Origin: a virus
DNA length: 64,000 nucleotides
Strand: one strand, 5' to 3'
Virus record (IMG/VR): IMGVR_UViG_3300020200_000015
Span: 1-64,000 of that record
Shown: positions 1-64,000 of the stretch, in pieces
How positions within the stretch are numbered: the stretch's first letter is position 1
How the letters are laid out: each line of letters begins with the position of its first letter
Notes under the pieces: generated by a model
What the model saw: only the letters and a program-made list of their open reading frames with translations
Databases searched by the model: none
Told to the model about the DNA's origin: nothing
Translations under genes and position numbers: made by a program

Positions 1-178
1 TTGGGGTCCATTTCGATGCGCCTACGCCTTCGCCGTCTTTTGTCAGGGACCACAAAGAGGCTCGCCCTAGATAGTCGCGCAGGCCGGTGTCTAGCCACAC
101 CCTGCCACGAAACCAAGCATAGTGCCTTTTGTCATCGTAATAGATTGCCTCATCTACAAACTTGTTGTCGTTGCTCAT
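1..178 (-). CDS. hypothetical protein, 3' end runs off the window (MSNDNKFVDEAIYYDDKRHYAWFRGRVWLD...)
   Basis: Not in the ORF track. ATG at 178 with AAGGAG Shine-Dalgarno upstream, and the frame stays open to position 1. Confidence 0.6.
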   Translation of the reverse strand, partial: MSNDNKFVDEAIYYDDKRHYAWFRGRVWLDTGLRDYLGRASLWSLTKDGEGVGASKWTP

Positions 179-231
179 TTCTTCTCCTTCTGCTCCGTCG
201 ATTGCAACAGCATTGCCATGCATTTTTACAC

Positions 232-684
232 TCACATATTGTGCCAGTTCTTCGTGTGCTCAAGGAACACATCGCACTGGAACTTATCGACTGAGGCAAC
301 GTAGCCCTCATTCATATCCCATGTGACAGAAGTCGTCGTGTGAAGACCGCCGCGTGCACCCCAATCGACAGTGATGTTCACCCACTTGGGGAACACAACC
401 TTCACAAACTGCTCAGTGATAGCCTGCGTGGCGGCCTCATGGAAGATGCCAACGCCGTAGAACGAACGCAGGTATAGCTTCCACGCCTTTAGTTCGACGC
501 AGTTAGCGTTCGGGATGTAGCGTAGGATGACACGGCCATAATCAGGCAGGCCGGTCTTAGGGCACACTGAGCTGAACTCAGGATCGATAATCTGCACGAG
601 CTTATCTTCATTTGAAGGGTTCGGCACAACATCGAGAGCGTAGAAGGTCGCCTTGTTGAACGGGATCGGAAAGACTGGTTGCAT
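232..684 (-). CDS. queF: preQ0 nitrile reductase QueF (unimodular, type I)
   Basis: EFSSVCPKTGLPD (catalytic Cys/Asp), QueF motif ELKAWKLYL, FHE and ARGG. Confidence 0.93.
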   Translation of the reverse strand: MQPVFPIPFNKATFYALDVVPNPSNEDKLVQIIDPEFSSVCPKTGLPDYGRVILRYIPNANCVELKAWKLYLRSFYGVGIFHEAATQAITEQFVKVVFPKWVNITVDWGARGGLHTTTSVTWDMNEGYVASVDKFQCDVFLEHTKNWHNM

Positions 685-769
685 GGTTGGTTATACCTTG
701 AACTGGTCATACAGCGTGGGTTTCATTGCTTTGCTTCCTTTGCTTTGCGAGTTGATCGTGGTCGAGAAC

Positions 770-797
770 ATAGCGGTAGGGTTGCCCCTACCGCTAT
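770..797 (-). terminator. perfect 12-bp hairpin with GCAA tetraloop just after the DUF932-like gene; probable terminator or stability hairpin
   Basis: Minus strand ATAGCGGTAGGG-GCAA-CCCTACCGCTAT; the U-tail is weak. Confidence 0.6.
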
Positions 798-800
798 ATC

Positions 801-1892
801 TCAGTTCCAGAACTGGTTGCTGAGCGTCGCAGTCTCCAGAATCGCGCCGCCGACAGCTTGCAGCTTGAGCTTGCTGTCATCGGTCAGCTCTTCTGCGTGC
901 GTACCGGCGCGAGTCACCGCATTGGAGAGACGGTACAAGTTGTTGGACTTGATCGTCTCGCCCTCGACACGCCACCCTTCACGGATGTACTTGTCCTCCA
1001 GGCGGGTGACGGCCATGTCGCGTGCCAGCCGAACCATTGCGCTGTCAGGCTCGTTCGTCTCAGGGTTGACCGAGAGTTCGATCTTGTGCGCCCTCTCGAT
1101 CTGCTCGACGACACGATTGCTGTAGCCGTCTATCATCTCGACACCTTGCCGCAGATTTGACATCGCAGCATCGATCTCACGCGACTCCTTGCCGGTGTGG
1201 CTGATGCTGATGATTACACCCTTGCTCATCGTGGTGGCACCGTTGGTGCATATGAGTCGAAGTGTGTAAGGCGACAGGGTGAGACCTGACGTCTGAGCAA
1301 CGTCGCTATCCTGGAAGCGCACGCCCCACTCGATAGGATCCTTGCTCAGAAGACGCTGGTGCTTCTCACTGTCAATGCCCGTCAAGCCTTCGTCCAGGCG
1401 GCGGGTGATGAAGTCGATGACCAGACCATCGCCATCGAATCGCGTGAGCTTGACCTTCTTGTCTGGGCCAAGCTTGCTGATGAGCGCCTCGATGGAGTTT
1501 TCGTAGGGGATGGGGTTCCAGCTTGCCGACATCATAGCACGCATGACACGCTGGCCATCGCGCTGCTCGAAGCGCAGCAGCGCTTCCTTGTCAGGGCTGA
1601 CGCCAACCCAGTGGTTGAAGTTGAGTGCAGCCAAACCAGGGTCACCCTTCTCGCCGGTCACGAGCTTGGCCAGGTATGCACCGGGCAAGCCGTAGACGAC
1701 GTTTGAGGTCTGGCGGTACACACGGTCATCGAAGGAGTAAACATCCTCCTTTGACGAACCGGGACGACGGACGATGATCTTCCCAGGCTGGGCAGGATCC
1801 ATCAAGAGAGACTTGACGGACACCACCTCGTCTGAGAGATTTGCCTTACGGTTCAGAACCTTCTGGCGGATCTGTTCGAGCGTTGTGGACAT
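801..1892 (-). CDS. DUF932/DUF945-like phage protein
   Basis: Family-type motif LRLICTNG, preceded by G.RF..SD; C-terminal LY.L.NAVT. Confidence 0.7.
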   Translation of the reverse strand: MSTTLEQIRQKVLNRKANLSDEVVSVKSLLMDPAQPGKIIVRRPGSSKEDVYSFDDRVYRQTSNVVYGLPGAYLAKLVTGEKGDPGLAALNFNHWVGVSPDKEALLRFEQRDGQRVMRAMMSASWNPIPYENSIEALISKLGPDKKVKLTRFDGDGLVIDFITRRLDEGLTGIDSEKHQRLLSKDPIEWGVRFQDSDVAQTSGLTLSPYTLRLICTNGATTMSKGVIISISHTGKESREIDAAMSNLRQGVEMIDGYSNRVVEQIERAHKIELSVNPETNEPDSAMVRLARDMAVTRLEDKYIREGWRVEGETIKSNNLYRLSNAVTRAGTHAEELTDDSKLKLQAVGGAILETATLSNQFWN

Positions 1893-2050
1893 TGGTTTTC
1901 TCTTTGTAGCAGCAAGATTGCTGCGACTACCTGTACCATACAGCGGCGCATGGCAAAGGCAATAGCCAGCAAAACGAAACTTGCTACATCAGTTACGATT
2001 GATCGATCGATTGAACCACAGATATCTCGATTTCGAGAGATATCGAGCAC

Positions 2051-2575
2051 TCAAATTTTCGTGCTGAACGGGATAGCATTCCTGACGATCTTCATGTGCT
2101 CGTTCTCAGGAGGATCACACAGCCATTGAGGGTTCGTACCGAAGACATTCAACCCGAGCTGAGACATGTGGCTGACGTAGCTCATATCGTTCCAGCCTAG
2201 CCTTTTCATCTTCTCAATCTTCGGCCACTCGAGCATATCAAACTTGCTGCAATCGATCACAGCAAACTCTCCCCTGTAACCAATAGCGTGCTGCCAACCA
2301 TAAGGCTGCCGAAAGATCTTCGTGGCATCACTCAGGTCGGTAAGCACCTTGCAGCCAACATCAATGTAAACTGCACGACCTTTATAACTGCACAACTCTG
2401 GGATCGAGTACTTCAAGCACTCGTAGGGGGTCTTCCAGAGCTTGTTCGTCCAACCACTTCTAGTATTGAACTTCAAGAAGGTCAGTGACAACTTGCCAGA
2501 ACAGTGAGCTTGCAAGTGGCTGATGAATTCATCCTCTTGCCTCTTCTGACCATAGCTACCAATGAAAACTCTCAC
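2051..2575 (-). CDS. GT8-like glycosyltransferase (short, DxD degenerate)
   Basis: RVFIG, W.TP, IPELC.YKGRAVYID pattern of GT8-like proteins; DxD appears as DVG. Confidence 0.55.
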   Translation of the reverse strand: MRVFIGSYGQKRQEDEFISHLQAHCSGKLSLTFLKFNTRSGWTNKLWKTPYECLKYSIPELCSYKGRAVYIDVGCKVLTDLSDATKIFRQPYGWQHAIGYRGEFAVIDCSKFDMLEWPKIEKMKRLGWNDMSYVSHMSQLGLNVFGTNPQWLCDPPENEHMKIVRNAIPFSTKI

Positions 2576-3162
2576 TTCTTGCCCCCATAGACGACTGACA
2601 TGAACTCAGCGCGCACGGCGGGGTCAGACCTGAACTCACCGAGCAGTGCCGATGTCTCCATGGTCGAGTGTGAGTCCTCGACCCCCCTCATATGGGAACA
2701 CATGTGAACCGAATTGTAGACAAGCACGCCAACGCCTTGAGGGTTGAGCGAGTCATTGATTGCATTGGCAATCTGCATAGTCATTCGCTCTTGGATTTGA
2801 AATCTCCGAGAGAAGCAGCGGACCAACCGTGGCAACTTGCTCAGACCAACGACGATCTTAGTCTGTTTATTCGGAATATAACCGATTGCGACTCTGCCGT
2901 GGAACGGAAGCATGTGATGAGCGCACATGCTGAAGTAGTCAATGTCTTTGACTACAATCATCTGGTCGTAGTCTTCTGATGGGAAGCGTGTCTTCAGAAT
3001 CTCTTCGGGATTCTGAGTGTACCCATCAGTCAACTCATAAAACGCCTTCGCAACACGCTTCGGCGTATCGTTGAAGTTAGGATCATTGAGGCTGAATCCT
3101 CTTGAAGAGGAAAGCTCATACAAGATCTGCGATACGTTCCATTGAAGATTGCTGTTTTCCAT
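2572..3162 (-). CDS. folE: GTP cyclohydrolase I
   Basis: DTPKRVAK, SMCAHHMLPFHG, GLSKLPR, QIQERMT and HMC..MRGV; start moved to ATG 3162 next to the queC stop. Confidence 0.97.
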   Translation of the reverse strand: MENSNLQWNVSQILYELSSSRGFSLNDPNFNDTPKRVAKAFYELTDGYTQNPEEILKTRFPSEDYDQMIVVKDIDYFSMCAHHMLPFHGRVAIGYIPNKQTKIVVGLSKLPRLVRCFSRRFQIQERMTMQIANAINDSLNPQGVGVLVYNSVHMCSHMRGVEDSHSTMETSALLGEFRSDPAVRAEFMSVVYGGKK

Positions 3163-3163
3163 G

Positions 3164-4072
3164 TCACTTGATCCACTTTGCGATAGCAGGATCTTCCATA
3201 CCAAGTTCGTTGAAGGCCGTGCGACGCAAGATGCAGCTATCACACTCACCACAACCACCCAGCACGCCGTTGTAGCACGAGTGGGTATCTTCGTACTTGA
3301 CGCCAAGCTCCAAGCCAAGGCGGATGATGTTACGCTTGTTCAGCATCATCAGCGGCGCGTGCACGCCAATCTCGTGCCCGTTGAATACGCCAATAGACAG
3401 AGCATCACGCATTGCGGCAATGAACTCAGGGCGGCAATCAGGGTAGCCGCTGTAGTCAAGAGCATTCACGCCAAGAGCGATGTGCCTGAAGCCAGAGGCA
3501 AAGGCTGACTGCGCAACGGCAGTCATAAAGTACAGGTTGCGACCGGGAACGAATGTTGAAGGGATGCGCTTCGCCATGTCGTCAATCGACTGGTTACGCG
3601 GCACCTTCACTTCATCGCGAGTCAAACTGCTCACTGCAAGCTGATTGATAGGAGTCATATCAACCAATTGATGCGTAACGGGCACATCAAAGCTGTCCCG
3701 GTACGTGTTCAAATAATTGATTGCTCGATCGATCTCGATCTTATGGCGCTGGCCATAATCGAAGATCAAGCAGTGCACACTTCCGAAGAGCTTGCAAGCC
3801 CAGTGAAGAACAGTCGTGCTGTCAAGCCCGCCGCTAAACGACAAGGAGACGCCAGCCTTCTTCAACTTCTCGTAGTACTTGTCGCGTGCGCTACGCTCGA
3901 CAATCATCAAGTTTGCAATGCGATCATCGCGCATATCAGCCAACTTACTTGGCCAGAAATCGCTGAGGTCGCGGTGCATTACCGCAGGGGTCATTATCTT
4001 CTGACCAGTGATCGGACAAATCTGCTTCGGAAGATTTGTGAAAGCTATTTGCTCTAACGCCTTATCATCCAT
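3164..4072 (-). CDS. queC: 7-cyano-7-deazaguanine synthase QueC with ~70-aa N-terminal extension
   Basis: SGGLDS PP-loop, DYGQRH, FVPGRN, SGYPDCR and SCY...CGECDSC..R. Confidence 0.97.
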   Translation of the reverse strand: MDDKALEQIAFTNLPKQICPITGQKIMTPAVMHRDLSDFWPSKLADMRDDRIANLMIVERSARDKYYEKLKKAGVSLSFSGGLDSTTVLHWACKLFGSVHCLIFDYGQRHKIEIDRAINYLNTYRDSFDVPVTHQLVDMTPINQLAVSSLTRDEVKVPRNQSIDDMAKRIPSTFVPGRNLYFMTAVAQSAFASGFRHIALGVNALDYSGYPDCRPEFIAAMRDALSIGVFNGHEIGVHAPLMMLNKRNIIRLGLELGVKYEDTHSCYNGVLGGCGECDSCILRRTAFNELGMEDPAIAKWIK

Positions 4073-4119
4073 AGCTAGGTATACTGGTATTATGCTCTAA
4101 TCATAATAACCGTGGCAAG

Positions 4120-4482
4120 CTAAATGATTGTCGGCCTAAGCCTTATCGTTCCGACAAGTGTGTTGATAGTCTTGCCGCCCAGATTATAAGCCGCCTCTTG
4201 ATAGTAGTTACCAGGCAGCAAGTTCCTGGTATCAACGCCACTGAGAACGACAGTGAAGATACCATTTGCCGGTGTGTCAATTCTGATGCCACTGCCTGGG
4301 TAGCTCTTAGTGAGTACCGGCGTACTGCGATCAGTCGATGCCATCGCCCAGTCGATAGCAGTTACGCTACTGAGATCGATCGCAGACCCGGCGCTGTTTT
4401 GCACAGCAACATCTAATTCACGATACTCACCAGCCTGTATCGTGATCGAAGAGTTTATCTTTCCCACCGCCAAAAGATACAA
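4120..4482 (-). CDS. stand-alone BppU N-terminal-like (Ig-like) domain protein
   Basis: Pattern I.AG.....V.V....G..IDLS / G.F.V.L...DT..L.PG.Y..E. Confidence 0.55.
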   Translation of the reverse strand: MYLLAVGKINSSITIQAGEYRELDVAVQNSAGSAIDLSSVTAIDWAMASTDRSTPVLTKSYPGSGIRIDTPANGIFTVVLSGVDTRNLLPGNYYQEAAYNLGGKTINTLVGTIRLRPTII

Positions 4483-4485
4483 GGG

Positions 4486-5004
4486 TCAAATCATCTCAAG
4501 CAGTTGGAGCGTATTCTTCTCGTTGATGAAGAACGCTTCAATCTGATTGACGATTGGTGCGTAATCGCTGATTTGCTTAATGAAAGATACAGCGTCCTTC
4601 AAAAGCAAGCGAGCTTCGATATTTGCCCTCTTAGCAGCATCACGAAACTTCTCTTGTCTCATTCTCTTCTTCTTGCGATTGACCGAATTGACTCTGGTAG
4701 CCCTAGTCTTATCACAAGGCTTGCAATAGGTGTATGGACGACCGTTGTGTCTCCTGTAGAAGTGCAATTTCGCATCTTTCCACTGATTGCAGATGCGACA
4801 GAGCTTCATACCATCAACTACTGCCGGCTCACGGGACCAAGAGTTTCTCATCTCGATCCCTGATTTGTGAAGATATCTAGCGATTGTTGAATTACTGAGA
4901 TTGAAATGATCTGCTACTGCTGGGATTGTGAGACGCTTATCGCTCAGATAGTATTCAGGAATGAGCTTTGCCAGCTCAGCCCGCCTAGCGCGTGTGTGAG
5001 CCAT
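4486..5004 (-). CDS. HTH plus zinc-finger DNA-binding protein (homing-endonuclease-type binding domains, no clear nuclease domain)
   Basis: HTH TIPAVADHFNLSNSTIARYL; K.CRIC..WK...FY...YCKPC finger; ATG 5004 overlaps the queE stop. Confidence 0.65.
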   Translation of the reverse strand: MAHTRARRAELAKLIPEYYLSDKRLTIPAVADHFNLSNSTIARYLHKSGIEMRNSWSREPAVVDGMKLCRICNQWKDAKLHFYRRHNGRPYTYCKPCDKTRATRVNSVNRKKKRMRQEKFRDAAKRANIEARLLLKDAVSFIKQISDYAPIVNQIEAFFINEKNTLQLLEMI

Positions 5005-5789
5005 TAGGTTCCGGGCCTGTTCCCGTAGGCGAGGACATGGATTTGCGGCGTGATGATTGTACGCTTCCACACCTCGCCCATCTTGCAGCGAAGCTTATAG
5101 CTTTCCAGCAGCCAGTGGAGTGAAGCTGACAAGTTGTTGCGGATAGTAGGTGCATCAAGATGCTGGGTGATTCTGTTCCCAGCCATCGTATCGCTCATAT
5201 TGATCGTGCTGTTGGTCACGATATTGGTATTGAACGGCTGCAAGACCATCGTGCAAGCGCCATTGAGCTGCACGTTGACAGCATGGGCGTAGTCGAGATC
5301 TTCGTTACTTGAGATCAAGCACTTGACTTGATCTTGTGTACGCATGTTTTCGATACCCTTAAAGTATCCCTTCATCTGTTCGCCGGTACAGGGAGTCTTT
5401 GCGTCAGGCGAGTACAGGTCGGACCTCTCATGCACAACCTTGTCGTAGAAACGACCGCTCGTTTCAATGTGAACAAGCAATCCATTAGCATTGAACTGCT
5501 CAATCATAGTGAGTAGCTGTTTGGTGTAGAGCATTGGCTCGCCACCAGTCACGCTCACCCACTTGATACCATACTTCTGGCAGGCATCGAGCGCCCTGCC
5601 GATGACAAGCTCAAGATCAACAATCTGATTCTGGCTGGCATTCCAAGAATACTCGCTGTCGCAGAATGAACAGCGCAACGGGCAGCCGCCAACTCTGATG
5701 AAGTAGTACGGGTGGCCGATGTTGATACCTTCACCCTGCACAGAGACGAACTCTTCAAGAACTGGCAGCTTGTTGGACGGCAGACCCAT
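5004..5789 (-). CDS. queE: 7-carboxy-7-deazaguanine synthase QueE (radical SAM)
   Basis: SVQGEG, FIR.GGCPLRCSFCDS (CxxxCxxC), TGGEP, IETSG and PQIH. Confidence 0.96.
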   Translation of the reverse strand: MGLPSNKLPVLEEFVSVQGEGINIGHPYYFIRVGGCPLRCSFCDSEYSWNASQNQIVDLELVIGRALDACQKYGIKWVSVTGGEPMLYTKQLLTMIEQFNANGLLVHIETSGRFYDKVVHERSDLYSPDAKTPCTGEQMKGYFKGIENMRTQDQVKCLISSNEDLDYAHAVNVQLNGACTMVLQPFNTNIVTNSTINMSDTMAGNRITQHLDAPTIRNNLSASLHWLLESYKLRCKMGEVWKRTIITPQIHVLAYGNRPGT

Positions 5790-5840
5790 GGATGCTACTA
5801 CGTGTAGTAGTCAAAACTCATACTACACTCAAGCATCTAG

Positions 5841-6608
5841 CTAAAGTGCGCTACGCCACTTGTCAGGTATCTGCTCGTTCGGCATACCGATTGAATTGAA
5901 TTGATTGTTAATGGCCGATTCTACGTTCCGGACATCATACCTTCCGTCAGTGTGGCGACGATTCAGCCAACGACGACGAAGTAATTCTCTGCACGAATAG
6001 TGCATGTGAATGAGACGCACATCTTCACGCTCAGTTGGAACAACTTCTCTAACCCAATTGTTAGTCCACTTAGTAGTGTGCCACCCAGCCCCCCATCCAG
6101 GATCACAACTGGTGATCGCTACCTTGCAGTAATGCTGCCAGTTACGATGCCAAGTCATTCTCTGAGTTAACCACGGCCTCTTCGAAGTATCCAGAGGAAC
6201 GGTGCCAACATCAACGACATCGTAGCCAGAACACTGCACAAACTCTCCATCAAATCGATCGATGAATTCGCGCAAGCCGCCAGAGTAAATTTCAGGGTCT
6301 GCAACGATGAACTCATCTGCATCAGCCCGCAATACGTATTTATATCCTGATGCAAGTAATTGCTTGATGATTCTCATCGTATGGCCGCTGATGTGGCCGT
6401 CATCAACCTGACCGCGCATTTCGCCCTCAGGCGTTTTACTGTTAATCACTTCAACATTACATTTGAATCCTTCAAATAAATTGCCATCTGATCCATCATC
6501 GAGCATCCAGATATCTTTCTGGTCGAAGTGATCAGAATAATAGTCATACCACATGCGGGTGAAGTCAACTTCATTGTAGAAGCACCCGACAGCAGCACAC
6601 TTGCCCAT
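5841..6608 (-). CDS. glycosyltransferase, GT-A fold (Glyco_tranf_2_4-like)
   Basis: YNE, LDDGS, ADADEFI (DxD), K.AI, GWH and LIH.HY. Confidence 0.85.
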   Translation of the reverse strand: MGKCAAVGCFYNEVDFTRMWYDYYSDHFDQKDIWMLDDGSDGNLFEGFKCNVEVINSKTPEGEMRGQVDDGHISGHTMRIIKQLLASGYKYVLRADADEFIVADPEIYSGGLREFIDRFDGEFVQCSGYDVVDVGTVPLDTSKRPWLTQRMTWHRNWQHYCKVAITSCDPGWGAGWHTTKWTNNWVREVVPTEREDVRLIHMHYSCRELLRRRWLNRRHTDGRYDVRNVESAINNQFNSIGMPNEQIPDKWRSAL

Positions 6609-6643
6609 GCTGCTTGATACAACTAATTCACAAACGCTTACTA

Positions 6644-7075
6644 TTACTTCTCAGTGAAGACTGCGTAGCAGTTTGGCGTTTCCCACACCAGTACAGAATT
6701 CACTTTGACGCCATCCATCGCAAGAAGCTCTTTGGCCTTATAGTAGAGCAGCTCAGCGATATTCTCAGCAGTAGGGTTCTTGTCCATGATGAAGTGCCTA
6801 TGCCCACTCATAGAACCAGCACGCCACTCATAGGCAATCGGATCATCCCTGAAGATCAACATGCCATGGTCAAGGTTGTCATCAATCCACTTGCCGAAAA
6901 CGCCTTTGATGACTGAGAAATCAACCACCCTACCGAGCTTGTCGAGGCTGCCAGTGCATTCAACCTCGACAACATATCGATGCCCGTGGATGTGGTTGCA
7001 CTTTGATTCGTGCTGATAGACGCGGTGGCCAGCGTCGAATTCAATCTTACGGGTGATCGTGTATGTGGCAGTCAC
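6644..7075 (-). CDS. queD: 6-carboxytetrahydropterin synthase QueD
   Basis: FDAGHR, C.HIHGHRY, DF..IK, LDH, PTAEN and WETP. Confidence 0.97.
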   Translation of the reverse strand: MTATYTITRKIEFDAGHRVYQHESKCNHIHGHRYVVEVECTGSLDKLGRVVDFSVIKGVFGKWIDDNLDHGMLIFRDDPIAYEWRAGSMSGHRHFIMDKNPTAENIAELLYYKAKELLAMDGVKVNSVLVWETPNCYAVFTEK

Positions 7076-7353
7076 TTACCAAGCTCCAAGTTGGTGGGGT
7101 CGATTTCACTGGTTACGCCAAGTACCCAACGCAGAACTGCGTAAATGCAAGCCTCATATGACTGCTTGTCAACAAGACTCTCAAGCTGCTCGTTCATCGT
7201 CTTGAGACGAGCAGGCTTGATATCCGGCGCTAGGCCAGCGTTAGCTAGCCCGATGTTCTGAACAAGCTGCTTGATCTTCTCAGCACGCCTCTGCAAAGCT
7301 GAAGAAGAGATAGCAGCCTGATGAAAGATCTCTTGCTCTGTTCTAATCTTCAT
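7072..7353 (-). CDS. hypothetical protein
   Basis: Overlaps both neighbours in an operon-like way; ends ..LRWVLG. Confidence 0.6.
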   Translation of the reverse strand: MKIRTEQEIFHQAAISSSALQRRAEKIKQLVQNIGLANAGLAPDIKPARLKTMNEQLESLVDKQSYEACIYAVLRWVLGVTSEIDPTNLELGK

Positions 7354-7900
7354 AATTCTCTGAATCCTTCACCCAAATACCAAGGCCGGCACCGCCCTGA
7401 TCAACTTCGATCTTCTTGCCTGGCAATTCATTGAAGAACTTACGCACTGACGGGAAAGAGTTGATGTCGTGGAACATGATGACACCACCCGACAGCACAA
7501 CAGGTGACCAAGCATCGAAGTCCCTCTTCACACCATCGTAGCTATGGTCGCCATCGATGTGAAGAATGTCAATGTCGAGGTAGTTCTCAGGTTGACGCCA
7601 CATCGCAAGAACCTGAACGCTATCACCTTGAATCAACTTAGCGTTCGGGAATGATGCGATGTTGCTCAACACATGGCTCTTAGCTTGCTGAGCAGTACCA
7701 TACTCAACATAGGCGTCGATTCCGAATACACTCGCCTTCGGAAAATCACGCGCCATAGTGAAGAAGCTATAGCCGTAGTCAACTCCGATCTCAACGATGC
7801 AGCGCACATCATCAAGATCTTTGATGACAGTCGAAAGAGCCTGCTTGTACTCATTAGCAGCACTCGTCCAAGCACTAGGGCAGTCGAAAGCGTTCATCAA
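7343..7900 (-). CDS. class I SAM-dependent methyltransferase (Methyltransf_24-like)
   Basis: VEIGVDYGYS, GID, LHIDGDHSY.GV..D and GG.I.FHD. Confidence 0.92.
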   Translation of the reverse strand: MMNAFDCPSAWTSAANEYKQALSTVIKDLDDVRCIVEIGVDYGYSFFTMARDFPKASVFGIDAYVEYGTAQQAKSHVLSNIASFPNAKLIQGDSVQVLAMWRQPENYLDIDILHIDGDHSYDGVKRDFDAWSPVVLSGGVIMFHDINSFPSVRKFFNELPGKKIEVDQGGAGLGIWVKDSENYED

Positions 7901-8742
7901 ATCACACTCGCTGGTAGACGGTTCTTGAACTTCTTGTACATGACTTCGTGTGCGCGGCGATGGATACTGAGGTCAGTTGTACCCATTGCCTCAGCCCACT
8001 TCTCTCGCGTGCTCGTTACGCCGCCATGGTGTACGCAGTCGATGTCGAGTACGTAGTTCTTGTAGCCGCCAAAGTGCGAGTCAAGGCAGATATCGTTGTC
8101 GTAGTTGTGGTGCGGTGGGTAGCTCTCGTAATCGAACTTGCCCTTAAGAGCGTTGTCGATCATGTGCCTTGACACTACGAGTGTAAATCCGTCAAGTGTC
8201 ACAACGCGCTCGTATCTACCGCTCACAACACGACCACCAGCACCGGCCATACTCGGCACGGTGAAACAATTCCACCTCATGAGCTGCGTGAAGTGATATG
8301 GGGCGCGATAGATGTCTGGAGTACCAAGCCCTTTCGCTCCGAACATGCCACAGACACCTGGCGGCTTGCCGTTGATAAGCTCAAGCTCTGCTAGCAAATT
8401 CTCAATCGCCACATCCCATCCGTACATCTTCATCTCGACATCATTGTGCGAGTAGAAGATGTAGTCTGTCTTCACATACTCGAGAGCTTGCTGGAACGTT
8501 CTGTAAACGCCAGTGTTTGACTGATTACGAACACAGTCAACGTCGTACTCCTTCTTCCAATCCTTGTAGAACTGCTGCTCAACCAACGGAACGGTACTGC
8601 CGTTGTCGATAAAGAGGATCTTGAACGAACTCTTCGCGTGGTCGAACCAAGACTGGACGTACTTAGCCGTGGCTTCATGCTGATTCAGGATCGGGATTAC
8701 GACCGTAAAACACATGTACGTCACCCTTTCTAATCTGCTCAA
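7897..8742 (-). CDS. glycosyltransferase family 2
   Basis: VVIPILNQ, IDNGS, N.GV, HND, Y.NDI and HHGG. Confidence 0.88.
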   Translation of the reverse strand: MSRLERVTYMCFTVVIPILNQHEATAKYVQSWFDHAKSSFKILFIDNGSTVPLVEQQFYKDWKKEYDVDCVRNQSNTGVYRTFQQALEYVKTDYIFYSHNDVEMKMYGWDVAIENLLAELELINGKPPGVCGMFGAKGLGTPDIYRAPYHFTQLMRWNCFTVPSMAGAGGRVVSGRYERVVTLDGFTLVVSRHMIDNALKGKFDYESYPPHHNYDNDICLDSHFGGYKNYVLDIDCVHHGGVTSTREKWAEAMGTTDLSIHRRAHEVMYKKFKNRLPASVI

Positions 8743-8775
8743 TCAGTCGCAATACATACTGAAAGAACTCAGGTC

Positions 8776-9726
8776 TCAGACGAGTTCCTCGAAGAGTTCT
8801 AACATCTGGGTAGCTCTCGCCACCGTAGAGTGATACTTTTGAGCGTGTCTTATCGCAGCTCCAGTTAGTCTTTTCCACCATCCCTCGTTTTTGACAATCT
8901 CAACTAGCAGCGCTTCCATGTGCTGCCAGTTATGGAAATACAATGCGTGCCTGTGCGGCTCTGGCATGAACCTCATGTGCAGAACCTTGCTTATGTCAGG
9001 CGTACAAACAGCAGCTCCAAAACCGATAGCTTCCCAATACCTAAGCGTGTCAATGCCAGCGCCGGGCACGCTAACAATGCACTTCGATCGCCTCATGAGC
9101 GATCTGTAATCGGGAATCGAAAGAGGCTGACCATCGTTGGGTGCGTTGGCAACAATGTTCAATCCAGTCCTCTTAGCGATTGCATTGAGGTGATCAACGC
9201 ACTCTTGTCGCAGCTTGCTACTGCCTCCATAGGCTACGAAGGAAACATCAACATCTCTCTTCTCATACGGCTGCGGCTGGTGATCGAAATGAAACTGGTA
9301 AACGCCAAACTGAAAGCTTCTGACGTTGTGCCAAACTAAGTCGTTCACTTCAGGGTACCTCAGCTCACGCTTCAGGTACAGCTTGAACATTGATGGATCG
9401 ACTAGATAGCAGTTGCTATCATGGCCATCAAGAAAGATACCCTTCTTGTGCAGCAGCTCTCTCCTACCTTCGAAGTAATCGAAGTTCTCTAAGAACTTCA
9501 TATCACCTCCAGACGACAGTAAGATGACATCAGCCTCAGGGATGACATCCTCAATAGCCGTCTTACTCAACAGATCAAGTTTTTCAATCTGAGAGCCATG
9601 ATGCACAATGGCATTTGTGCACCAGAATTCTTTGATTGCGCAAGTCTTCCTGAGAAGCCAGAGTCCCTCAGTAATCTGATTAGAAGAGTAGTCAAATCCC
9701 TCTGGGGCGAGATAGAGAATTTTCAT
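8776..9726 (-). CDS. glycosyltransferase, GT-B (Glyco_trans_1_2/exostosin-like)
   Basis: RDVDVSFV, Y..LMRRSK, PGAG.DT.RYWEA..G and HST..RA. Confidence 0.8.
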   Translation of the reverse strand: MKILYLAPEGFDYSSNQITEGLWLLRKTCAIKEFWCTNAIVHHGSQIEKLDLLSKTAIEDVIPEADVILLSSGGDMKFLENFDYFEGRRELLHKKGIFLDGHDSNCYLVDPSMFKLYLKRELRYPEVNDLVWHNVRSFQFGVYQFHFDHQPQPYEKRDVDVSFVAYGGSSKLRQECVDHLNAIAKRTGLNIVANAPNDGQPLSIPDYRSLMRRSKCIVSVPGAGIDTLRYWEAIGFGAAVCTPDISKVLHMRFMPEPHRHALYFHNWQHMEALLVEIVKNEGWWKRLTGAAIRHAQKYHSTVARATQMLELFEELV

Positions 9727-10664
9727 TCCATCTTAACAGTTTCAACGGTCAGATTGTCAAGGAAGTTGATGGTTTCAGCAGTGATCAAACCATCACTGAT
9801 TGCAAGGTCGTTAACCTGCTTGACGGTAGGATGCTTGACACTCGGGTTCTTAGCAATCCAGTTGGCGTAGCGAGCATCGGCACCCTCTTGGGCAACCGTG
9901 CGCGTCAAGTTATTCCTCATGAACTTGATTCTATTCTCCCTGAACTTAACGTGGGTCACAAGCTCAGGATTCTCATACCGTGTGCGACTTGCAATGTGGC
10001 TGTACGGTGCAAGGTTAGTGCTGAACGCCTTATAGCCAGTCAGAAGAATACGCCAGTGAGTGTCGTTGTCCTCAAAGAACGCAGGCTGGTAATCCTCGCA
10101 GATGTAGCCGATTTTCTCAATGAAAGACGGCTCAATCATGTAGCATGAGAAGTCTGGGTTCTCTCTTTTTGATGACTCTGGCCTGATAATCGCAAGGTCA
10201 GATGGGTTCCTAGTCATGTTGGCAGCAGTGACCATCACAGTTTCAGGCACCTCTGCCTTGATAGTTTTAAAGCCTTCGATCATCCCATCAATGGTGTATT
10301 GTCCGAAGGCAATGTCATTGTTGCAGATCAGGATCTTGGTGTAGCCATTCTCAACACCGTACTTGATGATCTGGTTCCAACCCACGGCTACACCGGCATT
10401 ACAGCCGTTGAACGCCATGTAGAACCCATCGATATTTGGATTGTTCTTATTCCACTTCTCAATCTGCTCGACATTCTCAGGCTTTGAGCCGTTATCAATG
10501 TAGAGGAAGGTCACATGCCGTGCCTTTGTCTTGACTGACTCGATGCAGCGGCGCGTGTACGTAAGGCAGTTCACGCCAAGCGTACCGATGAGCACTCGCT
10601 CATCGATATCACGAACTACCTTGTGATCAACCTTAACAGCAGTCAAGCCGCGATGAATAACCAT
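9723..10664 (-). CDS. glycosyltransferase family 2
   Basis: IDNGS, N.GVA.GWNQ, CNNDI, IG..CE.Y, FFEDND and H..S.T. Confidence 0.9.
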   Translation of the reverse strand: MVIHRGLTAVKVDHKVVRDIDERVLIGTLGVNCLTYTRRCIESVKTKARHVTFLYIDNGSKPENVEQIEKWNKNNPNIDGFYMAFNGCNAGVAVGWNQIIKYGVENGYTKILICNNDIAFGQYTIDGMIEGFKTIKAEVPETVMVTAANMTRNPSDLAIIRPESSKRENPDFSCYMIEPSFIEKIGYICEDYQPAFFEDNDTHWRILLTGYKAFSTNLAPYSHIASRTRYENPELVTHVKFRENRIKFMRNNLTRTVAQEGADARYANWIAKNPSVKHPTVKQVNDLAISDGLITAETINFLDNLTVETVKME

Positions 10665-10683
10665 GCATTGAACTACGATTCAA

Positions 10684-11316
10684 TCACATATCGTCATATG
10701 ATAAAAATGCTGATTGGTCGATCAACTTACCATTCACATTACGTCGCCCGAATCTCGATATCTCAATCGCATCAAGCATCTCGTACCTAACCAACTTATA
10801 GGCTAGAGTTGCAAAGGAGCACCCGACATCCTTATCAAAAGTCATCACAGCGCGCCATAACCCAATCAGCCCTGCTGAGTATAAATCATCGACCCCCATG
10901 CCGGCGCGGCGTGCACGCCATCCGCCAACCGATTTGATGCCAGCCTTGACTAGCTTTATATGGCCATCGAATAATTTCTTCTGCGCTGCATTCATATTCG
11001 GTCGCCGCTTTGGCAGGCGACCTACCTTGATCTCTATATTATTCTTCCTCAGTATTCTTGAGACCCTCCGTTGGCTGACTCCTAGCTTTCTAGAAACTGC
11101 GCCTGCGCTAGATAGCTTCTTGTACCAGCTAAGAACTCTTCTCTCTATCTGGCTATCAGTTATTACCTTTGGCTTTTTGCGGATGCCAAGGAGGTGAAGC
11201 ACGTAGGCTACAGTAGTGCCTCTAATCTTGAGATGTTTAGCTACTGCAATTATGCGCTTCAGTCTCCTGAACCAGTAGACTATCCTACGCATTAACACGG
11301 AATCAACTTTCATCAC
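10684..11316 (-). CDS. sigma-70 region-2 protein with N-terminal HTH motifs
   Basis: DDLYSAGLIGLWRAV..FD...G.SFAT.A...VR.EM (region 2); HTH-like segments lie N-terminal. Confidence 0.75.
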   Translation of the reverse strand: MMKVDSVLMRRIVYWFRRLKRIIAVAKHLKIRGTTVAYVLHLLGIRKKPKVITDSQIERRVLSWYKKLSSAGAVSRKLGVSQRRVSRILRKNNIEIKVGRLPKRRPNMNAAQKKLFDGHIKLVKAGIKSVGGWRARRAGMGVDDLYSAGLIGLWRAVMTFDKDVGCSFATLAYKLVRYEMLDAIEISRFGRRNVNGKLIDQSAFLSYDDM

Positions 11317-12119
11317 ATTAGTCGGACAAGCACCTGATAGCGAGCATCAGCTATAAAAGACTCTACTTTATCACTAGGTATTCTATCCCACCAGAAGATA
11401 GTGATGTCAATTTCAACCACGTTACCGGCTGTGAGAGGATAAGATGGCGGCAGTAGTTGCCCGACAGCGCCATTGTAAGGGATTACGAATGCGCTGCCCC
11501 ATGACATGTTGAGGCCATTCAGACCAATGTAGTGTGAGTTTAGAGGCAGCAATGTCACCTTGCCATGACACCATCCTGGCTGGTCGGGATACCAAGTGAC
11601 GACAAGTTTTGCAATCAAGTCTTGCGTCACGTAGGCTCCGATATGGCTCGTGAAGCCTGCGCCGTCATGCCACTGCGGGTAGATGTTGCCGCGACCAATC
11701 ACAACGCGCATCGGCACGAGCTGTGTGCCGTTAACGTGAGGCATCCCCTGGAAGTAATTCACCATGTCGCCGGGAAGTTGCGGCACAGCTCTAGCCGTAG
11801 GCTGTAATGTGGCTAAATCAATAGTACGGTGCTCACCAGGCATAAGAACTGCTCGTAAATCAACAGCCCAGTTGCCATCAACATCACAATGGCCGACGGC
11901 GTAGGATAACTGCAATTCGTTGCTTTGATTCAAAAGCCAGCCCGTAAAATGCGGCGGCCTCTGCCCAAGCATAACTCTAGTCCAACCGTCATACCTGGTG
12001 TTAGACTGGTTTATGATTGTCACCACCTGTGCCGATAAAGTGACGCAGGCAAGTAAGAGACTGAGTGCGAGCTTAATCACTTCTTTCTCCTCAGAAGAGC
12101 GATGGCCAAGAAGCAGCAA
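11313..12119 (-). CDS. putative secreted protein (signal peptide); true start probably ~12080 (GTG)
   Basis: VIKLALSLLLACVTLSA|QVV signal-peptide-like N-terminus. Confidence 0.55.
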   Translation of the reverse strand: MLLLGHRSSEEKEVIKLALSLLLACVTLSAQVVTIINQSNTRYDGWTRVMLGQRPPHFTGWLLNQSNELQLSYAVGHCDVDGNWAVDLRAVLMPGEHRTIDLATLQPTARAVPQLPGDMVNYFQGMPHVNGTQLVPMRVVIGRGNIYPQWHDGAGFTSHIGAYVTQDLIAKLVVTWYPDQPGWCHGKVTLLPLNSHYIGLNGLNMSWGSAFVIPYNGAVGQLLPPSYPLTAGNVVEIDITIFWWDRIPSDKVESFIADARYQVLVRLM

Positions 12120-12192
12120 ACAATCATCAACGCTAGCACGGCAGTATCGAATAGATCAGCATAATCACCAAGCAAACTTTCGATGAGTTCCA

Positions 12193-12609
12193 TCAGACGG
12201 GCCAAACGTATTCCAAGGTGCTAGGCTCAGACCAACCGAACTTACCATACCAGATCGGATCCTTGCGAATCAGGTTGGAACGATGGCTGGCATGGACATC
12301 ATCTCTACCAATCCACGGAGGAAGAGTAACCGTGCTAGGGAGGTCATAAAGCTTCATGGTATTGTTGAATCCACGGCTGACCCATTCATTGATGGAAAGG
12401 TTGTGGTAGAGCTTGAGAGCATCAAGGTATCCACGCCACATGGTACGGGCAGGATGATTAGCCCACCCGATCTTGGCATTAGGATCTACCTCAAGCTTCA
12501 GGGTGCTATTAACAAGCTGCATGGCTTCTAGACGTTGCTTGCCAAGACGCTTGTTGTCCAAAACCTTGAGGGATTCGTAAAAGGACGGATAGGGCAGAAA
12601 GGTTTGCAT
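12193..12609 (-). CDS. pyrimidine-dimer DNA glycosylase/DenV-like protein (MSMEG_6728 family)
   Basis: MQTFLPY, LD.KRLGKQRLE, GW.NHPA..MWRGY, RG..NT and HASHRSNL.RKDP..Y. Confidence 0.9.
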   Translation of the reverse strand: MQTFLPYPSFYESLKVLDNKRLGKQRLEAMQLVNSTLKLEVDPNAKIGWANHPARTMWRGYLDALKLYHNLSINEWVSRGFNNTMKLYDLPSTVTLPPWIGRDDVHASHRSNLIRKDPIWYGKFGWSEPSTLEYVWPV

Positions 12610-12618
12610 ACAGTCCTG

Positions 12619-12646
12619 ATTATAGCACCCTGTCTGGAAGAATCAA
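12619..12646 (-). promoter_or_regulatory. sigma70-type promoter with extended -10 for the DenV-like gene (near-leaderless transcript)
   Basis: Minus strand TTGATT-16 nt-TATAAT with TGc before the -10, ending 9 nt upstream of the ATG. Confidence 0.7.
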
Positions 12647-12685
12647 TCAGAAAGACTAGATTTCCGCACGCCACCACCCTCGGTA

Positions 12686-12713
12686 AGTCATAGTAGTGGA
12701 TACTACCATGACT
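12686..12713 (-). terminator. 12-bp hairpin downstream of the Cys-cluster gene
   Basis: Minus strand AGTCATGGTAGT-ATCC-ACTACTATGACT (one G-U pair); no good U-tail. Confidence 0.4.
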
Positions 12714-12728
12714 GCAATCAGCAACTAA

Positions 12729-13715
12729 TCAGCTACCCCACAAAACAATGTGGCCAAACGTCTCATTCTTAATATGCATTCTTATCTCGCGCTCTCTATC
12801 ACGAAGATCTTCATGAATACCAACAGTGAGCGCATCACTAGATGTCAGTCCGAGCGACGCGGCTGACTTCGATGTCCACTCTAACTTGGCGATGTCATCG
12901 CCAAACTGACTATCAAAGTAAGATGGTATATTACTCTTATCGATGAAGATCGATTCACCGATGCTAGTATTAGCCTGCGTTAAAACGACTGGACATCCAA
13001 ATGCCCAATTGCGACCATACTGCATTCTTCCAATGCTAACGGTTGGCATCTCATTTTGATCCTCAGGTTCAGTTGCGCGAACCGTCATGTGAGGATACCA
13101 GCAGTGCAGCGGCTTGAATGGGTGCACGCCACAGAAATATCTATCGCCCCCGATGAATAAATACGGGCAAGAGCACCTGCCGCTGAGCTCGTATTCATCA
13201 ACATTTTGCTTTACGTACAGCTTCGAGAGTATGTTGTGCTTATGGTTGAATCCATCAACCGTAATGTGCACCGACAACTCTTCAAGACTAGCTAAAAGAT
13301 CTTCGCGATTTTTATCAAACCTCTTAGCGCTATCAGCGCCAAACCTTTCAGCAATGTCTTTGGCATCGTAATTAACAATGCGCGACCTATCGTACTCAGT
13401 ATAGACCAAGTCAAAAGGCACGCGACAGCAATTGCCAGCGCCGTGACAATCGTCCAGGCGAGTATAGAGAGTAGGACTGATCGAAACACGGCCAGGCACA
13501 CGGTATACTTTTTCAAACAAAACATACCTAGTGCCGTCAACATCAGTCTTAGCTACTTCAACTTTCGTGTTGTACTTAGCATACACGAATAAGTAGTGCA
13601 GCAGCTTTTCGATCGAACCTTTGAGCTGCTCTCTATGAGCTGAAGAACTGAGAAGCATTGTTAACCCAAATAGAGTTGCAGGACTTGCAGTAAAAGATTG
13701 CCTTCGGCAGATCAC
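12729..13715 (-). CDS. YkgJ/CxxCxxCC-like cysteine-cluster (Fe-S/Zn) protein; start uncertain
   Basis: DCHGAGNCC ... CPYL ... CGVHPFKPLHC.YP. Confidence 0.7.
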   Translation of the reverse strand: MICRRQSFTASPATLFGLTMLLSSSAHREQLKGSIEKLLHYLFVYAKYNTKVEVAKTDVDGTRYVLFEKVYRVPGRVSISPTLYTRLDDCHGAGNCCRVPFDLVYTEYDRSRIVNYDAKDIAERFGADSAKRFDKNREDLLASLEELSVHITVDGFNHKHNILSKLYVKQNVDEYELSGRCSCPYLFIGGDRYFCGVHPFKPLHCWYPHMTVRATEPEDQNEMPTVSIGRMQYGRNWAFGCPVVLTQANTSIGESIFIDKSNIPSYFDSQFGDDIAKLEWTSKSAASLGLTSSDALTVGIHEDLRDREREIRMHIKNETFGHIVLWGS

Positions 13716-13908
13716 CTTCCTGCATTACATCAGTAGAATCACAGTTAGGGCAGCTACCAATCGATTCGGATACCGAGACTGGCGCTCTTGGGTCGTCCGT
13801 ATTAGCCCTTACCATAGCCTCGATTATATCAGTTAGTCTAGATAGGTGGTACGCTATCGTAGCCAGACTGATTCTGATTGTCGGCAACCCCTCGTTCTCG
13901 TCGTTCAT
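13633..13908 (-). CDS. small zinc-ribbon protein
   Basis: CPNCDS ... YCKSC..IW. Confidence 0.6.
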   Translation of the reverse strand: MNDENEGLPTIRISLATIAYHLSRLTDIIEAMVRANTDDPRAPVSVSESIGSCPNCDSTDVMQEGDLPKAIFYCKSCNSIWVNNASQFFSS

Positions 13909-14965
13909 CTATCCAAGCTCTTTTAATCATTGCAAGCAGCATAGCTTGACGGTGGATGTCACTAGAAACAACCCCGTTTATGTGGTTAGGCATACTTGGC
14001 AAGAGGCGTGTGAATGGCTCAATTGCTGTTGTCTCAACGAAAGCCTCACGCTTAGACAAGTACCTCATGATGATTACATACGCAGGATTCTCGACATCCA
14101 CCTCATTCATCAACACATAGTTGATATCCGACTGCCTGAATAGATCGCCAAGCTTTGCTTCGACCTTATCTAAGTCGCTGTAACTCTGGTATGTTTTTGA
14201 CCAGATGGCATCCTTCTTCTTGTCTTGTGAGTCGAAGAGAGCGATAGCGACCTCACCCCTATCGGTGTAGATGCCGCAGATCCTGTAGTTGACTCTCTCA
14301 CCCATGAGCGTAAGACTGTACTTCAGCCTAGTTACGAATCTGGCAGTATTCTCTTTCAACCAAGTGTAATCAGTCTGCTTGTAGCCGATCTTCTCGCCAA
14401 TGTCGGCCCATGTCATTTGCCTGACACGGTAAAGGTAACACTCAAGCCACAAGCGATCATTTGAATCCTTGGGGATCGAGTCAAAAATCTTACGCAGCAA
14501 CTCGCCTTGGCGACCGTCCTCAATCAGCGAAAGAAGGTCATTGGCAAACTCACCTTCTTGCGGGAGAATATCCTCCATGCCCTCCACGGTCTGGCTGAGC
14601 ATCATCAAGTACGTCTTACCATGCTCATGGTCAACCATCTGCTTCATATCGGTAACCTTCTTCAAGAGAAAGTCAGCCTCGCCACGAAGCCTGAGCGAGA
14701 AGTACGATATGACTCTACCGTCGTTCGCCTGTTCGGGCAACTTGAAGTTGCCAATGATTTCGATTATACGCGGCACCAAACCGCATTCGATGTCTTCAAG
14801 ATCTTCACTGGGTAGCCAGTGAAACATCCTTTTGTATTCACGCAACCTGCCGGAGATTATCTTCTGAATCTTCTTGTCTTGGACGAACAGCCATCCGGCA
14901 TGGCTATCGCCGCTCTGAAACCTCTTGATGAGGTAATACAGCTCTGAATCAGGCTCCGTAACCAC
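13838..14965 (-). CDS. sigma-factor-like protein with a C-terminal RNase H/YqgF-like domain
   Basis: LIKRFQSGD..A, EDLEDI and MTWADIGEKIGY (region 4 HTH), then ICGIYTDRGEVAIALFD beta-hairpin. Confidence 0.5.
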   Translation of the reverse strand: MVTEPDSELYYLIKRFQSGDSHAGWLFVQDKKIQKIISGRLREYKRMFHWLPSEDLEDIECGLVPRIIEIIGNFKLPEQANDGRVISYFSLRLRGEADFLLKKVTDMKQMVDHEHGKTYLMMLSQTVEGMEDILPQEGEFANDLLSLIEDGRQGELLRKIFDSIPKDSNDRLWLECYLYRVRQMTWADIGEKIGYKQTDYTWLKENTARFVTRLKYSLTLMGERVNYRICGIYTDRGEVAIALFDSQDKKKDAIWSKTYQSYSDLDKVEAKLGDLFRQSDINYVLMNEVDVENPAYVIIMRYLSKREAFVETTAIEPFTRLLPSMPNHINGVVSSDIHRQAMLLAMIKRAWIDERRERGVADNQNQSGYDSVPPI

Positions 14966-15003
14966 GGCTGTAGTTACGAAGTGTGATTACAAGTCATCTA
15001 CAA

Positions 15004-15222
15004 TCAAGAGCGCGGACGACCTTGCTCATTGCTGGCATCCCTTCCAACCTGCGTCCAAGTCTTGTCAACTGACGGGCGACCCCTGCCGCGCTTCTCTTCG
15101 TCGTGCCCGCCGGTCTCAAGATCCTTCTTGTTGACACCAACAACCTTAAAAGACTCCTTGTCAACGATACCACGACCGTTGCCAACGTTGCCTTCGATCG
15201 AACTACTTGGTGGGTTGCTCAT
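15004..15222 (-). CDS. small AT-hook protein
   Basis: KRGRGRP; ATGA overlap with the upstream gene. Confidence 0.5.
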   Translation of the reverse strand: MSNPPSSSIEGNVGNGRGIVDKESFKVVGVNKKDLETGGHDEEKRGRGRPSVDKTWTQVGRDASNEQGRPRS

Positions 15223-15404
15223 GACTTACCTTGGTTGTACGTGACGAAGCCAACTCGGTACAAGTTCAAAATCGGCGCAATGATCTCAAGCACTTGATCG
15301 ACAGTCATGGCATCCAGAGCCTTGGCTGTCTCACAGTCCTTACCGCCAATCTGCTTGATAATTTCAAACAGTGCCAGCTTAATCTGTAGTGGCATTGTGC
15401 TCAA
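15219..15404 (-). CDS. hypothetical protein
   Basis: Tightly packed minus-strand ORF. Confidence 0.55.
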   Translation of the reverse strand: MSTMPLQIKLALFEIIKQIGGKDCETAKALDAMTVDQVLEIIAPILNLYRVGFVTYNQGKS

Positions 15405-15594
15405 TTTTCATCTCGTCATACATGCGCTCGAATGCTTTGAGCACTAGAGCCATGAATGCCTCTTTACTCTTGAACCAATCAGAGTTCTCAACAGACACTA
15501 CAGCGTGACTGTGCTGCTTGTGACCAGCGACGCTTGCTGACTTAGCATCTTGGTAAACAAGATGCAGAAGCATTTTAGCTCCGAAATCACTCAC
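15379..15594 (-). CDS. hypothetical protein
   Basis: Tightly packed, GTGA overlap. Confidence 0.55.
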   Translation of the reverse strand: MSDFGAKMLLHLVYQDAKSASVAGHKQHSHAVVSVENSDWFKSKEAFMALVLKAFERMYDEMKIEHNATTD

Positions 15595-15851
15595 TGCGTA
15601 AGGGGAACGACTGCAACGTTGCCATTCTCAACAAACATAACCTTCACACTCACTCGATGATACGATCCGATCTCGGCCACAACAGCCGGAGTCAACTCGA
15701 TCGTCATAACATCTTTCTCCCTGGTGATGCGAATGCTCTTATTCTTTGAGCACAGCTCCAGTGGAACTTGGATGGTAGCCGCCTCAGTGGCCGGCGTAGC
15801 GGCAGGCGTAACGTGGGCGGGCGACTTGACTGGAACCTTAGCGTCGGTCAT
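15591..15851 (-). CDS. hypothetical protein
   Basis: Overlaps the sbcC stop; operon-like packing. Confidence 0.6.
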   Translation of the reverse strand: MTDAKVPVKSPAHVTPAATPATEAATIQVPLELCSKNKSIRITREKDVMTIELTPAVVAEIGSYHRVSVKVMFVENGNVAVVPLTQ

Positions 15852-17991
15852 GGGTAAGTTTTATCTCGCTGTGGTTGTCGTGACGCTCGATTACGATTGA
15901 GCTGTCAATGACATCCTGAATTTCATCTGTGTGGCTAACAACAAATACCTGCTCAAACGACCTTGACAGATAAGAAAGGATCTTGACCACTTCTTCTCTG
16001 TTAGGACCATCGAGTGCACCAAGCACTTCATCAAGAAACAAGCTTTGCATCTTGATGCCATGCAGTGCACTGATCACTTTTGAAAGCGAAAGTCGCAGTG
16101 CGATATTGATGAGAGCCTTCTCACCACCACTGTAACTTTCAAACTGCTTCTCAGAGCCGTTATCGAATACAATGATGTCGAGAGACTCGCGTTGGTCGCC
16201 AGCCTTCGTCTCCTTAGTAGTCCTAAGTGAGAGTACGAAGCGAGTCTGCATCTGCTTGAGAATATCATTGGCGAACGTTTCAACGACGCCAATAGCATTC
16301 TCAATCATGATAGCTTGAATGCCGTTGCGGCCAAAGATATCACAAAGCACTTCATAAGTTGACAAAACCGATTCAGCCTGCCGCTGCGCTTCCAGCGCAA
16401 CTTCATAGTCAGCAGCCTGCCGCTTTGCATCTTGCAGAGTCTTGACTAGCTTGACATCCTCAGTCGTGTACTTCTCAACATCACGCCTGATAACGTCACA
16501 TCGCCTCTGAATGCCAACAGTCAGCATACTGTATGCGCGATCACGCAAATCGCACACAGCGTTCCGATAACGGATGACTAGATCCTGATCTACACGCGCC
16601 TCAATCTCATTCTGCCTCTGGCACAACTCGTTCCTCTGGTCAGTCAGAGTTTCGATCTGTGAATCAATCAACTTCAACGACTTACGAACATCTACAATTG
16701 ACTCTTTCGTAGCCTTGATGTTCTCAAGAGTAGGGGGCACAGTCTGAATCTGCGAGAGTCGATCCTTAACTTGCGACAACGCCTTGTCAATCTCAGACTT
16801 AACTTTCCTACATTGGTCAAGGTCAGTAGCTAGCTTGGCGATACGCTCTGCCGCTTTGTCGGCGCATGACTTGATATGCTCCTTCGGCACGACCTGATAG
16901 CATGTTGGGCAAGTCTCGCCTGCACCGACGCCAACCTTCACTTCATTGAGCTGATTTATCTCTGCCTGGATTGAGTAAATCAACTTAGTCACACGACTAA
17001 GATTACTCTCGTGATCTTCGATGCTGATTTTGCATGTGTTGATTTCAGATTGAACATCAACGTTCTTGTAAGGTTCGATCTTTGATTCATCAGAACCCAA
17101 CATCTGATTCAACTGATTGATGCGTGATGTTGCACGCTGCGATTCAACTTGCTTTTCAGCAATCAAGCTATTCGTCTTCTGAATCGCTCGATAGACGATA
17201 CTAACGTTGTTGAGATCTTCCTGAATAGTATTCAGGAACTCTTTGTAGCGAGCTTCGAGATCATGGGCATCGAGTGTGTTCTCGTCCCGCAACTTGGCGT
17301 AAGCGTCCTGCAACTGACGCGCAGTCGCTAGATTGCCCGAGGCTGCAAGCTCTTGCTCTACAATAGATTGATATGGCAGCAGTGCGTTAAGCCGAGATCC
17401 TAAAGCCTCGGCAGCGCCTTTTGCTTTAACTGCATCTTTCTCTCTGAGCACCTTGTGCTTCTTAGTAACCTCAAGACACTTGGTGATAGCATCAAGCTTG
17501 AACACCTTGCCAAGTGCATTCTTCCGATCAGTGGGATTCGCCTCAGCAAAACTGAAGTGATCACCCTGCTTGAAGAAATAGATGCTATCAAACAGCTCAA
17601 TGTCGATACCAATCAGATTCTGAATGGTATCGTTGACGACTTTGATCTTATCGCCAATGAGCTTCTGGTCAATGTAGAGGGCTGCACCGCCGCCGCCATC
17701 AAGATTACGGCTACGCTGAACGCGAACAAGCTTGCCGCCAATATCGCAGGTCAGCTCAACGAATGACGACTCAGCGCCAGACTTGATTACGCCATGCTTG
17801 GACCTACTGCGCGTCTGATCATAGAGCGCATAGCGAATAGATTCCAAGAATGCCGTCTTGCCAGCACCGTTGCTGCGGCGGCGATCAGTGACAAACTGGC
17901 CAACGATGCTGGCCAGCTTGACACTTGATAAATCGATATCTACCTCATCGTAGATGAGGAAGTTCTTGAGCTTCAATTTCAACAACAGCAT
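15838..17991 (-). CDS. sbcC: SbcC/Rad50 (gp46-like) ATPase
   Basis: NGAGKT Walker A, Q-loop KQG, coiled coil with CPTC zinc hook, YSGGE, LFLDE and VSH. Confidence 0.95.
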   Translation of the reverse strand: MLLLKLKLKNFLIYDEVDIDLSSVKLASIVGQFVTDRRRSNGAGKTAFLESIRYALYDQTRSRSKHGVIKSGAESSFVELTCDIGGKLVRVQRSRNLDGGGGAALYIDQKLIGDKIKVVNDTIQNLIGIDIELFDSIYFFKQGDHFSFAEANPTDRKNALGKVFKLDAITKCLEVTKKHKVLREKDAVKAKGAAEALGSRLNALLPYQSIVEQELAASGNLATARQLQDAYAKLRDENTLDAHDLEARYKEFLNTIQEDLNNVSIVYRAIQKTNSLIAEKQVESQRATSRINQLNQMLGSDESKIEPYKNVDVQSEINTCKISIEDHESNLSRVTKLIYSIQAEINQLNEVKVGVGAGETCPTCYQVVPKEHIKSCADKAAERIAKLATDLDQCRKVKSEIDKALSQVKDRLSQIQTVPPTLENIKATKESIVDVRKSLKLIDSQIETLTDQRNELCQRQNEIEARVDQDLVIRYRNAVCDLRDRAYSMLTVGIQRRCDVIRRDVEKYTTEDVKLVKTLQDAKRQAADYEVALEAQRQAESVLSTYEVLCDIFGRNGIQAIMIENAIGVVETFANDILKQMQTRFVLSLRTTKETKAGDQRESLDIIVFDNGSEKQFESYSGGEKALINIALRLSLSKVISALHGIKMQSLFLDEVLGALDGPNREEVVKILSYLSRSFEQVFVVSHTDEIQDVIDSSIVIERHDNHSEIKLTHDRR

Positions 17992-18004
17992 TAGACGCTC
18001 TCAT

Positions 18005-18481
18005 TTAAGAGATCTTCTTCTTGCTGAACAAGAATGATTCGTCGATGCTACGAGTAGCATCGGCGTCCTCTGTCAAGCTGTCACTAATCTCGTTGCCGAA
18101 GAACCAGACTTCGATATTCGGGCAGTGACCAGTCATCACGAGGTAGTCGATGATAGCACCGACTGCATCGTTCTTAGTCACAAGGACGAGAACGTCAACG
18201 CTACGTGCCATCGAGATCATCGATTGCACGAACGTGTCGAGTACATTCTCTGGCGAACCGGCAAACTTCGGCACTAGCCCAACCGACTTGACAAGAGTCA
18301 AGAAGGTGCCTTGGTTATTCGGATTGCCGAAAAGACAAGCAACAGCGCTCACAATCTCTCGACCGCTGCCGATTTCTCGCATCAGCTTGTCGTAGCAGAC
18401 AGTGCCGCCAATGTTTGACTTCGATGAGTGGAACAACTCGTGGGCGTTGATGATAACGCCGACCTTCTGCATTATTGACAT
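18005..18481 (-). CDS. degenerate NYN/LabA-like domain protein
   Basis: VGVIIN, YDKL, DVLVLV and S..L...AD....ID pattern, but the catalytic Asp residues are missing. Confidence 0.5.
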   Translation of the reverse strand: MSIMQKVGVIINAHELFHSSKSNIGGTVCYDKLMREIGSGREIVSAVACLFGNPNNQGTFLTLVKSVGLVPKFAGSPENVLDTFVQSMISMARSVDVLVLVTKNDAVGAIIDYLVMTGHCPNIEVWFFGNEISDSLTEDADATRSIDESFLFSKKKIS

Positions 18482-18508
18482 GACTAACCTTTGCCTACTT
18501 ACCAGATC

Positions 18509-19117
18509 TCAAGCGATCTTACCGTAGTTGAAAACTGTCTCCAAACTCTTGGGCAAGACCTTATCGTCAAGGTTGCTGATTGAAGACAGAAGTTGCTCTT
18601 TACCGTGGCGAAGCAACCACATTGCGTAAGCTGTCACTCCGATTGCAATGGAGTCAGCCTTGTTATCATCGACAAATACCTCATTTGGATTATTCATCAC
18701 GCCAGTCTTTGTGAGCGCCTTATTAATGTGCACCAGATAAGCGGTGTCTTTCTTCAGATTACCCTTACCAGTGATGTACTTTTTCCAAGTAGTCACTGGC
18801 ACTGCCGCGTAATTGGTGCCTGTAATGTAGCCATTAGCGCTGTTAAATGCAACGTAGTCTAAAAAACCAGCAAGTTCTTGTAGCTGGCTAGCGGCACCAT
18901 ACTGGATTTGGTGGTGCATTTCTCTCGCAAGCAGATCCGCTTGGCGCGACTCGACAAGTTCCTCAACCTCTCGCAACCAGTTCATTATGCGGTAGATGCC
19001 AGTACCCCTAACTTTGATTGAGTCGCACTCAATTAGATTCAGCCTACCTGAATCATCAGTGTCGAAGACAGAGTATGCTGTAGCTGTGACGCTCTGATCA
19101 AGTGCCAAAACTTTCAC
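18509..19117 (-). CDS. RuvC-like Holliday junction resolvase
   Basis: VLALDQS..ATAY, ARE, TWKKYITGKGN..K and DNKADS. Confidence 0.85.
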   Translation of the reverse strand: MKVLALDQSVTATAYSVFDTDDSGRLNLIECDSIKVRGTGIYRIMNWLREVEELVESRQADLLAREMHHQIQYGAASQLQELAGFLDYVAFNSANGYITGTNYAAVPVTTWKKYITGKGNLKKDTAYLVHINKALTKTGVMNNPNEVFVDDNKADSIAIGVTAYAMWLLRHGKEQLLSSISNLDDKVLPKSLETVFNYGKIA

Positions 19118-20186
19118 TGATGATCATCCTCCCAATTCTACGCAGCCTGTTGGTGTCGTCGCCGTAATTCCTGAGCGCCAGGTACTTCTCAAAATTACTC
19201 TCGATACCTGAATCAAGTTTGATATCAGGACTACGCTTGATCTCTTCCCTTACGATATCGACATTGATGGATGCAATCGAATGAGCGCCTGCATCCATAA
19301 TAGTTTTGCGAATCGACTCTTCGTCAAACTTGCTTGACTGCGCTTCGCTCATCTTGATATTGACTTTAACGATAGCATCAACGATATCCACGACATTGTG
19401 AATATCAGTGCCTTTGCCAGTCGTCCAATCGATGTCAATCTGATGCATGTTGCGCGAGTTGATTGCAGCGCACTTCATCGTCCTGTCGTGCGTGTCAACT
19501 AGAACAACACCCTTCACGTCGTTGCGCTCATTGAAATCTACAGGACTGATACTGCCAGGGTAGAACGCAAGCGGGCTTTTGGATAGGATCTGCGGTTTGT
19601 GAAAGTGACCAGCGAAAACAAAGTCAACTGGCAAGTCCTTGAACTTGGTTGCCTTGTCATCTTTGATCTCAAATGGCTCGCAGCCGACAACGGCACCTTC
19701 AAGATGCGAGTGGCAGACTAGCGCAACGCGCATAGTGTCTGTCCTCAAGTCTTGAATCTGAGGCTCTTCTGCATGGTAGGGGAAGAAGCAGACCTTGAGA
19801 TTGTCAAAGTCTTCCCACACCGTTTGGTCATAGATCTTCACGTACAACCAATCTTGAACAACATCCATGAAGATTTTGAGCGCATGACTGGCTCCAATCT
19901 TCAATGTGTAGTCGTGGTTGCCGATGATAAACCTTGACTTGATCTTGCTATCTTCCAGCCTACGCAGGACGCGGTAGAAGATCCGCTGATCCTCAATCGT
20001 CGGCTTGCAAGTGTGGAAGATGTCGCCAGCGCAGATGTAGAGGTCAACCGACTCTTCGATTGCTACATCGATTGAGCGCTGCAATGCGCGCTCGAAGTCC
20101 ACTAGCCTGCTATTGCGATTGTCGGCATCAATCACTCCAAAGCTTGTGACGCCAATGTGCCAATCGCCAGTGACTAACACCTTCAT
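19098..20186 (-). CDS. sbcD: SbcD/Mre11 (gp47-like) metallophosphoesterase nuclease
   Basis: GDWHIG, GDIFH, GNHD, GHFH and YPGS. Confidence 0.95.
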   Translation of the reverse strand: MKVLVTGDWHIGVTSFGVIDADNRNSRLVDFERALQRSIDVAIEESVDLYICAGDIFHTCKPTIEDQRIFYRVLRRLEDSKIKSRFIIGNHDYTLKIGASHALKIFMDVVQDWLYVKIYDQTVWEDFDNLKVCFFPYHAEEPQIQDLRTDTMRVALVCHSHLEGAVVGCEPFEIKDDKATKFKDLPVDFVFAGHFHKPQILSKSPLAFYPGSISPVDFNERNDVKGVVLVDTHDRTMKCAAINSRNMHQIDIDWTTGKGTDIHNVVDIVDAIVKVNIKMSEAQSSKFDEESIRKTIMDAGAHSIASINVDIVREEIKRSPDIKLDSGIESNFEKYLALRNYGDDTNRLRRIGRMIISESFGT

Positions 20187-21307
20187 CTAGAGTCAAGCTG
20201 CTTGTTGATTACAATTGGGCCAGTGACAACCTTAGTAGCAACAGGCTCCGGCGCAGCCTTCAACTCTACCTGCTTGGCAGGAAGCGGCTTGCCTGCAACT
20301 GCATCAGTGAGCCTCTTGAGTAGAGCGCCATCAGCCTTGATGGAGTCTTCCAGGTCAGTTCGGCCCTTGTAGCTGTTGCCTTCAAACTTGACCCATGCAC
20401 CGCTCTTAATGACAACACCATTCTCGATTGCTGAATCGATCAGAGCGGCAATGACGTTAATGCCATTGGGGCCGATAATGAATTCAGCCCTACGCGCAAA
20501 AATTGGGAACAGCTTGCTCTTGACTGGAACAACTTGCGTTCTAATGCCAGCCTTCTCACCATTCTCTTCGTAGTAGCCGATACGGTTAACCTTCAAGCGA
20601 AGCGAACAGAAAAACTTGAGAGCGCGACCGCCGGGCGTCGTAGTAGTCGGCCCATACATCACTCCGATGTTGTCGCGCTCTTGATTGATAAACACGACGG
20701 TTGCACCACTCTTAGCAAGCTTGCTGAGCAAAGGAGGCAACGCTTGTGACAGCATTCGTGCCGTCATGCCCATTGCAGTAGATGACTCGAGGCCGTCCTT
20801 TTTGTCATCTTCGTAGACTTCGTAAGCCTGCTTCGGCACGAGGGCTGGCACGCTGTCGATAACGATCAGCGTCTTGATCTTCTTGCCAAACTTAGCGCTA
20901 GCTTCGATAGTCGAATCGCAAATAGCACGCGCCGTCTCAAGAGCTTGTTCGCCGTAGTCAGGCTGGCTAAACAAAAGACTCTTGATATCAACTCCGATAC
21001 GGCTGGCGTAATCGACATCGAGCGCGTGCTCGGCATCGATGAAGTACGTCATGTACCCAAGCTGCTGAGCATTCTTAATGAACGTCAGGGTCAGCGTAGT
21101 CTTGCCGCTGGCCTCAGGCCCAAAAATTTCAATGATGCGGCCCTCAGGCAACCCGCCGCACAACACATCGTCGATGTTCGAGACACCGCTAGGGATGGCA
21201 TCGAACTTCTGGACGCGGTTGTGCAGCGTGTAGATTACCTCAGGTCGCTTGAGCCTCGAGGAGAGATCACCGAAAATAAAATCGTAGATTTCTTGGTCGA
21301 GGCCCAT
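20183..21307 (-). CDS. recA: RecA/UvsX recombinase
   Basis: GGLPEGRIIEIFGPEASGKTT, FIDAEHALD, SQPDYGEQALE, IDSV, FINQ.R and TPGGRALKF. Confidence 0.97.
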   Translation of the reverse strand: MGLDQEIYDFIFGDLSSRLKRPEVIYTLHNRVQKFDAIPSGVSNIDDVLCGGLPEGRIIEIFGPEASGKTTLTLTFIKNAQQLGYMTYFIDAEHALDVDYASRIGVDIKSLLFSQPDYGEQALETARAICDSTIEASAKFGKKIKTLIVIDSVPALVPKQAYEVYEDDKKDGLESSTAMGMTARMLSQALPPLLSKLAKSGATVVFINQERDNIGVMYGPTTTTPGGRALKFFCSLRLKVNRIGYYEENGEKAGIRTQVVPVKSKLFPIFARRAEFIIGPNGINVIAALIDSAIENGVVIKSGAWVKFEGNSYKGRTDLEDSIKADGALLKRLTDAVAGKPLPAKQVELKAAPEPVATKVVTGPIVINKQLDSR

Positions 21308-21312
21308 AGCAA

Positions 21313-22338
21313 TCAGCTCTTGGCCGGGTGGACGAACACCTTGCCGCAACTGTGACACTGAATGTCACGCCCGTCCTCCATGCTGATGATCATGTCAGCA
21401 CCACAGCTATCGCAGGGCACTGAGATGTCAACAGCCGGGTCCGTAGCACGCGGCGCAGTAGACTGGTACGTCGCTTGGGCAGGCTTGATCTGCAACTTAG
21501 CGACCGCTGGCGCGGGTGCCGGTGCCTGTGCAGGCTGCATACGCTGCTGCGGCTGCATACGGGGCGGCTGGGCTGGCGGCGGCGCAACAGCCGGCGCACG
21601 CTGCTGCATCTGCACGGGGCCAGCGGCACGCGGGGCGTTGATGTTAGCGGCAGGCTTCGTCTCCTGCTTGACGCTAGCACCGCCCAAGATGAAATCGGCT
21701 GCAACCTGCCGCTCCGACATCGGGCTAATGCGCGCAATGTCCTCAAGAGGCCACTGCTTGTACGCAAGCTCTTCAGGCGTCAGCGCATCGGTGATGCCGG
21801 TGAACTGCGCGCCGTACTGCGTCTGCATACCCGTGCCAACCTTGGTCAGCATGATGTCAAACGTATTCGGGTCATGCGATTGGCCGGTCGCCTTACGCAT
21901 ACGAACCACGTTGCCGATGTTCTTGAAGAGCTGCGAACCAATGCTAAAGCCCTTCGGCGTTTGCGTCAAGATGCTGCAAACACGCGACTGCGAGTGCTGC
22001 GACTTACCAATCGGACTACGGTCCAGAACATTGAAGAAGAACTTTTCCTTCGCACGGATATCCTTGGCAAGCTGCTGCTGAACCGGGTCGTCGCCCACAG
22101 CAAGCTGCTGAGCGGCGCGGCAGATGGGGCAATCACTCTCTGGCCCCTCGCATATGTACGGTCTTGCACCGCTCGGCATGTTCACGAAGTGCTCCCACGC
22201 CGATGTGAAATTGCCGATGAGGCGAACAACAACACCCTGCGTGACTACGAGCTTCGGAATATCGCCGAACTCAAGCCCGCTATTGGCAGCAATGGCTTCT
22301 TGCCGCTGCTCGAAACGATCCATATCCATCTGGCCCAT
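21313..22338 (-). CDS. gp32-like single-stranded DNA-binding protein with Pro/Ala/Gln linker and C-terminal zinc ribbon
   Basis: EH.V...C.....CPIC, FFFNVLDR and DI.LTK.G.G..T.Y; lies directly upstream of recA. Confidence 0.75.
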   Translation of the reverse strand: MGQMDMDRFEQRQEAIAANSGLEFGDIPKLVVTQGVVVRLIGNFTSAWEHFVNMPSGARPYICEGPESDCPICRAAQQLAVGDDPVQQQLAKDIRAKEKFFFNVLDRSPIGKSQHSQSRVCSILTQTPKGFSIGSQLFKNIGNVVRMRKATGQSHDPNTFDIMLTKVGTGMQTQYGAQFTGITDALTPEELAYKQWPLEDIARISPMSERQVAADFILGGASVKQETKPAANINAPRAAGPVQMQQRAPAVAPPPAQPPRMQPQQRMQPAQAPAPAPAVAKLQIKPAQATYQSTAPRATDPAVDISVPCDSCGADMIISMEDGRDIQCHSCGKVFVHPAKS

Positions 22339-22358
22339 GTCTGGTAGTACCTTCGACT

Positions 22359-22979
22359 CTAAGAGTCTAACGCTTGGTGACTTTGGCCGTCGCCTTGGCC
22401 CCGCATCGCTTGATGCAGAATAGCCTTGGCGGCTTGTGTCTTACCATGAGGACTCATCCGATCCTGCAATGGCACTCCTGCTGCAAAGAACAATTCGCTC
22501 CGCATGTTACCGCAGAGCGTTTGAAGCATGTTGGCTTGCTTCTCTAGTACCTTTACGAATCCCTTAAGCGTATCAACACGGCTTTTTTGAGTCTCAATTC
22601 CGAAAAGACGGGTTTGCTTCTCTTCGCCGTGCAGCTGAGCCAGCCGTGCCTCAACCGTAGCTTGTGCTGGCGCTCTACCGGCACCGGCAGCTTCTTCGCG
22701 CAGCACTCTGAAAACCTTGTTGAAGTTCTCATTGTGCCACTGCTCATAGTCGTGAGTCATCACGTTGAGCTTATTCGTCTCGATCTCTTGAATCGTGATC
22801 GCCCAAGCGAAGTGCTGGGAAAATTGCGTCAGTGATACATTGATCATCTCTGGATCAAGCTCACCTTGATCATTTGTGATCTGAAGGATCTTGATGATCT
22901 CGTTGTACTTGTTACGTGCCCATTGCTCAAAGCTGAGGTTTGGGTCATCATCCTTTGCAACTAGCTTAATATGGTTCAT
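22359..22979 (-). CDS. helical protein, possible UvsY-like recombination mediator
   Basis: Coiled-coil character and position before SSB and recA; inference only. Confidence 0.4.
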   Translation of the reverse strand: MNHIKLVAKDDDPNLSFEQWARNKYNEIIKILQITNDQGELDPEMINVSLTQFSQHFAWAITIQEIETNKLNVMTHDYEQWHNENFNKVFRVLREEAAGAGRAPAQATVEARLAQLHGEEKQTRLFGIETQKSRVDTLKGFVKVLEKQANMLQTLCGNMRSELFFAAGVPLQDRMSPHGKTQAAKAILHQAMRGQGDGQSHQALDS

Positions 22980-25138
22980 CTGTTTTCCCTCAGAACAACA
23001 ACATCTGTCATGGCATAGCTACCCTTTTCAGTCCTGCGACCGAAGGCTTGGATAACGCTACCGACCTTGACGCGATGCTTAGACTTAGGCCAATCGCTCG
23101 GCCAAACAATCACATCCATCTCACCATCAGCAGTTAGCAGCGAGACGAATGCCATCATACCGCTCTTAGCCTGGTGCTCCTTGACCCTAGATACCATGCC
23201 GCCAACCATGGCACATGTAGGTTGTTTCGCCGACTCTGGCGTAATGCATTTCGCAAGCTGCTCTTTGAAATGAGCAAGCGGATTATGCACCAGGTAGAAA
23301 CCAAGCACATCTTTCTCTTTAGTGGCAAGCTCTCCGAGAGTTACCTCATCGTGCACGCTCGACTTGCACAGGTGCTTGGCAATGCTAGCTCTATCGCCGA
23401 AGCAATCGAGCGCGCCGCCAAACACGAGGCCGCTGATCTGGTTGGCGTTTAGCTTCACTCGACCAATGAATTCGTACTCATCAGAATACGGACGACGCTC
23501 AATAATCTGCTTGGACTTGCTGCCAACATGCTTGATGCACTCAAGCCCCATACGGATAGCGCCATCTTCGATCGAATAGCTCTCGGCGCTCTTGTTGACA
23601 TCTGGCTGAAGAATCTTAATGCCAAGCCGATCACACTCTTTGATGTAGATCTCTTTGCTCTTGGTTTGCAATGCGCTGCACATGAATTGCAGCGGGTAAT
23701 GCTGCTTCATGAACATGTCAGCGTATGCAATGTAGCCATAGCATACAGCGTGACTCTTGTTGAAGATGTACTTCTGGCAGGCAAGGATCTTATCCCACAG
23801 AGCCTCGACTGCCATCTCCTCAAAGCCCTTGGCAATGCAGCCAGCCTTGAAGTCATCGTACACTTCTGACAGACCCTTATTGCTGCTGTTCGCAGTCTTG
23901 GCGATGATCTTTCTCACCTTGTCAGACTTGGCCATGCTAAAGCCTGCAATGTCAACGCAAATTCGCATGACCTGCTCTTGGTAGAGAATGACGCCGTGCG
24001 TGTCCGATAGGATAGGCTCAAGCTCCGGCACAATGTAGCGCGCACTACCCTCATTGCGGGCAGTGATAAACTGGCTCACATCAAGTCCAGGGCGAATTAG
24101 AGCGTTGACAGCAGCAACATCACGAAATTGAATATCACTCAGACTCTGCAGAATGCTAACCGACTTAAGCTCTTCAAACTGAAAGACTGCAACGGTTTCG
24201 CCTCGTTCGAATCCCTTGAGCGTATCCTTGTCGTCAAGTGGCAAGTTGTAGAAATCAATCTCGCTGCCAACCATCTTGATTGCGCGGCTGATGATTGAAA
24301 GATTATCGACAGTCAAGATGTCAAGCTTGACATAGCCAAGGCTATCAAGCTCTTCACCATCCCATCCGGTAGCTAGCTGTCCGGTTACGGCAGCTTCGCC
24401 GGGTGGTCGCTGCATAGGTATCTCAGCGCCCATAGGGCCACGAGACAAAATCACAGCGCTTGGGTGGGTCGTTAGCTGGCGAACAAAACCTTGCAGAGAC
24501 CTGGCGTAGAGGAAGAGTTCTGGGTACTTGTCCTCGTAATCCTTCAACGATGGCGACTCTTCAAACGCCTCATCGAATGTCTTAGCGTCTCCGATCAGCT
24601 TGGTGATTACCTTCACCTCGTTGAACTCGAGCTGATACACCTGCGACAGCTCATCAATCGCACTCCTCGGCTTGTAGATCGATGGCACGCCAACCTTGGC
24701 AATGCGATTGAGACCGTACTTGCCACGCAAGTAATCAATCACCGCATCACGGTCGCTAAAGTCAGTGTCAATATCTGGCAAGCTGATGCGCTCTGGATTC
24801 AAGAAGCGCTCGAAGATCAACCCAAACTTCAACGGATCGATCGTCGTAATGCCTGACAAGAAGACAACTAGGCTACCGGCAGCCGAGCCTCTACCTGGGC
24901 CAACTACGATCGCATTCAGCTTCGCCCAACGAATGTAGTCGGCGATGATCAGAATTACGCTCGAGTACCCACTGTTATTAAATACCTTGATTTCGTGCTC
25001 AAGACGCCGATAGTATTCAATCGGCGGAGCGAAGTACTTGCCCGACTTGATATAGCTCTGCAGATTCTCTCTGCAGAGATTGTAGAGACGCTGATTATCA
25101 GTTACGGCAACGGTGCCTGCTTCGTTGTCCCTAGACAT
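22976..25138 (-). CDS. dnaE: DNA polymerase III alpha, catalytic part (palm, thumb, fingers, HhH, OB); lacks the PHP domain
   Basis: VGPGRGSAAGSLV, FERFLNPERISLPDIDTDF, K.DIL, VFQFE, LYQEQVM, FNKSHA..Y and PDVN.S. Confidence 0.96.
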   Translation of the reverse strand: MSRDNEAGTVAVTDNQRLYNLCRENLQSYIKSGKYFAPPIEYYRRLEHEIKVFNNSGYSSVILIIADYIRWAKLNAIVVGPGRGSAAGSLVVFLSGITTIDPLKFGLIFERFLNPERISLPDIDTDFSDRDAVIDYLRGKYGLNRIAKVGVPSIYKPRSAIDELSQVYQLEFNEVKVITKLIGDAKTFDEAFEESPSLKDYEDKYPELFLYARSLQGFVRQLTTHPSAVILSRGPMGAEIPMQRPPGEAAVTGQLATGWDGEELDSLGYVKLDILTVDNLSIISRAIKMVGSEIDFYNLPLDDKDTLKGFERGETVAVFQFEELKSVSILQSLSDIQFRDVAAVNALIRPGLDVSQFITARNEGSARYIVPELEPILSDTHGVILYQEQVMRICVDIAGFSMAKSDKVRKIIAKTANSSNKGLSEVYDDFKAGCIAKGFEEMAVEALWDKILACQKYIFNKSHAVCYGYIAYADMFMKQHYPLQFMCSALQTKSKEIYIKECDRLGIKILQPDVNKSAESYSIEDGAIRMGLECIKHVGSKSKQIIERRPYSDEYEFIGRVKLNANQISGLVFGGALDCFGDRASIAKHLCKSSVHDEVTLGELATKEKDVLGFYLVHNPLAHFKEQLAKCITPESAKQPTCAMVGGMVSRVKEHQAKSGMMAFVSLLTADGEMDVIVWPSDWPKSKHRVKVGSVIQAFGRRTEKGSYAMTDVVVLRENR

Positions 25139-25686
25139 GCAGAGTACTTACCCGATTCGCCGTCGTAGATGAACAAACCTGCGGCAACACATTGCGTGAG
25201 CACCTCATAGATTACAAGCAGATCATTCGGCTTGAGGGATGAAATGGTATTGAGTTCTTGGACGAGTCCAGCGATAGTCATGTCATCTTTGCTAGCAACT
25301 GCATCATAGATGACATAGCTCATCGAGCCACTTCTGTACGGGTTGCCTGTGCGCTTGAACTCGTGTGCCCAACGCCAAGGCAGCGAGCTTTTGATGTAGT
25401 CGGGAAGCTCGACATCATCAATCTCTTTCTTCTCGATCGCTACGTTCTTAGGAATCGACCTAACGGCGTCAAAATGCTCTCGCTCTTTCGCAGATACGAA
25501 AGAGGAGATGTCAAGCTTACCGACAGGCTCTGGCTCAGGCTGCTTGACATCACGCTCAAAGTCAACCGAGTAAACGATGTGGCACTTCTTGCAGACAGCC
25601 TCATCTTTGCCTTGGTAGAAAACGCTAGCAGTCGAATCGCAAGCTGAGCAGTCGCCTACAACGTCACCAATCTTAAGGTGTTCCAT
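25102..25686 (-). CDS. zinc-ribbon plus winged-helix-like hypothetical protein
   Basis: CSAC...CKKC; NPYRSGS..Y.I. Confidence 0.55.
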   Translation of the reverse strand: MEHLKIGDVVGDCSACDSTASVFYQGKDEAVCKKCHIVYSVDFERDVKQPEPEPVGKLDISSFVSAKEREHFDAVRSIPKNVAIEKKEIDDVELPDYIKSSLPWRWAHEFKRTGNPYRSGSMSYVIYDAVASKDDMTIAGLVQELNTISSLKPNDLLVIYEVLTQCVAAGLFIYDGESGKYSACLGTTKQAPLP

Positions 25687-25936
25687 CGTTCAGATAGTCG
25701 ATAAGCGGGCTGATCTTCCCTTCTTCATTCTTGGCAGCAGTCTTCTTGCTACGCTCAAGAGCTACCAAGTCAATGCTTCCAAACGACACGCCGCCTTTTG
25801 AGCTGGCAGCTACCGCAAGGTTTGACTTGCCCTCAGCAATGCTGAGGAGCTTGTCGCCAACATTCGTAGTCTGCTTACGTGAGACGACCTTGATTGGGTC
25901 GCGCACGTTTTTGTCGTCTTCGAATAGCCCGGTCAC
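25673..25936 (-). CDS. hypothetical protein (GTG start overlapping the clamp stop)
   Basis: GTGA overlap at 25933-25936. Confidence 0.55.
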   Translation of the reverse strand: MTGLFEDDKNVRDPIKVVSRKQTTNVGDKLLSIAEGKSNLAVAASSKGGVSFGSIDLVALERSKKTAAKNEEGKISPLIDYLNDGTP

Positions 25937-27054
25937 TGCTGGATGCAGGTGATCAAGTAGGTAAAGCCTTCCTCTTCGATCCAAAGCTTGCCGTCGCTTT
26001 GCACATTGCATACGACAGAATCGGGGCTTTGAGTAACAATCGCGCCGTCAAGGAAGTTGTTTACCTGATACGAATACTTGGCGATAACGCCGTCGCCCAT
26101 GTCTTCGAGATCACCTGGCATCTTGAAGGAGCTAGCAGTGATGGTCTCACTGCCCTCAGCACGATTGCTGATCGACAAGTGCAGCTCAACCTTGTCGTCC
26201 TTCTTAGTAATCTCGATGTTGAGCGACTTGTAGACTTGATCGGTCAAGATCATCAATCGATTGATGACGCCGATGAATTCTTGCTTAGGAATCGTGATGA
26301 GAACTCCCTGCTGCTTGGTTGACAAGAAGTTCTTGTATGGGACAAACTTGGCATCAATCAGTCGCACACTAGCGATGAGGTTGATATCCTCACAAATGAT
26401 GACAACCTGCTTGGCGTTCGTACTGAGGCCAAGAGTTACGTCGCCATGACAATACTCAAGAATGCCGCCGAACAACGGCATCAGCAAGATAGAGTCGCCC
26501 GTGTAGGCAATCGGCGTATTGGCAACACTCAGACGCCGATTGTCAGTAGCGGCAAAGTTGCCATCGAAGTTCACACCCTGGTAGCTGATCTTCGTCACAT
26601 CCTTGCTGACGGCAACAACAGCCTTTGCCCAGGGATGTTGAAGTGCAGAGGCGTCACAGCGACCAATCACATTATGCGCATAATCGTTGACCGGGAACTC
26701 CGAGGGGTCAGCGTAGCGCGGAAGCTCGTACTTGCCGTTTGTGACGACGACAATCGGGCCGTTGATCTTATCTTGGCGAATGTCAACGTCTGCTGTTGTG
26801 CTAGCCTTCAAGATAGCAGACAGCAGACGGTACTCAACGAGGAAGTGCTCTGGGAAATCGTCAACGTTAGCGAGTGCAAGGTCGCCATAATCGACAGTCA
26901 AGAAAGCGTTGAAGTCAGTTGTACTAACAAGCAAACGCCTCGTCTCACGATTCAGACGAAACTGCACATAATCGGCAACCTTCATGATTTTGTTGCCAAC
27001 CGCAGTCCCCAAGATATTGAGAATGCCAACCAGACGATCTCTATTCAGAATCAC
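25933..27054 (-). CDS. dnaN: DNA polymerase III beta sliding clamp
   Basis: 373 aa; STTDF, .P.EFP, AATDNRRLS and RLIDAKFVPY match beta-clamp motifs. Confidence 0.85.
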   Translation of the reverse strand: MILNRDRLVGILNILGTAVGNKIMKVADYVQFRLNRETRRLLVSTTDFNAFLTVDYGDLALANVDDFPEHFLVEYRLLSAILKASTTADVDIRQDKINGPIVVVTNGKYELPRYADPSEFPVNDYAHNVIGRCDASALQHPWAKAVVAVSKDVTKISYQGVNFDGNFAATDNRRLSVANTPIAYTGDSILLMPLFGGILEYCHGDVTLGLSTNAKQVVIICEDINLIASVRLIDAKFVPYKNFLSTKQQGVLITIPKQEFIGVINRLMILTDQVYKSLNIEITKKDDKVELHLSISNRAEGSETITASSFKMPGDLEDMGDGVIAKYSYQVNNFLDGAIVTQSPDSVVCNVQSDGKLWIEEEGFTYLITCIQQ

Positions 27055-27335
27055 GACGCAGGTTCCTTCTTATCGGTTTGTGAATCAGATGACGCCTTCC
27101 TAGCCGCATTGGGATCGTAACCAATTTCCTTCAGCACCATCTCAGACCCAATGAGCAGAATAGTCTCATTTGCGTCCTTCATAGCGGCGGCACCGAACAC
27201 CTTTGCCCAAGGAATTGTCACAGACTTGTGACGCCTCTTCACCTTGAAGGTGATACCACCCGGAGTCACTGTCACGGTGACGCCCGGATAGCCAGTCAAC
27301 TCTCTCACAAGCGGCTTGCTCAGGACCGTACCCAT
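27051..27335 (-). CDS. hypothetical protein
   Basis: KPLVRE...VTVTP.GITFK.KRR...V.IPW; ATGA overlap with dnaN. Confidence 0.65.
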   Translation of the reverse strand: MGTVLSKPLVRELTGYPGVTVTVTPGGITFKVKRRHKSVTIPWAKVFGAAAMKDANETILLIGSEMVLKEIGYDPNAARKASSDSQTDKKEPAS

Positions 27336-27762
27336 ACTTTTCCTTCAGTAAATCGATGTAGCTTGCAGGAATCTTCTCACCGCCTGGAAGCAAACGCTGC
27401 TTCCACTGCTGTATGAGCCATGCCAAATCTTCGGCAATCTCATCATCAGTTGGCGGTAGCCATTCAGCAAGAGGTCTACTCTTGACCTGAACTAGCCTAT
27501 CAGCCAGCTTACCGGGTTTGTATCCTCGTCTAAGTAATTCCGAGGTGGCTTTTGCATGGGACCACTTGAGAAACGACGGATGATACATGTAGACTGGAAC
27601 GAGCGGGTCATCCCAGTCTGGATTCGGGATGTCATTATGTACGTCGTGAATGATGCCAAGCAGCCGAATAGTCATCAACCTGAACGAGAGCAGTTGCCTC
27701 GTTGCCAGATAGACATACGGCACGCGCACGAAGCGCACTGCTGGCCAATCACCCCAAGCCAT
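27166..27762 (-). CDS. divergent pyrimidine-dimer glycosylase (DenV/Pyr_excise)-like protein
   Basis: L.TRQLL ... L...H.....EL.RRGY pattern; catalytic residues not evident. Confidence 0.4.
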   Translation of the reverse strand: MAWGDWPAVRFVRVPYVYLATRQLLSFRLMTIRLLGIIHDVHNDIPNPDWDDPLVPVYMYHPSFLKWSHAKATSELLRRGYKPGKLADRLVQVKSRPLAEWLPPTDDEIAEDLAWLIQQWKQRLLPGGEKIPASYIDLLKEKYGYGPEQAACERVDWLSGRHRDSDSGWYHLQGEEASQVCDNSLGKGVRCRRYEGRK

Positions 27763-28115
27763 TACGTAACTTTCCAGATGCCGTCGGGACGCATCCTACA
27801 TATTGCAAGTACTTGATATAGGGCAGTCTTCACGTTGCCATCGGTTGAATCCCAATAGCTGATGCCCATCTCATTCCCAAGCTGGGCGATAGCTTTCTCT
27901 AGAATCGGGATAGCGTTGGCGGCAAGGGAACCATCAAGCGCTTTGATACCACCATTGATGACTTTGTACAAACGATCAGCGTAGTTGTACGTCATTGCGA
28001 GGCCGAGCTGCGTCGTGCCGCCGACAGCATAAATTGATCCTCGCATGAAGTGCTTTTCTTCAGAATGCAAGACTCTACCAGTCACAGGGTGACACAGGTC
28101 GAGGTCGTAGCTCAT
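27762..28115 (-). CDS. conserved phage hypothetical protein
   Basis: MSYDL..., TYNY, GI..LDG, YW....GN and RPDGIW. Confidence 0.7.
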   Translation of the reverse strand: MSYDLDLCHPVTGRVLHSEEKHFMRGSIYAVGGTTQLGLAMTYNYADRLYKVINGGIKALDGSLAANAIPILEKAIAQLGNEMGISYWDSTDGNVKTALYQVLAICRMRPDGIWKVT

Positions 28116-28984
28116 TATTCTTTGAATGATGGCACCTTAGTGCCTTGACGAAGATCAAAAGATTCAACAACATTGGCAACTTCGCCAGTTCGCCAGACAG
28201 CCTCTTGCAGTTCGACGCTGTTGACGAAATAGCCGTCACCATGAAGAAGGTCAAACGCAGCGCACACCTCATCTTCAGACATGATGTGGCGGTCGCCACG
28301 AAACGGGAACTCCCAATACGGGTTGCGTGAATTCTTAGCCGCTAGGTAGCGCTCGAAGAAGTCACGATCCGATACGGTAGCATAATGTGGATCAACTGTG
28401 GCTACCAACTTGATGGCATCGTTAGTCTTTGCCTCAGTTAGCAACGCAGCGTTGTACACGCGCTGCGACTCAGTTTGGCTTGGTTGAACCTCCCAATAGA
28501 GGTTATCACCGTACAACTCGCTCAGTTCAGCGTAGCAAGTAGCTATGCCGTTCATGCCAGCGGCAAAGAATCTTGCCGCAGCCCATCCCTTGATGTCCGA
28601 CGTTAGGCAGATGATGCCCTCATTGAACTTGGCAAGTGCAGCCATATCCACGCGAGGATGGTAATAGAAGTACATTGAGCCAATAGTGGCAAGCTTAGTC
28701 AGGTTACTAAGCCCGACACTATTCTTCGCCAAAAGCACCAGCGTACTAGACTGCTGCTGCTTCAGCGATTTGTCCTGCGCTACATTGACTTCCATGCCGA
28801 AGATCGGCTTGACGCCGGTCTTCTTGCACGCATTATAGAGTTGAATAACGCCGCTCAACGTGCCGTTATCGGTCACGCAAGCGGCGCTACCGCCCAACTC
28901 CAGGACGCGCTCAACCAGCCGAGATGGCTTTATGAGAGATCTTCCTACCGACCTGTCAGTGTGACAATGTAGGTGGACAAACAT
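28115..28984 (-). CDS. dnaE: DNA polymerase III alpha, stand-alone N-terminal PHP domain
   Basis: FVHLHCHT..S, A.CVTD.G, KPIFGME, LVLLAKN..G..NL.KL, PRVD, DPHY and C-terminal VPSF. Confidence 0.92.
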   Translation of the reverse strand: MFVHLHCHTDRSVGRSLIKPSRLVERVLELGGSAACVTDNGTLSGVIQLYNACKKTGVKPIFGMEVNVAQDKSLKQQQSSTLVLLAKNSVGLSNLTKLATIGSMYFYYHPRVDMAALAKFNEGIICLTSDIKGWAAARFFAAGMNGIATCYAELSELYGDNLYWEVQPSQTESQRVYNAALLTEAKTNDAIKLVATVDPHYATVSDRDFFERYLAAKNSRNPYWEFPFRGDRHIMSEDEVCAAFDLLHGDGYFVNSVELQEAVWRTGEVANVVESFDLRQGTKVPSFKE

Positions 28985-28987
28985 CTC

Positions 28988-29260
28988 TCACTGGATTGAT
29001 TCGTCACCGTCAAACAGCTTCTCGCTGCCATTAGTCTCGGCGTTATCCGTGACTGGGACAAGAGTGAGGCTATTGTCATCGTTGATGATCATATCAAAAA
29101 GACCACCGACGCGGAAGCCAAGCTCATGCAGGTATTGCGCGCTGAACCTGATGGCTGGAATCTTCTGTCCGTTAGCGGTTGACACGTTGTACGCCATCTT
29201 GAGACGGCGCTTACGCGGGACTTCAACGGCAACCTTGATGTAGAGCTTATCGTTTTGCAT
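28988..29260 (-). CDS. SymE-like (AbrB-fold) protein
   Basis: IPAIRFSAQYLHELGFRVG matches the SymE P.IRL.G.WL...GF..G motif. Confidence 0.65.
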   Translation of the reverse strand: MQNDKLYIKVAVEVPRKRRLKMAYNVSTANGQKIPAIRFSAQYLHELGFRVGGLFDMIINDDNSLTLVPVTDNAETNGSEKLFDGDESIQ

Positions 29261-29274
29261 GGCTTTGGAATTGG

Positions 29275-29493
29275 TTAGACCTTAACCACTATACGGCTAG
29301 TAACTAGCTTTGTAAAGTGCTCCAAGGTAGATATGCAAGTTATTTTTGCCAGCTTCATGAATACCGACAAGCGATCGATATTCGCTAGCGGGAACCAGTA
29401 CTGCGCTTGAGTTGGGCAGCTCTCTCTAGCCTCACAGATTGCCATGAGTTCTTTGCTATGCTCAAGCTCAAACAGCACAACGTTGTCAGGCAT
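29275..29493 (-). CDS. hypothetical protein
   Basis: Overlaps the sigma-like gene stop. Confidence 0.5.
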   Translation of the reverse strand: MPDNVVLFELEHSKELMAICEARESCPTQAQYWFPLANIDRLSVFMKLAKITCISTLEHFTKLVTSRIVVKV

Positions 29494-30103
29494 TTTTGAT
29501 TCTAACTTTCAAAATTGATTCTACCGCCGGCTGGATCCTGCTATACAGTACGTGGCGCACGCGACTTGTCAAGATGCCGAGCCTACCAGCAACAGCCTCT
29601 GGTGGATTACCTTGACGAAGCAGATCGAAAATCTTGCGGTCATCAGGCTTCAGCAAGTTAGAGACGGCATCACAGATATCGTTACCGTGAACTACGTCGT
29701 TGACATCTGGCTGAATCAATTCAGGCTCGGTGATGTAGTCGAACGACGACATCTCATCTGAATCTGTCTCGCCCAAGATTGGGATGATGGCACCCTTCGG
29801 CTTACGCTTCGCAACATTGGCAGCGTACTTCTCATCAATCATTGCGTTGCGAACGTAGGTGATGAAGAGCTTCAAGAACCTTCTCTCATTGTGCTCTTCA
29901 GAAAATCCGTCCTCGTAGACGAACTTGATGCAAGCCTCATGAAGCTTGACTAGCGCGAGGTTGTACAGACTGTCAACATCCTCAACTCGCTTCAACATTG
30001 CGTCACGCGAATAGGGCATGACAATACTCCGAATCATTTGCGCAAGCTTCTTCTCGATTTCGTTGAAGCCGACAGGTTTCTTGTTGATGATGATTGCTAG
30101 CAT
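29486..30103 (-). CDS. ECF/sigma-70-like factor
   Basis: Region-2-like VDSLYNLALVKL...F..YVRNAMID; region 4 L...DRKIF.L...G....VA..LG; GGAGG SD before ATG 30103. Confidence 0.75.
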   Translation of the reverse strand: MLAIIINKKPVGFNEIEKKLAQMIRSIVMPYSRDAMLKRVEDVDSLYNLALVKLHEACIKFVYEDGFSEEHNERRFLKLFITYVRNAMIDEKYAANVAKRKPKGAIIPILGETDSDEMSSFDYITEPELIQPDVNDVVHGNDICDAVSNLLKPDDRKIFDLLRQGNPPEAVAGRLGILTSRVRHVLYSRIQPAVESILKVRIKNA

Positions 30104-30130
30104 TTGCCTCCCTAACGCTTGGCAACAGGC

Positions 30131-30175
30131 TAACCGCAACGCCATTGCAGGCAAGCGCAAAGCAAACTTTTTTTA
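30131..30175 (-). promoter_or_regulatory. possible sigma70-type promoter with upstream A-tract for the replication operon
   Basis: Minus strand AAAAAAAGTTT ... TTGCCT-16 nt-TAGCCT. Confidence 0.35.
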
Positions 30176-30188
30176 GCCGCAAGCCAGT

Positions 30189-31250
30189 TCACTTTTTAAC
30201 CTGCGTAACTTTGTGGCGTGTAACAGTTAACGGTCCAGCCAACTGATCAGACTCATAATGGCAGTACCGAGTCCCAAAATCAATTGCATGAAATAACTCT
30301 TCTGGCGTGCAGTCTCCAGGATCCTTGCCGATTGGGCACATGTAGATCCATGCAGCTTTTCCGACAGTTGGGATCATTCTATCGACCAGATCCCAACCAC
30401 GCAAGCCATCAAGGTCTGGCATGATGCCGTGATTGTCAAAGTCTTTGAGTAGTCGCAACTGCTGATCACTAATCATGTTAGTGAAGCAAGCCATCGGATG
30501 AACACTACCCAACGTCAGCGACTCGATCTTAATAGCATCGAGAATCGACTCGACCATGATGTACGAGCGCGCTTCAAGACAACTATCGTAGTTGAACAGA
30601 ATCTCACCCTGCGGCGAGTTCTTGGGATAGCGCTTCGCGCCACCCTTCTTAGGCTGAGCGTAGAAGACGCTTCGCAACTGCCCGCGAAACTTGATAGGTA
30701 TGACGATGGCATAGCCGATAGACTGGCTCATTGTGCAGCCAATCTCGAACTTGTCCATGTACTCTGGCGTTATGTGACGCTCGGTAGTCAGCCATTCCCT
30801 AGCTGCAATCGACTGATTATCATGGCACTTGGTAATCAGCTTGTAGTCGTCAGGAAGATCAAAGTACTCAATAGGCTTGTCATCTTCAATCTGCGGCTTG
30901 GCTATCTTCAACTTAAGAACAAGCGCATCAGTGCCATCAACATTGGCGCTACCAAAACGCTCTTGCAGAACATCGATAGCTTGTGGAAAGCTGATGTTCA
31001 TGCAGTGGCTAATGAGATGGACTAGGTTGCCTTTGAAGTTGCAAGCCCAGCAATTGAAAAGCCCTTTGAACTTTCCAGACTCAGCAATGCTGATTCTCTT
31101 CTTATGCCTGTCCTCGGCATGATTATCAGTTGGACAAGCAAAGTACAGCTCATGCCCATTCTTATTTGATCGCCTCTCAAAGTCGAGGCCAAGATTAGTC
31201 AGAACCAGCGCCACCTCTGAGCGCTGCATTAGCAAGCCAAAGTCAATCAT
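30189..31250 (-). CDS. dnaG: DNA primase (zinc finger plus TOPRIM)
   Basis: CP...H.E, FNCWAC...G, VESILDA and PDLD..G. Confidence 0.9.
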   Translation of the reverse strand: MIDFGLLMQRSEVALVLTNLGLDFERRSNKNGHELYFACPTDNHAEDRHKKRISIAESGKFKGLFNCWACNFKGNLVHLISHCMNISFPQAIDVLQERFGSANVDGTDALVLKLKIAKPQIEDDKPIEYFDLPDDYKLITKCHDNQSIAAREWLTTERHITPEYMDKFEIGCTMSQSIGYAIVIPIKFRGQLRSVFYAQPKKGGAKRYPKNSPQGEILFNYDSCLEARSYIMVESILDAIKIESLTLGSVHPMACFTNMISDQQLRLLKDFDNHGIMPDLDGLRGWDLVDRMIPTVGKAAWIYMCPIGKDPGDCTPEELFHAIDFGTRYCHYESDQLAGPLTVTRHKVTQVKK

Positions 31251-32596
31251 TAGAGATCGTGCGGCCTCTTATCAGTGTCCATCAAGGTTGACGTATTTGC
31301 GAACATTTCAAAGTAGGCACACGAATTGGCCTCGCCATCACGCTGCTTGGCAACGTGTATCTCGAGAATATCATCATCGAGATCCTCAACATAGTACTTG
31401 TTGCGGTGTGCGAGGAGGACAAGGTTAGCCTCTTCAGCATAAGCGTTGGCGTTCTTGATATCGATTAGCGTCGGTCGCTTGATCTTGCCACCCTTCGTCT
31501 TGCCATACCCCTGGCGACCCACCTGAACTACAAGCACAAAGTGAACATCAAGCTCTTTCGCCAGCACGCGCATTCGCTTACATTCTTTCTGAATCCTAGT
31601 AGCTAGATTCTCACCCGTATCAACATCCTCGATCTTACCGAAGAGATCGATAAAAATCACCTTCGGGCTATGGCCGCGCCTTGTAGCGCTCTGCAATTGG
31701 TACAAAACGTTATCAATCGACAAGCTCGCCTGGTCGTTGATTAGCAAAGGCAGCTTCCTGACCTGCTCGATTGCCATCTTGATATTGCGCTTGTCATCTG
31801 GCGTTAGCTCGCCAGACTTCTTCTTTAGCTTCACAAGCTCGATTTGAGTCAACGTAGCAACGAGCTTGTCCATCATGGACATGTCAGTTGATTCCATGCT
31901 GAACAGCGCCGTTCCGATACCAGCGACCGAGATACGGTGCGCCATGTTGATGGCAATCGTTGACTTCGCCATGCCCGTAAAGCCGCCCAAGATGGATATC
32001 TGCTTGGGTGCAAAGCCATCAGACAGCAGGGTATCGAGCGCTGTGAAACCAGTCGTACAGAATGGCCTCCGTGCACGGTCGTCAATATCGACCAAGTATG
32101 CATCAGCAAGCTCTGACGAATCTCTGAACCGATAATTGGTATCGCCAGCCTGCTCACAGTCAGCTGCAATGTCACGCGACAGCTCACGAATCCGATCAAT
32201 GGTTGTTGTCGGATCGTTCGAAAGCCTGATTAGCTCCTGTGCGCGCTGAGTGGCAAGCTTAGACTTGACAACTTGCAGCTTGAACTTGTCAAGAAATACC
32301 TTGTAGTTCTCAGTCGGCGCAAGAAACGACTCACGCAGCAATCTGATGTACTGCGCGCCGCCGTAGTCTTTATCGCCATCACCTGGAAACGATTCAACAA
32401 CTAGCTGAAAGCTATCTTCATCTGGTTGCCGAATGCCCAGCTTCGCCATCTGCAAAAGGCAGTAGGCGATGACTCTGTGGTTCTGAGCACTGAAGCTCAG
32501 CCAGTTACAGTCAACTATGAAGAGCTGGTAGCATGATGAGTCATTGAGTGCGTGGCCAAGTACTGTCTGCTCAAGGGCGATACCATCAGCCGCCAT
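31250..32596 (-). CDS. dnaB: replicative DnaB-like helicase
   Basis: TGF..LD, GFTGMAKS, FSME, IFID, LAKEL.V, RP.L.D.K and AKQRDG. Confidence 0.93.
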   Translation of the reverse strand: MAADGIALEQTVLGHALNDSSCYQLFIVDCNWLSFSAQNHRVIAYCLLQMAKLGIRQPDEDSFQLVVESFPGDGDKDYGGAQYIRLLRESFLAPTENYKVFLDKFKLQVVKSKLATQRAQELIRLSNDPTTTIDRIRELSRDIAADCEQAGDTNYRFRDSSELADAYLVDIDDRARRPFCTTGFTALDTLLSDGFAPKQISILGGFTGMAKSTIAINMAHRISVAGIGTALFSMESTDMSMMDKLVATLTQIELVKLKKKSGELTPDDKRNIKMAIEQVRKLPLLINDQASLSIDNVLYQLQSATRRGHSPKVIFIDLFGKIEDVDTGENLATRIQKECKRMRVLAKELDVHFVLVVQVGRQGYGKTKGGKIKRPTLIDIKNANAYAEEANLVLLAHRNKYYVEDLDDDILEIHVAKQRDGEANSCAYFEMFANTSTLMDTDKRPHDL

Positions 32597-33458
32597 TCAG
32601 AATACTCCTGCGAATGTCGCTCGACAGAACCTGACGATGGTCCTGACCAACTAGAACGATTTCAGCACAGTGCTCCTGAAGCATACTCGCAACGTGGGGG
32701 CTAAAGTCCACGTAAGCATCTTTAATCGTTCTGTTCGAGGTGAATATACACGGTTTGTTACCCTGTAGCCTTTCGCGCAAGAGGTTATCAAAGAGCGCCC
32801 TCTCGATACCAGTCGCAGTTTTGTAAACTTTGTCAAGGTCATCGATAATCAACAAGTCTGATTTCTTGATGCCTCTTGCGATGATGGCAGCCTCATCATC
32901 GCGCCAGCCACGAATCTCATTCTGAATGATGACTGCCATGGTGTAGTACTTGACGGTCTTACCAAGCATGACGGTCTTATTGGCAATGCAGCAAGCGAGG
33001 TATGTTTTGCCTACGCCATTGGGGCCGGTCAGGTACAGACCATAGCCCTTGCTAATCATGTTGCTCAAGCTACCGACATATGACTCCACTACCTTGTAGC
33101 TCTCATCATTGATGTTTTTTTCGACATCATTGCGACCAACATTGACCCACTTGCGCATATCGACATCATGGTACCTGGGCGGGATGTTCGATTCGCTACG
33201 AAGCTTATCAGCCAGCAACTTCCGCTTGCGGATCAACTTGCAAATGCAATCAGCAGTTCTGACCGAACCATCGACCTTTATCAGCGTTCCAGTCTGGTGG
33301 CAATTAGCGCAAGCCCACTCCTTCGTATGAAGGTAATGGTTCGCAAGAACCAGCTTATCTCTTTCACTTAGATTGGAATACTTGGCCTCAACTATCTTCT
33401 CAGCTTCCTGCCTTGTCCTGGGCATACTTGATCCAGTCGATTGGTTCCCTGCCGTCAT
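32586..33458 (-). CDS. DnaC/IstB-like helicase loader ATPase
   Basis: CANC..TG...C.C, IP.RY, GLYLTGPNGVGKT, LLIIDDL and FTSN. Confidence 0.9.
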   Translation of the reverse strand: MTAGNQSTGSSMPRTRQEAEKIVEAKYSNLSERDKLVLANHYLHTKEWACANCHQTGTLIKVDGSVRTADCICKLIRKRKLLADKLRSESNIPPRYHDVDMRKWVNVGRNDVEKNINDESYKVVESYVGSLSNMISKGYGLYLTGPNGVGKTYLACCIANKTVMLGKTVKYYTMAVIIQNEIRGWRDDEAAIIARGIKKSDLLIIDDLDKVYKTATGIERALFDNLLRERLQGNKPCIFTSNRTIKDAYVDFSPHVASMLQEHCAEIVLVGQDHRQVLSSDIRRSILNGG

Positions 33459-34110
33459 CCTTAACGCCCCTCATGGTGTTGCTGTGCCTGACCTCACCTC
33501 TAGCCATACGGCTTGCCGCAGTTACGAAAGCCTTGCGCAGCTGAAAGTGAGACTTTTTCTCAAGTAGCTGAAGCCCTTCCTCTGACTTGAGAACCTTATC
33601 TCTAAACCAAATCAAGATAGGCATCCAATTCTCAGGCTTGATTTGAATACCAGCAAGACCATCGATTATCTCAAGCTGATAAGCGTCAGTGTGAGCGCCA
33701 ATTTGCAGCATGATTGATTGGAACAACCCCTTGGCGATTTCCGGCACAGACGCACAGAAGAGGTCAATGTCCTTCTTATCCAGGTCGTGACGCCTTTTCT
33801 GATTGACTGACTTGGTCAATTGACCAAGCTTTGCAGCTTCAGTCTTTGCGATGTCAACTGAAGCAATCGCTGCTTCAAGAATCTTCATGCCGCTATCAAA
33901 CTTGATTTCACCGCAGTAGTTGATTGATGATTTGTAGCGAGTGTAAATCCGAGTCGGCTGATCGTCAAGCTCAACGATAATCGTTCTGTCACCTTTCTCA
34001 ATCATCAGTAGCCTTTCAGCCTTCTGATTCTTCAACTTCTCAATCACTCTTTTAGCTTCTGCTTCATCAGAAGCAACGATGAAGAAACCGTCAACCGTGA
34101 ATTGTGGCAT
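33400..34110 (-). CDS. hypothetical protein, positional candidate for replication initiator
   Basis: Lies between the candidate origin and loader-DnaB-primase; no motif recognised. Confidence 0.4.
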   Translation of the reverse strand: MPQFTVDGFFIVASDEAEAKRVIEKLKNQKAERLLMIEKGDRTIIVELDDQPTRIYTRYKSSINYCGEIKFDSGMKILEAAIASVDIAKTEAAKLGQLTKSVNQKRRHDLDKKDIDLFCASVPEIAKGLFQSIMLQIGAHTDAYQLEIIDGLAGIQIKPENWMPILIWFRDKVLKSEEGLQLLEKKSHFQLRKAFVTAASRMARGEVRHSNTMRGVKDDGREPIDWIKYAQDKAGS

Positions 34111-34127
34111 TGGATTGTTGGCAGTTA

Positions 34128-34312
34128 CGAGTTAACTTTCAAGCTTCAATACCCCTACCCCCTTGCCCCCCCACACCCCCCCATACCCCCACCCCCAAGG
34201 GTCAAAAAAAGAAAAAGTCATTTTGTGTTTCGAGTTAACTTGATAAGTCAACTTGTTGGTAAGTCAAATCAGGTTCAGCCTATCCTCTCTCGAACTTTCA
34301 AATCAAAGTTCG
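34128..34312. other. candidate replication origin: C-tract/G-tract block flanked by CGAGTTAACTT direct repeats, an A-tract and an inverted repeat
   Basis: CGAGTTAACTT at 34128 and 34231; six C4-C7 runs at ~34152-34196; CGAACTTT/AAAGTTCG at 34291-34312. Confidence 0.5.
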
Positions 34313-35769
34313 CAGCCGTTTTCAAGCGTGAATCCCCAACGCCGGTAGAGTGACTTTCTGGCTTTTGACATTCTCATCAACGCTGGCACGCGAAGATCTT
34401 GATAGTCAACGACCAAGCTTGTCTTGCCCTCAATGGGTCTTCTGATTCTTCCAATGCGTTGCTGAGTCTTAGCCTCGTTCGCAGTTGGAGTCATCAAGTG
34501 AATACAGCTCAGCTGAGGGATGTCCAAGCCTTCATCGGCAACCTTGGTTGCAACGATGGCATCAATCAAACCACACTTGGCGTGATCAACAATCTGCTCG
34601 CGGGTATTCTTCGGAACTTCACCAACTAGAACGTGAGCGTTCATTCCTTTTGCGCGAAGCGCCCTAGCAATCTCATGACAATGACCAACTCTTTCACTGA
34701 GCGCCAGCGGAAAATGCCCGGCCATCCAGTCAGCGTGGATGCCGTCAACAATCATTTGGTTTCGCTCTGAGTCAGTAGTCAATTCAGCGAGGAGTTTAGT
34801 CCACTCGTCAGCCGTGTAGCGAGTGAAGAACTTAGTCTGAATTTCACGGACGACGCACGGCTGTGAGCGACCTTCGGCAGTCAAGTCTGAGTCAGTAACC
34901 TCACTGACAATTGGGCCAATCACGTCATGCATCAAGAACTCAAGCCCGTCTTTTCTGCGTGGCGTAGCCGTCAGTCCGAACCTGTAGCGGGCTGAGCAGA
35001 GGTTGATGATTGACATGAAGGTGTCAGCGGGGCAGTGATGGGCTTCATCAAGGATGACGCAACCGAACTGCGACAGCCACTCCCGCAAACTGCTGGGGTT
35101 GGATTTTACAAGGCTTTGAATCGTGCCTACAACGACGGATCCGGGCTTCTTTTCCCCTCCACCCCACACTCCTATACCCCCCGACAAGAGGCTCTTCTCG
35201 GCCAATTCTCTGCGCCATTGGCCAACCAAGTCATTTGTGTGGACAAGAATCAAAGTCGGCTGGCGAAGCATCGTGATGATTCCAACTCCCATCACGGTCT
35301 TTCCGCCTCCGCATGGCGCTACCAGAACGCCGTGGCCATTCAAGATAAGACGGCCAATAGCTTTCTTCTGATAGTCTTTGAGAGTGATATGTTCAGCCAG
35401 CGACATTCCATTATCGCGTTCATATGAAATGCGCTCGTCGAAAAACACTATCTGTTTGCCGTGACTTTTAGCGAGTTCGATTAGTTGGTTTGTAATCCCC
35501 CTCGGCACAAAGACAGTATCGCCATCTTCTTCAATAGATGAGATAGTGGCAGGTGGCAATTTAGCGTACATCATCTTGTAGGGATTGCGATCCCGCATAC
35601 GCTTCATTTGAAAGTATGCAGGGTTCTCCCTAGTCAAGATTCCGCGTAGCTCTGATAACAAATCAGGCCCAAGCATATTTCGCTTGAGCCTGATCACGTT
35701 ATCAACTACTGCTGGTATCTTTTCAAGCGTCGTCATCAATGTCGCCTGGTCCTGGGTCGTCTTGTTCAT
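34303..35769 (-). CDS. superfamily 2 DEAH helicase (XPB/Rad25-like)
   Basis: LKDYQ, APCGGGKT, ILDEAHH, GLTATP.R.DG, EGLDIP and QRIGRI.R. Confidence 0.95.
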   Translation of the reverse strand: MNKTTQDQATLMTTLEKIPAVVDNVIRLKRNMLGPDLLSELRGILTRENPAYFQMKRMRDRNPYKMMYAKLPPATISSIEEDGDTVFVPRGITNQLIELAKSHGKQIVFFDERISYERDNGMSLAEHITLKDYQKKAIGRLILNGHGVLVAPCGGGKTVMGVGIITMLRQPTLILVHTNDLVGQWRRELAEKSLLSGGIGVWGGGEKKPGSVVVGTIQSLVKSNPSSLREWLSQFGCVILDEAHHCPADTFMSIINLCSARYRFGLTATPRRKDGLEFLMHDVIGPIVSEVTDSDLTAEGRSQPCVVREIQTKFFTRYTADEWTKLLAELTTDSERNQMIVDGIHADWMAGHFPLALSERVGHCHEIARALRAKGMNAHVLVGEVPKNTREQIVDHAKCGLIDAIVATKVADEGLDIPQLSCIHLMTPTANEAKTQQRIGRIRRPIEGKTSLVVDYQDLRVPALMRMSKARKSLYRRWGFTLENGCEL

Positions 35770-36208
35770 TGATCACGATCTGTACTGGTGTACGGCTACG
35801 AAGTGCAGGCTGTTCAACCTGCTGGGTGGGTTTCTTGTTTTCGCTCAGCTTCTTAAGCTTGGTTGGCTCAGGAGCCGCTTTCTGCTCACTATCAACCTGT
35901 TGCCTAGCAGGTTGCGGTTCTGGTTGCTGCTCGACAAGCTGTGGTCCGGCTTGCTCTTTGATGCTGAAGGCTTCTGATTCGGCCTTCTTGATCAAATCAA
36001 GCCATTCAGGATCAGTGTTCAACACCTGCTGCAAGGGCTTACCAGTTTCTTCTTGAAACAGCTCTGCAAGCAACTCCATCGCTCCAATGCATTGGACGCG
36101 GTTAGAATCAAGCTGCTTGAACTTGTTCTGAAGATCTTGATTCTCTTTAGCAAGCCGCAGTTGCTTGATGATGTTTTGGTAGATTTTGTCTCGGTATGCA
36201 CTAGTCAT
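35723..36208 (-). CDS. hypothetical protein (coiled coil plus disordered tail)
   Basis: AGGAG SD upstream of ATG; coding-like composition. Confidence 0.65.
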   Translation of the reverse strand: MTSAYRDKIYQNIIKQLRLAKENQDLQNKFKQLDSNRVQCIGAMELLAELFQEETGKPLQQVLNTDPEWLDLIKKAESEAFSIKEQAGPQLVEQQPEPQPARQQVDSEQKAAPEPTKLKKLSENKKPTQQVEQPALRSRTPVQIVINEQDDPGPGDIDDDA

Positions 36209-36243
36209 GGCAATCCATACTCCTTTAGCAGATCAATCAGCAA

Positions 36244-37151
36244 TCAAGCAGTACGAATCTTCATCAATGTAAGATGAAAAAGTGTGAGCATCTGCCTAGC
36301 GTCATCAGCATCAGATGTGACTTTCAAAGCAACTGTTTTCGAACCAGTCTGATTAGACGAATCAATATTGTATGACCAAGCTGGGTCATATGCGGTAGCA
36401 GTAGCATTGGCTACAGTAGGTTGAATTCCATCTACCATCAGCGCTCCACCAATTTTGGCGGCACCTGCGACTGAGACAGATCCTTGCACGCGCGAAATTG
36501 CCAGATTGCTAGTATCAGACGTTATCAACGTAGGATGAGTAACGTCGATGGTGAAAGTTCCAACTTCGAACGTGTAAGTATATGTGCGATCATTTCCTGA
36601 ATCGTTTGTGATTCCTACAACAGCATCGACGGTGATTCTATCGCCATTAGAAATGTTGACAGTAACGCCACCGACTTGCAATGCAGTCGTGCTGAGTTCA
36701 TCAATCTCTTCTGCTGGATGAGATGAAAGACTGTAGAGTAGTGTGCCAGAGATAGATGTATTGAGTTGGTTGAGCGTTACAGCATCGCTCATCGCAGTCG
36801 CTTGGGCAAGCGACGTAATTCTAATTGAGTTAGCATTGATTGAACCACTCAATACCGCATTAGAGATGAGTGGAGCAACATAGTGACCGCTCACTACTCG
36901 TGTACTATGCGACTGCAAGATAAGATTGCCTGAGTTAACGCGGGTATCCGCGTACAGGTCAATCATCGCATTTGAAATCTTGAATACTTCTGAGCCGCTT
37001 GACGTTGTAACTTCGACAATAGGGGATGTTTGCCCGGCGCTGAACCCAATTGCTCTGATTGACGGCTTATCAGAACTCGGTCTAGCGTGAAGTGTGCCGC
37101 TCAAAAGCTCAGACACGCCACCAAGATTGATATCGTCGAAGATGTTAATCA

Positions 37152-37155
<4 letters not shown>
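36244..37155 (-). CDS. minor tail or fibre-associated structural protein
   Basis: Last gene of the tail module; beta-rich, with the ITSLA.AT..SDAVT..QL fibre motif. Confidence 0.65.
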
Positions 37156-43678
<6,523 letters not shown>

Positions 43679-43679
<1 letters not shown>

Positions 43680-45925
43680 TAGCTGCCCAACTTCTCAGTT
43701 GCTTCGTATTCGACGCTATGACGGTTGACGAGGTTGCGCTGCTCTCTCGAATCCCTCACAACAATGCTCTTATTGATCCCCGCCCATCCAGTCGGATCGA
43801 CGTCATCAGCGCCAAAGTCGCTCGGTTGGTAAGTGCTAGCGTCCTTGAACTTCTTCTCATAGCTGACAGAAGCTTTTCCAGGGTTGGTGCCGATACGCTT
43901 AAATACAGTACCGAAACCCACAACTTGAAGCTGAGTAAATTTAGGAGATTCCTCAATGATTTCGATCGATTTTGTCTCGATCGCATCAGGCTCTGTGCCG
44001 CTACCGCCACCCGACAAGTCGAACACAGCCGTAGCACCCAGTGAAACAACCTGCTTCCAGTAGCGCGAGCCTTTGACACCGTTCCCATTGGCCAAGTCCT
44101 CAGGGGCAATAGCCGGTTGCCATTCACCAACGCCAATGTTGCTGAGGAAGTACCTCACCTCAGAGTTCGTAGGCAGAATCTCGCCTTGTACGATCGTGTT
44201 CGGTACAGGGTTTGTGAGCGATTGCGTGCTCAGATCGGCAGAAAGAAGGGCATCAATCTTATCAATCAGATTGATGATTTTGTTTGGTAGCATCGGCTTA
44301 CCGGCCTGGTCAGGCGCAAACACTTCGCCAGAAATTGAGAGCGAAATGCTTGTGACTGTAAATTTCATCTGCTGATAGTTAAACTTGTTAGAAATTGACT
44401 TCGAGTAGTTGGTGATATTCTCAAGCTGCAAGCCTTCAGCCGCGTAGACTGTATTTTCAGCGCCAGCCTTATCCATCTTGAAGAGGGAGGCGATGAAATA
44501 GTTGGCTTGCGATGAGCTTTCGAGCTGCGTCGCACTCACGCTCACGCTGTACATCGTAGATGTAACGCCAGCGACGTTCACCTTATCAACGCTCGAGACG
44601 TTGACTGAGTTAACGTACAAGTTCTCATAAGGCGCTTCGTAGTTGATCGAAGTGCCAACCAAGCCTTTCAGCGTGTTGAGGGCCGATGTGCCTCTAATAG
44701 AACCACTGATATTGATCGATCTTGAGACAATGCTTCCAAAGTTATTGATCTGTGCATTAAACGTGATGGTAGGAATGCGGTACCACGCCACGCCAAACCG
44801 CGTCACTAGAGCCTCATAGCTCTGGTCTTCAATGGTTTTCTTCCAGTTGAACTGGAGATTGATTGTTGCGCTGTACCGCTTGGTCGTATTAGCGAAATTG
44901 CCATCACGAGTAAACTTGCTGATGCTGATATCGGTCAAATCAAGGCTATTGCCGCTGGTGCTGGTGTAGATGTATGTTGAGGTCGGGAAGGGGTTGAACG
45001 TCGCACGGAATGCCTCATAGTCCACATAGTTTGCGAAGAACTTCTTGCCGCTGACTTGCAGCGACTCGCTCAGATTGGTGGGGTTGTTAGCAGCCAACTT
45101 GTCATACTCGACGCTGCTATCGACATTCTCAACCAGATCGAGCGCGATGTTACCAAATGTCGCTGGCGTTTCGCCGAGCGTGTACGGCTCCTTGGTGTAG
45201 TCGTCGTAGGTCTGGAACTCGATCGAATACTTTCTTGCCGCGCTCTGCCCGCGCAATGTAGGTGCAGAGAAATCAATGCTACGCGGACGAACAATGATAG
45301 TTGACGAGTAGTCGCCGCTATCTGATGAAAGTGTCAGGATAAGCGACTGCTTATCGCCAACCTCATCAAGCAACTGCTTTTGAAGTTTGTTGATTTCATC
45401 ACGCGACGAGTGAACGATAGTGCCTTCGATCTTGATCGTCTGCGCACGGATAGTGTTGATGCTTTCATCATCACCCTGCGACTTGATCGACTGCGTTACG
45501 GTCGGATGTTCGAATCCAGATGTTGACGCGAGGATTAGATCACCGATTTTGACCGGGTAGTGCGCGTGGATATTCAGTTCTTGCGTCGTGAACTTGATTG
45601 TGAACAGGCAAATCGGGTTGCCATTGAATTCAGCAAACGTAATGCTCTTGAATCTGACGTCAACAAAGTCGTCAGCACCAGTGTACTTCAGCTTACCGCT
45701 ACCAACGGTGAGCAGGTTCGTTTCAAGTTGCTGCTGAGCTTCAACGTTCTTGTCGATGAAGCCCTTATGCACAAACCCCTTGATAGTGATTGTGCGCTGC
45801 CGCTGCCCAACGCGACTCATCTTGTTGACGATGATATCATCTGAGGACTCTGAGTCCCACTCAACCGACTTAACATACTTCAGGTCGAGCGAGTCATCGT
45901 CATTGTAGAAAGTTACATTCATCAT
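43679..45925 (-). CDS. distal-tail (Dit)-like protein built of ~120-aa tandem repeats
   Basis: Directly after the TMP; repeated (T/S)I.I.G motif at aa ~50, 168, 293, 408 and 533. Confidence 0.65.
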
Positions 45926-48900
45926 CGACGTCTGAGCCTCACTTCCAACTCCCTGATCGTCGCGTTCACTCTGTCGTTCAGAGCCGTTGTCGCAGCCTGA
46001 ACAATCTTACGGATATCAAACTCTTGGAGTGAAGAAGCAGCGCCAGTGCCGGTACCACTCTGCTGAATTTGAATGTTGATGTTTTGCGGCTGCGCGTTGA
46101 TATTGACATCGATATTCTTCTCAATGACTTGCTGCTGACCATCTCCAACATTAGTTTTAGCTTGCTTGATGTTATCAATCAAGTCTTTTATGCCAGAGCT
46201 GATTGTAGCATTGAACTCCTTCGCAGTCGGCACGAGGCTGCGAACTACCGCTGCAAGATTCGTAGCGGCTGTACTGAGGCTATTTTGCAAAGCCTGCCCG
46301 GCGTCTACTATCTGCGTAGCTATAGCGGCACCTGTGGCGCTAAGAGCCTGGCTGACACCGGTAGTCGCCTGCGTTATGTTCGTGGCTACAGAAGCAGATG
46401 ATGCGGCCAGGTTAGCACCTGTCTGCGTACCTGCATTTGTGAGCTGAGTCGCCGCAGTAGTGTTCATCTCTCTGATCGCTGTCATAACAACGTTGAGCAT
46501 CTCTCTGAGAGCGCTAACTTCGTTGTCATCGACAATGCTAGCACTTGTAGCTACTTTCAGCTGTCCACTGAGTGCTTGAGCCAAACTCGACCAGTTATCA
46601 GCTACTGACCCTGTCCCGCCATTTCTTATGGCGGCTAACATATTGTTGGTGCTCTCACTAAGCCGTGAGCTGCCGATGTCGAATACCTCAGCCCACCTAT
46701 CGGCTACGCTCGTCAGTGCTATTTCAGCCTGCTGCGCGGCAGTAAGGAATTTATCGGCTGGCGTTTCGGTATTTTGCTCACGCGCCTGGCTCATTAACAT
46801 CTGCAATACATTTTCAATCGGGCCGATAGCAGCGCTAGCACCCTCACCATGAGCGCTGATAAGAAGCCTGCGAAGCTGCTCGATTTGATCTTGCAACTGT
46901 GCACTATTAACAATCGGCTGCGAAATTATCTTCTGCATCTCAATCAAAGCCGCAGATGATTCGGCAGTTGCCGTTATTATTTTGACGCTAGCTTCATCAT
47001 AGATATCAAACAAGCTCTTCCGAAGTTCATCAGTGCCACTTCTTAATGATCCGCCAAGCAGATTTGAGATCGTTGGTGATGCTGTTCTCATTATTTTTTC
47101 AAGAGAAGAAATAAGGCTGCCGTCATCGAGCATTAGGCTCAGTCTGAAATCTCTCCCAACACCCATTAGAAACTCTTCCATCTTAAATTGAAGAGCTGCT
47201 AACTCTTCAGTAAATTGTGCAGATATTGCCTTTGAAAGAGATCCAGATAATCCTTCTACAAGTTGCTTCCTTATTCCATCTGCTACGCCCTTAACTGTTG
47301 TGCCGGGCTTAAATCCAACCGTGAAGGCATCTGATACAGAAGATTTGAGAGCTTCAGATAGATTCTTAAATACTTCATTTTCTACAGCGCTAAACTGCTT
47401 GATAATTTGATTAAATCTATTTGAAGCGACAATAACTGAAGATTCATTAAGCTCAACCTTCATGCCAACAACTTTTTCACCACTTTGTTCGAGCCAAATC
47501 TCGAGATCCTTAATCGCATCAGCAGCCTGGCCTTTATCGAATCCAGGTACTTGCTTGAATTTTTCAAGGGCTTTTTTACTCGATTCAATCTGCCCTTCAA
47601 GATCTTGCAGAGTCTTAATTTGTTCCTGCAACTTCGCTTCAGCTTTAGGTAAAGCTTCAGCGTAGTTAAACGCACCGACTTCAGCACCTTTGAATAAAGT
47701 TTTAATAGCATTACCAGCAGTTCTGAATCTGCTGAAGCTAATCTCTATACCCCTATTTCTTGCAATCAACTCATCCGCCTTCGTGACGACTTCCTGGAAA
47801 GCCGGCTGAAGATCTTGCAGCGCACGCTGCCCAACGTCGCGATTACGAAAGAATAAAGGGCCGCGTTCGACGTGATACTGAAGGTCAGCATCAGGCCGAC
47901 CAATGAATTCCTTGAATTCTAGGGATTCAGCGCTTAAATCACTAACCTGTTTACGTAGGTCGGTAAACCTTTCGCCTAATTCACGAACACTCGTATTCTG
48001 GGATTCAGTGAAGTTACTTGCTTGTTTATCAAGAGCCTCAAATACAGCAGTTAACTCTTTCTCATTTAATTCTCTCTTCATAAGTTTAGTCTGGGCATTC
48101 ATTAGAATATGCAATGCTTCAGCAGCTTCATTACTGCCATTAGCCATGCTAACCAGAGCTAATTGGTTAGCATCAGCGGCAATTCTAGCCATGTACGCAG
48201 CTTTGCCAAAATCATTCAGAGCAGCGTATACTGGATTGATCGATGTGTAAAGTTTATCAAAGCCGTTATAAAGATCAACTATTCCGCCACGACCGCTGAA
48301 TTCTTCTACTTGTCTTAGAAGTGCTATAACGGGATTATTTTCAGCTTGCTGTGCACTAGCTTGCCTATTCAAGGCATCAAATGCTTTTATATTCCTGTCG
48401 CCAAGCATTAGATTCGAAGCCGCCCTCGACACAGGCAAATCGCCTAGCGGCGCTGTATCGACGGTTACTTTTACATTCAGTTTATTCTGAGTTATTTTCG
48501 CAAGTCTACCAAGCTCATTAGCATACTTAGCAGTTAGCGCAATGGCGTCAGAAGTTTCACGCTGGTTTTCAACAAACCTATTATTGAGAACCTTGCCGCC
48601 TTCTTGAACCTCTTTGCTTGAAGAGAACAATGCATCATACGCTGCTATGAGACCCCAGATAACTAATATAAGACCAGCAGCGCCGATAAGGATCGCTACC
48701 CATATAGGGAACGTAACTGCCTGAAATCCCAGAGCCGCTGCCGTTGCGGCAATAAAAGCATTTCCGACTGCTGCCAATACACCGACTAAACCAGATAGCA
48801 TAAGCTTCCAACCGGCTACTACATAGGATAATTGAGTGCCGAGCCAGGCTCTTTGGGCAACTGTCAAGGCGTAAAAAGCCTGTTTTAATCCCGCGACAGC

Positions 48901-50958
48901 AAACGCAACGGTAATGACGCTCATCGTGAACGCGGCAAGTACCATGCCCATTCTTTCGCCTAATGAAAGCGAATCATCAGTAACCTTACCCCATATATCA
49001 ACTGCCCTACTCGCCGTATAGAATGCAGCAGTCAATAACCCCAAACCAACTATCATTGGACCCCAATTAACCAGCAACATATTTGCACGAAGCATAATGA
49101 AGAATCTTTTAGCATTGCTAGTTATGTTCGCCCACCATGTGGCAACAGCAAGATTCTTATGTGCTAAGACAAGTTGATTGAACGCAGCAGCGACTAGCGC
49201 TATTGCTAACGTAGCTTTTGCGGCTGCAATGGCTAGATTCCAGAACATATCACCAGCAGTTGCGCCTTCTGCAAACGCAGTGTTGAGCGATTCACCGGCG
49301 CTCGCAGCTAAGTAGATCGCTGATGCAGCGTAGGATATTGCAAAGAGCGATCTCGCTAATAGGACAGCTGATGTATTAGTTGTCCAGAGAACTGATGTCA
49401 GTGCATTGAATACGGTTACCAGCGAGTTAATATAGCCAGAAACCATTCTAAATCCTACGAATGCCAACAAGGCACCAGTAGCGACAGAAGTGATACCTAG
49501 AACTATTGCTATAAGCCGTTGACCGAGCGTAGCATTTTCATCGAAAACAGAAGCTAACGATTTGAGTCCTGATACGACTAAAGCTAGTGCGGCAGCTATC
49601 GCTAGCAGCGATACTCCAATCGAAGCAAATACCATGACGCCTCGCAGCACCATGATAGCATATCTAGCAGCAACACTTGTTGCTGCTAATTGCGCAAGCG
49701 CATTGCTAGTTTGAGTGACAACAAGCCCATATGTTATGACTACAGCGCTTACTGCGAGCGTAGCTCCCACTAACCCAATGATCGCTGCAATTGATTTCGA
49801 GTTAGCAGCAGCAAACTCGTACATGCTAATAGCAGCCGACTTCAATGTCGGCATCACTGATTTGATTGCATCATTCACATTTTGACCTATAACCGCTGAA
49901 GTATTGGCCAGTACGTTGCCAAGCTGCTTGAATTGTGAGCTTGTCGTGCTCTCGATTATCTTAGCTAACTTATCAGTCGTCCCAATAGCTGCATCGGACT
50001 CAGCTACGAACTCACGCACGCCAGCTTTCATCTGAATAAGTGTATTGATTGCGCGACCAGCTCGAATATCGAAAACTTCAATAAACTTACTCTGCCTTTC
50101 AATTGAAGTCATGCCGGCAGTTGCACGTTCAACTTCATCTAAGAAAGTAGCAAAGTCAGTTAGATTTCCTGAAACATCTGTGAATGCGGTGGGATCGAGA
50201 CCTAACTTATCGATTGCATTTTCAATCTTATTGAATGCGTTCGAGATAGCCGTACCGGCCAGAGTGCCACGGAAGCCAGCCGTATTCAATGCACCAGCGA
50301 AACCGAATACTTCAGCTATCGGCAGACCGAGCGTTGTTGCTGGGCCAACTAAGAACTTCAGTGAATCGTTAAGGTTATTTAGATCGAGCTGATACTTCTG
50401 AACTGCTGCGGATGCAATATCGGTGATTTTTGCAACCTTCTCTGTCGGCGAGAGGAAGTTTAATTCTTGCGTTTTACCGAATGTATTTAAGAAGCTTCCA
50501 AGAAGCTCGGCGGCAACGGTAAACTCGCCCATTGTCGCAATGGCAAGTTTGTATGAACCTTGAACTGCATCAATTTGTTCTTTGACTGGGACGCCAGCCG
50601 TCGCAAGTCTGAACTGTGCCCTAATTATTGTTTCAACATCAGCGCTATAGTCTTGAGAAAATTTTATAGCAGCAGCTTTAGCATTTCCTAAAGCAGTCTC
50701 AATGCTGCTAGTTATAGTCTCTGTTGCAGTCGCAAGTCGCGCTATAGAATCTTCGACTCGAGATGCCGACACTGCCATGGCTCCGAGCGCTGCATTTGCA
50801 GCAACTCCGATAGCTAGGAGGGATGCGTTAGCAGCCCTAGCTTCTAAGCTTAGGGTAGACGCACTACCAGCTAGTCTAACCGTAGCATCAGATATCCTAC
50901 GCAGGGGAGTTGCAGCATACTCAGCAACTCTGAACGCAACGAGGAAGTTAACTGCCAT
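45922..50958 (-). CDS. tape measure protein
   Basis: 1678 aa, Ala-rich helical; TP901-type core (LATAG, G..GTLAGTA, F..RAG.A); hydrophobic central segments; follows the chaperones. Confidence 0.95.
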   Translation of the reverse strand: MAVNFLVAFRVAEYAATPLRRISDATVRLAGSASTLSLEARAANASLLAIGVAANAALGAMAVSASRVEDSIARLATATETITSSIETALGNAKAAAIKFSQDYSADVETIIRAQFRLATAGVPVKEQIDAVQGSYKLAIATMGEFTVAAELLGSFLNTFGKTQELNFLSPTEKVAKITDIASAAVQKYQLDLNNLNDSLKFLVGPATTLGLPIAEVFGFAGALNTAGFRGTLAGTAISNAFNKIENAIDKLGLDPTAFTDVSGNLTDFATFLDEVERATAGMTSIERQSKFIEVFDIRAGRAINTLIQMKAGVREFVAESDAAIGTTDKLAKIIESTTSSQFKQLGNVLANTSAVIGQNVNDAIKSVMPTLKSAAISMYEFAAANSKSIAAIIGLVGATLAVSAVVITYGLVVTQTSNALAQLAATSVAARYAIMVLRGVMVFASIGVSLLAIAAALALVVSGLKSLASVFDENATLGQRLIAIVLGITSVATGALLAFVGFRMVSGYINSLVTVFNALTSVLWTTNTSAVLLARSLFAISYAASAIYLAASAGESLNTAFAEGATAGDMFWNLAIAAAKATLAIALVAAAFNQLVLAHKNLAVATWWANITSNAKRFFIMLRANMLLVNWGPMIVGLGLLTAAFYTASRAVDIWGKVTDDSLSLGERMGMVLAAFTMSVITVAFAVAGLKQAFYALTVAQRAWLGTQLSYVVAGWKLMLSGLVGVLAAVGNAFIAATAAALGFQAVTFPIWVAILIGAAGLILVIWGLIAAYDALFSSSKEVQEGGKVLNNRFVENQRETSDAIALTAKYANELGRLAKITQNKLNVKVTVDTAPLGDLPVSRAASNLMLGDRNIKAFDALNRQASAQQAENNPVIALLRQVEEFSGRGGIVDLYNGFDKLYTSINPVYAALNDFGKAAYMARIAADANQLALVSMANGSNEAAEALHILMNAQTKLMKRELNEKELTAVFEALDKQASNFTESQNTSVRELGERFTDLRKQVSDLSAESLEFKEFIGRPDADLQYHVERGPLFFRNRDVGQRALQDLQPAFQEVVTKADELIARNRGIEISFSRFRTAGNAIKTLFKGAEVGAFNYAEALPKAEAKLQEQIKTLQDLEGQIESSKKALEKFKQVPGFDKGQAADAIKDLEIWLEQSGEKVVGMKVELNESSVIVASNRFNQIIKQFSAVENEVFKNLSEALKSSVSDAFTVGFKPGTTVKGVADGIRKQLVEGLSGSLSKAISAQFTEELAALQFKMEEFLMGVGRDFRLSLMLDDGSLISSLEKIMRTASPTISNLLGGSLRSGTDELRKSLFDIYDEASVKIITATAESSAALIEMQKIISQPIVNSAQLQDQIEQLRRLLISAHGEGASAAIGPIENVLQMLMSQAREQNTETPADKFLTAAQQAEIALTSVADRWAEVFDIGSSRLSESTNNMLAAIRNGGTGSVADNWSSLAQALSGQLKVATSASIVDDNEVSALREMLNVVMTAIREMNTTAATQLTNAGTQTGANLAASSASVATNITQATTGVSQALSATGAAIATQIVDAGQALQNSLSTAATNLAAVVRSLVPTAKEFNATISSGIKDLIDNIKQAKTNVGDGQQQVIEKNIDVNINAQPQNINIQIQQSGTGTGAASSLQEFDIRKIVQAATTALNDRVNATIRELEVRLRRR

Positions 50959-50960
50959 GG

Positions 50961-50990
50961 GCGGTCTACCCTAGATACAGGGCAGACCGC
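50961..50990 (-). promoter_or_regulatory. 12-bp hairpin covering the translation initiation region of the tape measure gene
   Basis: Minus strand GCGGTCTGCCCT-GTATCT-AGGGTAGACCGC, ending 2 nt before the ATG. Confidence 0.6.
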
Positions 50991-50996
50991 TTCAAG

Positions 50997-51180
50997 TTAC
51001 TTATTCTTCCCCTCTTCCAGCTTGCGTTTCTCTTCTTCTAGCTGGTAGAAGGCGATCCAGAGGTGCAGTTCCTCTGATGGTATATCATCAAGATCAGACA
51101 GCCAGCAGTGTTTGTCTGATGCAAGTTGCATCATGACATACAACTCTGGCTCATTCTTCAGTCTTTTTCTCGCCTCGAAA
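50997..51180 (-). CDS. frameshift extension (gpT-like) of the tail assembly chaperone
   Basis: Overlaps the chaperone 3' end; LASDKHCWLSDL...SEEL..W.AFY.LE is typical of gpGT C-termini. Confidence 0.75.
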
Positions 51181-51552
51181 TTGCGAGTTACCGGCCAGTC
51201 CGCTATCGCGGAGAATTGCCTGCGCGACCGTGCTAACGGCACCAGCAGTCAACTCTTCTTCGAGGATGCTGACATCGTCAGGGCCAAACATCAGGCGGCG
51301 CTTGTCCTTGTCAGTGGGGTCGATCACGCAGTAAATGACCGCAAGAACTTCCATCTTCTCGGCATCGAGGTCAATCTGCGTTTCGCCGCCAGCGCCAGTT
51401 GTGATATTGGAGCACTTCTTACGAATCTCACGACGCTCAACCATCGACATTGGACGATAGAGAACGTCGCCGCCCCATTCAGAAACGAAGACAGTACGTG
51501 GATCGAGACCCTTCTTACTAAAGATCTCGGACTTTGAGATGAGCTTGCCCAT
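51151..51552 (-). CDS. tail assembly chaperone (gpG-like)
   Basis: V.V.EWGGDV..R.MS..ER and ..F...D...L; lies between tube and TMP. Confidence 0.88.
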   Translation of the reverse strand: MGKLISKSEIFSKKGLDPRTVFVSEWGGDVLYRPMSMVERREIRKKCSNITTGAGGETQIDLDAEKMEVLAVIYCVIDPTDKDKRRLMFGPDDVSILEEELTAGAVSTVAQAILRDSGLAGNSQFRGEKKTEE

Positions 51553-51583
51553 TTCGATTTGAATACTGACTATTTAAAACTTG

Positions 51584-51622
51584 AAAACAAAAAATCCCTA
51601 GCGTGGCCAAACGCTAGGGATT
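51584..51622 (-). terminator. rho-independent terminator after the tail tube gene
   Basis: 12-bp stem AATCCCTAGCGT/ACGCTAGGGATT followed by TTTTGTTTT on the minus strand. Confidence 0.85.
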
Positions 51623-51631
51623 CTTCACTTC

Positions 51632-52348
51632 TCAGCTCGTGGCATGGATCTTAAAGAACGGCACGTTGTTCTCGATCAAGTCCAGCGGGCCACGACCCTG
51701 GAAGTCAACCGAGCGCTCAATCAGCGCATCGTAGCCGCCCGTGATTTCGAAGGACGGGAACACCACCGTACCCTGGTAGTACGTGTTGACATGCTTCGGG
51801 TCAACCTGGAAGCGCAGGACGATGCGCGGCGCGAGGCCGGACAGCGTCTGAACTGCCTGCTTATACCAGAAATTATCCAGCACCAAGCCTTCCAACGAAC
51901 CCTCGAAGCCCAGCAAGCCATCCTCGAAGCTTTTCCACGCTTCGCCCATGACTGTTGAGTCAACGGTGTCGGAGCTGATCGTGGCCGTGAAGTTGCGGTT
52001 GTCACCGACGAGATTGGCAATAGTCGTCAACGTCATCGACGTTGCCATAGCGTAGACACCCGAAAGCACTGACGGGTATTGGCCAAGGTGGATAGCGCCG
52101 CCAGCGTAGTTGACGAGGCGCGTCTGCGTGTTGATGTCAACACCGTTAGAGTCGTTCGCAAGCGCTGGAGTACCCTGGTTCAGACCAGTCGTGAACTGGA
52201 TGAGCGTGTTCTCGCGATCGTATCGCCAGTTACGCGAACCATCAGCAACTTGGAAGACTCTGCCGCTAGGAACCATTTCGACGCCAGAGATCAAAGTCTC
52301 GGTCGTCGAGACTCTGATCGAGGCGTTTTTGCCGTGAATGCCTGCCAT
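51632..52348 (-). CDS. major tail tube protein
   Basis: MAGIHGK, D.T.MG..WK.F..GL..F.GS, YYQG.V and F.G.G.L; strong SD and own terminator. Confidence 0.88.
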   Translation of the reverse strand: MAGIHGKNASIRVSTTETLISGVEMVPSGRVFQVADGSRNWRYDRENTLIQFTTGLNQGTPALANDSNGVDINTQTRLVNYAGGAIHLGQYPSVLSGVYAMATSMTLTTIANLVGDNRNFTATISSDTVDSTVMGEAWKSFEDGLLGFEGSLEGLVLDNFWYKQAVQTLSGLAPRIVLRFQVDPKHVNTYYQGTVVFPSFEITGGYDALIERSVDFQGRGPLDLIENNVPFFKIHATS

Positions 52349-52364
52349 CTTAGTTCTCCTGACT

Positions 52365-52389
52365 GATTGCAGCTTTCATGGCTGCAATC
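52365..52389 (-). promoter_or_regulatory. 9-bp hairpin just upstream of the tail tube SD (possible 5' stabiliser)
   Basis: GATTGCAGC-7 nt-GCTGCAATC. Confidence 0.4.
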
Positions 52390-52425
52390 GTGATCGTTTT
52401 GTGGTTACAGTGAGATATACAACTT

Positions 52426-52962
52426 TCAGTCCGCGTAGGCGTCAGAGATCATACGACGGATCGCAGGCTGTGTGCCTGAGATGAGATCCATCGATTCACT
52501 CTCAGTGAGCAGCACCGAGCCACTCGTGGCTGGGAGGCCAACGTTATACTCTTCGAGAAAGAAGGTATGGAAATGGCCGCTGAGCAGTACGAAAATGCCT
52601 GAAGGTCCAGCGCCAGTCGTAGCGCCGCGCATGACAGTGACCAGATCGGCAAGAACGCCTGATGCAGTTGTGGATGCCGAAGAAATGTCAGGACCAGTAA
52701 CCGTCGTCAGGTAGTTACTGGTAGCTGAAAGAAGGTTAGTGATCGCAGTGTCGAGGTTATTCGACGCCGACGTCATGTTATTGATGAACGTCGAAAGCGA
52801 CTTAACGGTGTCGAAGTCGTAGTCTTGCTGCTCAACAGCTGACACGAGCTTCGTGCGAACTCCGCCTTGGCCTGTCAACAGCTCATCGTAGATGGCAATG
52901 AAAGAGCCGAGGTCTTTGAAGGTAGTGATGAAACCTTCAGGTCCGTTGGGGTTGCGTGGCAT
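52426..52962 (-). CDS. putative virion structural protein (neck/tail region)
   Basis: Position; Ser/Thr-rich; GAGG SD. Confidence 0.6.
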   Translation of the reverse strand: MPRNPNGPEGFITTFKDLGSFIAIYDELLTGQGGVRTKLVSAVEQQDYDFDTVKSLSTFINNMTSASNNLDTAITNLLSATSNYLTTVTGPDISSASTTASGVLADLVTVMRGATTGAGPSGIFVLLSGHFHTFFLEEYNVGLPATSGSVLLTESESMDLISGTQPAIRRMISDAYAD

Positions 52963-53002
52963 TTAATCCTCAGTTTCTACTACACAGCTTTATACACCGC
53001 AT

Positions 53003-53572
53003 CTAGGAATCAGTTAGATTGACTCGTCCCATATTTTCGAGCAATGTGGCAGTGACATCTTTGAAAGCGGTCATTTCAATAGGTGTGATAGAAAGATACT
53101 TGCGATTTCCTTGATCTTTCGTATTCTCAGAACCAAAGAACTCAGAATTGCCGATGTCAATTTGCATCGTACCAACGTTGGCGTAGTACGCACCGCTCAC
53201 TGCCGCGTAGTCGTAGAGTGGCACTCCGATGCCTGAGGTGGCTGTGTTAACAGCCGAACGCAACGACTGCCGCATACTGGCAGTCATGTTCACCAGATCG
53301 GTGTACGATCGGCAACACAACTCGACATGAATAAGAATCTCTCGATCGTAGAGAATATTGCCTTGGCTAAACGGCTTGTCGCCATCACGAACCAAGACAA
53401 CGCCAGCAAACGGCAGCGGTCTAGTGATTTGCTGATTGCCGAGTGTTCCAGGCGCAGGGGCTTTATCCCAGTCGAAGTCAGTGCTGACTACCTTAGAATC
53501 ATTGAGGCCCGATACCGCCACTCCAAGGTAGCGGGTCATGCTCTTGCAAGCGTAGTCAGTGACTCTATCCAT
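53003..53572 (-). CDS. putative tail completion/terminator protein
   Basis: Position after the gp10-like gene; size and alpha/beta pattern. Confidence 0.55.
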   Translation of the reverse strand: MDRVTDYACKSMTRYLGVAVSGLNDSKVVSTDFDWDKAPAPGTLGNQQITRPLPFAGVVLVRDGDKPFSQGNILYDREILIHVELCCRSYTDLVNMTASMRQSLRSAVNTATSGIGVPLYDYAAVSGAYYANVGTMQIDIGNSEFFGSENTKDQGNRKYLSITPIEMTAFKDVTATLLENMGRVNLTDS

Positions 53573-54036
53573 TAGAACCTCTGCCCGCCAACTACACCGC
53601 CACCGCTAGCTTGCTTTCTGCGACCGAAGATGATGTCTTCCATCACATTCTTGTCGCGCAAGTGACGAACAAACAGTCTCTGAGCACGTTCAATCGCCCT
53701 AGCCAAGTAACGACCCCTGGTTTTGTGTTCAAACTCTTGCCGGCGACCGTATGGCACGCTAACTGTGAGTGCACCTGAAAGGATACGTTGTCGGCCTGAC
53801 CCCGACGCTTCGATCCAATCGATCGAATTGATCAATTTGCCTGTGAGTCTTGGCGACCAGTTAGGAGTCTTTGTCAGCTTCTTAGCGTTTCGACCAGCAT
53901 CATTTATTTTTTCCACGATGTACTCGCGGAGATTTTTGAGAGTGCTGTGCGCAGGCCAGCCATTCGGAGTTTCAAGCACCTTGATATCAAAGGCTCTGCC
54001 GTTGATGTTGCTAAAGCCGAATGTAGTTTTAGCCAT
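53572..54036 (-). CDS. HK97-gp10-like neck/tail component
   Basis: P.LTGKLINSI, VPY...QEF and YLARA. Confidence 0.8.
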   Translation of the reverse strand: MAKTTFGFSNINGRAFDIKVLETPNGWPAHSTLKNLREYIVEKINDAGRNAKKLTKTPNWSPRLTGKLINSIDWIEASGSGRQRILSGALTVSVPYGRRQEFEHKTRGRYLARAIERAQRLFVRHLRDKNVMEDIIFGRRKQASGGGVVGGQRF

Positions 54037-54475
54037 TGCGATCTAGCGTTAGGGCGAACTTGATGAGTATGGCGTTGCCTGCGATCTCAGTGACATCGCT
54101 ACCGGCGACATAGTAAAGCCCGCTGGCCAACGGTGTACCCAGAGCAATCTCGCGGATCAGATTGTTAGCGTACAAACCGCTGATGAGATCAAAGGGGTAC
54201 AAAACCGAGGAGTCACCCACCTTCACTCGACCCCCTTGACCAAGTAAGGAATCGCCCAACCTTATAGTTCCTACAACCCCGGAAACAGCCATCCACGAAT
54301 CGGACTGAAAGTAGGTGACTTCCTCAGTAAATGTGTCAAGAATGCCGCTGGTTGCGTAAACGCGAATGCGCGTAGGCGACCAGGCACCGTGAAAAACGTC
54401 ACGCTCAAGCTCGGATCGAAGCAAATCGATCGAGTCTGAGATGTAGATATTCTGGTAGGTGCGATACCTAGCCAT
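54029..54475 (-). CDS. putative head closure (stopper) protein
   Basis: Position; beta-rich, GG.V.VGD. Confidence 0.55.
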   Translation of the reverse strand: MARYRTYQNIYISDSIDLLRSELERDVFHGAWSPTRIRVYATSGILDTFTEEVTYFQSDSWMAVSGVVGTIRLGDSLLGQGGRVKVGDSSVLYPFDLISGLYANNLIREIALGTPLASGLYYVAGSDVTEIAGNAILIKFALTLDRNG

Positions 54476-54984
54476 CAGTACCTATGGTCAGGGCTGGTAT
54501 TTCGGCGCACGGTCGAGTTGTCAAAGTTGCGCTGGTAGTGCGGCTGGACGGTGCTGTTGAAGTTAAGCATACCGCCCGTGCTACGCTCGCTGATGCCCTC
54601 AATCTTGGCAGTAAGCTGGCGCTGCCTAGCTTCACTATAGCGCTGCTGCAAGGCTTTGACAACCTCAACCAAGTTCTGCGCTACGTTCGACGGATCGACA
54701 ATCTCTTGATTAGCTTGCCACTTAATTCTACGCGCCTCGTCCTGCGCTATCTGTAAAATAGCATCAGCGCGAGCGATGAGCATACACCACGACTCTTGTA
54801 ATGCATTCATCGACTCTGCATTAGCGGTGCCGTCAGTAGCCTCTGCTGCTGCATCGTCGATGATGTCGAACAATTCCTCATCAGCAAAAGCATACTCACT
54901 CGGGCCAAGCGGCTGCCCGGTACGCTTGCTGTAGAAGTCTTGGATCTTACGACGAAGCTTCTGAACTTGAACTGTTGTAGCCAT
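54475..54984 (-). CDS. putative head-tail adaptor protein
   Basis: LRRKIQD ... F.DEEL..II helical pattern; position. Confidence 0.6.
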   Translation of the reverse strand: MATTVQVQKLRRKIQDFYSKRTGQPLGPSEYAFADEELFDIIDDAAAEATDGTANAESMNALQESWCMLIARADAILQIAQDEARRIKWQANQEIVDPSNVAQNLVEVVKALQQRYSEARQRQLTAKIEGISERSTGGMLNFNSTVQPHYQRNFDNSTVRRNTSPDHRY

Positions 54985-55128
54985 CAGAGTGTCGGCACGG
55001 CGTCAGCAATCAATTCAAGATACTTCTGGTAGATTGCAAGCCCCATGTACATTTCTGATTCACTAGAATAATGAATGGCGTCTGGCCTCAAGATTGCCAA
55101 CGACGAGAAATGTTGGGATGGTGGCCAT
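54984..55128 (-). pseudogene. probable internally deleted SGNH/sialate-O-acetylesterase-like gene remnant
   Basis: MATIPTFLVVG.. in one frame joined out of frame to ..LRPDAIHYSSESEMYMGLAIYQKYLELIADAVPTL*, whose stop overlaps the next ATG. Confidence 0.4.
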
Positions 55129-55147
55129 ATCTCAATTATCTATACAT

Positions 55148-55270
55148 AGATGAAGCCGAGTGACCGGCAACGCCGAATCACCCAGCTTCATCTGCTGCCT
55201 AAAGCAGTTTCTCGCTGTTTTAGTGCTACCAGCCGTTAGCCAAAAGAGCGGCTGATACGGCTGATGAGCA
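55148..55270 (-). other. two long imperfect RNA hairpins (55148-55193 and 55224-55270)
   Basis: Mismatches resolve into G-U pairs on the minus strand. Confidence 0.6.
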
Positions 55271-55525
55271 TTAAACAGGCTTAGGGGGCTCTTGAGGCTT
55301 CACAGCCGGCGGTGCCCAAATATCGGTGAGCGATTGGCTGATGATCCAAACTGCACCGAGAAAGACAGCAGCAGCGAGACGGCACTCGGCGCGCACGCCT
55401 TCAAAGCCGACAGAATCGGCGTTGGCGATAGCAACAAGGCCGAGCAAAAAAATCATCGCTCGCTTGCTGTCAGCAAGCTCACGAAGCGTGTCCCAAAAGG
55501 GCGCGAAGATTCCAAGTGTTTTCAT
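55271..55525 (-). CDS. small two-TM membrane protein, possible holin
   Basis: SKR followed by two hydrophobic segments, then Q.L.D. Confidence 0.5.
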   Translation of the reverse strand: MKTLGIFAPFWDTLRELADSKRAMIFLLGLVAIANADSVGFEGVRAECRLAAAVFLGAVWIISQSLTDIWAPPAVKPQEPPKPV

Positions 55526-55764
55526 GCGATGATCTTCCCAACTGCGACGATGGTTTGCACGATTGCAATCACGTTCGCCAGTTTAACAGCGTTTGCCTGA
55601 TTGGTTGCAATGGCATCCTTCAGCTCGACAATCAGTTTGTCGATCCGATCTTTGTCGATCTTGCTCTCGAAGATCTTTGCAGCCTGCTCAGGCGTGAGTT
55701 GTGAAAGGTCGTAGCTGCTATCCTGCCTAGCAGCGTTGATGGCATCATCCCAGGAAGGGGGCAT
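55522..55764 (-). CDS. small helical protein with hydrophobic C-terminus
   Basis: GAGG SD; operon-like packing. Confidence 0.6.
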   Translation of the reverse strand: MPPSWDDAINAARQDSSYDLSQLTPEQAAKIFESKIDKDRIDKLIVELKDAIATNQANAVKLANVIAIVQTIVAVGKIIA

Positions 55765-55772
55765 CGTTTACC

Positions 55773-56096
55773 TCACTTTGTAAAATCTTTGATCTCACGC
55801 GCCAGTTCTAACACCTGCTGCTGGAACTTGACAGGATCGATCACACCAGCAGTATTCAGATACTGCACGAAGACAGTCATCAGATCGTTGAAGCGACGGC
55901 GATCTTCTTCAGCAGCGGCCATCACAATGGCAATCGTCTCAGGGCTGGGCTTGCCAGCCATGAAGATCATCTGCCACTTGCCAGAGTGCTGGGTGAAGAT
56001 CGTGTTGAGCTGGGCAGCAGCCTCTGTCGTCTTGGCGGCATCGACAGTGCTGCAACTAGCAAATGCGAGAATGAAGAGTGGAACAAACTTGCGCAT
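55773..56096 (-). CDS. putative lipoprotein
   Basis: MRKFVPLFILAFAS|C lipobox. Confidence 0.7.
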   Translation of the reverse strand: MRKFVPLFILAFASCSTVDAAKTTEAAAQLNTIFTQHSGKWQMIFMAGKPSPETIAIVMAAAEEDRRRFNDLMTVFVQYLNTAGVIDPVKFQQQVLELAREIKDFTK

Positions 56097-56097
56097 A

Positions 56098-57480
56098 TCA
56101 GCCTCTCTTGTTGAGTGCTTCGAGAATCAGGTCTTTAAACTGGATGGCGACTACATCCCAAGTCGGGGCGTAATCGTTCGCCGCTGCATCTTTCCTCATC
56201 TGTGCCGCATACTCTTTGTCAACAAACACCTTGTTGATCTTATCAGCAGCATCACCAATATCAGCGTTCGCCCACTCGTTCTCCCAAGTGACGAACATGT
56301 CGTAGTCGCGGACGGCAACCGTGGAGCCGCCACCCTTAGAAACAAGTTCAGGCATCGAGCTGTAGTCGGTGACGAGAGTCGGCACGCCGCACGACAGCGT
56401 TTCTACAATCGGCAGTCCAAAGCCTTCGCTGTGCGACAAGAAGCAGTGGACATCGAAGCAGTTCATGATCTGAGCGAGCGCTGCGCGAGGCAAACCGTGC
56501 AGAGCCTTGTAACCAGGCGTGATGGCAACGCGACCGTTCAGATCGAGACGATAGAAGATCTCATCGATTCTCCAGCCAATGCCGGGTCTATCGTGCACAT
56601 CGGCACCATCGCCGCGTGTCGTGTGCAGATAGATGATTGACTTCTCAGTCTCTTCGCGCTGCTGGAACGCCGGGCACACATCGCAGCGGAAGCACTGCTT
56701 ATCGCGGCAGAACTCATTTGCCGTCATCGTTTGCGCGATTTCACCCGTCTTGGGGTCGCTAATGTTGACCTCTTGGCGTTCGACCCAAGTCTTGCAGTTG
56801 AACGCCTTGAAAGCCTTTGCAACACGGGGAATGCCCTTACGGACCTGATTTCGACCAACGAAGCCGACGATGAACTTATCGGCAAACTCCTTGCCGAGAG
56901 TCATGCCTTTACGCTTAGTCATCAGCTCATCGTGATCAGTATTCTCATTTGTGCCTTCCGGATACCATGGGCGGAAGGTCACCTTGTCAACACCATGCAA
57001 AATCAGTCGCGGCGCACGGAACGGCACTTGCTGTTCGACAATTTCTTGACCGAACTTGCTGAAGGTCACAAGGCAGTCCGGCTTGCGCAATGATGATTGC
57101 CACGGGATTGAGATAACGTCACGGTCAATCGGCACGTAAGCAAGCCACATGAAGCTATCACGCGCCCTGCAAACAGCCACATGGTCAGTCATCCACGGGT
57201 CGCCAAGCGTCAGAACCACCTTTGGCTTGACATTGTCAATGATAGCATTGAAGCTATTCTTGCCGAACTGGTCCTCGCCAGTCCAAAACTGCGTTGTGTG
57301 CAGATGAATGCCCATCGAGCGGGCTTGCTCAAGGTGATTTGGGTTGGCGTGCCACCCAAGATAGTGCACCTCGAAAGTGTCCATCGAAGCGAGCCTAGCG
57401 CAAAGCTCACGACCGACAGTACCAAAGCCGGTGTCACCCCAATCGGACATGAACAGAATCTTGATTTTGTTATGAGTCAT
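56098..57480 (-). CDS. glycosyltransferase family 4 (GT-B) with a Cys-rich insertion
   Basis: TGFG.V, HGVD...F, VGRNQ.RK, D...L.S.SEGFGLP.VE...CGVP and SMPE. Confidence 0.93.
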   Translation of the reverse strand: MTHNKIKILFMSDWGDTGFGTVGRELCARLASMDTFEVHYLGWHANPNHLEQARSMGIHLHTTQFWTGEDQFGKNSFNAIIDNVKPKVVLTLGDPWMTDHVAVCRARDSFMWLAYVPIDRDVISIPWQSSLRKPDCLVTFSKFGQEIVEQQVPFRAPRLILHGVDKVTFRPWYPEGTNENTDHDELMTKRKGMTLGKEFADKFIVGFVGRNQVRKGIPRVAKAFKAFNCKTWVERQEVNISDPKTGEIAQTMTANEFCRDKQCFRCDVCPAFQQREETEKSIIYLHTTRGDGADVHDRPGIGWRIDEIFYRLDLNGRVAITPGYKALHGLPRAALAQIMNCFDVHCFLSHSEGFGLPIVETLSCGVPTLVTDYSSMPELVSKGGGSTVAVRDYDMFVTWENEWANADIGDAADKINKVFVDKEYAAQMRKDAAANDYAPTWDVVAIQFKDLILEALNKRG

Positions 57481-57554
57481 TTTCGTTCTAGCTTTTACTG
57501 ATAGTGACTACCATTCAAGCATAGCTATTAGAAGCACTTCATAATGAAGCTACG

Positions 57555-57598
57555 AAAACAAACCAGCCCCGCCGTGTGTGGTTTGACGGCAGGGCTGG
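57555..57598 (-). terminator. rho-independent terminator after the major capsid gene
   Basis: 13-bp stem (minus strand CCAGCCCTGCCGT/ACGGCGGGGCTGG) followed by TTTGTTTT. Confidence 0.85.
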
Positions 57599-57615
57599 CT
57601 CTTCTAACTACGGTA

Positions 57616-58617
57616 TCAGAAATCGCTCACCGACACAACGGTCGTCGGGATGCTCGACAAGCCCCTGATCACAGCAGCCTCACCGACGAGGACGCCACGA
57701 CGGAACTTGCCAACCATCACCTCCGCATCATGCAGCAGATCCTGGAAGTTACCCAGGCTCAGCGGCAAGCGGTTCGTGCTGATGAGGCGCTTCTTGGACT
57801 CGATCATGTAGGCCGTGCCAGACGGGATGTACTCCGTCACGATCAGCCTCATGCGGCCAGTCACCTCGTTGCGCGCAGCGCTACCGACACCAAAGTCGCC
57901 CGGCGTGGTCATGGCCAGCTTGGCGAGAGGCTCACACTCCGGCGGGACCAGCAGGACGTCAGGACGGTGACGGTTGCGGCGCATGGTCGTTGAAGCTTCA
58001 TTCAACGTGTTGATCATCTTCGCCACGTTTGACGTACCCGTGCCGCTGAAGCTAGTCGTGCCACTGAGGCCAGAGCTGACCGACGCCAAGATAGCGCCAT
58101 AGTGAATGGCGGCCATCTTGTCATTCGCAGCCGAACGGAAGTCCTCCGTCACCATCTCGATCAGGCCCATCTGGCCATCGGTGAACCACTCGTTCGAGTA
58201 GCCGATAGCAGCGCCGTACTTGACGTGACGAACGTACTTCTCAGCCGACGTGACTCGGTTGAACTTGATCTCGCCGTTCTCACCAACCTCGGTGAACATG
58301 ATGCCGTAAGCACCAGCCGAGGCCGCATCCTCAGCGGCGTTGAACGTAGCCGGCTCGTTAGCGCCTGAAAGCTGCGTCACCACCTGTGAGGGGCGGAAGG
58401 GGAACAGTTCACCATGACCACGGCCAGGGATCACGCGGAAGATGTCCTGCCAACCGATGTCGGCAGAGTTATCGTTCTGCATGAAGAACTCATTGACCGC
58501 AGTCGTGAAGAACTGCTTGGTGTCGGAAGTCGCGATGATTTCCTGCACCTGACCATCTTCCTCAATGACCATCTGGCCATTGCGGAAGTTGACATTATCC
58601 TTGAAAAGCTTGCCCAT
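57616..58617 (-). CDS. major capsid protein (HK97 fold)
   Basis: EVGE.GEI, KYG.AI, PD.LLVPP; follows protease and decoration genes; strongly biased codons; followed by a terminator. Confidence 0.88.
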   Translation of the reverse strand: MGKLFKDNVNFRNGQMVIEEDGQVQEIIATSDTKQFFTTAVNEFFMQNDNSADIGWQDIFRVIPGRGHGELFPFRPSQVVTQLSGANEPATFNAAEDAASAGAYGIMFTEVGENGEIKFNRVTSAEKYVRHVKYGAAIGYSNEWFTDGQMGLIEMVTEDFRSAANDKMAAIHYGAILASVSSGLSGTTSFSGTGTSNVAKMINTLNEASTTMRRNRHRPDVLLVPPECEPLAKLAMTTPGDFGVGSAARNEVTGRMRLIVTEYIPSGTAYMIESKKRLISTNRLPLSLGNFQDLLHDAEVMVGKFRRGVLVGEAAVIRGLSSIPTTVVSVSDF

Positions 58618-58640
58618 CTGAGTTGTCCTCTTTTGTTAGA

Positions 58641-59174
58641 TCACGCCAGCGTCGCGGGGGCGATCGCAGCCAGACCGTGCAGCGGCAAGCCGGTGAGCTT
58701 GACGTCAACCACGTTCATTCCAGTGAAGGGGACCGTGGTGGCCGTGTAGTTACCGCCAACCGCGAACCCGACAAGAGCGCCACTGATGGCACCCATCCAA
58801 ACATCGCCGATGACGTTATCGGTGACGCCCGAGGCCACGTTGCTCGTGAACTGCGCCCAAAGCGGGTCGCCATCAACGACAAGCGTACCGGAAGCAGGCA
58901 GGCGGAAGGTAAACACGCCCGCGATGGTCATGTCACCCTTGCCGGTGCCCGTCTGTGACTCAGCTGCAACGCCGTCGCCGATCTGAATCGGACGACCGTC
59001 CAGCGTAGTCAGTTGGACCGTTGAACCAGTGATGTCATCCTCGACAACACCGATCCAGGCTCTGCCGGTCGCCGCGCTACCCGTGCGACGGTAGAGGCTA
59101 CCGCCCACGATTGTACCACTCGTCACGCCACTGATCGTGATCGAGTTACCCTGCTGACGAAAGTTCTTAGCCAT
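58641..59174 (-). CDS. capsid decoration/cement protein (DUF2190-like)
   Basis: MAKNFRQQG..ITI, GV..., GVF and GD.LW; AGGAG SD. Confidence 0.8.
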   Translation of the reverse strand: MAKNFRQQGNSITISGVTSGTIVGGSLYRRTGSAATGRAWIGVVEDDITGSTVQLTTLDGRPIQIGDGVAAESQTGTGKGDMTIAGVFTFRLPASGTLVVDGDPLWAQFTSNVASGVTDNVIGDVWMGAISGALVGFAVGGNYTATTVPFTGMNVVDVKLTGLPLHGLAAIAPATLA

Positions 59175-59195
59175 TTGATGTTTCTCCTACTGTGA

Positions 59196-60434
59196 TCAGT
59201 TGCCAGCACGCTTGGCGCGTGCATCAACGATGCTTGAAGCCAAAATGGTATCAAGCTTCGCGCCACCCTTACGAGCGGGCGGGTTATCGGTGTGTGTGCG
59301 ACGAGCGGCAGTGGCGCGCTCGCCACCGACCATCTCAGCCAGTTCGGCGATCTCGGCGTAAGCGGCACCCATGCCGTCACTCAAAGCCGCCTTGCTCTTC
59401 TCCAGGTCGCCCTCGACAACCTTAATAGTGACGCGCTTCATAGCGACATCAACCAGTTTGGCGTCATTGCCGGGCTTGGCCTTCATCTCAACAACCTGCT
59501 CGGCCATGTAAACCTTCAGGTCGCCTTCGATTCGAGCGTTACGCTCGTCTTCGAAACGCCTCTGCCATGAAGTTGACTCGTCCTTAGCGGACTGAACAGC
59601 AGCCTGCATCTCAGCGACCTCAGCAGCCATCGCCGCCTTCTCATCCTTGAACTTTTCGCGCTCCCGCACCAGTTCACGAGTCGAATTCGCGATCTCCTGA
59701 ATCTCAGTCGCCGACTGCTCACCAACAAGAGCCATAATTTCGGTCTTGTATTCGGCGAGCAGCTCTTCCTTGGTGAGCTTCTTAGTCATCGTGTCCTCAG
59801 TTATGGTTTCAGTTCCAATTGTGGTAACTACCATCTCAGATACAATAGCTGTCACTCCAGCGTGAACTAGACCGCCTGCACCCGGATTGCAGAAATCCAC
59901 ACTCTTCAAAGGCTTCACAAGATGGGTAACGTTTCGGGTAGTCTCAGTACCCGTTCTAGTCATCCTGGCAGTGCCAAGGATTGAAACGCTACCAGCCATC
60001 TTCTTCTTGATGTCATTACGCAGCTTGCCATCTGCATTAGAGATGTAAGCCTTTCCAATGGCGGCGAGTACTTTCTTGCCTTCGACGTCAATTACCTGCT
60101 CTCTAGCAGCGATGATTCTACCGACAGGTTCGCGGTACTTCCAGCTCTGCGTACCAGGCTCTTCATGGCCCTTGTACATGTTCACGCCTACCATGGCGTC
60201 AACGCACGACTTGACAGCCGGTGCGGTGTAGATTCTATCGTTGTTGCTCAAGCCTTCATAGAGGCCGACAAACTCAACAAAGAATGGATTCTCGTCGTCC
60301 TTAGTCATCTCTTGGACAACGTCATCGTTGAGCGCAATAACACCATCAGACGTCTTCCACACATCTTTGTCAGTGATCTCACTGACATTGTGCGAAAGAA
60401 GCTCGAAACCGATATTCTGCTCTGTTGAACTCAT
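59196..60434 (-). CDS. prohead protease fused to a scaffold domain
   Basis: S.N.RIY, YKGH, SVSI.G and SVDF...G protease motifs; C-terminal charged coiled coil. Confidence 0.85.
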   Translation of the reverse strand: MSSTEQNIGFELLSHNVSEITDKDVWKTSDGVIALNDDVVQEMTKDDENPFFVEFVGLYEGLSNNDRIYTAPAVKSCVDAMVGVNMYKGHEEPGTQSWKYREPVGRIIAAREQVIDVEGKKVLAAIGKAYISNADGKLRNDIKKKMAGSVSILGTARMTRTGTETTRNVTHLVKPLKSVDFCNPGAGGLVHAGVTAIVSEMVVTTIGTETITEDTMTKKLTKEELLAEYKTEIMALVGEQSATEIQEIANSTRELVREREKFKDEKAAMAAEVAEMQAAVQSAKDESTSWQRRFEDERNARIEGDLKVYMAEQVVEMKAKPGNDAKLVDVAMKRVTIKVVEGDLEKSKAALSDGMGAAYAEIAELAEMVGGERATAARRTHTDNPPARKGGAKLDTILASSIVDARAKRAGN

Positions 60435-60901
60435 ATCTCGTTCGCGTTCTTTAGGTGTTCGCGCTCATCGCGGTAAATCCTATTATCAAAAACAATCGGA
60501 TAGAATCTTCCTGGACTCCTAAGCATGATGGCCACTTTCGCCATCTTCACAGGATCCCTCGTTCCCAGATACTGATTGCACATTTCTTGAAGATTGGAAT
60601 TAGGAGTCATAAAGCCATTGCAGATTTTCACAGTCTTCGAAATGACGCTATTCAGCTCAATATGCTTCTGACGCCAACTCAGCAAGAAATCTTCTGTTCC
60701 GCACAGATCGCCAGCTTTTTCGCACTCTTTATTGAAGTGCTTCTCGAAATACTTATAATCGAAGATGTATCTCGACCTAGCATCCTTGTGATAGGCCGAG
60801 TACATTCCGATCAACTGCCAAGCTGAGTAGATATTCTCCCGATGGAAGTGAAAGCACATGTAGTGCTCGCGGTATAGCTTACCGCCAATTCTAAACATCA
60901 A
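60431..60901 (-). CDS. hypothetical protein between portal and protease
   Basis: ATGA overlaps at both ends. Confidence 0.6.
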   Translation of the reverse strand: MMFRIGGKLYREHYMCFHFHRENIYSAWQLIGMYSAYHKDARSRYIFDYKYFEKHFNKECEKAGDLCGTEDFLLSWRQKHIELNSVISKTVKICNGFMTPNSNLQEMCNQYLGTRDPVKMAKVAIMLRSPGRFYPIVFDNRIYRDEREHLKNANEI

Positions 60902-62466
60902 CTGGAACGACTCCCGCCTGTTTCACGGCTTCTATCGCGCCGAGGGCGTATTTCAACGTCGCCAGCTCTTGATTCACGCTCGCTCGCCGCTGTAGCAGCG
61001 TTTGCAAGCGCAGTTTCAGACTTCGATGCCTCATCTGGCGTAGGTTCGGTGGGATCGAGCACCATACCGACATCGACCTTCTTTTGCATGATCTCTGACT
61101 GCTTCTGAATGTCACGATCCATCTCATCGAGCTGACGATCGTAGTTCAAGTTCAATCTAGCAGCAGCAGTGCGCGGCGACAAGTAGCCGCCTTCGAGTCC
61201 GAGCTTGTTGGTTTGCGCAACCTCAAGATCCTTGTCCTGCGAGATGGTGGGGAACTCAACTCTGCCAGTGAAGGGCTTTGCATCCCCTTCGTCGTCGGTT
61301 TCAATGGTCAAACCAGAGTTGATGCCATACTTTGACTTGACGGTCAGTACAAACTGGAAGACCATCATCATATAGTGCGCCCACAGGTCTTGCCGGTCTT
61401 CAAACTTCTTGATGACAGGCAATTGCTGCGTCTTCGATGTCGCAAGGTTGCTATTGCTGCCGTCAGCAAGCATGAACTCTGCGAAATTGACGCCAGCGGC
61501 AATAATCAGCAAGATGGCACGACGAGCCTCTTCGTTATGCGACGCCGGCCCCTTGAACTCAAGAATCTTCCACTCCTCGCGGTCATTGTGGACAGGATTC
61601 GAGCCAATCGACCACCCACGGTAGCGCGAAATGGCTGCCGACACTTCATCTGGCGTACCGTCCTTGATACTGATGTCAAAGCACGGTGAACGATACAGCT
61701 TGTTGATGACAACGCCGTCGCGCAGGAACTCTTGGTAGTTGTCCAACCACTCTTTGATGGGAATCAAGTCAGATTGGCCGAAAACGTCCATATTGCCCGA
61801 ATTCAGCTTAATTTGAACGACGCAGCCGGTTTCATCGGCATCGCTTTCGTAGTCATACTTCGAGATATCCGGGATTGTGCGGGTGCGCTGTTTATAGTCA
61901 CCCTCGGAGTACTCAAAAATGTAGTTGTAGATGTCACCAACGTCCTCTTCAGCAGTCTCAATGTTACTGATGTTCTGTGGCGGGATGAAAGTGACTTGAG
62001 TGTCACCCGGTCGCCAGATAACACGGTTTCCGATCTTGGTCTCAGCCTTCTTCGGCCTCAGCCACATGTAGACTTCGCCGAATGCACTCAATTCATCTGA
62101 TGCAGAACGCAGCCTCACTTCAAGCTTGTTCTTTTTGAAGAACTTAACTGCGTAGTACTGAGCCACTTTATCATCGAACTCAAAGATGAGTCCGCGACCA
62201 AGGGTAAAGTACGAACTTGTGTGGATGATGTTGCCGCCAAGCGGGTCGAACTTCCAAAGACGGTATGCCTCATCTAGAAGCTGCTGACGGTTGGCTTCAG
62301 GCAGCTTGAACGGCTGCAAACCGACGTTGATCATCAGTGGGGTCGTGTTGAACGATCCCCCAGAATTGACCCACACCTCTTGCACAGGAGCGTCTTTATC
62401 AACGATCAAAGGATTACCCTTGGGATCTTCGACAAGCACCTTATTTGTTTTCGTGAGCTTGGTCAT
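60898..62466 (-). CDS. portal protein
   Basis: Follows the terminase; DP...NI, GE.Y, FG.SDL, SN.ATS.T and S..TA...L..Y.. Confidence 0.88.
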   Translation of the reverse strand: MTKLTKTNKVLVEDPKGNPLIVDKDAPVQEVWVNSGGSFNTTPLMINVGLQPFKLPEANRQQLLDEAYRLWKFDPLGGNIIHTSSYFTLGRGLIFEFDDKVAQYYAVKFFKKNKLEVRLRSASDELSAFGEVYMWLRPKKAETKIGNRVIWRPGDTQVTFIPPQNISNIETAEEDVGDIYNYIFEYSEGDYKQRTRTIPDISKYDYESDADETGCVVQIKLNSGNMDVFGQSDLIPIKEWLDNYQEFLRDGVVINKLYRSPCFDISIKDGTPDEVSAAISRYRGWSIGSNPVHNDREEWKILEFKGPASHNEEARRAILLIIAAGVNFAEFMLADGSNSNLATSKTQQLPVIKKFEDRQDLWAHYMMMVFQFVLTVKSKYGINSGLTIETDDEGDAKPFTGRVEFPTISQDKDLEVAQTNKLGLEGGYLSPRTAAARLNLNYDRQLDEMDRDIQKQSEIMQKKVDVGMVLDPTEPTPDEASKSETALANAATAASERESRAGDVEIRPRRDRSRETGGSRSS

Positions 62467-62467
62467 T

Positions 62468-64000
62468 TTAGTCTTTCAGCAAGTCGTAGATTCCCTTCAG
62501 CGAATCTGGTTTGTTGTACTTTCTAGAGTCGTACAAGAACTTGGGACCAAGCTTCTCGAACGACTTGCGGTCGGCGATACCCATTTGAGGCACCCAACCG
62601 CCCGCCGGTAGTATGATACCTTGAATCTCTTCTTGAGCCCAGACTGATGCAATACAACTATCGACAACGTCATCGCCCAACTTGTTGTTGAGCATCGAAT
62701 ACTTGTTGTAGCCGCCAGGAATTCGTTCAGCTTTGATATTGCCGAACTGGCTTAACATCTTCTGCACAATCGTGTAGCGGCTGTCATCATCGACAATCGC
62801 CGGGTAGCGAAACATGCACCCATACACGTACTTCTGCATTCTCTCATGCATCAAGTGCTTTTGCGGGCCTGTGAAGCGCAGCGGCTTTATGTACCAATCA
62901 TCCCAGCCGTCTTTGCCTTGCTTATTCTCATACCTACGTACATCGATCCTAGTCAGACCGTTATCGTGCAGCGCTCGATTGAGATCATACAAAAATGCGG
63001 TGTCGAAGGCGTCGCCAAACCCGCCAACTGGTCTGAAAAATGCAATCAACCTCACCAAATCGGTGATAATGGTCTCAGGACGCGAATTAGCACCCCACTC
63101 TTGTGAGTGGAGCCAAAACACCTGATTGTTAATTTTCTCTGTGAACGTAACAGACCATGACGACGCATCCTCTCCGGAACCTGCGCCAGCGCAGTCGATG
63201 CCAATGGTCACATCACCTCTTGCCTGGTATGTGATCTTCGGATCGAGAACTATATCGATCGGAGTGTACTCGTTGTCGGCGCAGTTACGCAGCCATCTAT
63301 CGGGGTAAAACGAGCTTGATTCAACGTACAGCACCAAGTAGGTTCTTGCGAACTGGTGCGGCGTTGACATTGCCTGGAACAACTTGATGTCGTTCTCAGG
63401 AATGATGCCCATTGCAACGCCATGCCAAGCGTTGAACTTGGGCAGCACATTGAACCTCAGCTTGACGCTACCGTTGATTTCCTCTGGGTGCTCAATCTTG
63501 TAGATGTTGCCGATGCCTTTGATTGTGCCCGTGATAACGCGCAGGCAGGCACTATGGCATCCATAATCATGCTGATCTTTGATTTGCGAGCCAGTCGGGT
63601 AGATGCGGGTTAGGAACGACTCCCAATCTATATCATCGAACTCTTCAAGCCATTGGTGCGTTGCGCCCAGACCGTCAACTGATGACGCCTGACCTTTGGC
63701 TTGAATCAGGCTTCGATTCATGAATTCGATGTGCTCCTTGCCGATACCGTCGCCGAGGCGTTCATCAAGGTATGCGAGGGCAATCTCTGAATTCATCACC
63801 ATATCGTTCATGTAGCGCAGGTTGCGCTTGCTCTGCTCAATGGCAGGGCTATGAACGTTGACTTCGCTGTATGGCAGGCACATTGCCTCCTCAAGAAAGT
63901 AAGCCGAAACTGTGAACGACTTACGAATACGGCGGCTTCCAATCAGCATGTGGCTATCACCCTTCTCGTCCATCTCATTCATCCAATGGACTTGGTGCGG
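62468..64000 (-). CDS. terminase large subunit (5' end beyond the window)
   Basis: Frame open to 64000 (PHQ Q-motif); ATPase motifs SRRIRKS, WLEE and GT; nuclease IGIDCA...D and DDVVDS. Confidence 0.88.
   Translation of the reverse strand, partial: PHQVHWMNEMDEKGDSHMLIGSRRIRKSFTVSAYFLEEAMCLPYSEVNVHSPAIEQSKRNLRYMNDMVMNSEIALAYLDERLGDGIGKEHIEFMNRSLIQAKGQASSVDGLGATHQWLEEFDDIDWESFLTRIYPTGSQIKDQHDYGCHSACLRVITGTIKGIGNIYKIEHPEEINGSVKLRFNVLPKFNAWHGVAMGIIPENDIKLFQAMSTPHQFARTYLVLYVESSSFYPDRWLRNCADNEYTPIDIVLDPKITYQARGDVTIGIDCAGAGSGEDASSWSVTFTEKINNQVFWLHSQEWGANSRPETIITDLVRLIAFFRPVGGFGDAFDTAFLYDLNRALHDNGLTRIDVRRYENKQGKDGWDDWYIKPLRFTGPQKHLMHERMQKYVYGCMFRYPAIVDDDSRYTIVQKMLSQFGNIKAERIPGGYNKYSMLNNKLGDDVVDSCIASVWAQEEIQGIILPAGGWVPQMGIADRKSFEKLGPKFLYDSRKYNKPDSLKGIYDLLKD

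Follow-up and report, generated by a model that had tools for sequence, protein, structure and literature searches.

Do the genes for preQ1 synthesis and the glycosyltransferase genes that lie among them in virus record IMGVR_UViG_3300020200_000015 form a single pathway to a sugar-bearing DNA base, or do two systems share one block? We addressed this question for positions 232–10664 of a window that comprises the first 64,000 nucleotides of the record, which in full has 82,960 bases and is ~74% complete.

A preQ1 pathway interleaved with sugar genes

All genes of the block lie on the minus strand, and comparisons with Pfam, PHROG, and NCBIfam families bore out much of what a sequence-only reading had reported: an order that runs GT2, GT-B, GT2, methyltransferase, and onward to queF, with que, glycosyltransferase, and methyltransferase genes interleaved; stop/start overlaps (GT2a/GT-B, GT2b/methyltransferase, methyltransferase/p93, p93/QueD, and FolE/p174); and a complete preQ1 pathway, in which FolE, QueD, QueE, QueC, and QueF are all present and intact (Table 1). 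FolE, QueD, QueE, and QueC score far above Pfam cut-offs and all match PHROG Que families; QueF, by eye, has the cysteine of the CPxTGxPD motif and the ELKAWKLY motif. The Que proteins are 30–44% identical to those of cultured phages, and translation of FolE likely starts at Met53 (~3162). Five glycosyltransferases had been counted in the block. Four of these (GT2a, GT-B, GT2b, and GT-A) are supported, but the fifth, a "GT8-like" gene encoding p174, matched no family, shows no DxD motif on visual inspection, and is missing from one of the relatives described below (L003).

Table 1. Features of the que–sugar block and related genes in the window
Feature	Position	Strand	Evidence or remarks
Unknown gene, N-terminal 78 codons	2..235	-	Follows queF immediately and is cut off by the contig end; unmatched in L003 and G001
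QueF, unimodular preQ0 reductase (to preQ1)	232..684	-	PF14489, 86 bits; TIGR03139, 111 bits (cut-off 86.9)
DUF932-family protein	801..1892	-	phrog_1362; weak in Pfam; ESM Atlas 0.97, 27/30 matches DUF932
p174, 174-aa protein	2051..2575	-	No Pfam, PHROG, or NCBIfam match
FolE, GTP cyclohydrolase I	2572..3318	-	PF01227, 202 bits
QueC	3164..4072	-	PF06508, 218 bits, residues 79-290
120-aa protein	4120..4482	-	phrog_1084 only (family of unknown function); missing from L003
HTH + HNH/EndoVII-like nuclease	4486..5070	-	HTH_23; phrog_1035, 8446, 2255
QueE, radical SAM 7-carboxy-7-deazaguanine synthase	5004..5789	-	phrog_2076, E 3e-34; Fer4_12, Radical_SAM
GT-A fold glycosyltransferase	5841..6608	-	Between queD and queE; PF13704, 27.3 (cut-off 27.5); invariant DADE motif
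QueD, 6-carboxytetrahydropterin synthase	6644..7075	-	PF01242, 112 bits; phrog_2389
p93, 93-aa conserved hypothetical	7072..7353	-	Couples methyltransferase to queD via overlapping codons
Class I SAM methyltransferase	7343..7900	-	Methyltransf_24, 68 bits; CmcI/rhamnosyl O-MT and O-MT families
GT2b, family 2 glycosyltransferase	7897..8742	-	PF00535, 38 bits
GT-B fold glycosyltransferase	8776..9726	-	PF13524, 34 bits
GT2a, family 2 glycosyltransferase	9723..10664	-	PF00535, 22.2 bits (cut-off 23.3); phrog_29879, E 5e-14
DpdM-like protein, 328 aa, candidate dPreQ1 N-methyltransferase	12729..13715	-	YkgJ / CxxCxxCC / DUF3109 superfamily; outside the 232-10664 block
GT4-type (GT-B) glycosyltransferase	56098..57480	-	Directly downstream of capsid gene; PDB group 1 matches, e.g. 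2jjm, 3mbo

The phage is a member of a new lake-phage lineage that has genomes of about 100–110 kb and lacks near relatives in culture, polymerase identity to any cultured phage not exceeding 33%. Two diverged members, L003 (a 104-kb contig) and G001 (a 99-kb record that includes loci L012 and L095), keep the interleaved order at 36–69% amino-acid identity. The arrangement common to these relatives is p328, GT2a, GT-B, GT2b, methyltransferase, p93, QueD ... QueE, QueC, FolE, DUF932, QueF, and p93 is kept in both L003 (43%) and L012 (34%). Variable transferases are inserted at different points of the que–dpdA block in each member: G001 has a GT2 gene between queF and dpdA, and the relatives carry Methyltransf_23 and a second Methyltransf_24 within the block. 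GT-A, GT-B, and the relatives' extra GT2 and methyltransferases are all restricted to this lineage and, within it, to the que–dpdA block. In the record studied here, queF is 232 bp from the contig end, and no longer relative of the truncated gene that follows it was found. Co-occurring strains differ around queF.

DpdA and a DpdM-like protein

Searches of the 82,960 bases with phrog_887, phrog_20335 (DpdA3), PF20314 (DpdA4), PF01702, and three DpdA sequences (phmmer) found no DpdA, PF01702 having also missed three positive-control DpdA sequences. Both relatives that share the block, by contrast, have a DpdA1-family gene downstream of queF. In G001, this gene encodes 357 aa, matches phrog_887 (DpdA1; E 1.5e-45), and lies 1.8 kb downstream; in L003, the last 117 bases of the contig, ~3.5 kb downstream, match the N-terminus of the G001 protein at 64% identity. 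The phrog_887 family also includes the DpdA proteins of Hafnia phage yong3 and Arthrobacter phage Sonali. According to Cui et al. (2023; PMC10516641), a DpdA accompanies deazaguanine synthesis genes in all phages that have them, and we infer that the dpdA gene of this phage would lie just beyond the contig end. Together with a DpdM homologue kept beside the block, the relatives' dpdA genes uphold the earlier assignment of the que genes to a DNA 7-deazaguanine system.

The DpdM homologue is a 328-aa protein (p328) encoded outside the block. When a profile of 50 sequences from its family was compared with DpdM of Cellulophaga phage phiSM (CEPG_00054), hhalign aligned the Cys motifs of the two and returned a probability of 98.8% (E 6e-17, 165 columns), a homology at the level of a superfamily that also holds protein lysine methylases. 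In the ESM Atlas, 28 of 30 matches of the protein fall in PF03692; Pfam hmmscan alone gave no match, and a three-sequence profile reached only 1.7% against DpdM. The gene is kept in L003 and in L012, where it is directly upstream of GT2a. DpdM, a member of the DUF3109/YkgJ family, has been validated as the dPreQ1 methyltransferase (PMC10516641), and because its homologue is conserved here, the que part of the block is best read, on sequence grounds, as an mdPreQ1 system for DNA modification like that of phiSM and VH7D.

The mdPreQ1 system of phiSM and of the Vibrio phages VH7D, phi-Grn1, and phi-ST2 consists of FolE, QueD, QueE, QueC, QueF, DpdA, and DpdM (PMC10516641). The locus studied here resembles it in the complete preQ1 pathway, the unimodular QueF, and the DpdM homologue, but differs in that dpdA is present only in the relatives and not on this contig, the DpdM-like protein has 328 rather than 217 residues, and QueC has an N-terminal extension of ~70 aa, which L003 also keeps. 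Moreover, the phiSM que cluster lacks the glycosyltransferases, class I methyltransferase, DUF932 gene, and HNH gene that are all interleaved here. By analogy with this system, FolE, QueD, QueE, and QueC would produce preQ0, QueF would reduce preQ0 to preQ1, a DpdA1-family transglycosylase would exchange guanine for preQ1 in DNA after replication, and the DpdM-like protein would methylate the aminomethyl group to give mdPreQ1.

A glycan cassette found apart from que genes

The sequence-only reading had proposed that the sugar genes could tailor a deazaguanine base, a role in which the glycosyltransferase clades might track que or dpdA genes. Multiple comparisons argue otherwise for GT2a, GT2b, and the methyltransferase, whose homologues occur independently of que genes. 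First, by homology, relatives of these three proteins belong to a recurrent phage glycan cassette composed of NDP-sugar dehydratase, GT2, GT2, and GT4. GT2a has 114 relatives, most of them with PF00535, and 406 IMG/VR loci; among 80 such loci, a GT2b-like gene occurs in 28, GT4 in 25, and NDP-sugar dehydratase in 34. Second, que or dpdA lies within 10 kb at only 3 of the 80 viral loci with a GT2a relative. Of the 50 largest records, 4 carry QueC; the 16 with a completeness of 90% or more have none. Third, in the three phages in which packaging or head genes were identified and the context could be read, the cassette sits amid packaging and head genes. In Synechococcus phage S-CBS4, gp014–gp016 (GT4, GT2, and SAM methyltransferase) lie between portal and protease/capsid genes, and neither QueC nor TGT was found; in L015 and L022, the cassette is between terminase and portal. 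Finally, GT4, which usually accompanies GT2a/GT2b in other phages, is also encoded in this genome, where it adjoins the capsid gene and is homologous to S-CBS4 gp014 (E 3e-12) and to the GT4s of other cassettes.

The methyltransferase is probably a sugar O-methyltransferase, as judged from its families and its 32% identity to the C-terminal domain of a GT2–methyltransferase fusion in Synechococcus phage S-SRM01, which adjoins an epimerase and a sulfotransferase. In S-CBS4, likewise, a methyltransferase stands alongside the glycosyltransferases, and gp015 is related to GT2a. Unlike S-CBS4-type cassettes, however, the one in this phage is split: GT4 adjoins the head module, but the four glycosyltransferases of the block do not (their homologues do in S-CBS4, L015, and L022), and GT2a, GT2b, and the methyltransferase are 46 kb away in the que block, coupled translationally to queD through the methyltransferase/p93/queD overlaps. 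Compared to head-module cassettes, moreover, the dehydratase is missing and two lineage-only glycosyltransferases have been added. The position of the cassette in head modules suggests virion glycosylation, and the virion-glycosylation operons of mycobacteriophages have a comparable layout.

The GT2a/GT2b/GT4 module is thus common among phages and independent of que, so the presence of such transferases beside que genes is not by itself evidence of a sugar-bearing base. We judge it somewhat better than an even chance that two systems, one for mdPreQ1 modification of DNA and one for glycan synthesis, share a single tightly packed, co-oriented block. GT2a, GT-B, GT2b, and the sugar O-methyltransferase would then act together with the GT4 encoded beside the capsid gene to build a glycan, most likely on virion proteins and less likely on another non-DNA acceptor. 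On this reading, the best supported one, mdPreQ1 modification of the phiSM type would also occur in an uncultured lineage of freshwater phages.

Alternative acceptors and minor genes of the block

The strongest competing explanation, which we nevertheless consider unlikely, treats the entire block as one pathway: a glycan cassette was recruited into a que–dpdA–dpdM block and, with the lineage-only transferases, puts a sugar chain, possibly methylated, on the preQ1-derived base after DpdA or DpdM has acted. Priming of the base would fall to one of the lineage-only enzymes (GT-A, GT-B, or, in G001, the GT2 encoded between queF and dpdA), after which GT2a and GT2b would extend the chain and the O-methyltransferase would cap it. 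The product would represent a new class of DNA base, a glycosylated purine analogue without precedent in any genome; we found no description of glycosylated deazaguanine in DNA in the literature. Such a pathway would account for interleaving with overlapping codons that persists in three members diverged to 36–69% identity, although a kept order within one lineage is expected regardless of function. It would also fit the location of the block, which follows replication and repair genes and is away from structural genes, and no terminator was found between the sugar and que genes. The counter-evidence is that relatives of GT2a, GT2b, and the methyltransferase overwhelmingly lack que or dpdA and sit in head modules, and that preQ1 offers only an amine, secondary after DpdM action, an unusual acceptor for Leloir transferases.

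The variable genes, which are of tailoring type and lie at several points inside the que–dpdA block, bear on the same alternative. Only 6 relatives of GT-A were found among 5.8 billion proteins, all from this lineage where the context is known, and GT-B has no match in cultured phages and is present at only one of the 80 IMG/VR loci (L012). Because relatives outside the lineage are lacking, the acceptor of GT-A and GT-B cannot be read from other contexts. In a low-confidence model of GT-A, the N-terminal half matches GT-A folds (Z 7–8.8) and resembles many of them equally, including TarP. Against an essential part for GT-A in base modification, an invariant Gln codon is replaced by an in-frame TAG in the L003 gene and G001 lacks the gene, so GT-A is dispensable for the lineage. 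With different transferases at different sites of the block, the three lineage members make a compact test case.

Known glycosylation of hydroxymethyl-pyrimidines in DNA offers a partial parallel. As in T4 (alpha/beta-GT) and in 5mYOX/ThyS clusters, GT-A and GT-B enzymes are clustered here with base-modification genes; 5mYOX/ThyS clusters sometimes include further sugar-modifying enzymes, and several glycosyltransferases act in series on 5hmC, a precedent for a sugar chain on one DNA base (bioRxiv 10.1101/2023.12.21.572611). The pathway in this phage, however, leads to a purine base, and Pfam or PHROG scans of ~60 ORFs across the record, several of which matched nothing, turned up no ThyS-like gene and no hydroxylating partner (dCMP/dUMP hydroxymethylase or 5mYOX/TET). 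In profile searches of the PDB, the block glycosyltransferases gave generic GT2 matches or none, and none of them matched T4 beta-GT or JGT in sequence.

We regard as still less probable an action of the glycan cassette on the host envelope, for instance by conversion of lipopolysaccharide or capsule during infection, with the que genes still modifying DNA. The solved proteins nearest to GT2b (2qgi and 3bcv) and its named relatives are GT2 enzymes of polysaccharide and teichoic-acid type, and the NDP-sugar dehydratase of the cassette elsewhere is typical of deoxy-sugar glycan synthesis, both of which would suit an envelope target. A virion target, however, better fits the head-module position in other phages; in the block, no flippase, polymerase, or membrane-spanning glycosyltransferase was detected, and lysogenic conversion is not indicated because the scanned part of the genome has no integrase.

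Very improbable, finally, is a phage without DpdA whose que genes boost host preQ1 for tRNA queuosine or, with the glycosyltransferases and methyltransferase, feed a small glycosylated deazapurine like huimycin or dapiramicin: the failure to find any DpdA subfamily, the strain variation around queF, and the existence in actinomycetes of preQ0 N-glycosides with methylated sugars speak for it, but dpdA lies downstream of queF in both relatives that share the block, the contig stops just after queF, a homologue of DpdM (whose substrate is dPreQ1 in DNA) is kept in the lineage, and published surveys find DpdA in every que-carrying phage (PMC10516641).

Among the remaining genes of the block, the one for the DUF932 protein keeps its place between folE and queF throughout the lineage (three members); since homologues of its product occur in que-less phages, the protein is not a DpdA. 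The label "BppU-like" for the 120-aa protein was not borne out, phrog_1084 being its sole match. The gene that had been called "HTH" does encode an HTH but also an HNH/EndoVII-like part beyond that label, and it is probably a homing-type insert.

Gene content of the que block

FolE, QueD, QueE, QueC, and unimodular QueF were all confirmed by Pfam, PHROGs, and NCBIfam, and the block encodes the complete preQ1 pathway proposed in the sequence-only reading, with the stop/start overlaps between genes that it described. It had counted five glycosyltransferases where we find four, and the rest of that observation was largely right. The methyltransferase MT (class I), GT2b, and the GT-B enzyme scored above Pfam cut-offs. 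GT2a fell slightly below its cut-off, matched phrog_29879, and has 114 relatives, most of which contain PF00535. GT-A scored 27.3 against a cut-off of 27.5 and has an invariant DADE motif; its predicted model was poor (mean pLDDT 54), and the confident N-terminal half matched GT-A folds with Z scores of 7-8.8. No supporting match was found for the 174-residue gene read as GT8-like (Pfam, PHROGs, and NCBIfam) or for the 120-residue gene read as BppU-like, and both are missing from L003, a 104-kb JGI metagenome contig that carries a diverged copy of the block. DUF932 genes elsewhere were found without que genes. A scan for promoters and terminators returned nothing above chance, including terminators inside the block.

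Features of the window discussed in the text
Feature	Position	Strand	Observation
DUF932 protein (363 residues)	801-1892	-	genuine DUF932; sits between folE and queF in each of the three lineage members
QueC N-terminal extension (residues 1-70)	3865-4072		~70 residues; well conserved in L003; outside the Pfam QueC model
GT-A	5841-6608	-	
p93 (93-residue hypothetical protein)	7072-7353	-	
MT	7343-7900	-	
GT2b	7897-8742	-	
GT-B	8776-9726	-	
GT2a	9723-10664	-	
Phage sigma factor (Sigma70_r2)	10684-11316	-	between DpdM-like gene and GT2a; not at that position in relatives
DenV-like pyrimidine-dimer glycosylase	12193-12609	-	between DpdM-like gene and GT2a; not there in relatives
p328, DpdM-like (YkgJ/CxxCxxCC/DUF3109)	12729-13715	-	outside the block as first delimited (232-10664)
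GT4-type glycosyltransferase	56098-57480	-	directly after capsid gene (57616-58617); homologous to S-CBS4 gp014

Genes for a predicted methylated deazaguanine

DpdM, the dPreQ1 N-methyltransferase, is a DUF3109/YkgJ-family protein (Cui et al., PMC10516641), and p328 carries the Cys motifs of this superfamily. Hmmscan of p328 against Pfam returned nothing, and a three-sequence p328 profile matched DpdM with only 1.7% probability. By contrast, a 50-sequence profile, assembled by exhaustive HMMER searching, gave 98.8% probability against phiSM DpdM (E 6e-17, 165 columns), so that the homology was revealed only by the deep profile; 28 of 30 ESM Atlas neighbours of p328 belong to PF03692. The p328 gene is conserved in L003 and in a second diverged relative, the 99-kb IMG/VR record G001, where it lies directly upstream of GT2a. 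The occurrence of a DpdM homologue with the que genes identifies the que part, as judged by homology, as the known mdPreQ1 gene set. This set, including the DpdM homologue, is shared with the phiSM-type mdPreQ1 system. The predicted base is therefore mdPreQ1, an already known modification, and MT is not required to account for a methylated base. We consider it likely that the lineage modifies its DNA with a deazaguanine.

Nothing in the record matched DpdA1 (phrog_887), DpdA3 (phrog_20335, phiST family), DpdA4 (PF20314), or TGT, and a phmmer search of all its open frames with three DpdA sequences was likewise negative. PF01702 was rejected as a DpdA detector: three DpdA genes picked up by phrog_887 escaped it. 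Two sets of proteins were considered as the missing DpdA and rejected: the DUF932 protein, which has homologues in the que-less phages HTVC112P and Roos, and the 375-, 268-, and 328-residue proteins, which had no TGT match in PDB, Pfam, or PHROG, the last being the DpdM-like p328.

Both relatives keep the block order (p375, p328, GT2a, GT-B, GT2b, MT, p93, QueD ... QueE, QueC, FolE, DUF932, QueF) at 36-69% identity. In G001, queF is followed after 1.8 kb by a 357-residue phrog_887 gene (E 1.5e-45); in L003, the last 117 bases of the contig, ~3.5 kb after queF, match the N-terminus of the G001 gene at 64% identity. By homology, these relatives settle the presence of DpdA for the lineage. In the window, the block stops 232 bp short of the contig end. 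Because the block runs to this end, the relatives carry dpdA after queF, and, according to Cui et al. (2023, PMC10516641), every phage with deazaguanine synthesis genes encodes DpdA, we infer that dpdA of the window phage would lie just beyond the contig.

Neighbourhoods of the sugar genes

Multiple observations bear on the target of the glycosyltransferases. First, the sequence-only reading had asked whether their clades track que/dpdA genes, and the GT2a clade does not. It is a large clade (406 IMG/VR loci), and among the best 80 of these loci just three have que/dpdA genes within 10 kb: the lineage member G001 and the mutually related L015 and L022, in which the cassette lies between terminase and portal and the que-dpdA genes are simply upstream of terminase. 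Of the 50 largest records, 4 contain QueC, and it is missing from all 16 whose completeness is 90% or more. Second, GT2a has other partners. Among the same best 80 of 406 loci, a GT2b relative occurs in 28, a GT4 like S-CBS4 gp014 in 25, and a protein reading as an NDP-sugar 4,6-dehydratase or epimerase in 34, with at least one of these in 58; the lineage member is the only one of the 80 in which GT-B, MT, and p328 recur. A recurrent phage cassette (loci L012-L091) combines a dehydratase-like gene of this kind, GT2a-like and GT2b-like GT2 genes, and a GT4. Third, relatives of the sugar genes in cultured phages were found in cyanophages only, and these lack QueC and TGT. S-CBS4 has a GT4, GT2, and methyltransferase trio between portal and protease/capsid. 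In Synechococcus phage S-SRM01, gp347 (locus L009, 5056-6591) joins a GT2 to a C-terminal Methyltransf_24-like domain 32% identical to MT, mirroring the overlapping GT2b/MT gene pair of the window, and its gene adjoins an epimerase and a sulfotransferase.

A search of 5.8 billion proteins yielded only six relatives for GT-A. No cultured phage was matched by tblastn with GT-A, GT-B, or GT2b, and no relative of the window's glycosyltransferases occurs around the que genes of phiST, Sonali, yong3, or GR7B. IMG/VR scans with QueF, GT-B, a GT-A alignment, a GT2b pair, and a QueC pair found nothing, and a scan of genome contigs returned a single unrelated GT2, in an Omnitrophota MAG.

The que-free neighbourhoods, together with positions among packaging/head genes in phages with readable context, argue that the common cassette is a que-independent glycan module; a PF05065 capsid search lacked the sensitivity needed to gauge cassette-to-capsid distance. 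The window GT4 adjoins the capsid gene, and its homologues include the GT4 found with GT2a/GT2b relatives in other phages. Thus, the cassette is split in the window lineage, with most of it in the que block. Judging from these neighbourhoods, the likeliest role of the sugar genes is in building a glycan for the virion or for some other non-DNA target.

Alternatively, the transferases of the block might attach a sugar to deazaguanine in DNA, which we regard as improbable and which is directly testable. In its favour, each of the three lineage members has codon-to-codon overlaps linking MT, p93, and queD, but conserved order inside one lineage is expected irrespective of function. Also in its favour, every member has further tailoring-type genes, at differing positions within the que-dpdA block. 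A Methyltransf_23 gene is common to L003 (between GT-A and queE) and G001 (just upstream of queD), and G001 adds a second O-methyltransferase-like gene, two paralogous 270-280-residue proteins without assigned family, and, immediately ahead of dpdA, a PF00535 GT2 gene overlapping the queF end. The window and L003 have GT-A between queD and queE; however, G001 lacks it, and the L003 copy carries TAG in frame where the family has an invariant Gln codon. A literature search found no paper on glycosylated deazaguanine in DNA.

The L003 codon (10442-10444) is changed from CAG to TAG, all other family members have Gln, and genes of that locus also use TAG as an ordinary stop; we read the change as a probable nonsense mutation or sequencing error, not as recoding. 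Members of a 258-280-residue family with no Pfam or PHROG match (12858-13679 and 15511-16353 in the G001 locus L012; 9218-9994 in L003) always lie inside the glycosyltransferase/que block and do not occur in the window.

Genome setting and contig end

The window covers bases 1-64000 of its parent IMG/VR record, which comprises 82,960 bases (74% complete by CheckV). All window genes are on the minus strand, along which small early genes are followed by terminase, head, and tail genes; replication/repair genes (helicases, primase, split DnaE polymerase, clamp, UvsX-like recombinase, SbcCD, and RuvC); a sigma-like gene, p328, the DenV-like glycosylase, and the sigma factor; and the que/glycosyltransferase block, which runs to the contig end. 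DNA of this phage is present in many lake-water metagenomes. Its block had no cultured-phage match by megablast, and identity of its polymerase to any from cultured phages does not exceed 33%; by these comparisons it is a phage without a close cultured relative.

No full-length form was found of the 78-residue fragment that follows queF, and Logan contigs at the contig end branched and gave no extension. In Logan contigs from four lake runs, depth was ~6-10 over the queF segment (231-758), ~37-55 at bases 1-228, and ~50-82 at bases 729-763, and the contigs continued in alternative ways at 213-260 and 729-765. The genome contains no repeat of either flank of the segment, and co-occurring relatives seem to have these flanks in common and to differ around queF.
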